From Squalus acanthias (Eukaryota): a stretch of 64,000 bases of DNA. The notes under the pieces were generated by a model, which did no database searches, was not told where the DNA came from, and was given only the letters and a program-made list of their open reading frames with translations. This document shows, piece after piece, positions 1 through 64,000 of this stretch. The DNA lies in contig CM059428.1 in the NCBI GenBank assembly GCA_030390025.1, positions 17,174,001 through 17,238,000 of the forward strand, written 5' to 3'. The position numbers and the translations under genes are program-made. How positions within the stretch are numbered: the stretch's first letter is position 1; each line of letters begins with the position of its first letter.

Positions 1-269
1 ATTTAATGCTTCTCAAAGTTGTTTGGGAAATTGTAAGTCATTTTGATTGTGTATTGTTATTGTAACCGGAAATATGCAATCCTTAACCACTGCATCAGGC
101 TATGTAATTTTCCTTATCCGTTAGCCTGATGTAAAATTTAAGTGCAGATTAGTTCAGCCGAGTCAGATCCTGTTAAGTGCAGAGCATTGATTGTAATGGT
201 ATCGCTTATGTTTTATGTCTATCATAGAATCGTATAGCACTCGACGCAGTGTGCTCATTTAGTACCTCA

Positions 270-760
270 GCCATGCCCTCTGCCTCCACAAGATGATCTG
301 CTTTTGGTCCCTAATCGCCATCACCCTTTTTTTGACTACCCTTTTACCACTTCTACGTTTTATAGAAGACTTTAGTGTTCCCTTTTATGTTACCGCCAAT
401 CTTTTCACATACACCCTCTTTTTCGGTTCTCCTCTGCACTTTCTGTATTCTGCTTGTCCTTTCCCATAACTACTATAAATCTAATATTGTGATCATTGTT
501 TCCCAAATGCTCTCCCTCTGAAACCTGTTCCACTTGCCCCACTTCATTCCCCAGAACTAGACCCCACACTGCTTCCTTCCTTGTTCTGCTGGAAACATAC
601 TGATCAAGAAAGTTCTCCTGTACGCATTTTAGGAATACCTCCCCCTCCCCCAGTCTATATTAGGATAATTGAAGACCCCTATTATCACTGCTCTATATTG
701 GTTTTACGTCTTTCTGAAATATGCTTGTAGATTTGCTCTTCTATCTCCTTCCCAAATAGA
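270..760 (-). mobile_element. Decayed CR1 LINE fragment (endonuclease-side ORF2), approximate
   Basis: Reverse strand resembles the CR1 EN region seen at 24775-25700. Confidence 0.5.
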
Positions 761-1109
761 TATGGGTCATAGCTGAATTTGAAACTTTATTTGATGGAAT
801 CTTACTGTTGCTTGCTTCACCACCCTTTCCAGATGTTATCAACTGCAGCTTTCTCTTACGAATTATTGCCGGTGTATGAAAATAAAGGATTGGGAACAGA
901 CCAGCTGGTCTGTTAACCCTATCCTATACTGTCATAGTGTAACTTTTGCACACCATAACCTCCATCCGCCTGTCCACCAACCATGCAATCTCATGGGATA
1001 GATGAAAAAACCGTAGGCCAATTTAGAAAAATAGACTCTGGGAAATTCCACTCTTCACCTGAAGGTGATCAAACTAGTTCCAAGAGACCACAGTGACTGG
1101 GAAACGCAT

Positions 1110-1320
1110 TGAACATAAATAGGAGCAGGAGTAGGCCCTTTGAGCCTGCTCCGCCATTCAGTAAGATCATGACTGATCTTCAACCTCAACACTACCTTCC
1201 TGCACTATCCCCATATCCCTTGAGTCCCTTAGTATCCAAAAATCTATTGATCTCTGTCTTGAATATACTCAATGACTGAGAATCCACAGCTCTCTGAGGT
1301 AGAGAATTCCAAAGATTTCT
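1110..1320 (-). mobile_element. CR1 LINE 3' end
   Basis: GAACATAAATAGGAGCAGGAGTAGGCC...GAGCCTGCTCCGCCATTCA, the same tail as the V-SINEs. Confidence 0.7.
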
Positions 1321-2320
1321 CCCCCACCCACTTGCTTTTTATATGTAAATGTTGGCTACATTCAGGAGCTCATCCAGCTCCCCGTTTGACTGCCTGCAGT
1401 GGATCTGCTGCATGTACTGGGATGTTCTATAGGTCAATGAGTCCCTGAACAGAATTAGCTCCTGATATCTAACCTAGTTCTATGTTTGCCTATCTTGTAC
1501 CACTATCCCCTGGTCTTCCTGAACCTATCTAGCTTGAATAGCCTATCCACATGGACTGATGCTAATCTTTTCATTATTTTAAATATATCAATCAAATTAA
1601 TTCTATGCTTTAATAAACAGCCTCCGCTCTCTGTCTGTTGTATCTAACAGCCTTTTAAGCTAGGTATGGAGCTAGTGGCTCTTCTCAGAGCCTTTTCTAG
1701 GGCTTCTGTCACCCACCATATGAGGACCAAAGCTGTGGACACTATTTTTATATTTAATCATCCTGGCAATAAATCCTAGCACACTCTTTGCTTACTGGTC
1801 ATAGACCTTCAAAGCTTCCCATACTAACACCCAGGATTTTCTCAAGTTCAACAGCCTTGAGCATACAGTCTTGCATAGTGCACATATGCCTGGTGTTACT
1901 CCTGCCCATGTGCATAATACATTTATCTATATTAAATTACAGCTGCCAGCAGTGTTCCCTCTAATTTTCTTTTGGTGCGTGGCTGTGCATGTGCGGTCTC
2001 TTTTCTAGCGGCAGCAGCTGGTGAGTGGCCTGTGTGGGACCTCCCAATTGGTGCACAGCCGCACAACTTTAGGGGGAACGTTGGCTGCCAGATGTGGGCC
2101 CACTTCTCCATCGCATCTAGATCTTCCTGTAATATATTATTCTCTCAGCTCCTTACACATGCACATATCTTTGTATCATCTGCGAACTTGCAGATCATTC
2201 CCCTAATGTCTTCATCCAAATATTGATAAAGATGAAGAGCAATAGTCTGAACACTGAACCCTAAGGGACTCCCTTACTAACAGCTCCCCAAGGAGAGCTG
2301 CCACCATTAATGACTATCTC

Positions 2321-2510
2321 AAATACAAAAGGAAAATACTGCGGATGCTGTAATGACTATCTCTGTCTACGGGAATGCAACCAATTCCTTGTCCAACCCA
2401 AAAATCTGTCATAAAAACAGAAAATGCTGGAAAACGCTAAGCATGTCGGACAGCATCTGTGGAGAGGAAGAGTTACCGTTTCAGGTCGATGACCTGTCAC
2501 CCGAATCTGT
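2321..2510 (-). mobile_element. Older PLE family 1 tail with decayed hammerhead, interleaved with CR1 sequence
   Basis: AAAACAGAAAATGCTGGAAAA...CAGCATCTGTGGAGAG...GTTTCAGGTCGATGACCT resembles 3975-4070. Confidence 0.65.
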
Positions 2511-2664
2511 CTGCTGATCCCACAGGACTCGACCTTATTAACTAGCCTATTGTGTGCCGCCTGGTCGAAGGACTGTTGAAAGTCAAGATATACAATTTTG
2601 ACGGGACTGCGTACATCTACCACCCTAGAAACCGCCTCAATAAATTCAACCAGGTTGGTGAGGT

Positions 2665-2870
2665 ATGAACAAAAAACAAAATATTTCAGTTGCTGGAAAT
2701 CTGAAACAAGAACCGAAGCGCTGCAAACCCTCAGCACGTTGCGCAGCATCTGTCGAGAGAATACAATTCTACATTTCGGCTACGAAACCCTTGGAACTTT
2801 CTGTTCCTGAAACGTTGGTTTGTTCTCTTGACAGATGTTTAATATTTGCAGTGTTTTCTGTTTTTGATGA
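2665..2870. mobile_element. Old, diverged PLE-tail fold-back element
   Basis: TGCTGGAAATCTGAAA...GCAGCATCTGT on the left and CCTGAAACGTT...ACAGATG...GTTTTCTGTTTTT on the right. Confidence 0.55.
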
Positions 2871-4035
2871 AGTATGACCTTTTCCAAAAAGCTATGTTGA
2901 GATTCTGTAATAACCTTTCCTCTGTCAAGGTGGTCATGCAGATTATCTCAAATGATCCCTTCTAGCTTATACTGGTCAAACGAATGGGCCTGTAAGTTCC
3001 TGGTTTTTACTTATTTCCCTTATTAAATATTGGTACTACTTAGGCCTCTCTCAGTCCATGGAAACAATCCCAGACCTCGGCAGTTAAATAAGATGAGCAA
3101 GAGGATGTTTCCAGGCCTTGCCCTGCTTTGTCATTTTCAAGAGTGATCAATCTGCAGAGTGCAGTTAAAATTTGAATTCCTAAGCTAAATTTACAAATAC
3201 TTTTACTCAATTTTAACCAAAGTTCAAATATGTCCTGTGCTTCAGAGCTGTGCATGTGCTCGTTTACATATTTGTGCCTGAGTAACTTGAAATGTTGAAA
3301 GCACTTTATTTTTGTGATGTAAAACAAAGTGTTAACTAGCTTTTTGTGCAATTGATGTATAATATTGATGAGCACCAGTGCAGTGTGAGACTACCAGTGC
3401 ACTATGAAAGTGACCTATTTCATAACTCAGTGACCAGGACTACGTTACCATACTCCTTTCTAATCAGTTCCTCCAAACATAAGCAATGGTGAATCATGCA
3501 CTGTAGCACTATTTTATTTTCGAGTCTTCTAGGCAATTCTTTAAAGTCCTTTTTAATATAGGTGCGGTTTATTGTAAGTTCGTTCGACACCCACACCCAA
3601 ATTGTCAGAGGTCCCTGTTCCTGTTTTTGTAATGGCCATGTGCCTTCATCATCTTCCCTGAACCCTTACCATGCAAGACCTTGTTCTGATGTTGCAATTT
3701 GCTCTGTAGCTACTGTGAAAGAAAATGTTCATATTGTTAAATTAGTAGCTTACGATCTTAACTTTTTTTGTTAAATTTCTAGTAATTCCAGGAAAGCTCT
3801 GCTCTGCTTATCAGAAACTTCAGTGCTGCAAAAGCACATCACCTAGTGTTGAAATAACTGTCAGTTAATAGAGAGGAAAATTCGATCCTGGACTTTGTAC
3901 TGAAAGCCATGCAAACTGGTGGAGCTTGAGACTAGTCTACTACATGCTAGAATCCACCCTGTAGCATTGGAAATAACAACAGAAAACGCTGGAAAAACTC
4001 AGCAGGCCAGGCAGCATCCGTGGAGAGAGAAAGAG

Positions 4036-4072
4036 AGTTGACGTTTCAGGTCGATGACCTTTCATCAGAACT
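4036..4072 (-). ncRNA. Hammerhead ribozyme motif, identical copy in the inverted arm
   Basis: Exact reverse complement of 8009-8045. Confidence 0.85.
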
Positions 4073-4347
4073 GGGAAGAGCTGGAAATCAAATAGATTTA
4101 AGGCCAGGGTAAAGCTGGGAAAAGGGGGAGGGGATAAAGGAACAAAAGAGGAGATGAAGAGACATTAAGAGACATTAAGAGATATGCAAGGCTAGAGGTG
4201 GTGTTAATGTGACAGATTAAGGCTGAATGAAGTGTGAAATCTACTGGCAGAATGAAGGACAGCTGCCAGCTTCTAGGAGGAAAAAAAAGGTGGGGGGACA
4301 AATAAAAGGGTGGATAAAATAAAATATAAATGTGATTGGAGCTGAGG

Positions 4348-5427
4348 TTATGATCTAAAATTGTTGAACTCGATATTGAGTCCAGAGGGCTGTAGCGTGC
4401 CTAAACGAAAGATGAGGTGCTGTTCCTCGAGCTTACGCTGAGCTTCCGTGGAACAGTGTATTAGGCCGAGGACGGTGAGGTCAGAGTGGGAGTGAAGCGG
4501 TGAATTAAAGTGACAGGCCACCGGGAGCTCGGGGTCCCCCTTACGGACTGAACGGAGGTGTTCCGCAAAGCGGTCACCCAATCTGCGTTTGGTCTCCCCA
4601 ATGTAGAGGAGTCCACATCGTGAGCAGCGAATACAGTATACTAAATTGCAGGAAGTACAAGTAAATCGCTGTTTCACCTGGAAGGGGTGTTTGGGGCCCT
4701 GGACAGTGGGAAGAGGGGAGGTATAAGGGCATGTGTTGCATCTCCTGCGCGTGCACGGGAAGGTGCCGGGCGAAGGGGAAGGGGTGCTGGGGGTGGTAGA
4801 GGAGTGGACTAGGGTGTCGCGGAGGGAGCGGTCCCTGCGGAATGCTGAAAGGGGAGGTGAGGGGAAGATGTGTTTGGTGGTGGGATCACGCTGGAGGTGG
4901 CGGAAATGGCGGAGGATGATCCGTTGAATGTGGAGGCTGGTGGGGTGAAAGGTGAGGACAAGGGGAACCCTATCGTGGTTCCGGGAGGGAGGGGCAGGGG
5001 TGAGGGCAGATGTGCGGGAGATAGAACGGACACGGTCGAGGGCCGTGTCGACCACGGTAGAGGGGAATCCTCGGTTGAGGAAAAAGGAAGACATGTCGGA
5101 AGCACTGGTATGGAAGGTGGCATCATCAGAGCAGATGCGGCGGAGACGGAGAAACTGGGAGAATGGAATAGAGTCCTTACAGGAGGCGGGGTGGGAGGAA
5201 GTGTAGTCCAGGTAGCTGTGGGAGTCGGTGGGCTTGTAGTGAATGTTAGTCAATAACCTATCCCCAGAGATGGAGATGGAGAAGTCGAGGAAGGGAAGAG
5301 AAGAGTCGGAGATGGACCATGTGAAGGTGAGGGAAGGGTGGAAATTGGAAGCATAGTGAATGAAATGTTCTAGTTCAGGGCGAGAGCAGGAGACGGCACC
5401 GATACAGTCATCAATGTACCGGAAAAA
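4348..5427 (-). pseudogene. Inverted duplicate of the C-terminal PLE ORF (from FFRYIDD through the GIY-YIG domain), no ATG of its own at the junction
   Basis: Translation identical to the C-terminal part of the 5360..7732 ORF; the ORF-track start at 5445 is a TTG in the spacer. Confidence 0.9.
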
Positions 5428-7732
5428 TGAGGTCAAGGATCGCAAGCTTCAACAACTCTTGGACACTAAAGCCCCTCCGGAACCTTCTTCCCCTTCACTT
5501 TCCTCTGACCCCCCTTCTCCCAATCTCACCCCCTGCCGCGTTTTCACTATCCCCTCTGACCTTCCCCTCTCTGACTCCGAACGATCAGTCCTCAGCAAAG
5601 GCCTGAGCTTCATCCCCTTACGCCCCCATCTCAATGAATTTCGAGCTCGGCACGATGCTGAGCTCTTTTTCCGCCGCCTCCGTCTCCGTGCCCACTTCTC
5701 TGGCCAGGAGTCTTCCCCCCGCACGGCTGACCCTTTCTCCCGCTTTCAGAATTCTCGTTCCACCTGGACCCCTCCCTCTGGCCTCTTACCCTCTCTTGAT
5801 CTTTTCATTGCTAACTGCCGCCGCGACATCGGCCAGCTCAATTTCTCTGCTCCCCTCACTCACTCCAACCTACCTCCCTCTGAACTTGCAGCACTCCATT
5901 CTCTCCGATCCAACCCTGACATTGTCATTAAACCTGCTGACAAGGGTGGCGCTGTTGTTGTTTGGCGAACCGACCTCTACCTAGCGGAAGTTGAACGCCA
6001 ACTCTCTGACACCTCCTCCTACCTCCACCTGGACCATGACCCCACTACCGAACATCAAGCCACCGTGTCCAAGACTGTCACTGACCTCATCTCCTCTGGA
6101 GATCTTCCCCCCACGGCCGCCAACCTCATAGTTCCCCAACCCCGCACAGCCCGCTTCTACCTCCTTCCCAAGATCCACAAACAGGACTGCCCCGGTAGAC
6201 CCATCGTTTCAGCCTGTTCTTGCCCCACGGAACTTATCTCTTCCTATCTCGACTCTATTTTTTCTCCCCTTGTCCAGTCTCTTCCCACCTACATCCGCGA
6301 CTCTTCCGATGCCCTCCGCCATTTTAACAGTTTCCAGTTTCCCGGCCCCAACCGTCTCCTCTTCACTATGGACGTACAATCCCTCTACACCTCCATTCCC
6401 CACCAGGATGGCCTGAGGGCGCTCCGCTTCTTCCTTGAACAGAGGCCCAACCAGTCCCCATCCACCACCACCCTCCTCCGCCTGGCTGAACTTGTTCTCA
6501 CATTGAACAACTTCTCCTTTGACTCTACCCATTTCCTCCAAATTAAAGGTGTTGCTATGGGTACCCGCATGGGTCCTAGCTATGCCTGCCTTTTCGTGGG
6601 ATATGTGGAACACTCTTTGTTCCAGTCCTACTCGGGTCCCCTCCCTCACCTCTTTTTCCGGTACATTGATGACTGTATCGGTGCCGTCTCCTGCTCTCGC
6701 CCTGAACTAGAACATTTCATTCACTATGCTTCCAATTTCCACCCTTCCCTCACCTTCACATGGTCCATCTCCGACTCTTCTCTTCCCTTCCTCGACTTCT
6801 CCATCTCCATCTCTGGGGATAGGTTATTGACTAACATTCACTACAAGCCCACCGACTCCCACAGCTACCTGGACTACACTTCCTCCCACCCCGCCTCCTG
6901 TAAGGACTCTATTCCATTCTCCCAGTTTCTCCGTCTCCGCCGCATCTGCTCTGATGATGCCACCTTCCATACCAGTGCTTCCGACATGTCTTCCTTTTTC
7001 CTCAACCGAGGATTCCCCTCTACCGTGGTCGACACGGCCCTCGACCGTGTCCGTTCTATCTCCCGCACATCTGCCCTCACCCCTGCCCCTCCCTCCCGGA
7101 ACCACGATAGGGTTCCCCTTGTCCTCACCTTTCACCCCACCAGCCTCCACATTCAACGGATCATCCTCCGCCATTTCCGCCACCTCCAGCGTGATCCCAC
7201 CACCAAACACATCTTCCCCTCACCTCCCCTTTCAGCATTCCGCAGGGACCGCTCCCTCCGCGACACCCTAGTCCACTCCTCTACCACCCCCAGCACCCCT
7301 TCCCCTTCGCCCGGCACCTTCCCGTGCACGCGCAGGAGATGCAACACATGCCCTTATACCTCCCCTCTTCCCACTGTCCAGGGCCCCAAACACCCCTTCC
7401 AGGTGAAACAGCGATTTACTTGTACTTCCTGCAATTTAGTATACTGTATTCGCTGCTCACGATGTGGACTCCTCTACATTGGGGAGACCAAACGCAGATT
7501 GGGTGACCGCTTTGCGGAACACCTCCGTTCAGTCCGTAAGGGGGACCCCGAGCTCCCGGTGGCCTGTCACTTTAATTCACCGCTTCACTCCCACTCTGAC
7601 CTCACCGTCCTCGGCCTAATACACTGTTCCACGGAAGCTCAGCGTAAGCTCGAGGAACAGCACCTCATCTTTCGTTTAGGCACGCTACAGCCCTCTGGAC
7701 TCAATATCGAGTTCAACAATTTTAGATCATAA
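5360..7732 (+). CDS. PLE reverse transcriptase / GIY-YIG endonuclease ORF (790 aa; first ~23 aa come from the inverted arm)
   Basis: PLE motifs LSKGLSF, IKPADKGG, LPKIHK, GRPIVS, MDVQSLYT, GVAMG, FRYIDD, LPFLD; Cys linker CTRRRCNTC; endonuclease LVYCIRC...LYIGET...RFAEH; no internal stops. Confidence 0.93.
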   Translation: MKCSSSGREQETAPIQSSMYRKNEVKDRKLQQLLDTKAPPEPSSPSLSSDPPSPNLTPCRVFTIPSDLPLSDSERSVLSKGLSFIPLRPHLNEFRARHDAELFFRRLRLRAHFSGQESSPRTADPFSRFQNSRSTWTPPSGLLPSLDLFIANCRRDIGQLNFSAPLTHSNLPPSELAALHSLRSNPDIVIKPADKGGAVVVWRTDLYLAEVERQLSDTSSYLHLDHDPTTEHQATVSKTVTDLISSGDLPPTAANLIVPQPRTARFYLLPKIHKQDCPGRPIVSACSCPTELISSYLDSIFSPLVQSLPTYIRDSSDALRHFNSFQFPGPNRLLFTMDVQSLYTSIPHQDGLRALRFFLEQRPNQSPSTTTLLRLAELVLTLNNFSFDSTHFLQIKGVAMGTRMGPSYACLFVGYVEHSLFQSYSGPLPHLFFRYIDDCIGAVSCSRPELEHFIHYASNFHPSLTFTWSISDSSLPFLDFSISISGDRLLTNIHYKPTDSHSYLDYTSSHPASCKDSIPFSQFLRLRRICSDDATFHTSASDMSSFFLNRGFPSTVVDTALDRVRSISRTSALTPAPPSRNHDRVPLVLTFHPTSLHIQRIILRHFRHLQRDPTTKHIFPSPPLSAFRRDRSLRDTLVHSSTTPSTPSPSPGTFPCTRRRCNTCPYTSPLPTVQGPKHPFQVKQRFTCTSCNLVYCIRCSRCGLLYIGETKRRLGDRFAEHLRSVRKGDPELPVACHFNSPLHSHSDLTVLGLIHCSTEAQRKLEEQHLIFRLGTLQPSGLNIEFNNFRS

Positions 7733-8008
7733 CCTCAGCTCCAATCACATTTATATTTTATTTTATCCACCCTTTTATTTGTCCCCCCCACCTTTTTTTT
7801 CCTCCTAGAAGCTGGCAGCTGTCCTTCATTCTGCCAGTAGATTTCACACTTCATTCAGCCTTAATCTGTCACATTAACACCACCTCTAGCCTTGCATATC
7901 TCTTAATGTCTCTTAATGTCTCTTCATCTCCTCTTTTGTTCCTTTATCCCCTCCCCCTTTTCCCAGCTTTACCCTGGCCTTAAATCTATTTGATTTCCAG
8001 CTCTTCCC

Positions 8009-8045
8009 AGTTCTGATGAAAGGTCATCGACCTGAAACGTCAACT
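8009..8045 (+). ncRNA. Minimal type I hammerhead ribozyme motif (ACGU palindrome class) in PLE 3' region
   Basis: AGUU-CUGAUGA-A-AGGUC-AUC-GACCU-GAAA-CG-UC-AACU: conserved core, 5-bp stem II, 4-bp stem I; predicted cut after GUC (8041). Confidence 0.85.
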
Positions 8046-9178
8046 CTCTTTCTCTCTCCACGGATGCTGCCTGGCCTGCTGAGTTTTTCCAGCGTTTTCT
8101 GTTGTTATTTCGGATTTCCAGCATCTGCAGTATTTTGCTATCGCTGTAGCATTGGAAATGTGCCTGGACAGTTAGTTCTCTGTGCCATTTACTCGATCAG
8201 TGCGAGAGTTAGATATACTGCTGCTGCACTTATATCTTCAGAACCTTTGCCTAGCGTGTCAACCATAAAGCTTCTGCATACGGAGCACTGAGCTGTCATT
8301 TTGAAACTGTTCTACGTGCGCTAAAGTTGGAATGCAGTGTTAGCCACCACTAGTTAGACCCGCTCCAAAAAGCAAATCGGGTGATGTCATTAGGTGTTTG
8401 TGGTTGCCCCATTTTATGCCACCCAGTACATGTATAAAACATTTTCTCTTGCGCTCTTGTTGTATTTGAAGCACAATTGTTTTAAACAGCAGCTGTTCCT
8501 AAAAGAAAATGGGAGTTAAGGTAAGTTTTCATACTGCGCAGGTGGTATCATGCTATCAAACTAATACCAGATGCTGAGAGCCCATGATTAGCCCATCTTT
8601 GTGGAAGCATCACATCCCTTTCCAACAGATAGATGAACTTTTAGTATTTAAAATTTATTGCACTTTTTAAAATTTGCAGTGATTATATTTCTGTGTAGGT
8701 TTATTTTAATCAACTTTGGACTGGTTTGTGAATTACTTTTGAAACATTTTCTTGGGGGGTAGGGGAGGAGCCAGTCAAACACTGCCTGTTTCAGTTGATC
8801 ATGAAGTATCATGACAACACTCAACCACAGAGCAACCAGTCAACAAACACACAGGCAACTAGGCTGCAGGGTTAGTTGACCTTTTGAAATAGAATATGTA
8901 ACTTTACTTTGCAACAGTTATCTACTTTGTATTGCTGTTGTCCTTGGCTGATTTTGTTTTGTGCCCTATCACTGCGTTGTTTGTATACTTCATTATGCAT
9001 TTTTACTTGTTTTGCCCTGAGCATTTTTTATGGCCTTAGACTGCTTTGCCAAAATGTGGCTTTTGTTCCTAGTTATTGGGCCAAGAATGTTGGAATAGGA
9101 CAGATTTCAGAAAAGCGAGTGAACTTCCTGAAGTGAAGTGGAGAGACACCTTGACGTACAGGACTGTAGATCAGAGAT

Positions 9179-9905
9179 GGGGGCCCGTATTTTCCGATCG
9201 GAGGCTTCCTGCGTGCGGAGGCCTCCGATCTGGAAAAAATTTCCGGACTTACCTGAGGGCTCCCGAAGTGCGTATACTTCCGTTCCTGGGCGCCTCCAAA
9301 CTCAATGTGCCGGGCCCACGTATCCCAGGGGCGCAGGCAGTTCGCAAGTGTCCCTGGGATCACATGGGCCATGGGGAGCCAATAGGAGAAGGGAATCTCC
9401 CTTCATATATTTGACAGGTCTATCTGTCAAGTGTATGAATGGAGAGCACCCCAAAAACATTGTAAAACATTAAATAATTTTTTTTTAAATCACATTTTTA
9501 AAATGAGTTGAAATTACAATAAATATATCTTAAACAAATTTAATTTTTTGAAAAAAAAGTTTTTTACGAGGATAAAAAACTTTTTAAAAGTGTTTTTAAA
9601 TGATAAATGGAAAAAAAAAAAACTTTTTTCAACTCTTATGCTGGTAAAAGCAGGCCTTACGCCTGCTTTTACCAGGCATAAGATTTCTAAGGGCTTTCTG
9701 CGGGCGGAGGTTCTCCAGAAAACTGAACTATCTGCCCGCCGAGGCCCTTCTCCTGGGCAGGCGTCCGATCTGTCGAGCATTCTTGACAGATCGGAAATGC
9801 TGGTTTTCAGCGTATGCGCTTGGCATGCCTGAAACCAGCATTTCCGATGTCCCTACGGGTGTGTGCACAGCTCATACACACCCGTAGGCATCGGAATATA
9901 CGGCC
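9179..9905. mobile_element. Non-autonomous DNA transposon (MITE) with multiple internal hairpins; PIF/Harbinger-ISL2EU type inferred
   Basis: Imperfect TIRs GGCCCGTATTTTCCGAT / ATCGGAATATACGGCC, GC-rich palindromic ends, AT-rich centre; second copy at 42406. Confidence 0.75.
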
Positions 9906-10154
9906 TGGGATGTTTTTCTAAGAGGTTACAAAGGTGCAGGATAAATATATACCGTTTTAATAAAAGATACTTCAAGTTTCGGGATGCTGTTAAGAGGTTA
10001 GAAACAAAGTGAAATGGGCATATCCGGGCCTGTAGGAATGATGAGAGAATGCGAGAAAACAATAGGTTGAGCGGGATAAGGAAAGCATAGAGGAAATATG
10101 AGGAGTGAATCTCAAATATTAAACAGTAACGTATTCTGAGAGGAGAGGGAGGTT

Positions 10155-10577
10155 ACATAGAAACATAGAATCTAGGAGCAGGAGTAGGCCATTCGGCCCG
10201 TCGAGCCTGCTCCGCCATTCAATACGATCATGGCTGATCATCCAAATCCAGTACCCTGTCCCTGCTTTAATCCCCACAGTACACATATCCCACCCTACCC
10301 CCGTAACCCCACGTATTTAATTCCCCCTAACATATCCCATCCTATCCCCATAACCCCACATATTTAATCCCCCCTAACACTAAGGGTCAATTTATCATAG
10401 CCAAATCAACCTAACCCACACCTTTTTGGACTGTGGGAGGAAACCGGAGCACCCGGAGGAAACCCACGCAGACACGGGGAGAATGTGCAAACTCCACACA
10501 GACAGTCACCCGAGGTCAGATTCGAACCCGGGTCTCTGGCGCTGTGAGGCACCAGTGCTAACCACTATGCCACCGTG
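10155..10577 (-). mobile_element. V-SINE (shark HE1-like tRNA-derived SINE with CR1-derived tail)
   Basis: Pol III A/B boxes, V-domain GTGGAGTTTGCACATTCTCCCCGTGTCTGCGTGGGTTTCCTCCGGGTGCTCCGGTTTCCTCCCACA, tail TTCTATGTTTCTATGT. Confidence 0.88.
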
Positions 10578-11022
10578 TTAATAGAGGATAAACAGAAATT
10601 GGTGGGAATACTTAACAATGTTTCACATCAGTCTTTATAAAGGAGGATATTGGGACGGAGATAAATTCTGTATTGCTTAAAAGTAAGAGTAGAGATGTAA
10701 AGAAAAGTATTAAAGTAGTTAAGTCAAATGAGAACAAAATGCCAGGACCTGACAGGATACATCCAAAGATCCTGGGGGAAGAAATGGCAGTGGCCCCAGA
10801 AATTATGGCCAATTTAATACCAAATTTCAAAAAGGGAGACCGAACTAACCCAACTAATTACTGGCAAGTTACAAAAACTACTTGTATTTATATAGCACCT
10901 TTTTAATGTAGTAAAACATCCCAAGGCGCTTCACAGGAGTGTTCTAAGACACAAATTTTACACTGAGCCACAAGGAGCAATTAGGGCAGATGGTTTTAAG
11001 GAGCATCTTAGAGGGTTAGAAG

Positions 11023-11250
11023 AAAAGTGAGAAGTCGCACAACACCAGGTTATAGTCCAACAGTTTTATTTGAAATCACAAGCTTTCGGCGCGCTGCTCC
11101 TTCGTCAGGCCCGGATATGCCCACTTCACCTGACGAAGGAGCAGCGCTCCGAAAGCTTGTGATTTCAAATAAAACTGTTGGACTATAACCTGGTGTTGTG
11201 CGACTTCTCACTTTTGTCCACCCCAGTCCAACACCGGCATCTCCGCATCA
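11023..11250 (+). mobile_element. Fold-back mini-element made of PLE-type 3' tail (family 2, AGCU hammerhead)
   Basis: 87-bp inverted arms 11023-11109 / 11129-11215 with one mismatch, plus a 35-nt unpaired tail; flanked by GG(G/A)TTAGAAGA at 11013 and 11251; sits inside an L2 fragment. Confidence 0.8.
11126..11162 (+). ncRNA. Hammerhead ribozyme motif (AGCU palindrome class)
   Basis: UCAC-CUGACGA-A-GGAGC-AGC-GCUCC-GAAA-GC-UU-GUGA. Confidence 0.82.
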
Positions 11251-13929
11251 GGATTAGAAGAGGCAGAGGGGTTTAGGGAGCGAATTCCAGAGCTTGGGGC
11301 CAAGACAGCTGAAGGCACGGCCACCAAAAGTTGGGCGATTATAATCAGGGTTGCTCAAGAGGGCAGAATTAGAGGAGCGCAGCTATCTCGTTTGGTGGAG
11401 GGGGGTGGGAGGTAGTGGGGCTGGAGGAGGTTACAAAGATGGGGAGGGGTGAGGCCATGGAGGGATTTGAAAACTAGAATGAGAATTTTGAAATCGAGAC
11501 ATTGCTTACCCGGGAGCCAATGTAAGTCCGCAAGCACAAGGATGATGGGTGAAACGGGGCTTGGTGCGATTTAGGATATTGGCTGACAAGTTTACATAGG
11601 GTAGAATGTGGGAGGCCAGCCAGGATTGCATTGGGGTAGTCAAGTCTAGCGGTAACAAAAAGGCACGGATGAGCTGAGGTGGAGACGGCCGATGTTACGG
11701 AGGTGGAAATAGGCGTTCTTAGTTATGCCGCAGATATGTGGTCGGAAGCTCATTTCAGGGTCAGATATGACACCAAGGTTGCGAACAGTGGTTCAACCTT
11801 GGGGAGAGGGATGGAGTCAGTGGCTAGGGAACGGAGTTTGTGGTGGGAACCGCAAACCAGTTTAACATCTGTGGCACGGAAATGTTTTAGAATTGTTCAA
11901 GATGAAATTACTAAATTTCTTAAATTAGCAACCATCACTGATTCAGAAAGGAAGATTGTGCTTGTCAAACTGAGGTGACATATATGGGAGATGGGGAAAT
12001 GCAGTGGGTGTGGTGTATCTGGACTTTCAAAAAGTGAAAATACCACATTTGGAGAAGATTAAGGGGGATGAAATTGGGAGAAGGGGAGCAAATTGGATCT
12101 AAAAACTAGAGGAGAGGAAACCTTTTCTGTTCTGGGGGTTCAGGTTCATGTTAAAAGTAGCACTTCAAGTGGATAAGGCCATAACAAAAAGCTAATGGGA
12201 AATTGGGTTTTATGGCAAGAATATAAAAGTTGAGATATGATGTGAATCTATATTAAAACCTTAAGACCACAGTTGGAATACTGTGTGCTGTTTTGGGCTT
12301 CACGTTTATAGGTAGAACGTTGAGGCAGTAGAAGTGCAGAATCACTAGTAACTGATGTGATGAAATGCAAATATGAAGCAAGACTTGAAAAATTGGAGCT
12401 GTTGCAGAGGAGATTATGGAGTGATTTGACAGTTGTTTAAAATTATGAAGGGATTGTAGAGGGTAGAGAGACCCATTCCAATAGCTCAAAGTCTAGAACA
12501 ATGGGACATCTTGACTAGTTTTCCTCAAACGCCCTCTAATAAAGTGCACAATTGAGTTGATTTGCGTAATTTGGTAAACTGCACTCAACAGCTGGGAGAA
12601 GTATGTTTGAACTCCAGAATCAACTGACTTGAGCATCCTGTTAATGTAGTCCTGCAGGGAATCACTGACATTTGGGAAGGTGTAAGGCAATCTTTTTTCC
12701 GGAAGAAATGGCTGATACCATAATAAAACAACAGAACATTTGAATTTGCTTGTGTAATGAAATAAATTGGGACGTTTCTTTTAAATTTTTGCCTTGACTG
12801 GACCTAAATTTTCTGACCATCTTGGCCTGTGTACCATACGTTTGCAAACCAGGGTCCATGAACCCTAAAGGCTCCACGTGGATTCCAAGATTTCTTTCCC
12901 TCTGGGGCTCTGCATACTGCGTGCATGTTGAACACAGTGTGCAAGAGTTCTGTATTGAATGTTCTTTTCTGTATTCCATACTTTAAGAATTGCCGACTTA
13001 CTCCATTACTAATAGTTTCTGCAATAATAGTGTATGGGTAGCTGACAGTTTTTTGGAATTTAGGATAGGTGTTCCTCCGGACTATTTGCAGGGGAGCCGT
13101 CAGCAAAAACATGAGAATTTTTCCCCTATAATAAGTAAACGCCAGAAATATTTCAGTTGCAGCATATTCAGATCAAAAAGTAGGCTCAAAGATGCAGTGC
13201 GCTTATATAAAAGTCTTGGGTCTCGCATGTATTGAACATCACACTTGTATGCATTCACATTTTCAGACTGGCTCAAATTTCATAACAGCAATAATTACAA
13301 CTGACATCAGGAAAATACATGGGGACAAGTAGAAAGTGGGAACAAAAGCCACCACTCACGATGTTCAAGAACTACTAGTTAAAAGCAGGCAATCAGACAA
13401 CAGCTTAACAGTAGCAAAGAGCAGAAACAATTGTATCGCTCCATATAATTTTTGAAAATTGTGTGCCGTCTCGTCTTCTCCCCATGCTGAGGACTTAATA
13501 CATTTTCTAACTCTTCTATCTAACATTCTGGGCAAAGTTCACAGAATCCACCAGCAATCTGAGCTAAAACTCTCCAAATGCAGATTAAGGCTGCCTCTCT
13601 CGATCATATTTTGGAACCACGAAGGTGCTTATTAATACACCATGAATTTTGATTGACAGCAAGACTAGCCATTCACGGTCATACCAAGACATCCTATTTG
13701 TAAGCCCTGCCTCCTTGTCCCTGTTCAGTGATGATAAAGTTTGAAGGAAGGCTGCACTAAGAATGAGGAAAGCATTATTACAGCAGTGCATGGTTTTGAT
13801 TGTATGAAAGTATCAAAATAAGGTAAAGTGGTAACTTCTGAAATTCGTGAGATAACTGACAGGGCAAACTAGGCAAAAATTGACTTGTTAATGCAAGGAG
13901 CATTTTTATTTATGTAACTGGTATGTTGG

Positions 13930-14152
13930 CAGACGAACCAGAGGGGAGATGAGAATTTTTATTGGAGTTGTTAGGCTCTGGGAATGCACTGCCTGAGAGG
14001 GTGGTGAAAGCCGATTCAATAATAACTTTCAAAAAGGGAATTGGATAAATACTTTGGAAGGGGAAAAAATTGCAGGGTGATGGGGAAAGAGCTGGGGAGT
14101 GTGACTAATGGGCATGATGGACCGAATGGCCTCCTATGCTGTATGATTCTAA
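13930..14152 (+). mobile_element. CR1 3' end
   Basis: TGGGAATGCACTGCCTGAGAGGGTGGTG...GACCGAATGGCCTCCT...GATTCTA. Confidence 0.7.
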
Positions 14153-14706
14153 TGTGAGGGTACACCCAGGAACCAGTTAAAAAAAAAAACCACTCTTGGC
14201 ACATTTGACTTTTCCCAGAAGTGGGGACTCTTTCTTCCCTCTTTCCCCCTCCCTCCTCCTCCTCTTTCTCCCCCCCCCCCCCCCCCCCACAAATCATTTG
14301 TAGCAGTGGAACTGTTGACTCAACCACCAAAATGCCATAGGAGATCTGCTGGAATCGATAAAAGAATTGAGATGTGTCTTGTCAATTTCACAGTCAACGG
14401 CAATCATTTCCTGTTGGCTTCAGAGAAACTTTCCACCAACAGAAAAGACTCTGACTAATGTCTGTGTACAACTGTAAGACATAGTGGCATTAAAGAGACA
14501 GGTTATATTACACACTGCTGCCCTTAGCAGAATAATACATTGTACATTGCATTGGTATATTGCTCTTTTTAAAATAGCATTTCACTGATACCATGCGTGC
14601 TCCTCTGGTACACTAGTAATTGTTGGCTAACAATTTGTAGTACGGTCACTTTTTTTTGTTCTCAACCTATCTATGTAACATTTTGTTTTTCAGGTCACGC
14701 TTCAAA

Positions 14707-14774
14707 ATGAATATCATCAAAGAAAACAAGGATTTGGCCTGTTTCTACACAACAAAACACTCATGGAGGGGAAA
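14707..14774 (+). CDS. DNAJC13: DNAJC13 coding exon 1 (exon begins 14694 with 13 nt of 5' UTR)
   Basis: ttttcag|GTCACGCTTCAAAATG; [23 protein letters not shown]; donor AA|gtaagt. Confidence 0.96.
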
Positions 14775-17700
14775 GTAAGTGCTCTTTCTGATAATAGGGT
14801 TAATTGCTAGTTCTAGATTGTTGAGAACTGGTTTACACGATTTAAAAGGTTTAGTTACCCTGCCTGTTTGGAGTTTTGTAAATGGCTGTTCTGGTTTTCA
14901 GTTGCAATTGAAGATTTTCATGCTGCTGTTTGAGCAGAAAGCTCCAACTGTACAGTGCTTGATCACTTCCTCAAGATGATTCAGTGTTTCACTAGAACTT
15001 GGTCGCTTTTGAAGTGCAATCACTGTTATGTATGTGTAATTTTTTTCGGACTTATTTGGTACAAACTGAACAGTCACTATAAATATCACTTGTTACTTTT
15101 TCATATAACATTAGTTTTGAGATGCTGGTCAATGCTTTGTCCTACGTATTTCATGGAGTGGGTTTTCATTTGATATACCTGGCAGGGAGCATAGCTGAAT
15201 AGATACACTAGTGCTGCAAGTGGAAATTCCATATCAAAGACATTCAAGGCTGTTGCTTTGATTTAATGTGAGGAGCTGTCGGAGATAGATGCATCTTGCT
15301 GGAAAACTGAATTCAATATAAAATAAACTAGTTTATTTGCTTATATTCGTGCTGAGTGCTTTCCGGTTCGCCTTCCAAAAAGGCACGAGTGCACATATGG
15401 CGTATGTGAGACCATAGAATCCTGTACAGACAACTAGAGGGCTGTTATGATTGGAGCAATGCAGTTGTCTAACTAGATACTAGGCAGTAAAAGCAAACTC
15501 TAGATTATAGGGGACAAACATCTTTCCTTTGTAAGGTACAACCTCAACAACTCTTTGACCCTCCATTGATCTTAGTTTTACTAGTGCTCCTTATTGCCAC
15601 ACTTGGTCGAATGTTGCCTTGATGCTGGGCAGCGTGCTCATTTCTCCACTAACATTCAGCTCTCTCCTCCATATCTGGATCATGGCTGTGGTGAGGCCTG
15701 GAGACAAGTAGGCTTTGGGTGAAATCCAATCTGAGCGTCGGTGAGCAGGTTATTTGTGTCACTTGACGTCCGTGTTGATAACTCCTTCCATCACTTTACT
15801 TATGATTTGGAGTACGCTGATCGGGTGGTAATTGGCTGAGCTGTATTGATCCTGTTTTTTTGTAGATATGACCTACCTCGGCAGTCTTCCACATTCAGGT
15901 AGATGCCCGCGTCTGCTGCACTGGAACAGCTTGGGTATGGTAGCAGCTAGCGTTGATGGCGGCTGTCTCTGGTGCACATTTCTTCAGCCATACAGCTGGA
16001 ATGTTTGTCAGGGCCCATAGTCTTTGCTGTGTTGTCCCCTCAGCAGCTGCTTAATATCACATGGAGTGAACCGAATTGACTGGATACTGGCATCTATAAT
16101 GGTGGAAGCCATATAGGATCATCCACTTAGTACTTGGCTAAAGACACACACTTCAGCCTCGTCGCTTGCACGTACGTGTTGGGCTCCACCACAGTTGAAG
16201 ATGTTTAAGGAGCTGCCTCCTCCTGTTGCCTGGTTGTCTACCACTATTCTTGTGGTAGAGCTAGAGAAATTTGCTCAGATTTATTGATTGTGGGAATGCT
16301 TTATCTACAGCATGCTGCTTCTGGTGTTTAGCATTCTTGTAGCCCAGTGTAGTAGCTTTACTAGATTGCTAGCTAGTCTGCTAAGGTATGCCTGGTGCTA
16401 CTCCTGACTTGCCCTTCTACAACTCCCATTTCCCTTTGAAACTGAGTTGGCCACCCGGCTTGACAGCGATGGAATGAGGGATGTGCCGTAACATGAGGTT
16501 GCACATTGTGGTAGTATGCAATTCTGCTGCTGGTGGCCTACAGTGCCTCATAGATGCATAGCTTTGGGCTAGTAGATCTGTCCTTAGTTTGTCCCATTTA
16601 GCACGGCAGTAGTGCGATACATGATTTAGTAGGCCCTCACTGTAGAGACAAGACTTTATCTTCAAGGACTGTGCAGTGGCCGCTCCTACCAGTGCTCTCA
16701 AGGACAGGTGTGAGGACGAGGTCAAGTAGATTACTTCCTTGTGTTGGTTTCCTCACTACCTGACACAGCCCAGTCTGGCAGCTATGTCCTTCAGAGCTCT
16801 AAGTGTGGCATACCTATCCTCAATTTTGGATTCTTTTTCTTTATTTTCATTGCAATTAAACTATTCTTACCTGCAATTAAACTATTCTTACCTGCAATTA
16901 AACTATTCTTACCAGCAATAGGGTATCGACAGACTGGTGAAATGGGCAGACACATGGCAGATGCAATTTAATGCACACAAGTGTGAAGTGATGCACTTTG
17001 GGAGAAACAACATGTAGAGGCAGTATAATCTAAATGGTATTTTGAGGGTGGGGGCGCAAGAGCAGAAGGACCTGGGGGTGCATATTCACAAATCTTTGAA
17101 GGTAGCAGGGCAAGTTGATAAGGTGGTTAAGAAAGCGAATGGGATACATGGCTTTGTAAATGGCGGCATTGAATACAAAAACAAGGAATTCATGCTAAAC
17201 CTTTACAAATCACTGGTTAGGCCTCAGCTGGAGTATTGGGCACCACACTTCAGGAAGGATGTCAAGGCCTTGGAGAGGGTGCAGAGGAGGTTTACCAGGA
17301 CGGTACCAGGGATGAGGGACTTCAGTTATGTGGAGAGATTGGAGAAGCTGGGGTTGTTCACCTTTGAGCAGAGAAGGTTAAAGGGAGACCTAATAGAGGT
17401 ATTCAAAATTAAGAGGGGTTTTGATAGAGCAAGTATGGAGAAACTGTTTCCTGTGGCAAGTGGGTCAGTAACCAGAGGTCATAGATGTAAAATAATTGCA
17501 AAGGAACTAAAGGGGAAATAAACCAAAACTTTTTCATGGAGGGTTGTTAAGTTCTGGAACACACTACCTGAAAGCAGATTCCATAGGAACTTTCAAAAGG
17601 CAATCGGACATGTACTTGAAGGGACTAATTTGCAGGGCTATGGGGAAAAAGCTGGGGTGTGGGCCTAATTTGGACAGCTCTTTCAAAGAGCCAGCACAGA

Positions 17701-20700
17701 CATGACAGGCCAAATGGCCACCTTCTGTGCTGTAAGACTGATTCTCTGCAGTTTCTTTTCACATGGCTGAAAGCAGTTTTGTAATTACAGGAAGGGTTTA
17801 TGAGCCTTGCTCAAAATGCAGTGTAAGTCAATGCTGATTGAAGAAGCGAGTGCACAATGGATGTGATTACCGTTGATGCAGTTGGAGATGATACAATGTA
17901 AACTTGTTGATGGCTATGCTGTGGTGCTGAAATTTTCTGTAGTTTAATGCATTGTGTCCAGAGCTGCTGAAGTACTAAGTTGGCCAGAACTCAAGACCTG
18001 TTTCTCCCCCCAAAGTAGAACATGTTCTTTGTAAAACTGGTCTTAATACAAAGCTGTCTGGACCATAAAAGGACTTGGGTAACATGACTACACAGTAAAA
18101 TGCTAAATACTTGCTGGAGTCAACAGCTCATTGAGCTCAAGCCTTCATGTTACAGGGCATAATTACATTGTTTAATGTGAAGCAAGACTTGGAATGGTGA
18201 CTCAAAATATTGCAAACTTCTTGCACCTTAGTGCTAATACTCAGTAAAAGTTATTTATTTGGTCAGAAATCAAATATTATAGTTGCTTTTCCAAATGTAT
18301 GTGTAACATTGTCAAATGAATGATTCACTTTGCAGAGGCCTAAGATAACTTTAATGTGCCAGACTGTAGAAACATTTATCTAGTTTGTGCAATTTAGGGA
18401 AATGATCACAATCAGTATAGTTGACAGACAAAACGGGGCTTTGCGTGCACAAAGGTATATTTGGGAACCCTCGTGTTCCGCAACTCTGCAGCTTCAGTAA
18501 TCACAATGGAATTTAATACCTGTCCTGGAATTTGTCCTCTGGCATTTCTCTTCTCTTCCCCCCCCCCCCTGGTTTTCCTTCCTGATTTTTCCCCATTGTC
18601 ACTGTTGGAACCAATACACTGGTTCTGAATGGCATCAGTTGACAGCAATCTCTTAATCCCCATTGATTTGTAGCTCATTAAATTGCAGTTGTCGTGTCAG
18701 AGGTGTGAAATGCATGATGATTATGTATTCTCTATATATTGATTTTTGCAGCTGTGTGCAAGGTAGGAAATGCATGGGATCAATAAACTGCAAATTAATG
18801 AGGATTAGAAGACTGGTGTCAATTGACACCGTTGCAGTTCAGAACACTAAGTATTCATTTATCTATCAAGTATTTAGCTGCCTCAACATTAAGCTCTCAC
18901 CTTGCTAGATGAAAATCGGGTGAGTTATTAAATGACAACTGTTACTGTAAGCAGCTAAGTGCATGGCAACTCGTACCAAGTGCAGTAAACTTAACAATTT
19001 AAAATGTACAAATTTAACACATACAGTTTCTAACAAAATTGTTGGTTCATCTCTGAACAGTGCTGCTATAGAACTTGTGTTCTAATGCTACGGAATTCTC
19101 GGTCTCCTGAGTATATGTGCACTTCTCTCGAGCCTTGTTGATGCATTTATCCTGTGAGCTGATTAACATGTTTGGCTGGCAGAACAATTGTCATATTTAC
19201 TAATACTTGCTGTGCCCAAGCAACAATCTTGTGATCTAAAGTATGCTGTATTGAGCAGAGTTTAGAGGAACATTGGGCTTGAATCCAAATAGCTTGACCT
19301 TTAGTAGCCACTAATTCACTCACTTAGATAAAAATACTCGGTGTTTCAGCTTAGTGGGAGAAGTCAAATGCTGCCCATTTTCAGTATCTCTTCAAAGAGC
19401 TGAATTTGTGATTCATGGACTTGAACCTGGAAGGAACTGTTTTGTTTCTACTAGTAGCATTTTTATGTAAAAGAAGCCAAATGTGATTTCTTGAAGGCGG
19501 TAGATGGATTGCATCGTATGTGGGGGAATAATTAAATGTTTAAAATCTTGAGGTAGTGGGGCTGAATGACGCAATGCTTAAATACCTATTTATTGGAAAT
19601 ATCAGGCTTTTCTATCCATCTCTTAATTTGAATTTCTTTCAAACAATTAGAATGGATGCAGAATTTATGGCATTTTGCAAGAGATGTGCAGGGCTTGCAG
19701 AGTCAGTTGCATCTGCTCAACATAACGGCGTCTTTACTGCATCCCTCTGTCCTGTACTAGGAGCAGTTTTCTTCGATACGTAACTCGGCAGTATTAACTT
19801 AAAATGCAGCATGGGCTCCCTGGATGGCTTGGCAAGTTTTACCTAGAAACAAATGAGCCAGACAGACCAGTAGAGTCCCCTGTTCTGTGCAGAGTTAGCT
19901 GAAAGCTGGAGCAGCAGTAGGTATGGGACATCTTTAGGGAAGGGAAATCACACGGAAGTTCCTGTTCCTAATCCTTATCTGCACTGGATTTGTGTGTGGG
20001 GATGGCAGCCCTATAGTAAAATAGCCTGCCAATATTCAGTCAAGTCGAATTACATAGGATGTACAGCACAAACAGGCCATTCGGCCCAACCAGTCTATGC
20101 CGGTGTTTATGCTCCACTCGAGCCTCCTCCTGTCTTTCCTCATCTAAATCTATCAGCATAACCCTCTATTCCCTTCTCCCTCCTTATGTTTGTCTAGCCT
20201 CCCCTTAAATACATCTATACTATTTGCTTCAACCACTCCCTGTGGTAGCGAGTTCCACATTCTCACCACTCTTTGGGTAAAGAAGTTTCTTCTGAATTCC
20301 CTATTTGATTTCTTGGTGACTATCTTATATTGATGGCCTCTAGTTATGCTCTTCTCCACAAGTGGAAACACTCTCTCTGTATCTACTCTATCAAAACCTT
20401 TCATAATTTTAAAGACCTCTATTAGGTCACCCCTCAGCCTTTCCTGATATGTATACCCTCGCATTTCTGGTATCATCCTTGTAAATCTTCTCTAGTGCCT
20501 ATATCCTTTTTATAATATGGCGACCAGAACTGTACGCAGTACTCCCAAGTGTGGTCTAACCAAGGTTCAATACAGGTTTAGCATAACTTTCCTACTTTTC
20601 AATTCTATCCCTCTAGAAATAAACCCCGAGTGCTTGCTTTGCTTTTTTTATGGCCTTGCTAACCTGTATCGCAACTTTTAGTGATTTGTGTATTTGTACT

Positions 20701-23700
20701 CGGATCCCTTTGCTCCTCTACCTCACCTAGACTCGTGACCTCCCTATTCTTCCTACCAAAACGTAATACCTCACATTTGTCTGTATTGAACTTCATTTGC
20801 CAATTATATGCCCATTTTGCAAGTTTATTAATGTCTTCCTGTAATTCGTTGCAGTCGTCCTCCGTATTAACTATCTCCCCCCTACCCCCCATCCAAATTT
20901 GGTGTCATCTGCAAATTTAGAAATTGTGTTTTTGATTCCAAAGTCTAAATCGTTAATGCAAATTGTGAACAAGTGGTGCCAGCACTGATCCTTGTGGAAC
21001 ACCACTACCCACCTTCTGCCACTGTGAATAGCTACCCTTTTACCCCTACACTCTGCTTTCTGTCTTGAAGCCAGCTAGCTAGCCATTCTGCTACTTGTCC
21101 CCTGACTCTGCATTCTCTGTCCTTGTTCATTAGTATTATGGGGTACCTTATCGAAGGCCTTTTGAAAATCTAGATGAATTACATCTACTGCCTTACCATT
21201 GTCTACTCTGTTACCACTTCAAAAAATTCAATGAGGCTGGTCAAGCAAGACGTTCCCTTTTTGAAATCCATGCTGACTTTTCCTTATTTTTGGTTTCTAG
21301 ATGTTCTATTTACTCCTTTTTAGTAGGGATTCCATTATTTTTCCTATCACCGATGTTAAGCTGACTGGTCTATAATTCCCTGGGCATGTTCCATCCCCCT
21401 TCTTGAATATAGGTATTGCGTTAGCTATCAGTCAGTCCTCTGGCACTACACATTTTTCTAACTAATTATTAAATGTTTAGTAATGCCTCTGCTATCTTTT
21501 CCCTAGATTCTTTTAAAATGCAATCCATCTGGACCAGGGATTTTATCATCTGAGTTTGATTAGTTTATTTAATATATCCTCTCTCTTTTAAATGCACTTC
21601 TCATTACTAATCTCATCATCCAATGTCATGTCCACCTGTTCTATCTCCCTGGTAAATACTGAAGCAAAATAATTATTTAATATTTCTGCCATCATCGTTA
21701 CCTTAATTGCTCTATTCCCAACCTCTTTTTATTGATGTGCCTGTAAAATATTTTACTGTTTTGTTTTGTTAATTTAATTTCATAGTTTCTCTTTGCCTTC
21801 CTAATTGTTTTTGACTTCTCTCCTAATCTTTGTATTTTCTCTCATGCACTCCATGTACTTAATGTATGTCTCTTTCCTTGTCCTCAATTGTTCCCTTATG
21901 GCTTTATTCATCCATTGAGTCTCATTAGTATTTAGTTCTTTCCTTTTAGCAGAATATATTGTTCCTGCACTCTGTTGAACAGTGTTTCAAATGTTTCCCA
22001 TTGCTGTTCTACATCGTTGTTTGCCAATATTGTTGCCCATTTTATTTTCCAAAGTTCTATTCTCAGCCCCTCAATCAACTTTTCTCCAATCTATTAACCT
22101 GGTTTTCATCATACTTATGTCCTTCTCAATTATCATAAAGCATATTATATTATGGTCACTATTGCCTGGATGTTCCCCCTACTTTTACTTTAGTGCCAAG
22201 TGGACAAGGTACCTGTTGCCTGCGGGACTGTAATATAGCAAAGGATCAATGCCTTAAGGAGCAGAGAAACCACACTCTTCATAGAATCGTATAATCATAC
22301 AGCACAGAAGGTGGCCAGTAGGCCCATCGTGCTTCTGCCAGTTCTTTGAAAGAGCTCTCCAATTAGTCCCACTCCCCTGTTCTTTCCCCATAGCCCTGCA
22401 AGTTTTTCCTTTTCAAGTATATATCGAATTCCTTTTTGAAAGTTACTATTGAATCTGCTTCCGCTACCCTTTCACAAGCGCATTCCACACCATTAGAGCT
22501 TGCTGCGTAAAAATAAAGTAAATTCTCCTCACTTTCCCCCCAGGATATTTTTGCCAATTATCTTAGATCTGTGTCCTCTGGTTACCAACCCTCCTGCCAG
22601 TGGAAACAGTTTCTACCTATCTGCTCTTATCAAAATGCCTCAATTTTGAGCACCTCTATTAAATCTCTCCTTAACCTACTCTGCTCTAAGGAGAACAATC
22701 CCAGTTTCTCTCATCCCTCCACATAACTGAAGTTCCTCATCCCTGGTACCATTCTGGTAAATCTTTTCTGCACACTCTCCAAGGTCTTGACAACCTTCCT
22801 AAAGTGTGGTGCCCAGAATTGAACACTGTTTATAAAGGTTTAACATAACTCCCTTGCTTTTGTACTCTGTGCTTCTATATGGTGCTCAAAATTGGGCACA
22901 ATACTTTAGCTGTGCTGAACCAGTGATTTTGTAAAGGTTTACCATAATTTCCTTGCTTTTGTACTCTATGCCTTTATTTATAAAGCGGAGATGCCGGTGT
23001 TGGACTGGGGTGGACAAAATTGAGAGGTCGCACAACACCAGGTTATAGTCCAACAGTTTTATTTGAAATCACAAGCCTCAGGAAGGGGCGATCGATAGCT
23101 CCGAAAGCTTGTGATTTCAAATAAAACTGTTGGACTATAACCTGGTGTTGTGCGACCTCTCAATTTTATTTATAAAGCCAAGGATCCCATGTTTTAACAG
23201 CTTTATCAACTTGTCCTGCCATCTGATTTGTGTATCTGAACCCCCAGGTCTCTGTTCCTGCACTCCCTTTCAAATTGTCCCATTTCATTTATATTGCCAC
23301 CTCATTTTTCCTTCCAAAATGTGTCACTTCACACTTCTCTGCATTAAATTTCATCTGCCGTGTCTCTGCCCATTTCACGAGTCTGTCTGTGTCCTCCTGA
23401 AGTCTGCTACTATCCTCCTCACTGCTACATTTCCAAGTTTTTGTCATCTGCAAACTTTGCAATTATGTCCCCTACACCCAAGCCTAGGTCATAAATATAT
23501 ATCAAGCAGAGCAACAGCAACAACTTGTATTTATATAGCGCCTTTAACGTAGTAAAACGTCCCAAGGAGCTTCACAGGAGTATTTTAAGACAGTTGTTTC
23601 AGATGCTGTGCAATTTATTTTTATTAAATTGTTCTACTCACTTTATATTTAACAGTCATTTTATATTCATGTTCTATAACTATCTGTTCCATGTCAGCCC

Positions 23701-26700
23701 ACTATCAGTGGTGGGGAAACTTCTGGAGATTATTATTCCAGGACAAAATTAATTGTCACTTGGAAGAACATGGGTTCATAAATGACAGGCAACATGGATT
23801 TGTTAAAGGCAAATGGTGATTGAAATTTGATTGAGTTCTTCAATGAAATAAAGATGGATGAAGGTAGTGCAGCTGATGTATATATGGACTTTTGGAAGGC
23901 TTTGATAAAGTGCCACATAATAAACGTTAGCAAAGCAAAATTGAAGCCAATAGGATTAAAGGTGCAATGGCAGCAACGTTCTGATGAAAGGTCATCGACC
24001 TGAAACGTTAACTCTTTCTCTCTCCACGGATGCTGCCTGGCCTGCTGAGTTTTTCCAGCGTTTTCTGTTTAGTATTTTAAGACAAAAAGTTTGACAAAGA
24101 TAAATTAGGGCAGGTGACCAAGAGCTTGGTCAAAGAGGTAGGTTTTAAGGAGCATCTTAAAGGAGGAAAGCGAGGCTGAGGGGTTTAGGCAGGGAATTCC
24201 AGAGCTTAGGGCCTAGGCAACAGAAGGCACGGCCACCAAAGGTTGAGTGATTATAATCAGGGATGCTCGAGGGCAGAATTAGAAGTGGTCATAATACTGA
24301 CCCCTGGGGGACACCACTGCATACTTCGCTCCAGTCTGATAAACAACCGTTCACCACTGTTTTCTGTTTCTTGGCCAATTTTGTGTCCAAGCTGCCATTG
24401 CACCTTTAATCCTATTGGCTTCAATTTTGCTTTGCTAACGTTTATTATGTGGCACTTTATCAAAGCCTTCCAAAAGTCCATATATACATCAACTGCACTA
24501 CCTTCATCCATCTTTATTTCATTGAAGAGCTCAATCAAATTTCAATCACCATTTGCCTTTAACAAATCCATGTTGCCTGTCATTTATGAACCCATGTTCT
24601 TCCAAGTGACAATTAATTTTGTCCTGGAATAATAATCTCCAGAAGTTTCCCCACCACTGATAGTGGGCTGACATGAAACAGATAGTTATAGAACATGAAT
24701 ATAAAATGACTGTTAAATATAAAGTGAGTAGAACAATTTAATAAAAATAAATTGCACAGCATCTGAAACAACTGGGAACTGGTGGCAATAATGCATAGCG
24801 AGGAGCCAGATGTAGTAGGGATAACTGAAACATGGCTATATTAAGAAAAGGACTGGCACTTAAATATTGCAGGATTTAGTATAGGGAAGGAAAAAGGGGG
24901 TGGGGTAACTGTACTATTAGAGATAATCTAATGGCAGTGGAAAAAAGGGACATCACTAACAAGATAGAAACAGAATCCATATGGATTGAGATGAAGGTTA
25001 AGAAGGGATTGATCATGGTAATAGGGGTATTTACTGATCACCTAATAGTGGAAGGGAAGTGGAGAAAGAAGTATGTAAGCAAATCTATGAAATGAGTAAA
25101 AGAGATGCAATAACAATCATGGAAGATTTCAACTACCCCCAAATGAAGAATGGGTAGGGGTAGAGGAAAAGGGAATGGAGTTCTGTGTGCAGGACTCCTT
25201 TCTTACCCAGTACATAGAGGTCCAACAAGAGAAGAATCACTGCTGGATCTAGTAATGGGTAATGAACCAGAGCAGATAAGAGAAGTAAGCGTAGGGGAAC
25301 ATCTAGGCAATAGCGATCACACCATAAGATTTAAAATAATGATTGAGAAAGACATGCGTACTAACAGATTGGGGGGGAAAGCTAATTTTGAGTGGAGGAG
25401 AATGGAACTAGGGAAAGTAAAATGGAAAAAAAAAAGTTGACACATAGAACAGCAGCAGGAAATATTTAAAAAGGTGATCAGTAGTTCAGGAGAAAAATAT
25501 TCTGCGAACACACTAGCCAATAATGAAACACCATAAGTGAATAAAGAGATGAGGGTAAAATTGAAACTAAAGAAAAAGGCATACACTAAGTACATAGACA
25601 ATAAAGGAGAGGATGACAAAAGGGAATACGAAGAGGTTAGGAAAGCATTCAAAAACAATATTGGGAAAGCCAAGAGAAACTACAAAATTAACTTATCGAG
25701 GCATATAAAAAGAAATAGTGAAGTATTCTACAGACAAATAGCAAAAGAAAGGAAAAATCAGGTTAGGGATAGTGCCACTAAGGGCTGCATAAGATAAACT
25801 TGCAGGTAATGACAATGAAATGGAAGAAATATTGAACAGTTACTTTGCCTCGGTATTTAGGGAGACTAACAGTGGACATGACATTGGAAGAAGAGATCAA
25901 AAAAGATATAAAGACATTTAAGAGAGAAAGGGGGAGATAATAAACTAATCAAACTGAGGATAAAACCCCATTGCTTCCACCCATAATTAAAGCAGTTAGA
26001 GATGGCAGAAACACTATATTGTATAATTTTTTTATTAGTATTCATTAGCAAAGGGAATCGTGCCAGAGGACAGCTAATGTCGGTGGTAGGAAAGATAATG
26101 GAATCCTTATATAATATCAGCACCGATTTCAAAAGGAAAGGTCATGCTTGACCACCCTTGGAGAAAGCAAGAGTAATGTAGTAGATGTAATCTGTTGGAT
26201 TTTCAAAAGGCCTTGGATAAGGTACCGCATGTGGAGTCAGGGGACAAGTAGCAGAATGGATAGCACGCTGGCTACAAAACAAAACACTAGGGTTTAAGGG
26301 TAGTTACTCAGACTGGCAAAAATGGGAAGTGCTGGGACCACTTCACCATTTACAATAGATTTTGGTCTCTGGAATGAGAAGTACAATTTCAAAATTTGCG
26401 GATGACACCAAATTGGGGGGGTATAGTTAATACTGAGGAAGACTGTGACAAAATACAGAAGGTATTAGTAAATATGCAGAATGTACAGGTAATTGGCAAA
26501 TTAATTTCAATGTAGCTAAGTGTGAAGTGGTGCATTTGTTGGGAAGAATAAGGAGGCCATATAATCCTTGGAAAATAAATCTAAATGGGGTACAGGAGCA
26601 AAGGAATCTAGGTGTACAGTTACATAAATCACTAAAGGTAGCGAAACAGGTTAATAAGGCCATTATATTAAAATGAAACACATCACTGGTTCATTTTTAG

Positions 26701-29700
26701 AGGGATAGAATTGAAAAGCCGAGAAGTTATGTTTAAACTCCTATAGACCTTGGGTTAGACCACACTTTGAGTACTGTGCACAGTTCTGGACTCCATATTA
26801 CAAAAAGGATCTAGAGGCAGTGGAGAAGGTGGTGGTGGTGCTCCGTTTGCCAGAAGGCCTTATTTGGAAGACCTGAATTAGTGATTTCAGAGTGCAAGGT
26901 ATTGCCTTGAGTAAAGGGTCCCACCTGAAGCATCAATCGGCTTTTTTATTTCGGCTGCTGACTAATTTGGTATTTCTAGGATTTTCAACATTTGTGCTCT
27001 TTTATCTGTATTCTTGATGCTTACATGCTGCTTTTGCTATGTGGGAATGATTATGTATTACTGTAATTTGATTTTTCTTTTTCCTTTAGTAGGTGCTCCT
27101 TCAAAGCTTAAAACTGAGGAGCCATTAAACAATATTTTTTAAGGAATATCACTAAGCCACTGCAGTAACTAATCACTAAAATTAATTGTTCAAATTAAGT
27201 AAAACTCCTTTTTTGTATAAAGAATACTGACTACTGTGTACTGATATTAAACTGTTCATGTGTCCTTGTGCTCTTTTTTTTCCCCTTTAGATACAAGCGA
27301 GTCTTTTCAATTGGTACGCATGCTGTAACCACGTACAATCCCAGCACCCTAGAAGTTACCAATCAGGTAATGAATGGTAGTTACCTTAGTGACACTTTGA
27401 TTAGTTTTAAAGATAATTGCCTGTTTTTGTGCTGTAAATTACATGTGATGTGATTGTTTTGCACATAATGGCCCAAAAATTAGTGAGGGAGCCTTCGTGC
27501 GAGGGTAAGGCTTCCCCGCGATCTCTCACTGCGCGTTGGCTTTTTCAGTTCCAGCTCGCACGAACTTGATGTTCTGGACAGCTGCTGTGCTGGGCTTGCG
27601 TATCCCACAGGCGCAGTTAATTCGTGCGAGCTGTGGGATCACGTGACTCAGTTAGAGCCAATGGCAGCACACCATCTTCCATTCATAACTTTCACATAAG
27701 TGCTGTGAAAGCTATGAATCTATGCCCCCCCAAAAGAACAGCTAAACCTCAATTAAATTAAAAAAAAACATCACATTAATAAAATAAGTATAGTTAAATA
27801 AATTAACCATTTTAAATAAAAAATTAAATTTTTGAAAAAATTTAAAATCTTTTAAAAAGTTATAAAAATAAACTTACCTGTCTTTAAAGTCTCTAAAAAA
27901 GATATACCTGTTAAAAAAAATTCAAAATAATACTTAATTCACTACTTACCTTGTTAAAAGTGGGTCTTACTCCTTTTTTATGTGTAAAATCTTCCGTACT
28001 TACCTGCGCGTTGAAACCACTAAGTGCACTGCATGCGCGCAGCCTGTAGCGCGCACGCGGTTCAGCTAGGAACCGCCCCCTTTTCCATTCACCATGTGCC
28101 GGTTTTCAGCGCATGCAGAAAACCGGCAATTGGAGACAGAATACGCGAGAGTACGCAGTGCGTACTCTCGCGTAGCGGCACTAATTTTGGGGCCATTGAC
28201 ATTTACTGATTGGAAATAATGACTAAAATTTGTCCAGAAAAATCTATTTCAGAAAGTAGGTGAGTCGTTGTCTCCCCATCCTCTCTCCCTTTGTGCCTGA
28301 CTACCCCTCCAACCACTGGCCTTTTGCTGGTTCTTTGTGGGGGCTTCACTTTGGCAGTTGCCAAGTTTCTAATTTATGTTGTTTGGGTCAACTTTTTTTA
28401 TTACATGGGATTCTGGCATTTTTACATGTGCATTGGGCATCGTAATCTGAGATTGTCTGCCGCAAACTGGTTTCCTTGGCCATGACCTGCACCAGGGTAC
28501 AATTGCATAGACGCAAGTGGGCGTCCCTGTGTAAGCTAGCCTGTGAATGTGAGCAGCTATTGGAACAGAAGCTGTTCCTGCTGGATGGTTGTCCTTAATT
28601 CCAAGTTACTCCTCAAAATAATAGGGTTCAAGAACATTTATTGTTATTCACCGGGTATTAAGCATACAGTGATGACTATTATTGACAATAATTACATATA
28701 CTTGAGTACCACTACGGCCATACTTTGAGAGTTTACCAGAGAATTCAAGCACGTTACAATTCTCAAACTCGGGGGGGTTCAAGAGTCATAGTCATACGGC
28801 ACAGAAGGAGGCCATTCGGCCCATCGAGTCCGTGCCAGTACAGACCTCCTTGAATTCCAAAGTATCTGTTCTAACTTCCACTTTTTAAGCATTTTTTCCT
28901 ACCCTGCTGCTTGAGAATTCACATGGTTTTTACATTACCTAATCCACATTTATCATTGAACACTGATTTAATTGTCCTGTCCTTTCAGCACACCGAGCAT
29001 ACTCCCTTAATTTGACTCGCACGCCCTAATCTTCAGATTGATTTGAGTTTCTTGGGCAGGTGCCTTTTCAAGGCTGGAGCTAACAAAAGCCAGCTTCTTT
29101 GTAATCTCTTATTGGCTAAAGGCTGTCTCTGCCTGGTATTTCTTTTAATTCCCACTGACTAAACTGAACATTGCTAAAACACACTCATCCAAAATAAAGC
29201 AAACCTGTACTACATTTTCATCCTTCAACAGAAGCTCACCTAACAGGCAAAAGCTAAAAATTAATATAAAAAAACCCTTTCCTTACAAAGTGCTTCATTC
29301 TAATGGAAGCCACATGGCTGCTGAGTTTGTATTTCTAAATCCCATAACACTTTCTAGGTATACAATTCCTTCAATGTAACTCTGCTATTGAGCATGAGAG
29401 CAACTGCAATATACTAAATGCATTATTTAAATTATGCCCAAGCTCAAGAAAATGTTTCAAAACTGTGGTAAACGCCTTTTCCTTGTAGTGGCCTTATGGC
29501 GATATCTGCAGCATCGGTCCTGTTGGGAGAGGACAAGGGACGGAATTCAACTTGACCTTTCGTAAAGGAAGTGGAAAAAAATCTGAAACCCTTAAATTTT
29601 CTACTGAACATAGAACAGAGTTACTAACTGAAGCACTGGTAAGTTTTACTTGAGTTTCAAAAATTCTTTAATGTTCAGGTGGTAAACCAAGTAACTGGCT

Positions 29701-32700
29701 TTATTTGATTCAGATAATCACTAAGTGTTGTATTTGTGCACGTAACAGTGTAGCTGGCATGACTTAAATGGGCACAATCACTTCAGCCAGGAGTGCTACC
29801 TTAAATTACAGAGGTAGCTATCCTTACTGTTGCCTGTTCTGTGTGGCATGGGGTAGGAAAGAGTGCAGTAGGTGAGAACACATCTAATGTCTCTACTTGA
29901 ATCGAGCAAGATTGATGGGATGAAAAATCTCCCGCGACACCATGAAGTGCCTGTTTTAAATGGGTTCAGGTATTACCCATTCAGTTTGTCTAAGTCAGTG
30001 ATAGAACCTTGCTGGCAATTGTACAGGCCATAAGGATAGCTGAAGTTAGAAATGGAAATATCCTATTAATAAGCAGGATATTCCTTAACTGGTAGTCCCT
30101 GATCTATACAGAAAAGAGGAAGGCTGTTCTTTATGTTGCAAGGCTTGGTCAGAATTAGTCTGCATTACATATCAGTTGAGCCTCTGCATGCTTAGTTCCC
30201 CTGAACACCTTCAGCTCAGGGAATCTTTGCAGATGCACATGGTTTAGAATTTTCGGTTCCCCAATGACCTTCACGCAAACTGAGATTCTATAGAAAGATG
30301 TGCTTGGGGATGACGCTGGACAATTTTAAGTGCCAGCAGGTCCCTAAGCAATCCCTGGCATAGCTCCTTAAAGTGCTTGAAGCTGCCCCACTTTGGCGAA
30401 CGCAGTTTCTTTTTGTGATGCTGCAGTGATTCAAAAAAGGCAGGGAACTGCATGCCCTTGACCATTGTCACAAGTGGAAACTGCATCCAGGATCTTCCAG
30501 ATAATTGGGCCCTTGTCATTGGATGGTTAAGCAAGATATATTTTGGGTGTCTGTGACTGCATCACCTCAAAAGAATTGTTTGCTGGAATGTAGTGTGGTA
30601 AGGGAAAGGCTGTATGCTCTTGTATGGTGTCAGCCGATTAGAAATTATATCCAGCGGGAGTTTGGCGGCAGGGGGCTGCAGCTGTGAATGCGTGGGGACA
30701 GTCACAGGCCATCGGTTGGGGGTGGGTTTTGCAGCGATCTGGAGGAGCTTTCTGCCTGCGAGAGGGGGGAGGCACTCTTGCTCCTCCTGGCCCACAAGGA
30801 AGCCTAAAATTAAATTTTTCAAACTTACCTGCTGGGCCTCTTCTGGTCCATGATCCAGCTCCTGGCAGGTCTGGCCTGACGAGGGAACAGTCACTGCTCC
30901 CCCACTCCTGCCTCCGACTACCGATGAGATAATTGGGACCCGATCTCCTATTTAAAGAAGGAACCCACTTCCTTCCTGTGGGTGTCCAATCACCTGCTCA
31001 AAAGAGCTTAAGATCCGGATACGACGGGAAGGCAGTGGGATCAGAGGGGGTAAGTGACTCGTCTCAGTTTAATTGCCGCCCCCCCCCCCCCCCAGGTTTC
31101 CACCAGGCGAGGCGCGTTAAAATGCATTCCACCAGCTGCAGCTGACGGCAGAGGGTTCCATACATGCAGCCAACCCTAAAGCAGTGAACCTCTGAGCTTG
31201 AGTTGTCTGTGTGATTGCCAGCAGGTGTGAGGTTTGAATTTGTTAAAGTCTCGCTGGCATGGGGCCGGGGAGGATGCTGCTTAATCAGGGAAGGAACCCA
31301 AGCAAGTGGATGAAGGGCGAGGAATCTGCCCCATCACTGCCATGTAGCGTTGCCAACTCTGGTTGGAGGTATTCTTGGAAGATTGACGGCCTGACCACGT
31401 TGTTGCATTTACTGTGCAAAGGTGGGGTTCCTGTAGTTAAGTATCTTTGCTCGTGGTTTTGTGCCAGCAGCTGATTTGCTGCAGCGTGGATGCGCATGCT
31501 CAAATTGGTGTTATGACACACTTTTCTCCAGAGTTGCCAACAGCAGCGATCGGGAGACGAATCACCGATTTCAGTAGACTCTTGCTGAAACTGGGAGGGT
31601 TGGAAACCTTACTGTCATGGCATCCAGTTTTGTGCGATTGCTGAGGAAGTGGCGTTGCAAACCTTGCACAGTGCTTGTGTTTTGTTCATGTGTATTTCAA
31701 TAGTTGCTTTGTGTTTTTAGTGTTCCTGTGGTGTTGTGCTGTGCTTTTGCTTTAAGATGTCTTTATTCAAAGTGGATAATTGAGCAAAAAGTGACTTTGA
31801 ATTAACAGTAGACTGTACTGTAATCTACAAGTAGACCATTAGTAGCAATATTGATAGCATACTAACTTTGCCAGAGATTCTCATTCAGCAGTCAGAAGCA
31901 GAACAATACTTATTGTTGGCCAAATCAGTTGGATCCAGATGACCCCTGATCGAATAATAACTTTTCTGTTAAACTGGTAAATTAAGTTAATAAACCACAG
32001 GATTAGTGAAGAGAGGCTATTTGGCCCATCTTCCTTTATCCATCCAGAAACACCCTGGAGTGTTCACCCCCATTGCAGCATCCAATTGGTTCTAAAATAA
32101 GACCAGGATTTTCACCCCCACTATTCTATCTGGGAGTCCATTCCATGTCTCAATTACTTTGTGCAATTTAATTTGAAGTAATTTTCTGGGTTTATATTTG
32201 CCATACCATTTACTATCTATCTTGCCTTGAAGATCAGCTCTGGGCATTTCAGCTTTGAAAAGGAATGTCCAGGTTTCTCTGGTCTCTCCTCACAACTCTG
32301 ACCTGTAGCACTGGTGATCAGCCTTCTGTCTGGGGAATCCTTTCAGAAGCCTGTCTTGCACTTAGACTCATTTAGCATAGAAGGTCATTCAGCCCATCAT
32401 GCCTGTGCCGGCTCTTGGAGAGAGCTATCCAATTAGTCCCACTCACCTGCTCTTTCCCCGTAGCCCTGCAAATTTTTCCATTTTAAGTATATATCCACTT
32501 GGACATGATACAAGAACAAGCTTATTCTGCAATTCTTCACACTCCAACTCCTCTGTCAGACTATTTCTGATCTTTTATTGATCGGACTGTGAACTCCGTT
32601 CCTCTGAACTTCATCTTGTTCCTTCTGAACTCAAATATATTATACATGTTCTTTCTCTTCGCTATCTTAAAATCTAGACTAATTGTACCATTTTCTACAA

Positions 32701-35700
32701 TCTTCAGGGTTTTAAAATCCAGGATTGGTGTTGCCTAATCTCATTTATGTTTATATTCTTATCTTCAACTCTGGTGGTGGTGGTTTTCTTCACCTAGGTT
32801 TCTCCATTCAGAAAAATTGTGCTTGCTGTGGTGAATTTAAGACTGTTTTGTTGGATACAAATTACAGCTCAATCACCTGCCCTGATGACAGATGCTTCCT
32901 TCATATTTTCAGAACAATTGTTCCAAGCATTATATGGGGCAAGTTGACTGGCTGCTTTGATAAAACATTTCTCATATCCTACAGTTTTGGCTGTATTTTA
33001 CAATTCAATTTCTAAATGAACTTGCACATTGGTTAGTATTATGCCTGGGAGGGAATAATCAGTAAGTTGACGTGCAAAATAAACCATTAACCAACGGGAG
33101 AATTTCTGGAGCTGTCTTTTGAGACGTTGGCTCATCAAAATGTTTCTCCTAAAAGGGATTTAGTTTTTGTTGGAACTTTTTTGATTTGCTTATATTGCCA
33201 GAAAGTACTGCAACTTGCCCCTTTAACGTAGTAAAAGTCCCAAGGTGCTTCACAGGAGTGTTATCAAACAAAATTTTACAACGAGCCATGAGATATCAGG
33301 ACAAGTGACCCAAAGCTTAGTCAGAGGTAGGTTTTAAGAAGCATCCTAAAGAGAGGTAGAAAGGTGGAGAGGTTTAGGGAGGGAGTGGTTAAGGGTTGGG
33401 GTAGGGATTTGCGGGGGCTGAGTACCTGAGAGGGGTGAAATGAAAGGAGCCATGATGACAGGGAGAAGGGAAATGGAAGAGATGGGCTCGGGCCCAGAGC
33501 GGCAGCCAAAACGCACACGTGAATGGACATAGAAACTCAAGTTACATAGGAATGGTTACACAGCAAGATTAGGATAGATATGTCCTGGTAATAAACAGGG
33601 AATAGAAAGGCGACAATAGGAGGGAGCCCAAATTTAAAGTCAGAGGTCCTGTGATGGGATAAAGTTGACGTAGACAGGGTGGAGTCAGCTTGGCGGATCG
33701 ACTAACTGATCTCTAGGTTTGGAGAAGGGTGTGGTGGGCGAATGAGTCCACAAGATATTTGAAGGATAGAGTATCGGAGGCACACTGCTGAAGATATTTC
33801 CATGGAAATGAAGAGCCAGGAGGTGTGGAAAATTGGTCACTGGGCAGAAAAACGGTGTCCAAGTTGAAGGTCACTAAGATCCAGAGGTGGCAGAGAAATG
33901 GTAGCGACTTTTGCTAGGATACTCGTGGCCCAACTGGTCTATGCCAGTGTTTATGTTCCACACAAGCCTCCTCCACCCCTCATCTAATCCTATCAACATA
34001 ACCTATTCCTTTCTCTCATGTTTAATTATCTACCCCTTAAATGCATCAATGGTATTCGCCTCAACTACTCCTTGTGGTAGAGTTCCACTTTCTGGGTGAA
34101 GTTGTTTCCTTGCTCCTCATCTTCTCTCATTCCTCCTCCCATTATCCCCCCCTCTCCAACATCATAAGCCTGAACATGCTGGCCAGTTGTATGTAGCATG
34201 TTCAAGGTTGACTTAGGCACAGACCAAGAATTAAATTCTAATGTGTGGACTCTGTCGTACTAATTTTAGTAGAAAACGCCTTGTGCTTTTACCTATATTG
34301 AGTTTTTTTACATGTCTATATTTACTTAACGAACATCTACCACCATTCAGTAACCAAGGAAGTAAAACACTCGTGCACATTGCTTTTTGTTTTGCCATTT
34401 GACCAGCAAACTCTAAGGTTAAAGAGCACATGCATACACCATGTGAAATGAGTATTGGATCACATGCCTGATAGCTCTGTCTATTACTTGTTTTTTTTAT
34501 TTACTACTTAAATGCAATTAACCACATCTGGATTCCTAATTAGCCACATGTGGCTAATATATTGGACAACACTGTGCTGTGTGGAAGAATGAAGACTCTC
34601 CAATGTAACGTTAACTCCCACTGTCCCTGCTATGCACTCTCTGCTCGATACTGCTGTTTAGTGCAGTCTTTCAGGGCATTAACCCCAACTTCATCTTTAG
34701 TGATAGGTTACAAGGAGTGTTGATGCAGGAAAAAGGAAGGGTTAAAAGCAAGTTGAGGGCAGTCTTATAATCTGCACTTGCACCAATTAGTAGGCTGCCA
34801 ACCTGGTTTTACTTGAGATCCTCTCATCTATTTAAGACTTTCACCGAGTCATTCTCGACTGGATTCAAATCCAGGTCTCTGGTGAAAGGCTTGTTGCAAA
34901 CCTTTGCTCCCCAGTCCCTAAAGATACTATCATTTATTGTAAGGATAATTGAGATCACTTTTGGAGTGTTTTGTCTCAACTAATGGTGGAAAACAGAAGA
35001 GAAAAAGATTATTGCAGATCTGGAGAGAGGTCCAAGGAGCTCAGTTTCAAACCAGAAGTACATGACAGCTACTGACTTTTTCCTTAAAGTCTTTTTTTAA
35101 AAACTCTGATCAGCCTCTTTCTTCCTGGCTCAGTTGGTAGTACCTTTGCCTTAGAGTTAAAGAAAGACTTGAATTTCACGATCTTGGGATGTCTCAACAC
35201 TTTACAGCCAATGAAGTATTTTGAGGTGTAGTCACTGTTGTAATGTAGGAAACGCGGCAGCCAATTTGCACACAGCAAGCTCCCACAAACAGCAATGAGA
35301 TGACCAGATAATCTGTTTTAGGTGTTGCTTTTGGGTTAATTATTGGCCAGAACACCGGGGGAAACTCCCCAGCTAGTGGCAATAGTGCCACGGGAACTTT
35401 TACGTCCGCCTGAGAGGGCAGTCGGGGCCTCTGTTTAACGTCTCATCCGAAACACGCCACCTCCGACAGTGCAGCACTCTCAGTACTGCATTGAAGTGCC
35501 AGCCTAGATTTTGTGCTCCAGTCTCTGAGTGTGACTTGAACCCACAACCGTCTGAAGGTGAGAGTGCTACCACTGAGCCACGGCCCGCACATGGGAGAAT
35601 TCTCACTCTCTTTGAATAGGGCCGTGGGATATTTAATGTCATTCCTGAGCAGGAAGCTGGGACCTGAGTTTAACATCTTCTTCAAAATATGGTACCTCCG

Positions 35701-38700
35701 ATAATGCAGCGCTCCTGCAGTACTGCACCCAAGTATCAGCTGAGATTATGTTCTCAAGGTCAAAGTGAGGCTTCAACACACAACTTTATACCTCAGCACC
35801 AAGAGTATTGATGAATCTTGAATTGTAATTTTTCAATATGTTGGAGTTCCACCTTAACAGTTATATTCACATGCTGTTAGTTACAGCACATTTACAATAC
35901 AACTTCAACTTCAAAAAATAATACTTTGGGGGGAAATGGCTTAAGTATAGATATGGTATGTGAATTGAGAATTTTAACTTTGAAGATTTGTCCACACATT
36001 CACTACTGGGGACAGCTGACCTAGCAGAAGGCTCTTATTTTGACACCGAAAAACACTTTGGGCTGATGTGATCAGGCTTTATCGCCTGATTTTAAAGAGC
36101 TTTTGGAACTGACTTGTGGCAAATCGCAAGGTCTTTTTTAAAGAGGCTCTACATTCAAAATAGATGGGTTAAAGCGGGAGAAGATATTTTATCCATTCTT
36201 TTCATGATGCATATTCTTAGAGTAAGATTAAATACAAGAGACTGGGCTGCAGTCCCATGTGTAGGTTAGCCTTTTGGTACCTTTCAAAAGTGGCCATTCA
36301 TGTGTGAATCGAGACAGTGAGTGTCAGCTGGCTATTGCCTGCAGGAAGCATGATCCTGTTGCTCTTGGTCCATAAACGTGCACTTCCAGGAGAGGTCACT
36401 GTATAGTGATCGGGAATGGGAGCCCTGGTTAGTTATTTATTTTTCTCTTTCCCATCCCAAATGCTAAAGCCAATTGCAGTGCCCTACCACTGAGATCAGC
36501 TTGTTTGGCACAGATCAAGTGTCAGATCTGTGATCTGTCTGGTCTGCCACTGGATAAACTTGCTGAGCTAATGCAAAGTAAGTGTTAACTATAGAATGTG
36601 CCATCTTGGTGCAGATGTTTTGGTTAAGCATGGTGAAAAGAAATTGCCTCCTACATTTCTTTTGCTAAACAACTTGTGCATCTTTATTTTCATTACACAG
36701 CGATTCAGGACTGAGTTTGCAGAGGGAAAAATCACTGGAAAGGTAAGTTGCCAAATATATTCTCGTTCAGAATTCGTGACGTTGTGAATTTTTCATGCTC
36801 TTGAGTTAAGTATAGTTGAGCATCATTGTAAAATACCATTAACAAGATTAACCTTAATTCCATTCAAATTGTCTGTTTCTGAAAATTTCAAGTGTTGGTT
36901 CAACCTTCTGGTCACCAGATCTTTTGCTTTGTGATTAAGCAGAATCTAAGCCTGCTCTGATGTAGCTAAATTTTGACTTTTGGGTTTGAAAGAAATTTTT
37001 ACAGGTTGTGGTTTACCTTGTGAAGAGATGAACCATGCAACAATTTGTCTTAAGTATTTTTGCTGAATCTTGTACCAAAGCAAGTGAAATAAAAACAGCA
37101 AATACTGGAAATACACAGCAACTCAACTAACATCTGAAAAGACTTAACTGTCATAAACATGCTACCTCCTTCCTGTATACTTACTTTATTGCCATCCATC
37201 CCTCCCTCCCTCCCCCATATTCTCCTAGTCTCTAGCATTGGTGTCCCGTCCAATGGGCTGGTGTGACTCGTGTGCTTGGGGAAATGCGGTGCATTAGATA
37301 CACCTTTCACCTTGGATCTGGATTTTAGTCTGGCTCAGATTGATGGTATAAAAAGTCTGGGCTGTATACCCTCATGGAAGGACAATGATAATTCATTTCT
37401 TTGTAGTCTGACTCCACATAGCAAAATGCTTACAAATCGGCACTCTGAGTAAACAAAGATGGGTAAATGTGTAAGATGGAATTGTTAAAGGTGCAATAGA
37501 GGTGTTAGGCGGTTGCAGGTAATACACGCCCTGCAGGTACATATTCGATGCATTGAATGTTTGCTCTCATGCTATCGAGGTTATACTGCTAACACTTTGA
37601 TTTCTTTTGAAACTTGGAGTACCACTACATACATCCTACTATGCCTCGCATAACATTGGCCTATGCGCAATGATCTTTTTTTGGGTAGGCATCAATGGAG
37701 AGGGTGTGACTGAGTTTAGTGGCACAATCTGGATTTGTACTGCATTTACACATTAACTGTAAGTACAACAGAAGCATGCTGCTAGGTATGCTGAGTCAGT
37801 GTAGAAGCTACCCTGCATATAACCTCTGCTAGCATTTGCCTTGTGGCTGTTCTAATAGTTTCATTTCTGTTTTCCATAGCTATTGTAATAGCCAGTTAAA
37901 AAAATTCCTGCAATGCAATCCTCTATTTTAAGTACGCTTAACTTGCGAAAGTGCTAAATGGGCGTTCAACATTTCCGATCTATATTTTGGCACAATCTTG
38001 GGATTAGAGTTGAGCTCCCAACACATTGGATAATTGTGATGTCCATCCTCACAGAATTGCTGACACAGAAATAACACTTGGATTTCTCTTTCTCTTTAAG
38101 CGCTATAACTGTTACAAGCATCATTGGACTGATACTAGAAAGTCGGTGGTCCTTGAAGTTACACCTGGAGGGATAGATCAGATTGATCCTTCGACTAATA
38201 AAATTCTCTGTTCCTATGACTACAAAAACATTGAAGGGTTTGCGGAACTGTCTGATTATCAGGGAGGGTTTTGTATAATTCACGGAGGATTTAGTCGATT
38301 GGTAAGCGCTTTTTTTGTCATTCTTTTGATTTGCTAGTATTCACGGTAACGTGCCTATTTATACAAGCAGCAATCTAATCCCAATGTTTTTGGAGAAGTG
38401 ATTTCTGTAACGATGAAGAATTTGCTTTTTCTGAAATTTATTATTTTCTTGCATTGGAAATGTAAACTGTGCATATCTTGTGATATGTTGAATAACTGAC
38501 CAATTTGAGCATCCACTGTATTTTGGTTTGAACTTGCAACCTCAGTGGTTAGTGACTTCTCATCCTCGGTGATTTCAGCCTCCATCTCCATTCACCTTGC
38601 CCTCTCTCCTCTGAGTTCACTGCCCTCCTGTGCTCCCTTAACCTCTCCCTCCATATAAACTCTCCTACCCATATTCACAGCCAATCTCATGTGGCCTCTC

Positions 38701-41700
38701 TACTCCCATTGTCTCAATCATAGATCAGGCCATCTCTGATCACTTCCTTTTATCCCTCTGCACTCGCATCCCTTTTCTCCCCTCCCAACCCTGCATCTGC
38801 CCCTGGGGGGAAAAAACTTCCCCGAGCTACTTAAAACGGTACTTTCAAATTCCCAACTGTCTATCCTTTGGCACTCCACTCACCACAATTTCTGCAGCTA
38901 CCGATCTGCTCAATTGCATCCTCACCTCCACCTTTTGATGCCTTTGTCCCCAGTTGTACCTTATTCTCTTCCACCCTGGTACGGCCTCCATCTCCACTCC
39001 CTTAAGTCCAAGGGACACAGACTTGAACATTTATGGCAGAGAACAGGTTTCGCCATTCATCGCCAGTTATGGCTGGACCACAAAGCACTAGCGGGTCCTG
39101 CTCTCATGTCAAAACTGCTCACTACTCCAGATCATTCTGGAATGCAAAGATAACCCCCAGCTTCTCTTCTGCACAAACTACTGTCTTAAACCACTCCCCC
39201 ATGCCCCCCTCACCCTCACCTGCAACATCAAGTGCAAGGAGCTCATGGACTTCTTTATCACTAAGATTGCGATCATGCGTTCAGCTGCCTCTGTCGCATC
39301 TCTCCCTTCACCTAGCTCACCAAGCAAAACTTCCCAAAGTTACCCCCTCGCCCTAGCTCTGAAATCTCACCTTTCTCTAGTTTCTCTCCTATCTCCCCAT
39401 ATGCTCTCAATGAGCTCATTTTGTCCGAGACCACCTCCTGCTCTCGACCCTATTCCCACTAAATTGCTGGCCATGCAACTTCCCTTCTGGCGTTCGTGCA
39501 AGCTGATACTGTAAACGGTTCCCTATCCTCTGGTACTGTGCCCCTCCCTTTCAAATCTGCTGTCATCATCCCCTCCTATCCTTGCAAACTGCTGCCCCAT
39601 CTCCACCTTCCCTTTCAAGTCTTGAACGTGTTGTTGCCTTCCAAATCCGTGCCTATCTTTTCCAGAACACACTGTTTGAGGCTCAGGTTTCCACTCCTGC
39701 CACAGCACTGAAACCGCCCTTATCAAAGTCACAAATGACATCCTATGTGACTGACAGTGGTGCACTGTCCCTCCTCATCTTTCACGACCTGTCTGCAGTC
39801 ATTGACACCGTTGACCACACCATTCTCCTCTAATGTCTCTCCTCCATTGTCCAGCTGAGTGGGACAGCCTTCATCTGGTTCCATTCTTATCTAACCAGCA
39901 GTAGACAGAGAATACCCTGCAATGGATTATCCTCCTGCTCCTGCACTATTGCCTCTGGAGTCCCCCAAGGATCCATCCATGATCCCCTCTCCTATTTCAA
40001 ATCTAGATGCTGCCACTCAGCGACGTCCTCCGAAAAAAAAGTCCGATTCCACATGCATGCTGACACCCAGCACTACATCACTAACCCTCTCGACCCCTTC
40101 ACTGCCCATGATTTGTCACGGTGCTTGTCCGACATCCAATATTGGATGAGCTTCTCCAATTAAATATTGGAAGACCAAAGCCATTAATTTTGGCCCTCGC
40201 CATCAACTCTCTTCCTTGGCCGCTGTCTGGGGCTGAACCAGACTGTTTGCATCCTATTTGACCCTGAACTGAGCTTCCGACCCTTTTATCCTCTCGATGA
40301 CCAAGACCACCGACTTCCACCTCAGTAATAACGCCAGTCTCCGCTCCTGCCTCAGCCCATCTGCTGTTGAAACCCTCATTCATGCCTTTGCCTCCAAACT
40401 GAACTATTCCAATGCTTGCTTAGCCATCTTCCACCCTCCATAAAGTTGAGCTCATCCAAGACTCAGCTGCCTGTATCCTAACTTCCACCAAGTCCCGTTC
40501 TCCGATCACCCCGTGCACGTTGACTCAGATTGGCTCCCGGTCCAGCTAGGCCTAAATTTAAAACACTCATCCTTGTGTTCAAATCCCTCAATGATCTTGT
40601 CCCTCTATCTCTGTAACCTCCTCAAGCCCTGCAACCCTCCAAGAACTCGTGTTCCTCCAGTTTTGGCCTCTTGTGCATCTCCAGCTTCTTTCGCCCCTCC
40701 ATTGATGGCTGTGTCTTCAGCTGTCTAGGCCCCAAACAGTGGAATTCCCTCCGTCTCGCTACCTTTCTCTTCCTTTTTAAGACGCTCCTTAAAACCTACC
40801 TCTTTGACCAGCTTTTGGTCGCCTGCCCTAATATCTCTTTACATGGCTCGGTGTCAGATTTTGTATGATAATGCCCCTATGAAGCGCCTTGGGACATTTT
40901 ACCACGTGGCATAGTGGTTAGCACTGGTGTCTCACAGCGCCAGGGACCCGGGTTCGAATCGGACCTCGGGTGAATGTCTGTGTGGAGTTTGCACATTCTC
41001 CCCGTGTCTGCGTGGGTTTCCTCCGGGTGCTCCGGTTTCCTCCTACAGTCCAAAAATGTGCGGGTTAGGTTGATTTGGCTATGATAAATTGACCCTTAGT
41101 GTTAGGGGGGGATTAAATATGTGGGGGTTGTGGGGTTATGGGGATAGGATGGGATATGTTAGGGGGAATTAAATACGTGGGGTTATGGGGGTAGGGTGGG
41201 ATTTGTGTACTGTGGGGATTAAAGCAGGGATAGGGTACTGGATTTGGATGATCAGCCATGATCGTATTGAATGGTGGAGCAGGCTCGATGGGCCGAATGG
41301 CCTACTCCTGCTCCTAGATTCTATGTTTCTATATAATTGAAAGCTGTTGATACCTTTGCTGCAAGATCAGTGAGGTTACATTTGCAGTTCAGTAATTCAT
41401 TCTCAATCAGTGCTTCCTGTTGTAATTCCAGCACCTTTTCGCATCTGAACATAGGGAAGAGATGATCAAAAGTGCAATTGATCATGCAGGCAACTCTATC
41501 GGTATCTCTTTGCGCCTCCGGAAAGAACCATTTGAGTTTGATTTGTACCAGAATCACCGTTTTGGAAAATACAGCAACGATGAATCTATTACATCGCTAG
41601 CAGAATTCATTGTGCAAAAAATTGCACGTAGGCATCGGGTAAGTTACTTTTTAAGATGCCAGGTTAAGGAGTGATTACTAAGGAATAACTTTTTGAGGAG

Positions 41701-44700
41701 TTGATCATAAACTGCCTGAGCAATGTCTTCAACCCAGAAATATGTGGCGGAGAATGTTGTGTATTCTTCAACCTAGAGCTGTAGACTATCTTGCCTCTAG
41801 TTTATGGTTTTATTTTTATTGTTGAGTAGCAACACATATGCTCGCACATGTGGGAAATATTGTTTCATTTCTGCCAACTTTGCTTTTTTCTAGGATCCAG
41901 TAAAGAGAGTATTAGCACTTACAGAAACTTGTTTAGTGGAACGTGATCCAGCCACCTACAATATTGTAACATTAAAGCCTTTGGGAGAGGTTAGTATCAT
42001 TTTAGACCAATTTATTAATTCCCTTTTAACAGTATGCCATTCCCTGACAGAGCAGGGAAGTCACTCGCTCCAAAGTGGTTGTCTAAGCTATTCTAGCTAC
42101 TGGGAGACAATGTAGTGCATCTGTGTGAGTTTGTCAACTTGTATAGGAATTTGAGAGAGAGAAAAAAGAAAGACTTGCATTTATATAGCGTCCATCACGA
42201 CCGCCGGATGTCCCAAAGCACTTTACAGCCAATGGCGCACTCTTTGAAGTGTAGTCACTGCTGCAATGTAGAAAGGTGTAGAGTATTACTACACACACAC
42301 GTTCTACCCTGCTAAATTGCCCTTATTGAAGAGGCATTTATAAAGTGCCTTGTAGACTGTCAAACCCAAAGCATTTCACATACTTTTAACTGCTCCATTC
42401 ACAATGGGCCTGTATTTTCCGATCGGAGGCTTCCCGCGTGCGGAGGCCTCCGATCTGGAAAAAATCTACGCACTTACCTGAGTGCTCCCGAGGTGCGTAT
42501 AGTTCCGTTCCTGGGCGCCTCCAACTCAAGTGCGCAGGGCCCATGTATCCCAGGGGCGCATGCGGTTCACAAGTGTCCCTGGGATCACGTGGGCCATGGG
42601 GAGCCAAAGAAGGGAATCTCCCTTCATGGAGATCAATGAAAAAACATAGTAAAACATTAAAAAAAATAAATTTACAAACCATCACCTTTTTAAAATGAGT
42701 TAAATTACAATAAATTAAATATTTTAAACATTTTATTTTTTGAAAAAAATAGTTTTTTACAGGGGCTAAAAATAAACTGCTTTTACCAGGTGTAAGAATT
42801 CTAAGGGTTTTCTGTGGGCGGAGGGTCTTCAGAAAGCGGAACTGTCCGCCCACAGAGGCCCTTCCCAGGGCAGGCGTCCAATCGGTCAAGAGCATTCTTG
42901 ACAGATTGGAAATGTCGGTTTTCAGCAGCATGCCTGAAACCAGCATTTCCCATGTCCCTACGGGTGGTACACCGCGTACCCACCTGTAGAGATTGGAATA
43001 TCCGGGCCATTATTTAAGTTAGTTTGAAGTGCAGTGACTGTTTTATAGGCAAAATAAATGAGAAGCTTGAGGTAAGAGTGGTGTTTGAAATGCAAGATAC
43101 AAAAATGTTATTTTTGAAGGTCTCTTGGTTGGGATTGTTTGAGACATCAAATATGGCTTATGGCCCACTAGTTGCAGAACATGTTTTTGAAGGTCAAGAA
43201 ATAAAGCTTGATGTTTCACTGCTCTTACAGGTGTTGCCTTCAGAAGGGACAAGCTTCTTCAGTGAACTGTTAAATAACAGCAAAAAGTCAGGTTTCCTAC
43301 TTCAGATTGAAAATTGAAACCCTTAAGCTATTGCCTAGATCAATGCAAATTGCTCCTACCCTGTCTGTTGCAGTAGAAAATATGGAAACCTGGCCTTCAG
43401 AACTTAATTTGAAAGATGCCCTTTCGTGACATCTGCCTGTAATTAGAGTTATCTAGGGAATGGGTTTTGTTTGCAATTGCTTTTTGTTGGTATTGAACAG
43501 ATCGGTTTTAGTTTTTTTAATCACTTCTGAAGACTGCCAGTTGTTTTCCTATGTTGGTGAAATTATTCAACTAGACTGTTAAACATTACTTCAACTGCAA
43601 TGATCTTTTTTCTCCACTTTCCTCCCCTCCCCCCCCCCCCCCCAAAACAGATATTTGCTCTAGTGCTTGATTCTGAAAATCCTCAGCGATTTACTATTGA
43701 ATATATTAAAGGGCAGGTTCATACGTACTCCTCAACTGAAAGGTATGAGATTTTATACATGCTATTGTAATTCAGTTTCCATTGGGTGCCAGGAGGAGAA
43801 AAACAGATCTGCTGTTGAATCCATGAAGAATTCATACAATATTGAAGTGATTCACTTTCTGAATATTTTGACTTGTAAACTGAACTCCAGGGAATTCTAA
43901 TACAAAAGCAAAATACTGCGGTGCTGGAAATCTGAAATAAAAACAAACAACTTTTTCCAGTTCTGACGAAAGGTCATTGACCTGAAACGTTAGCTCTGTT
44001 TCTCTCTCCACAGATGCTGCCTGACCTGCTGAGTATTTCCAGCATTTTGTTTTTATTCTTGGTATTCTAGTCTTCTGGGCTGGCTATTCTAAGTTTTCAG
44101 CTCTCTCTAACTAAAGGAAATGCCTTGCTTATAATATGCCATTTCTCTTTAGCATAATATTTCCAGCAACCCTTTCCATTTCATAGAATCATGCATTATA
44201 GAATCATAGAAGGAGGCCATTTGGCCCATCATGCCTGTGCTGGCTCTGAGTGATCCAATTAGTCCCACTTCCCTGCTCTTACCCCATAACCCTGAAACTC
44301 TTTCCTTTTTAAGTAGAGATCCAATTCCCTTTTGAAAGTTACTATTGAATCTGCTTTCAGTACCCTTTCATGGAATTGGATGCAACCTATTGACATGGGT
44401 AGGGAATTGGTTAGGAGGTAGGAGACAGTAGGGATAATGGGTATGTATTCAAATTGGCACGATGTGACGAGTGGTGTTTGCCAGCGATCTGTACTGGAGC
44501 CTCAGCTTTTCACTATTTTTATAAATGACTTAGATGAAGGAATACATGGCCGTATACCCTAGTTTGCTAACGACACCAAGTTAGGTGGGTCAGTAAATAG
44601 TGTAGATGGGAGCAGAACGTTGCAAAGGGATATTGATAGATTAAGTGAGTGGGCAAAACTGGCAGATGGGGTTCAATGTGGGGAAGTGTATGGTCATCCA

Positions 44701-47700
44701 ACTTTTGACCCAAGAAAGATAGATCAAAGTATTTTGTAAATGGTGAGAAGCTCAGAACTGTGGATGAGCAGAGATTTAGGGGTACAAATGCAGAAATCAC
44801 AAAGCTAGTGGACAGGTACAAAAAAAAATTAAAAATCTATTAATGTTGGCTTTTATCGCAAGGGCACATGAATACAAAGGGATGGATGTTGTATTTATAT
44901 CAAGCTCTGGTTAAACCCCATTAAAAATATCACATTCATTTCTGGGCGGTGCAGCACAGATTCACCAGAATGATACTGGGGCTAAAAGGGTTAAAGTAAG
45001 AGGATATGTTGCATAGACTAGGCTTGTATTCCCTTGAGTGTAGAAGATTAATGGGTGATCTAATTGAGGCGTTTGGGATGATTAAAGGAGTTGATAAGGT
45101 AGATAGGGAGAAACTATTTCCTCTGGTGGGGGAGTCCAGAACGAGGAGGCATAACCTTAAAATTAGAGCTAGACCATTCAGGGATGATGTCAGGAAGCAC
45201 TTCACACAAAGGGTAGAGGAAATCTGGAACTTGCTCTTCCAAAAGGCTGTTGAGGTGAGGTCAATTGAAAATTTCAAATGAGTGACAGTCCCCTCTAACC
45301 AAGTCCAGGTCATTCATTATATATCAAAGAGCTATTTTATGCTTTAAACATAGCTACTTGTTATACTTAGTGCTCCTAGCTCTGTCTCCAAGGTAGGTAT
45401 GCTGTGGCATTATTCTTCACGGTGCCATCTATCTGAGGAATGTGAAATGTTTGCCTCTAGTCTGAGTAGATTCCTCTGCCTCTCTTGTATGTGCTGCAGT
45501 GGACGCCTTGCCTGAGCACACCGTTGCCCCCTCCTTGCGCACACCAGTTTCCCTACACTGAGCCAGAAGTGGGTTTCTCAACTAAAATTTTGTTTTTTTT
45601 GCTGACTAGGTTGGCAAATAATTAAAAATGCACTTTTTTTTTCAATCAATTACGAACGGGAGACAATTTTATTACAGGAGTATGAATCCTGGAGAACCAA
45701 AATTTAAATAGTTTTACCTCCTCCATCCTCTTCTCTCCAAGTTCTACTTGCCATTTTAGAGGGAAGACTCATATTGCAAAAAAGAATTGCTTGAGTCTTA
45801 AGTTATGAGATTAACATGATAACTTAAAAGATTGAGAATTGTATTGTAAAGTCATCAGGTCAACTTTTAACATGACTTTTCAGCATAACTGCAGGAGCAA
45901 TACTTGACTACATTGCCCGCATCTGGATCATGCTTGTGCAAGATTTATTCCATACTATAAAGTCCAATTTATTTAGCACAGCTCCAGACACTTAAAGAAC
46001 TTGCATAGCTGCTCAGGGACTGGTGCTGTCAAATAATCTCAATTTGTCATGTCTTTCCCTACCCAAGCCTCTCTTGTCTTTAAAGAATGATTATTGCATC
46101 TTGGGGGAGTGGTGGGGGGGTGCCCACGATAGAAAAAGATTTTTATTTTACTTGTCAATTTTCCTGCCTCTTCTACAACCATCAGCCTTTTAAAACCAAA
46201 AGTTGATGTCACCTAATCATTGACTGACTAGCTCCTGTTTTCTTTGACTTTTGTGATGCTCTGCACTTTTAAATTTAGTTCAGAAACCAAAGGTCTCGGT
46301 CTTGATTTGAGTTCAATTTTTTTTTAAAGGCTTCTTTAGCCAAACTGTCAGCCATTGGGGAGCCAAGACATACCTGGAACATTTCTAAATTGTACATAAT
46401 GTGGAGCTGGAGTAAGCCATATGGAGCCGATTATGTGATAATTGTTTAAAGATGCAGTAATGTGAAACTAAGGAATTGGTGTTGTAGGGTTCTTAACGCT
46501 TTAGGGTATGAAACTGAAACACTGTAGAATGGTTTTAAAGTCTCTAAATTTTATTGACATGAAGCCTTGGCAGTTTTCCAGATTACGATGCCATAAAACC
46601 TTACCTGGGGAGTGCAACTCTAAACTCAGCATTATCAGTTATCAGTTTTTATATCTTCCGCCCTCCCCTGAAAAAAAAAAAAAGGTCTGTTACTGGCCAG
46701 ATCAACTATAAATAAATGAACTTGTCGTCATCGTCGTCCCTCCTCCCCCGCCGCTTTCTTTCAATTGCTTTCTCAGTTTCAACAGACAGCTGTCTTTTCG
46801 CTAATCTTGATTTTATCTCGTTAGCAAACGGTGTCCTTTTGAAAGTACACAGTTTATCTCTGACAATTTGATGCAATAACACGATCCGTGCCACCGTTTG
46901 AACTTGATCAAGTTTAACAATTTCCTGTGGTCCTTACTCCATACAAACTATCTGTTCCTCGGTAGACTGTCAATCCCAAATTAGTCTACCTGTAATCTCC
47001 TCTCCATTGTATTGACTGCACATGAATCAACCTTCATTTGCTGCTCATACTTGAACCAAATGATGCTCTCTTACCAAGTGTTCACCCTGCTAATCCAGGG
47101 TTTCAAGTTCATTCCTTTATTCATGTCACGGTTCCTGGACAAATGTCGCCTTGACCGTTCCTGTTCCATAGGCATCACTTGGTCTTTATTGAAAGAGCAG
47201 GCACCAAAAAGTCCCTTTCAAAACTTCCAAAATCCTTTAGTGTGCATGTTCTGATTTATCCATTGTATACCCTGGATAAATTGGAGGTTTCTATCTGTGA
47301 ATGATTTCATAGTTCAGGACTGGATTAAAATCATTTGGCTCCATTTGGTTGGCCTCATGTTTCTGAGACTTAGGCTCAATTGTTAAAGAATAACTTGATT
47401 AATCTTGAAATGTTATGGCAGTAAATATGCATATTGCAACTAAATGTATTAAATAAAACTTAAACCAATGTATCTATACTGAACGACTTCATCTCTTATT
47501 CAGAGACTCCTTAATGGCTAGCCTGCTGGATGGAGTGAGAGCTTCTGGTAACAGAGATGTATGTGTAAGAATGATGCCAACTCAAAAGGGGCAGAGATGG
47601 GGGTTACTTAGTATGCCAGTGGATGAAGAAGTAGAAAGTCTACATCTTAGGTTTCTAAATGCCCCCCCAAGTAAGTGAATTTGATTTCTATTTAATCAGC

Positions 47701-50700
47701 AAGATTATTCCTGATGTGTGTCTGCTGCTTCACATTTCTGGTATTTGCCATTGTTTTGAATGTTCGGACTAATGCAGAATTAAATTTGTGGCTACACTAT
47801 ACATTAGTTTTAATATTTTGTACATCGCTAACTATAGTTGTACCTCAACATGCACTCCACAGGCTAACATTTTTAAAACCTCTTTACTGAATGTACTTTT
47901 GAGTGTGGATACACTGTAAAATCTTGTGTTCTGGCATAATAAAAATATCTTTTTACTTCACGTTTACAGCACGCTTGGGGCTTTGAAACAAGTGATATCA
48001 ACCATTTCAGTCCGATAGATGTTCCATCGTCTCAAAGCATGAGCTATGATTAAAATATAATTTAACTAAAGATCAACACAATTGAAGATTATTATTTGCA
48101 GTTGATATTTTGATGGAAAATTCTGTCATTGTACTCAAGTTTAATTTCATGTTGCATTTCAGACGGCAACTTTGCAGATGCAGTATTCAGGTTTAATGCT
48201 AACATCTCATACAGTGGAGTTCTGCATGCAGTGACTCAAGATGTAAGAATGAATTTCCTTAAGTCTTTCAAGTGTCTACTTTTCATTTGCTTGAGGAGGC
48301 ATTAAAGAGAATTGTCTGTTTCCTACAGGGCCTCTTTTCTGAGAACAAAGAGAAACTTATTAATAATGCGATCACTGCATTACTCTCTCAAGAAGGAGAT
48401 CAAACCGCTAATAATGCAGAACTGGAGAGCCAATTTCAGGCTGTAAGGCGATTGGTTGCTTCGAAGGCTGGCTTTCAAGCGTTCACCAGACTGCCTAAGT
48501 AAGAAATCTACTTACTACTTTGGAGGAAGGTCTCCTGACCGGCAGGTGGCTGTGAATTGACGTGCTCCGACTAGTGTTTTAAAAATGTATTTAAAGGATT
48601 TCTCTGCAGTAAGCAGAACAGTGAAACAGAGCAGTAAGTCCTCTACAGTGAGCCAGTCCACAGTTGAGTAATAGATGGGAACTGAATGTAGCTGAGCTGA
48701 ATGTGGGTCTGACTTACCCGTAGCCCATCGGCAAATCTTAACTTGTGCCATCTTGAACTTTCAAGGTTGTCCATGCTGCATGAAATGTAAAGTCTTCCCC
48801 TATCTTATTCCCTGCAATGAATCACTTTTTTTTTCTCCCCTCATGAACACTACCAGTACCTGCAATTGGTTTGAAATTTCCTTTTAGTCTTGTACTTATT
48901 ATAGATTCTTCTTCTTGCCTGTTCACATGCCCCTTTCTCTTAATGAGGCTACCTTTTACTAATGAAGGGATAATACAAACGGAACCCCCACCTTATCTCT
49001 ATCAAACTGAACCAAATAGATAGTGCTTTTATGAGGAGCGCAAGCAGCATAGGCCTGTACTGTATGTGGTTAAAGATATAGGCACAGCTATTATAATTAG
49101 TGTCAGCCGTGGCTCAGTTGGTAGCATGCTCGTTTCTAAGTCAGAAGGTTGTGGGCTCAAGTCCCACTCCAGAGACTAGAGTACAAAAATCTAGGCTGAC
49201 ACTCCAGTGCAGTACTGAGGGAGCGCTGCACTGTAGGAGGTACCGTCTTTCAGATTAGATGTTAAATGTCTGCTCTCTTGGGTGGACGTCAAAGATCCCA
49301 TGGCACTGTTTCGAAGAAGAGCAGGGGAGTTATCCCCGGTATCCTGGCCAATATTTATCCCTCAATCAACATCACTAAAACAGATTATCTGGTTATCGTC
49401 ACATTGCTGTTTGTGGGAGCTTGCTGTGTGCAAATTGACTGCCATGTTTCCTACATTACAACAGTGACTACGCTCTAAATGTAATTGGCTGTAAAGCACA
49501 TTGAGGCATCCTGAGATTGTGAAAGGTGCTATATAAATGCAAGTCTTTTCTTCTCTGCAAGGTATAGATTGGTCTTGATTAGGAAAAGCACAAATGGAAA
49601 GCTACCTAGTAAAATAAATGGACGAGTCTACTATCCTATACCAATTGGCTATTGGTTACAAAGACCATGCTTCTTCAGGAAGCCTCAAATTGGCTGTGTG
49701 GCCAAGAGCAAAGGAATGCAGCCACCTTCAGTAATTGGCACAGTCTTGGTGCTCATGTACAATATATCTTTAAAAATGGAAAAGATCTGCTATTTGGTGT
49801 TTAAATTGACTGTTATCGCCATGATTGGTCGGATACATCAGGTGGAGAGTTAAAACTACCAGTTTATCCTGAAGCTTTATTTGCCTACCATTTTTGAGAA
49901 GTTTGTAAATCTTGGAAAAACTGTTGGAGAGGAGTCCAGTAGAGTAAATGCCCTATGCTTAATACTTTTCAAAGTAATACCATCCAGTTTTAAAGTACAT
50001 TTCACTATATGCCACAGAAACCATCTTGACTTTGAGATTCTCTTACTAATGTGCAACTCTAAGGCCCATCAAATTTTCTGCCCTCTGCTGCACTTCCAGC
50101 TGACTTATGCCAGCAGTGTGCCATTTGGTGCGCAGATATTCGGAGCCAAGGTGTTTCTGTAGGTTCTGTGCCATTGTTTGTAATGTATAACATTCCCCCC
50201 CTTTTTTGTACATTCAGATTTCGGGAGAGGCTTGGTGTGAAGACAGTGAAGGCTTTAAAAAGAAACCATGATGGTGTTACTCATGCTGCCATTGACATGT
50301 TGTGTGCTCTGATGTGTGTAAGTGCAGCATAATACTAAATTTTGAGTGCTATCTCAGTAGCAGATCCAACAAAATTTTTGTACAAAGAATTCATGATTTA
50401 AAACATTAAAGTAAAATTGAGTATATTGTTTACTGTGCAACTAGTGGGTTAAAACCCCTGCCATTTACAGCTGCTTTGTAGCTTAAGCAGTCACAGAATC
50501 TTACAGCACAGAAGGCAGCTATTTGGCCCATTGTGCCTGTGCTGGCTCTTTGAAAGAGCTCTCCAATTAGTCCCACTCCCCTGCTCTTTCCCCAGAAGTT
50601 CTGCAAACTTTTCCTTTTAAGTATATATCCAGTTCCCTTAGGAAGATAATATTGAATCTGCTTCTGCCACCCTTTCAGGTGGTGAATTCCAAATCATAAC

Positions 50701-53700
50701 TAGCTGCGTGAAAAATTCTCATCTCCCCCTGCTTCTTGTCAATTACCTTAAATCTGTCTCTTCTGGTTATCGATCTTCCTGCCTGTGGGAACAGTTTCTC
50801 CCTATCTGCTCTGTCAAAATTCCTCAATTTTGAACACCTCTACTAAATCTCCCCATAGCTTTCTGCTTTAAGGAGAACAATCCCAGCTTCTCTAGTATCT
50901 CCACATAACTGAAATCCCTCATCTCTGCTACCATTCTAGTAAATCTCCTCTGCCCCCTCTCCAAGGCCTTGACATCATTCCTAAAGTGTTCACAAAAACA
51001 GTTTTATTTGAAATCACAAGCTTTTGGAGCGCTGCTCCTTCGTCAGGTGAAGTGAATCATTTATTTATAAAGCCAAGGATCCCATATCCTTTTCAACCGC
51101 TGTATCAACTTGTCCTGCCACCTTCAAAGATTTATGTATGTGAACCCCCCAGGTCTCTCTGTTCCTGCACCCCCTTTAAAATTGTACAGTTTGCTGCCTC
51201 TCATTCTTCCTTTTTAAAATGTAGCACTTCACACTTCTCTGCATTAAATTTCATCTGCCATGTGTCTGCCCATTTTACCAGCCTGTCTGTCCTCCTGAAG
51301 TCTGCTTCTCTCCTCTTCATAGTTTACTACATTTCTAGTGGGTGCATTTCAGTCACAATCTGTTAAAGTACCTTTTGATTAGATTATTTCTTTACTTTCT
51401 TGCCTCAAGACTGGACTTCTTAAATACTTAGTAGACCTTCCTGTTTCCACAAATTACAACTCATTCAAGAATGCCACAACTTGTGTCTCCAGTCGCACTA
51501 GGTCCTCATTCTCCTCACCCCTGTGTTTGCCAATTTAAGCTGGTTCCCCACGCTCCACTGATATTGTAAAATCCTAGTCGTTTTCTAAACATGGCCACGA
51601 CCTTGCACCACTCTACAACTCTAATCTTTTTCTCTCTCGCTCGCCTCAAACAACACATTCCTGTTCATTGTGCTTTGCTCCCAAGCACTGAGGGAAAGTT
51701 GCTACTTAAATATAGCAACTCTGGGAGGAGTGAAGCAATAAATGATAGAATTGCACTTGTGTGCTGCTACTGATTTCTGTCTTCAGCAAAATTGCTTTGC
51801 TATGAGGGAAATCTGAGGGAGGATATGACCTTTGTGTAGGATACCCCTCCCCCACAATTCAAAAAGGACTTACATTTCTTGCATTATTGTGAAAGTGCAA
51901 ACTTACTCAACGTAGAGTTCTGTGGTCCCTGAGGCAGTTTAGTGTGGTGGGGGAGGGGAGTTAATGGTAAGTAGACAGTATTAAGACACGTTATTTGCAT
52001 ATGATGAAATCAACATTTTTGCACTTGGCACAAGGTCTGTACTGTAGAATCTTTTTCTGGGAATTTAAGACTTCTGGCTTCATAAATTTAGTACAGCTCA
52101 GTTGATCTGATCTCTTTGTAGGAGTGCCAGTGTTCAAAAGGTGAAAAGTTTAGTTTAACCAGCCTCCAAATTTACTGTGATGCAGACATATTCCATAAGA
52201 TTCTAGGATTTATTGCATCAGTGTTTTAATTCTTTATATAGTGAATGTCTTGAACACCATATGATTTTCCAGGTCAGTAGTATTTTTGAAGAATTAGATA
52301 TTTATGCATTAAAGACATTTCTATTTTTAATTTTATGCAATTTAGCCCATGCATGATGACTACGACCTGAGACAAGAGCAGTTGAACAAAGCATCACTTC
52401 TCTCTTCCAAAAAGTTCTTAGAAAATTTACTTGACAAATTCAATGCCCATGTGGTAAGTCTGTTTCAAATTATGGGCTGGAGCGTCATCATTTTGGTAAT
52501 TACCTGATTAAATTTCAGTGTGCCTTTTAAAATTGGCACATGTTAAAAGTACAAAGATTTTAGTATGTCATAACCTGTTTGTATTGATCGATCATATCTG
52601 AAAATGCTGCTTGGAGCAATTTGTTCAATATTTCCATTTTTAATGCAAATTGTGCATGCTCAAACGTAAGGGTTCATGGTTTTTTTTCTAGTAACTAAAC
52701 TATTTATCCCTCCCATCTCAAAAATGTGCATAATACAATAACATATTTTCTATTGGGGTCTACAAACTCTATGCAAAGGAATCCCACAGGGTCATCAGGT
52801 TTGTGCAAAAAGCTAATCCATCAGGGCTCAGAAGCTTAAAAAATATCAGGCCCAGAAAAGGGAGAGACCTCTTCTACACTCTGGCTTTTGCACTCAGTAT
52901 CACTTCTGTGGGCTCATGATTTGGGAAAGCCTTCCATCCTCCTGCCCAGTTTTCTGTAGCAACCTGCTTTGCGAGCCGAGGCCTGTTCCTGAGCAGCAGA
53001 TTAAATGCAGGGGTCGTGCAAACTGGGTCCCGAGATCCCAAAGCCACTGACGTGGGAAGGGTCCTCAAAAAGCTGCAAAAAGATGCTCAAGAATGCCCTG
53101 CCAGCAAAGAGTTGCAAACTTGTGGGGTTGGTGTCTTTTACAATAGGCAGCTTCACTTCACAACTATCCATAAGTCCATTTGCTTTACTTGTACCCTCAC
53201 ACTCACTGACCTCAACTTGGAAGGAAGTGATGGGATCTGAATGGGGTGGCTGGGGAAAAACAACCAAAGAAACTGAGGACAGAAAGAGATGGGACAGTGA
53301 GAAAAGCAAGAGTGAGATAGCTAAAGAGGAAAAATGTTAATGAAAGAAAAATGCTTGTATGCAATGCTAGGCAGTGCCCAATGTTAACCTTTATTAAAAT
53401 TCGAGAAGTCGCACAGCACCAGGTTATAGTCCAACAGATTTATTTAAAATTACAAGCTTTCGGAGCTGCTGCCCCTTCGTCAGGTAAAGGTACAATTAAA
53501 GCATTGTACCTTTACCTGACGAAGGGGCAACAGCTCCGAAAGCTTGTAATTTTAAATAAATCTGTTGGACTTTAACCTGGTGTTGTGCGACTTCTCATTT
53601 TTGTCCACCCCAGTCCAACACCGGCATCTCCGCATCATGATTATTAAAATTCCATTGGGATCCACAAACTCTTTGCAAAGCAATCTTTTCTTAATTAAAA

Positions 53701-56700
53701 TTCTAGTTAAAAACTTGGTAATTTGGCTCTCGCACTGGCAGTATTAAGCCCTTGCACAGCATTTACCTGATATGCACATGTGTGCGCGCACACATCTGGT
53801 GGCATATGTGCCCACCATGCACATTATAGCAACATATGTAATAGAGACATTCACATTTTTTTACTGACTTTTAAATGAGACACTGATGCTGAAAGATCCA
53901 ATTTTTATTCTGCTTTCGAGTTGTGGTGGGGAAAACAGATAGCTGAATTAAGAAATATAACTTTCTTTTCCACTGAAGGCACTGGCTCGTGCTTTGGTAC
54001 CATTCCATGTGAAATCAGTCTTCTGGTAGCACGCCTTAGTGACTGTTTCTATGTGACTTCATGGTAGCTGTTAGCTGGCTGTTTGACACCCAAAGTCTGC
54101 ACACATGCTTTCGAGCTGGAGTCAAGGATGAGGGATCTCTCATTTTATTTTTTTCCTTGGCCTAAGACCACTGTGGCCAATTGTAGCACCGTTGCCTTCA
54201 TTCCAACTTGGATCAGCTGATCTCAGTGGGGTTTGAATTTGGGATTTTCCTGGCACATTGTTCAGTTCCACACCAGGTGTAGTATTTATTAAGTGAGACA
54301 TGTGCGAGCCTTTTTGTCAATCATTAATGTTAGTCTAGTGCTGTTCTCAGGATGTACAATTATTATTTTCCTGCAGGACCATGGGACAGGTGCACTAGTG
54401 ATCAGTTCCCTTCTGGATTTTCTTACCTTCGCACTCTGTGCTCCGTATAGTGAGACAACTGAAGGACAGCAGTTTGATATGTTGTTAGAAATGGTAGCAG
54501 AAGTTGGAAGAACCCTATTCAAACTTTTCCAGGTATGTCTTTCCCCATGTAAAGATTCGTTTTAAAATTTAACTGTTGCAGCTTCACTCTGAAAAAGGAC
54601 CGAGATAGTCCACTGGATTGAAAAACTGATTTGCATTTCTTAGGGCCACACGTGCTTATTAAGTTGCAAATAATCTAACTCTTAAAATGTGTTTAGGGCA
54701 GCCTCATTCTAGTTACGTGCGTGGATGGCATAAAACTATCGATTTTGGCGTTCAGTGTTTGGTACTATTATTTGTTAAAGGCAAATGGAGTTTAACTAAC
54801 TTGAGTTTTTTGATGAGGCAACAGAGATGGTTAATGAGGGCAATGCGGTCGATGTGGTGTACATGAATTTCCAAAAGGCGTTTGATAAAGTGCCACATAA
54901 TAGGCTTGCCAGCAAAGTTGAAGCCCATGGAATAAAGGACAGTGGCAGCATGGATACGAAATTGGCTAAGTGGCAGGAAGCAGAGATAGTGGTGAACGGT
55001 TGTTTTTCGGACTGGAGGAAGGTATACAGTGGTGTTCCCCAGGGGTCGGTACTAGGGCCACTGCTTTTCTTGAGATATATATTAATGACTTAGACTTAGT
55101 TGTACAGGGCACAATTTCAAAATTTGCAGATGAGACAAAACTGAGGTATAGTGAGGAGGATAGTGATGGACTTCAAGAAGACATAGACAGGCTGGTGGAA
55201 TGGGTGGACACGTGGCAGTTGAAATTTAATGCAGAAAAGTGCGAAGTGATACATTTTGGTAGGAAGGACAAGGAGAGGCGATATAAACTAAAGGGTACAA
55301 TTCTAAAGGGGGTGCATGAACAGAGACACCTGGGGGTATATGTGTACAAATTGTTGAAGGTGGCAGGGCAGGTTGAGAAAGCAGTTTTTAAAAAAAGCAT
55401 ACGGGATCCTGGCCTTCATAAATAGAGGTAGAGTACAAAAACAAGAAAGTTATGAACCTTTATAAAACACTGGTTCGGCCTCAACTGGAGTACTGTGTCC
55501 AATTCTGGACACCACACTTAAGGAATGATGTGAAGGCCTTAGAGAGGGTGCAAAAACGATTTGAGTGGTTCCATGGATGAGGGACTTCAGTTACGTGGAT
55601 AGACTGGAGAAGCTGGGGTTGTTCTCAGAGCAGAGAAGGTTGAGAGGAGATTTGATAGAGGTGTTCAAAATCATGAGGGGTCTGGACAGAGAAGATAGAA
55701 AGTGTTCCCAATGGTAGAAGGGTTGAGAACCAGAGGACACAAATTTAAGGTGATTGGTAGAAGAACCAAAGGCGACATGAGGAAAAACTTTTTTACGCAG
55801 TGAGTGGTTATGATCTGGAATGCACTGCCTGAAAGGGTGATGGAGGCAGACTCTATCGTGGCTACAAAAGGGGATTGGATAAGTACCTGAGAAATTTGCA
55901 GGGCTATGGGGAAAGGGTGGCGGAGTGGGACTGGCTGAAGTGCTCTTGCCGAGAGCCGGCCTGGGCTCGAAGGGCCGAATGGCCTCTTTCTGTGCTGTAA
56001 CATTCTATGATTCTATCTAGCTCACAGATCACAATTCAGCTGAGGGCCACAAAGGCAACTTGTTTCCCATTGCTGCAGAAATATGGTTGCGGTCGAGTCA
56101 CTGAAGTACTGGTAGCTTTACAGGTGTTGGAAATTGCTGACAGATCTAACTTTCTCCATGGATTATGCTACTCTGATGTATAGAGAATTTGGAGCAAGAT
56201 TGCCTACTTTGTTGTGATTCTTGAATAAAAATTCTGAAGTATTGATCCAGTTGGCCCCTGCCAATTCCTTTTGACCTATATGTCTGTGTGTGTGTATATA
56301 ATATATGCACCCTACTAAGTGGGTAATCATTTTCCATAAGTTTCAGGACTCGTGTGTCTGTTTAAAGATGGTGTTTAGGTAATCCATTTTATCTAAACTA
56401 CTTTTCTTTTCATAGCACCCTTCCATGGCTATTGTAAAAGGTGCTGGTTTAGTTATGAAAGCTATTATAGAGGTAAGTGTTGGTGAATCCTTAACTAAGC
56501 TCTACCTCACCACCACCGTCTCTCTCGACCCCTCCACTACCTCTGATTTGTCACGCTGCTTGTCTGGCATCCAGTATTGGATGAGCATAAATTTCCTCCA
56601 ATTATATAGTCGCTGACTCCACCCCCCTCCATGGGCACTGTCTCGGGCTGAACCAGAATGTTTGCAACCTTGGACCTCAGTCCTATTTGACCCTGAGCTC

Positions 56701-59700
56701 AGCTTTCGACCCCATGTCCTCTCCATCACATGGACTGCCAACTTTCACACCTCGACTATCGTCCATTTCTGCCCTGCCTCAGCCCATCTGCTGAAACCCT
56801 CATCCGTGCCTTTATCTCTAGACTCGACTATTCCATTGCTCTCCTGGCCAGCCTCTCACCTTCCACCCTCCATAAGCTTGAGCTTGTCAAAAACTGCTGT
56901 CTGTATCCTAACGTGCATCAAGTGCTGTTGGTCCATCATCCCTGTGCTCACTGACCTACCTTTTGATCCCAGGTCCAGCAATGCCTCGAATTTCAAATTC
57001 TAATCCTTGTGTTCAAATCCGTTCATGGCCTCAACCCTCCCTATCTCTGTACCCTCCCTCCGAGACCTCTGCACACCTCCAATTCTGGCCTCTTGCGTAT
57101 CTCCAATTTTCTTCACTGCACCATTGGAGGCTGTGCTTTCAGCTGCCTAAGCTCTGGAATTCCCTCTCCAAACCCCTCCACCTCTACCTTTCTCTATTTT
57201 AAGACGTTCCTTTAGAACCGATCTCAAGCTTTGGTCACCTGTCCTAATATCTAAGTGGCTCGGTGTCTGATAACGTTCCTGTGAAGCACCTTGGGATGTT
57301 TTACTAGGTTAAAGGTGCTATATAAATGTAAGTTATAGTTTGCTCTGACAGTTTGCATTCTATATATCTCATGAAGTTTCTCTGCATGCATTCATTTACT
57401 AATAATTTCTTAACTTTTTAATTTGTTCTGGTTTTTGAACTCTTCAGTATGAGAATTTTGTCCCCTTAAAAGTTGAAAACATATTCCATACATCACCTGA
57501 TTGGTTCCTTCTCTAGGTAGACATTTGGCCCAGTGTACTAATGGTGAGGACAGAGGGGAGCTCGGTTATTTTGCTCAGTCTGCAGAAATTCTCAAACCTA
57601 ATGTACAGCAATCAATGCATCTATAGATGGAAAAACATTCTAGTCATTCATCTCATTAGTCATCAAGCAGGAAGGGAAATTGTTTTCTCCACAGCTGTTG
57701 CCTATACATTGTTACTGGTGATTTGTTCACCAAAACCCTGACACTTGGACATCCTCCCACTTGGGCCTTGCTCTGGAAATCGCAGCTGTTTCTTGGGCAT
57801 CGGTGTCCTTGAGATGGACTGCATGCTGCCAGCAGGAGGCTTGCATCGTTTTGTTCAAGGATAAAGATTTTAGAACTTCATGCCCTGTACTCTGTCCCCG
57901 AATTGTACAATAAGTTCAAGATGATGAATTAAGCAGCTTCTTATAGTGGGTGGGGGGGCGGGGGGGAACTGACTGCTGTTTCTTTATGAACATCTAGCTT
58001 TCACTTTCTGAAACAATACTGACCAACTTCCAGAAATGTAAGAAAACTAATCTGAACTAATACTTGTGCTGGCTGAAAATTTAAACCAATTTACAATAAA
58101 TTCTTCTCTGGTCTGGATTCAAACTAACTTGGAAGGGGAGAGAGTATAATGTTCAGGGACATGTATATAGTGATCTGATTGTAGCAATATAGTTCACCAG
58201 TTCAAATAACATTTATCTTGGAATCATAGAATGTTGCCCTGTATCTGACATGAATGGTTGGTTGATATTGACAGTGGGGGGGGGGGAAAATTGGAAATTT
58301 TAAATTTCTCAACATCGTTGCATCTCACTTTACTGAAAACACATTTACAAACCAAACTTCTTTTATTCCCAACAAGGAAGGTGACAAGGAAATAGCTACA
58401 AAGATGCAGGAACTTGCCTTGAGTGAAGGTGCTCTACCCTGTCATTTGCATACATCAATGTTTACAATTAGTGCAGATCAGCGTATGCTGACTAATAGGT
58501 ATGTATATTTTTTACCAGAGCATTGTTTACTAAACTTCCAGGTTCTTTTATTAAAAAATTATCCAAAAAATTATGGTCTTTCAGGCAATTAAGTAGACAT
58601 TTGGTGGGTCTTTGGACAGCAGAAAATCCAACAGCATTGAATTTGCTGAAACGCATTTTGGTAAGTAATTTTAAATGATCTATGTTTTCCAAACCTTTTT
58701 TGTACACCTTGTAGATTTGTGCTAAACATTCAGCATATCTCGTGTAAACTGAGCCACCGAAGAAGGAAATCACACATCTGCCTCGCTCAGATCAGTTTTG
58801 ACAGAAACCATGCTTTCTCTGGGCTGCATTTGGTTTTGTCTCCAGTCTTGGGGAATGCTATAGTGTTTTTTTTTAGCCTTGATGAAGCTCTATTCAAGAG
58901 ACTTGATCACTGCAGCAGACAGCTATGTTTGGGTCGCAGTGCAGCATTTATAACTCATAGTTTAAGATCACCTTCAAAACTTACTCCAGACTGTTTCAAT
59001 AACATCACCAGTAGGGCCCTGATAATGCAGTTCGGGACAATGTTCTGGCAGGAATATTGCCATTTAATGGGTCCTCTGTTATCTGCCATAATGGAGGACC
59101 CCTGGCTTATACAGCTGATGAAGGATTTGCTTTAAAGCAGTGAGAATCAACAAGGGAGAGTGCAACACTTGATTTAATTTTAGTTGATGAGGGGGTATTA
59201 GTAAATGAAGCAATAATGCGGGATCATCTTTGGTAAAGTGACCATATCTAGAATGCAAATACAAAAATACAGCTTCTCTGGAAGGTTCCTGTGATTGCAA
59301 AGTAGCTCAAGAAATCCAAGCATACCGAAAGCCAGAAATTGCATAATATAAAGGTGAGTGATACTCCATTGGGAACTGTCGATATCTGGCCAGAAGATTG
59401 GTAGCAAAATAGTGAAATACTTCACCACTAGAGAGCTGCACTCCGCAAAGCTTCAAGAGCTGCTTGGAGGTTCAGTGATCAGATAAACAAAGGGAGTAAG
59501 GATCTGAGGAACCAACCAACTGTTCTTTTTGGCACTAAAAGGACAGTGGCTGCAGAAAATTTGTGTTTTAATAAAGCACGACACCGGAGAGACGGTGAGA
59601 GGCACTAAGCTGTAAGAGAAGCTCCTGTGTGAACAGATAATAAAGGGGTTCACTAAGGCAAAGCATTATTTAAAAAATACATATAGGAAGCAAAAATTAG

Positions 59701-62700
59701 TGATGATAGAAAGCAATAAAATCAAAAATGAGTAAGTTCAACTAAAGGGCAAATGGGGAAAAAATAGACTGACAGCAGCATAAGAGGGAAAGAAAATAAA
59801 GGTGGAGGCCATGAAAGAGATTTGCTGTAGAATGGTCACGAACAAGACAGACAGATGAGTGAAAAGATACAATAATTATCTCCTCAGTAAGCTTAAATAA
59901 ATGGTCTTGGCAAGGTACAGGAATTTACACGGGTGGACAAAAATGAGGGGATTTTAGGTTTGCTATATAGTGTTACTCTTGGTCGGTGAGCTATCTCACA
60001 GGTCAGTGAAATGGTCAGGCTAACCTTAGACTTAGAGTAACATCAGGGAGTGGAGCTGGAGACTAATATAACCAAGGACATGTATGCAGTCAACTGCTGA
60101 GGGAAGCCAAGGTAAATGGAGACACTGGATTAAATTTGGGGCAAGATTAAGAATGCCTGTGAAGCTACCCATGAAATCACCGTAACAGACACTGTCCAGT
60201 GTTACTGAAAGAAACTGGGTCCTGGAAGAAAAGGTTACTGCAAAGGACAGCTTAGACAAAGACCATGGCAGTCAAAGGTCTCGGTCACAGAGACTGTAAT
60301 TGTAAGGGATTCTTTCCTCAGGGAAAGCAGGTATATGTGTGGTAGACAGTTCACCAACCTTGCCATTGCAAGTTGCACTCCAGCAACTTGCCAAGGATCT
60401 TTGGTAATACCTCTCAAACCTGTGACATTTTCCACCTAGCGGGACAAAGGCAGCAGGTGCATGGGAATACCATTACCTCCAAGTCACGCAGCATCCTGAC
60501 TTGGACATGTATCGCTGTTCCTTCACCGCTGCGTCAAAATCCTGGAGCTCCCTACCTAGCAGCATTGTGAGTGCCTTCACCGCATGGACTGCAGCGGATC
60601 AAGCAGGTGGTTCACAAGCACCAGCTCAGGGCAACTAAGGGTGGGCAATATATGCCGGCTTTGCTTGCGACAGCTACGTAGCGGGAATTTTTTAAAAAAA
60701 CTGGCTCCAGACCAGTTGGATAGGGTAGAAGGTAGTAAAGCAGATGGGCATGGACGCAAACCGAAAGAGACGTGCATGTACCGGAGACCACAAAATAAGA
60801 CACTGGGAGACATGAGTGGAGGCAAATCTACAATAAGATGTTTATATATGAATGCCAGAACCAGAGGCTATTGTGGCTGTAGCGGATAGCAACGTGGTGG
60901 CAGTATCACAGGTCTAAACACAGAATGGAATTGAATACAATGTTCAGTGGGATAGTGGTCAAAAAATGAGATGGTAGCAGTATAGGTCCGACACCTGGGA
61001 AGTGAATGTAGTTGATCTGTGGGAGGGAGTAAATTACTTAATGAACTACTTTGATTAAAAATCGCATGAAAATTTCCAAGCTAGCACTAGGGGGATGCTA
61101 AAGACCACCCAGTCAACACAAGGAAGAGGACATTTTGCTCTATAAAGAGAATGATAAAGGTGCATGAGATGAGGAAAGTTATTTTAATGGGACCCTTCTA
61201 TCAACAAAATAAACTGGGAAACTTGGAGTGGGTTTGAGTCAGTTGGTAAATGTAATGTATGACTTTGAAGGAGAAGCATTGCCCATCTTGATCTGGTATT
61301 TGTAAATGTCCCAGATAACATAGGAAATGGAAGTTGTAACACTGCTGGGGACAGAATGATCAGGCTTAACCTAATCTGGGGTTCGGCTATAACAGGACTA
61401 GGAGGCAGACATGTAACTTCATCAGAAGAGCTCATCCCAAAAACGAGGAAATGAAAGCAGATGGATTGGAGGAGGGAGTTATAGAGCAAGAGATATGAAA
61501 ATATTGGTAACAGATGACTCAACTCAATGTTCCCCTGTGGTAAAGCAAACAAAATATGCTGCACAGCAAAGGGAAGAGCTGATAAATCAAAACACTTCCA
61601 TGTCTACCTGTTGCACTGCAGGTTTCACATTGCCACTACTGGTTTCTCCTCCTGTCCATGCACGGTCATCTCTGGTGTACCTCAAGTCCATCCTTGGCCC
61701 CTTTTTCACTTATGTACTACCTGTTGATGTCTGGAATCATGGGGTTCATTAACAACAACCAGCTCTAACTCATCGCTGCTTCTGTTGGTTCCTTGGCTGT
61801 TGCCACAGTCTCCACCTGCCAATCTGACATCAAGAGCTGCATGAGCCAAAACTTGCTTCAGCTTTTTGTTTGTAAAACTGAAGTTCTTATTTGGTTCCCC
61901 CCAAACCCCAACACACCTCCAGCCTTAACTCTGTTTACCTCCCTGGCTGCCACCTCAGCTAAGCTCAGTGTGGAATCTTCCACCTACCCTGAGCTCGTCT
62001 TCCTTCCCCATATCTGATTTATTGCCAAGATCTCTACAGCATTATCTCTCCATATGCTGCTGCCAACACCAAATCTATCACTGGCTGGATTGCTCCTTGC
62101 AGGACACCCTGCTTCCATAGTCAACAGAAAGTCATCCCGAATGCCACAGCCAGTGCCCTCACCTGAACTAAGGGGCAAACCAATCAGTCTCTTTGTCCCT
62201 TTCCATTGTTTTCCTCTGTCCCAGAGAATCAACTTAGATTTTTATCTTCTTCAAATTTCTCTATGGCCTCTCATCTCTCTGATCTCCTCCATCGTTGGGG
62301 CATTTTCAAATAGAGGCAATGCTAGTTTTATCTGTTTTTTTGAAATCTTATTTGAAGTAGTAAGTCCTCGCCTTGGTGTAGAAATCGAGTTAGCAGCTGA
62401 AATGTTTTCTAAAAAAAACCTGGTGATTTGATTAATTCCTCCTTTATTGCTGGATGTAGCTGCTTACGTTTACTTTGTTTTCACATGCCCTGAGTTATTC
62501 CTCATATTTGTTTTTTATTTCCTTTCCTTATATTTGATTCCTACATTTCCCCCATCTTGTGATCTCATTGTAGTAACCTACACAATTGGCTCAAATTTTG
62601 TATTCATAAAAATGTCTAGTCTTTTCTGTTGAACAATGTAGCTTGGTACTGTGCTCTAGAAGAGATTTGACATTTCAGGTTTGGTGGAAACCCTGGTTTC

Positions 62701-63693
62701 TGCTCTGACTATCGGCAGTTAGCTAGCTTAAAGAGAGTTCAACACTTTTTTATCCAGTTTTCTCTTGTGTCCTGAAGGATTTGACTCCTTGCAATGGTGC
62801 AGTTTTATGGAAATTGTTATCCCCTTGTACCCTGCTTCCCCCATGCTCATTATTCATGTGACACTTGACAGTGTATGCTATCTCAGTATGTTCAAGTGTA
62901 GCATCGTTGTTAAGCTGGATCTTGTCCCACACATGCACACTTGTTCGATAGTGATCAGGAGCAAGAATCTTGGCCATTTTTCCCCCCTTGCCTCCCTCCC
63001 TAATGCAGGATTGTTGAGGTCATTTGTAGTCCCTAATTGCTGCTCTGGTTGAGATTAGTTAACTCGGCACAGCCTGGTCACACCTGCAACCACCTTGGAC
63101 GGTATGGCTGAGCTGCTCATTGGATCATCTTGCTGAGCCAGCATTCTTTTTTGCCTCTGCTGATCGAATCTCAATCAAATAGCAACCAAATAACCTGTGT
63201 CTTCACCTGACCTAAAATACTGCATCTCTAATCAGGTCTTGTGCAGGGCTGTGGTACTTGTCTAATGTATATTAAGTATCAAAAGATTTAAGTGCATCTC
63301 AACATTATATTCTCTTTTAATACTCATTGAGAAAAAGGGAAAACTTTGTTTTTAAAGCATATATAATACTTCAACCAGTAATACTTATGGGGTTTTCTGG
63401 CTTTTTTTAAATCAGAAGTAGGTGATTTTAAGATTGCATATCATTTGGGTGTTTCAATCTTGGTTATTGCCTATTTGTGTTCTGTATAATCTTGTGCTTC
63501 TCGGTATTAATTATTAATCAGCTGACTTTGAGGAATGTTATACAGTAACTTGGAAACATTTGGAATTTACACTGAAATAGTTTTTGCTTGTTTTCAGCCA
63601 ACAGGCTTACTAGCATACCTTGATAGCACAGAGCAAGTACCAGAAAGAGACATCGACAGGATGCACATCAGGGACAATGTAAAAATTGCAACA
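14707..63693 (+). CDS. DNAJC13: DNAJC13 / RME-8, N-terminal 688 codons in 18 exons; gene continues beyond the window
   Basis: Manually spliced exons translate to [40 protein letters not shown]...[13 protein letters not shown], collinear with the vertebrate DNAJC13 N-terminus as recalled. All junctions are AG/GT, phases are compatible, and the total is 2064 nt with no stop. Confidence 0.97.
15585..16830 (-). mobile_element. Decayed non-LTR retrotransposon ORF2 fragment of a different family, approximate
   Basis: Reverse strand near 15780-15840 encodes an [22 protein letters not shown] RT N-terminal motif. Confidence 0.55.
16851..16918. repeat. 21-bp tandem repeat, 3 perfect copies plus a partial
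   Basis: (TGCAATTAAACTATTCTTACC)x3 then AGCAA. Confidence 0.92.
16919..17745 (+). mobile_element. 5'-truncated CR1 LINE (RT C-terminus and 3' UTR)
   Basis: ORF 17042..17521: KDLGVHIH...[12 protein letters not shown]...[10 protein letters not shown]...[12 protein letters not shown]. Confidence 0.88.
20050..22230 (-). mobile_element. CR1 LINE, decayed ORF2 and 3' end
   Basis: ORFs 20153..20476 ([15 protein letters not shown]...[14 protein letters not shown]) and 20659..20892 (LQEDINKL..W...[10 protein letters not shown]). Confidence 0.88.
22985..23167 (-). mobile_element. Fold-back mini-element, family 2 (hammerhead core damaged)
   Basis: 61-bp perfect arms 23016-23076 / 23107-23167; 14-bp TSD TTTATTTATAAAGC at 22973 and 23165. 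Confidence 0.82.
23593..24070 (+). mobile_element. Composite insertion: inverted copy of nearby DNA plus PLE family 1 tail (23978-24070)
   Basis: 14-bp TSD AGTATTTTAAGACA at 23579-23592 and 24071-24084; tail nearly identical to 8010-8103. Confidence 0.88.
23978..24012 (+). ncRNA. Hammerhead ribozyme motif (ACGU class) in a short PLE tail fragment
   Basis: GUU-CUGAUGA-A-AGGUCAUCGACCU-GAAA-CG-UU-AAC. Confidence 0.8.
24775..26830 (+). mobile_element. CR1 LINE ORF2 remnant (endonuclease to RT)
   Basis: VVGITETW near 24810, [14 protein letters not shown]...HLGNSDH (ORF 25150..25440), KFADDTK near 26392. Confidence 0.85.
27291..27366 (+). CDS. DNAJC13: DNAJC13 coding exon 2
   Basis: cctttag|A; [25 protein letters not shown]; CAG|gtaatg. 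Confidence 0.96.
27470..28194. mobile_element. MITE of a related, diverged family
   Basis: AT|GGCCCAAAAATTAGTG ... CACTAATTTTGGGGCC|AT; same hairpin / AT-rich / hairpin layout. Confidence 0.75.
29489..29638 (+). CDS. DNAJC13: DNAJC13 coding exon 3
   Basis: ttgtag|TGG; [50 protein letters not shown]; CTG|gtaagt. Confidence 0.96.
33205..33400 (-). mobile_element. L2-type 3' tail fragment
   Basis: CCTTTAACGTAGTAAAAGTCCCAAGGTGCTTCACAGGAG, as at 10900 and 23540. Confidence 0.7.
35158..35584 (-). mobile_element. Deu-domain SINE (SacSINE1-like)
   Basis: tRNA-like head GCCGTGGCTCAGTGGTAGCACTCTC, Deu-like core (AATAGTGCCACGGGAACTTTTACGTCC...GTTTAACGTCTCATCCGAAA on +), L2-type tail. Confidence 0.8.
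36290..36570 (-). mobile_element. Old SINE-like dispersed repeat (related copies at ~19815-20040 on +, ~53980-54300 and ~62860-63140 on -)
   Basis: Shared blocks such as GCCAATTG(C/T)AG...GA(G)ATCAGCT...(G/A)GCACAG. Confidence 0.45.
36701..36742 (+). CDS. DNAJC13: DNAJC13 coding exon 4
   Basis: acacag|CGA; [14 protein letters not shown]; AAG|gtaagt. Confidence 0.95.
38101..38301 (+). CDS. DNAJC13: DNAJC13 coding exon 5
   Basis: tttaag|CGC; [24 protein letters not shown]...GGFSRL; TTG|gtaagc. Confidence 0.96.
38530..40902 (+). mobile_element. L2-type LINE, long decayed ORF2 and 3' end
   Basis: [21 protein letters not shown]-like, [30 protein letters not shown] motifs across the ORFs at 39245-40868. 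Confidence 0.85.
40903..41332 (+). mobile_element. V-SINE (HE1-like), closely similar to the copy at 10155-10577
   Basis: A box TGGCATAGTGG at 40907, B box GGTTCGAATC at 40951, V-domain, CR1-type tail. Confidence 0.88.
41432..41638 (+). CDS. DNAJC13: DNAJC13 coding exon 6
   Basis: ttccag|CAC; [20 protein letters not shown]...QKIARRHR; CGG|gtaagt. Confidence 0.96.
41894..41989 (+). CDS. DNAJC13: DNAJC13 coding exon 7
   Basis: ttctag|GAT; [32 protein letters not shown]; GAG|gttagt. Confidence 0.96.
42160..42275 (-). mobile_element. 3' fragment of the Deu-SINE/L2-tail family
   Basis: AAAGACTTGCATTTATATAGCG...CTTTACAGCCAATG...GTGTAGTCACTG resembles 35160-35250. Confidence 0.65.
42406..43008. 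mobile_element. MITE, same family as 9179-9905
   Basis: AT|GGGCCTGTATTTTCCGATC ... GATTGGAATATCCGGGCC|AT. Confidence 0.78.
43651..43742 (+). CDS. DNAJC13: DNAJC13 coding exon 8
   Basis: aaacag|ATA; [30 protein letters not shown](R); AG|gtatga. Confidence 0.95.
43899..44057. mobile_element. Mini-element of PLE family 1: inverted 3' tail joined to hammerhead plus tail
   Basis: 43899-43947 resembles the reverse complement of the PLE terminus (8097-8143); 43953-44057 resembles 8003-8110; degenerate flanks GG(A/T)ATTCTA. Confidence 0.75.
43959..43995 (+). ncRNA. Hammerhead ribozyme motif (ACGU class)
   Basis: AGUU-CUGACGA-A-AGGUCAUUGACCU-GAAA-CG-UU-AGCU; stem I retained with one G-U pair. Confidence 0.78.
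44183..44370 (-). mobile_element. CR1 3' end
   Basis: ATAGAATCATAGAAGGAGGCCATTTGGCCCATC tail. Confidence 0.7.
44371..45281 (+). mobile_element. CR1 RT fragment
   Basis: ORF 45006..45281: [17 protein letters not shown]...[13 protein letters not shown]. Confidence 0.82.
47504..47670 (+). CDS. DNAJC13: DNAJC13 coding exon 9
   Basis: attcag|A; [21 protein letters not shown]...[10 protein letters not shown]; A|gtaagt. Confidence 0.96.
48163..48242 (+). CDS. DNAJC13: DNAJC13 coding exon 10
   Basis: tttcag|AC; [26 protein letters not shown]; GAT|gtaaga. Confidence 0.96.
48329..48498 (+). CDS. DNAJC13: DNAJC13 coding exon 11
   Basis: ctacag|GGC; [24 protein letters not shown]...AFTRLP(K); AA|gtaaga. 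Confidence 0.96.
49106..49549 (+). mobile_element. Deu-domain SINE (SacSINE1-like)
   Basis: GCCGTGGCTCAGTTGGTAGCA head, GGTGGACGTCAAAGATCCCATGGCACT core, tail GCTATATAAATGCAAGT. Confidence 0.8.
50218..50317 (+). CDS. DNAJC13: DNAJC13 coding exon 12
   Basis: attcag|A; [33 protein letters not shown]; TGT|gtaagt. Confidence 0.96.
50490..51340 (-). mobile_element. CR1 3' fragment, same family as 22280-23500
   Basis: Strong similarity to 22280-22810 and 23168-23440. Confidence 0.82.
50997..51056 (-). mobile_element. Single-arm fragment of family 2 with mutated hammerhead core (GAAA to AAAA)
   Basis: Near-identical to the reverse complement of 11122-11179; inside a CR1 fragment. Confidence 0.75.
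52346..52453 (+). CDS. DNAJC13: DNAJC13 coding exon 13
   Basis: atttag|CCC; [36 protein letters not shown]; GTG|gtaagt. Confidence 0.96.
53450..53487 (-). ncRNA. Hammerhead ribozyme motif (AGCU class), opposite arm
   Basis: Reverse strand reads UUAC-CUGACGA-A-GGGGC-AGCA-GCUCC-GAAA-GC-UU-GUAA. Confidence 0.8.
53512..53549 (+). ncRNA. Hammerhead ribozyme motif (AGCU class)
   Basis: UUAC-CUGACGA-A-GGGGC-AACA-GCUCC-GAAA-GC-UU-GUAA. Confidence 0.82.
54377..54532 (+). CDS. DNAJC13: DNAJC13 coding exon 14
   Basis: ctgcag|GAC; [52 protein letters not shown]; CAG|gtatgt. Confidence 0.96.
54770..56016 (+). mobile_element. 5'-truncated CR1 LINE (RT and 3' UTR)
   Basis: [40 protein letters not shown]; tail TTCTATGATTCTAT. 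Confidence 0.9.
56416..56472 (+). CDS. DNAJC13: DNAJC13 coding exon 15
   Basis: tcatag|CAC; [19 protein letters not shown]; GAG|gtaagt. Confidence 0.96.
56498..57335 (+). mobile_element. L2-type 3' fragment starting about 25 nt after an exon donor
   Basis: [31 protein letters not shown]; tail GCTATATAAATGTAAGT. Confidence 0.82.
58377..58498 (+). CDS. DNAJC13: DNAJC13 coding exon 16
   Basis: aacaag|GAA; [40 protein letters not shown](R); AG|gtatgt. Confidence 0.94.
58585..58660 (+). CDS. DNAJC13: DNAJC13 coding exon 17
   Basis: tttcag|G; [25 protein letters not shown]; TTG|gtaagt. Confidence 0.96.
59400..61600 (+). mobile_element. Very old CR1 5' region (ORF1 remnant and start of ORF2 endonuclease), approximate
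   Basis: CLYMNAR near 60838 (CR1 ORF2 start motif), LDLVF near 61288, VIVRDS (esterase-like) near 60296. Confidence 0.5.
60360..60670 (+). mobile_element. 3' end of another non-LTR family nested in the old CR1
   Basis: AAATCCTGGAGCTCCCTACC...GGACTGCAGCGG...GGGCAACTAAGGGTGGGCAATA, recognised as a shark LINE tail. Confidence 0.5.
61620..62290 (+). mobile_element. Old L2-type RT fragment, approximate
   Basis: SGVPQ...[24 protein letters not shown]. Confidence 0.55.
63598..63693 (+). CDS. DNAJC13: DNAJC13 coding exon 18
   Basis: tttcag|CCA; [32 protein letters not shown]; ACA|gtaagt. Confidence 0.95.
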
Positions 63694-63844
63694 GTAAGTA
63701 GGGGAAATCGGGGCTTATTTTCAAGCTGTCGCCAACATAGAAATTCTCTTCTTCCAGAGAAAATTACTCATTGAAAGAGGGGAGACCTTGGGAGATGAGC
63801 TGGGGAAAGAATGGAACTGAAGTACTTTAGTCACCCAGAAAGAC

Positions 63845-64000
63845 GGTAGTGTAGTGATTGTTACTGGATCAGTAATTCAGAGGCCTGGACCAGTAATCTG
63901 GAGAATGCCATGGTGGAATTTGACTCAATTTGAGAATTTGAATTAAATTTTGAAAAAAATCTCATGGTAGTAAAAGTAACCATGAAGAGTTGGATTGTCG
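63845..64000 (+). mobile_element. 5' part of a tRNA-derived SINE, cut by the window edge
   Basis: GGTAGTGTAGTGATTGTTACTGGATCAGTAATTCAGAGG head, then GGTGGAATTTG...GTAACCATGAA...GGATTGTCG. Confidence 0.45.

What the first reader, a model, noticed from the sequence alone, without database searches (positions are those of the whole stretch)
3959..8159. Young Penelope insertion built as a 1.46-kb inverted repeat with both 3' ends pointing outward inside one TSD
Seen: one 16-bp TSD encloses a 5'-truncated PLE plus a reverse-complement copy of its own 3' 1.46 kb. The arms are identical apart from one homopolymer. The left arm stops 32 nt short of the true terminus and overlaps the TSD by a 5-nt microhomology (GAAAT, 3970-3974). 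Known: PLEs often show partial tandem or inverted pseudo-LTR copies. Inference: both strands of the staggered cut primed synthesis on the same template, one terminally and one internally, and the products joined near 5428. This duplicates sequence, whereas L1 twin priming only inverts it.
Basis: partly seen in the sequence, partly recalled or inferred. Interest (0 to 1): 0.72.

Follow-up and report, generated by a model that had tools for sequence, protein, structure and literature searches.

The report
Ordinary head-to-head Penelope retroelement insertion
A very recent jumping-gene insertion in a shark-like genome consists of two truncated copies joined head to head with a short extra tail at one end, which is the layout already described as typical for Penelope-like elements.

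Summary
In detail: exact 16-bp TSD (3959-3974, 8144-8159), arms of 1458/1459 nt differing by one homopolymer base, 1225-nt spacer, left arm 32 nt short, 5-nt overlap. The element is a 5'-truncated RT + GIY-YIG Penelope-like element with the Neptune/Nematis-type Cys linker. Contigs from a ~99%-identical sample and two relatives leave the stretch exactly at the TSD end, implying an empty site and a very young insertion (inferred from lengths, letters not shown). No run held the filled allele. The layout is textbook: inverted 5'-truncated copy, 30-40-nt tail at one end, TSD (PMC8557442, PMC3846280). Four more copies of the layout lie in this window, and this scan noted it in other genomes. Priming from both cut strands is the best mechanism (~0.6): it fits in vitro data (PMC11167929) and two neighbours whose arms each hold sequence the other lacks. 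The 32 nt is the family tail between two RT start sites rather than a shortfall from an RNA terminus, and L1 twin priming can also duplicate sequence.

The parts
3959..3974 (+). left copy of the 16-bp target-site duplication
   Evidence: exact repeat of 8144-8159; single-copy contigs of three runs match the left flank up to exactly 3974 and then leave the stretch
3970..3974 (.). 5-nt overlap between TSD end and tail-less arm end
   Evidence: chance 0.002 at a fixed site, 0.018 as best of 16 sites, 0.084 if the primer already ends in AAT
3970..5427 (-). left arm: inverted 5'-truncated copy (RT C-terminal part, endonuclease, 3' UTR), tail-less end
   Evidence: reverse complement of 6653-8111, one homopolymer indel
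5423..5433 (.). head-to-head junction; GAGGT at 5429-5433 equals the next five bases the left arm would have copied (6652-6648), offset by one extra T at 5428
   Evidence: the native sequence upstream of 5428 was not obtained, so the full extent of microhomology is unknown
5428..6652 (+). spacer: single-copy 5' part of the longer truncated element
   Evidence: continuous reading frame with the right arm
5429..7732 (+). uninterrupted 767-codon remnant of the RT + GIY-YIG ORF, lacking about 140 N-terminal residues
   Evidence: Pfam RVT_1 E 1.9e-5 and GIY-YIG E 2.9e-4, both under the curated cut-offs; DKG, GxxMG, YIDD, CX4CxxC linker, CCHH found; median 141 (124-169) residues missing against 27 full-length relatives of the 120 fetched
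6653..8111 (+). right arm
8010..8044 (+). minimal hammerhead-like motif in the 3' end (core at 8013, hairpin 8021-8033)
   Evidence: read from the sequence against a recalled core consensus; hairpin present in the centroid fold, but the 159-nt region folds no better than shuffles (z 0.24) and Rfam gave 0 matches at gathering score
8112..8143 (+). 32-nt one-sided 'tail'
   Evidence: absent from left arm; related tail sequence at 43907-43951 and 2677-2712 and as loose ends of 105-244 contigs per run at 3970
8144..8159 (+). right copy of the TSD

Best explanation
One integration event of an endonuclease-bearing Penelope-like element. The endonuclease cut the two strands 16 bp apart, leaving two 3' overhangs. 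Each 3' end primed reverse transcription on element RNA, one at the start site that gives the tailed end (8143) and the other at the start site 32 nt upstream (8111), possibly steadied by 5 bp of pairing. The two cDNAs stopped after about 2.7 kb and 1.46 kb, were joined head to head through a short imperfect match near 5428, and gaps were filled, giving the TSD. Shown: anatomy, TSD, family type. Inferred from geometry, neighbours and in vitro work on another clade: the two primings. Not determined: one RNA or two, one dimer or two separate enzymes.
For: Both arms have cDNA polarity from their TSD end. PMC11167929: both strands cut and extended, two adjacent RT start sites bracketing the tail, no difference in start sites between strands, dimer predicted. 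5 of the 5 inverted Penelope-type insertions I could delimit in this window have one tailed and one tail-less end (this one, 43907-44057, 11023-11249, 22985-23167, 53403-53640). In 2 of these 5 (22985-23167, 43907-44057) the tail is on the arm with the shorter core, so each arm holds element sequence the other lacks and neither can be a copy of the other. A tail-less end also occurs with no second element arm at 23978-24070, directly against a 14-bp TSD. Empty-site contigs in 3 of 4 runs laid.
Against: For this insertion alone the left arm is wholly contained in the right-hand copy, so a fold-back copy of one cDNA fits equally. The two discriminating neighbours could have lost internal sequence after insertion, and the 43.9-kb copy is old with only a 9-of-11 TSD candidate. 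The in vitro work is on a Penelope/Poseidon element, reports no homology between RT start site and cut DNA, and this element is of the Neptune/Nematis type. No run carried the filled allele, so the arrangement rests on the assembly. A search for proteins continuing the peptide read from the hammerhead ATG found none (7 candidates, 0 hits), so I could not show that the RNA runs on past the tail.
Confidence: 0.62

Rival explanations
1. Single priming plus fold-back: one cDNA (8143 to 5428) annealed its 3' end to itself at 6648-6652, copied itself back to 8111, and was joined to the left overhang by the 5-nt match.
For: Left arm is a subset of the right copy; arms have no substitution; 5-nt imperfect match at the inner junction and 5-nt match at the outer one. 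Fold-back inverted duplications are described at L1-made ends (bioRxiv 2024.12.14.628481, passages), and 23591-23974 in this window looks like such a fold-back of host DNA.
Against: Gives no reason why copying should stop at the family's tail boundary; cannot make the two neighbours whose short arm bears the tail; tail-less ends match an in vitro RT start site.
Confidence: 0.22
2. Self-priming on an antisense template before or during integration, as proposed for head-to-head Penelope repeats in Adineta vaga.
For: Proposed in PMC3846280 (Discussion) from palindromes at inverted junctions; the 53.4-kb neighbour has a near-perfect hairpin at its centre.
Against: No palindrome at this junction: the turn encloses 1225 nt. 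Later in vitro work used a sense template spanning the pLTR-ORF junction.
Confidence: 0.08
3. Assembly artefact (fold-back read or collapsed copies).
For: No run laid holds the filled allele; arms are nearly identical.
Against: An artefact would not be expected to duplicate exactly the 16 bp at which empty-site contigs leave the stretch, nor reproduce a one-sided tail of the published size; four other copies of the layout lie nearby.
Confidence: 0.04
4. Two separate insertions, or a later recombination or conversion between two copies.
For: The family is very abundant (64,673-129,257 contigs laid per run at 88% likeness).
Against: One TSD encloses both parts, no second TSD at the inner junction, arms without substitutions, and the site appears empty in a ~99%-identical sample.
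Confidence: 0.04

Closest known systems
Canonical insertion unit of endonuclease-bearing Penelope-like elements (Craig et al. 2021, PMC8557442, Fig. 2 legend and text; passages read)
   Same: 5'-truncated copy with an adjacent inverted 5'-truncated copy forming inverted repeats around the unit; 30-40-nt tail at only one end; hammerhead motif in the 3' repeat.
   Different: No partial tandem (no direct pseudo-LTR) and no full-length ORF here; the inverted arm is long (1.46 kb) and intact.
Pen2a_Av of Adineta vaga (PMC3846280; passages and Discussion read) and the frequent D. virilis Penelope form with large inverted terminal repeats of variable size and a 34-37-bp repeat (PMC2377424; passages read)
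   Same: Inverted terminal copy, 31-37-nt one-sided extension, whole unit inside one TSD (9-10 bp in A. vaga).
   Different: Those are Penelope/Poseidon-type or bdelloid families with direct pseudo-LTRs; TSD here is 16 bp; no palindrome at the inner junction.
PAc (Poseidon of Anolis carolinensis) in vitro reaction (PMC11167929; parts 1-2 of 4 of the text read)
   Same: Two RT start sites bracketing the tail, downstream of a hammerhead whose core overlaps an ATG; both strands cut and extended. Here the two ends lie 96 and 128 nt from the corresponding ATG; PAc's main site is at 111-118.
   Different: PAc lacks the Cys linker clade mark; the paper reports no homology at priming; in the parts read it does not address inverted insertions.
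L1 twin priming (Ostertag and Kazazian 2001, recalled, not read; PMC12350158 passages read)
   Same: Both cut strands prime cDNA, giving an inverted 5' part inside one TSD.
   Different: In L1 the second primer lands far from the 3' end and most of the sequence is copied once; here both starts are 32 nt apart, so the whole short arm is duplicated; no poly(A) tail.

Membership tests
Endonuclease-bearing Penelope-like element | Single ORF with PLE-type RT followed by C-terminal GIY-YIG endonuclease | tested here: met
   Pfam RVT_1 and GIY-YIG hits in that order, below gathering cut-offs; 2496 homologues, best 71% in a bamboo shark protein
Endonuclease-bearing Penelope-like element | [quoted passage not shown] | tested here: met
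   motifs found in the ORF; definitions from PMC8557442
Endonuclease-bearing Penelope-like element | Inverted or tandem truncated copies with a one-sided 30-40-nt tail | tested here: met
   inverted arm and 32-nt tail; definition
Endonuclease-bearing Penelope-like element | Hammerhead ribozyme motif in the terminal repeat | tested here: inconclusive
   core and stem II visible at 8013-8041; Rfam 0 hits; fold z 0.24; activity not testable
Endonuclease-bearing Penelope-like element | Partial-tandem pseudo-LTR upstream of a full ORF (needed for an active copy) | tested here: not met
   this copy is 5'-truncated by about 140 codons and has no upstream direct repeat; it is a non-autonomous product, which is common for the family
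Neptune/Nematis-type PLE | CX2-5CxxC linker between RT and endonuclease | tested here: met
   CX4CxxC at ORF residue 633; absent in Penelope/Poseidon per PMC8557442
Neptune/Nematis-type PLE | Placement in an RT tree with named reference elements | not tested
L1-type twin priming | Poly(A)-primed first strand and a second primer far inside the RNA | tested here: not met
   no poly(A) at 8143; second start only 32 nt away

The most novel reading that the evidence does not exclude
Inverted Penelope insertions are made by a coupled, dimeric reaction in which the two cut strands are each assigned to a different one of the two RT start sites, so every inverted unit has exactly one tailed end regardless of which arm is longer. 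Genomes like this one, with very many young polymorphic copies, would let that be tested by counting. In this window 5 of 5 inverted copies have one tailed end (1 in 32 if each end chose at even odds) and 2 of 5 carry it on the short arm. I did not find this stated in searches or in the passages read, but I could not read the 2005 and 2006 reviews of these elements.
Probability: 0.4. Interest if true: 0.5.

Novelty: new member of a known kind. Interest (0 to 1): 0.22.

Why it matters
As a structure it is ordinary. Its value is as a clean, young fossil of the Penelope integration reaction: PMC8557442 names the origin of the tandem/inverted structures and the tail as still open, and an insertion with an intact TSD, both junctions and an apparently empty allele in the population is the kind of case a genome-wide test would collect. 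It lies about 6.5 kb upstream of the ATG exon of a DNAJC13/RME-8 gene; if that is a 5' intron (not shown), the 1.46-kb inverted repeat could form double-stranded RNA in the pre-mRNA.

Tried and rejected
No whole genome is held, so no genome-wide tabulation of copies. Rfam at gathering score: 0 matches in 64 kb. My hammerhead regex scan printed no match (pattern probably too strict), so the motif call is by eye. Folding 7985-8143: z 0.24. Search for longer proteins beginning with the peptide from the hammerhead ATG: 0 hits among 7 candidates. In one search the 'opposite strand' joints 5427-6650 only reflect the native element running on from the arm into the spacer and are no evidence for the inner junction; loose ends at 3970 only reflect tail-bearing copies and do not prove a shared endpoint; run X1 did not reach the site (its contig covers 3051-3910); the tool showed only the best-supported rows (8096 loose ends and 633 joints not shown), so the native sequence upstream of 5428 was not seen. 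Pfam scan covered 112 of 224 non-repeat frames (up to 37.4 kb): 1 hit, RME-8. Supplement text of PMC11167929 (3 files) had no hit for tail, inverted, microhomology or TSD; its supplementary figures could not be seen and may bear on the endpoint claims. Literature search for shark PLEs returned nothing relevant. A resemblance between the TSD and the tail (7-nt match at 8114-8120) was considered as self-like target choice and dropped: the three TSDs of the second family do not resemble their tail.

Full report
Observation. The described structure is in the sequence. A 16-bp direct repeat lies at 3959-3974 and 8144-8159 and is exact. Between them, 3970-5427 is the reverse complement of 6653-8111 with no substitution and one extra base in a G/C run; that run is also length-variable among other family copies (table 4). 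The arms enclose 1225 nt. The right-hand copy ends in 32 nt (8112-8143) that the left arm lacks, and the last five bases of the left TSD are also the first five of the arm.

What the element is. 5429-7732 is an open frame of 767 codons with weak Pfam hits to RVT_1 and GIY-YIG in that order, both below curated cut-offs. A homology search gave 2496 proteins among 8000 candidates scored; the closest named ones are from sharks and rays (71-74% identity). DKG, GxxMG, YIDD, a CX4CxxC linker and the CCHH motif are present. By the definitions in PMC8557442 (passages) the linker marks the Neptune/Nematis type rather than Penelope/Poseidon; I built no tree. Against 27 full-length relatives of the 120 fetched, about 141 N-terminal residues are missing, so this copy is 5'-truncated and has no upstream pseudo-LTR. 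A minimal hammerhead-like motif is visible at 8010-8044, though neither Rfam nor folding supports it statistically.

Age and empty site. Ten runs held part of the left flank; I laid four on 2800-6650. In three of them a single-copy contig matches the flank up to exactly 3974 and then continues off the stretch for 1054 (X2, 8 differences and 4 gaps in 1175 nt), 1098 (X8) and 1057 nt (X10; both about 95% alike). If these continuations are the right flank they end at 9213-9257, and the next repeat in the window starts at 9181, where such contigs would be expected to break. The letters were not shown, so the empty site is inferred, but the left junction is clearly absent from those contigs. The fourth run did not reach the site. 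The insertion is therefore probably polymorphic within the species or younger than a very recent split. No run held the filled allele, so the inverted arrangement itself has no independent read support.

It is a known layout. [quoted passage not shown] PMC3846280 (passages) describes such a unit with a 31-bp tail inside a 9-bp TSD. PMC2377424 (passages) describes D. virilis copies with large inverted terminal repeats of variable size, and a curation guide lists inverted pseudo-LTRs and short 3' extensions as standard peculiarities (PMC8969392, passages). The window itself holds four more copies of the layout: 43907-44057 (related family, old) and 11023-11249, 22985-23167 and 53403-53640 (a second family, TSDs of 12-14 bp). 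Earlier notes of this scan report the same on other genomes (unchecked, not counted as support).

Mechanism. A staggered cut that yields a TSD leaves two 3' overhangs, and here each points into an arm of cDNA polarity. PMC11167929 (parts 1-2 of 4 read) shows for an anole element that both strands are cut and extended, that RT starts at two adjacent internal sites whose interval is the tail, and predicts a dimer. The two ends here lie 96 and 128 nt from the ATG that overlaps the hammerhead core, comparable with 111-118 for the main site in that element. This makes two primings, one at each start site, the simplest account. The inner junction shows a 5-nt match offset by one base (5429-5433 against 6652-6648), as expected for annealing of two cDNA ends, but equally for a fold-back. 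For this insertion alone fold-back cannot be excluded. The neighbours tip the balance: in 2 of the 5 inverted copies the tail is on the arm with the shorter core, so neither arm can be copied from the other, unless sequence was lost later. At 23978-24070 a tail-less end abuts a 14-bp TSD with no second element arm, so tail-less ends can be primary ends.

The 32 nt is the family tail; I could not show that the RNA continues past it here (one search found nothing), but nothing shows a terminus either. The 5-nt overlap is unlikely at a fixed site (0.002) but less so allowing 16 sites (0.018) or an AAT-ending primer (0.084), and a 7-nt match only 9 nt away was not used; tail-less ends in the three second-family copies overlap their TSD by 1, 3 and 0 nt (read by eye). 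Pairing probably fine-tunes a start site fixed by the element. L1 twin priming can also leave duplications at the inversion point (PMC12350158, legend), so the contrast is one of degree.

Context. The insertion lies about 6.5 kb upstream of the ATG exon (about 14707) of a DNAJC13/RME-8 gene on the + strand (gene name for the first exon rests on a recalled motif and the Pfam hit at 27.3 kb). No CpG-rich window outside the element was found, so a 5' intron is plausible but not shown.

Verdict. Real, young and well preserved, but an instance of the described insertion unit of Penelope-like elements. Interest 0.22.

Noticed in passing
window 23579-24084 and 24391-24774: Inside a 14-bp TSD (23579, 24071) a 92-nt tail-less 3' end of this same family is joined to a 384-nt inverted copy (3 mismatches) of host DNA lying about 300 nt downstream; looks like a Penelope-triggered fold-back duplication of flanking DNA, as described for L1 ends in bioRxiv 2024.12.14.628481.
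   Followed up: partly
window 11012-11261, 22973-23178, 53391-53652: Three short head-to-head insertions of a second hammerhead-bearing family, each with a 12-14-bp TSD and a 31-38-nt one-sided tail.
   Followed up: partly
window 43891-44071: Old short inverted insertion of the main element's wider family with the tail on the very short arm; TSD candidate only 9 of 11.
   Followed up: partly
window 50997-51054 and 22973-23178: Two insertions of the second family sit at nearly the same A/T-rich position of two copies of one host repeat, hinting at a preferred target.
   Followed up: no
runs X8 and X10, joint 5405/5406 to 3971: In both relatives a contig at about 9-20 times single-copy depth joins the tail-less end directly to the RT YIDD region: a partial tandem or an internally deleted derivative of the family.
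   Followed up: no
window 2677-2870: Degenerate fragments of the same wider family, a tailed minus-strand piece followed by what looks like a plus-strand piece; possibly a sixth, very old inverted unit (by eye; not counted).
   Followed up: no
window about 14693-14774 and 27291-27366: First two coding exons of a DNAJC13/RME-8 gene on the + strand; most of the window is its introns.
   Followed up: partly
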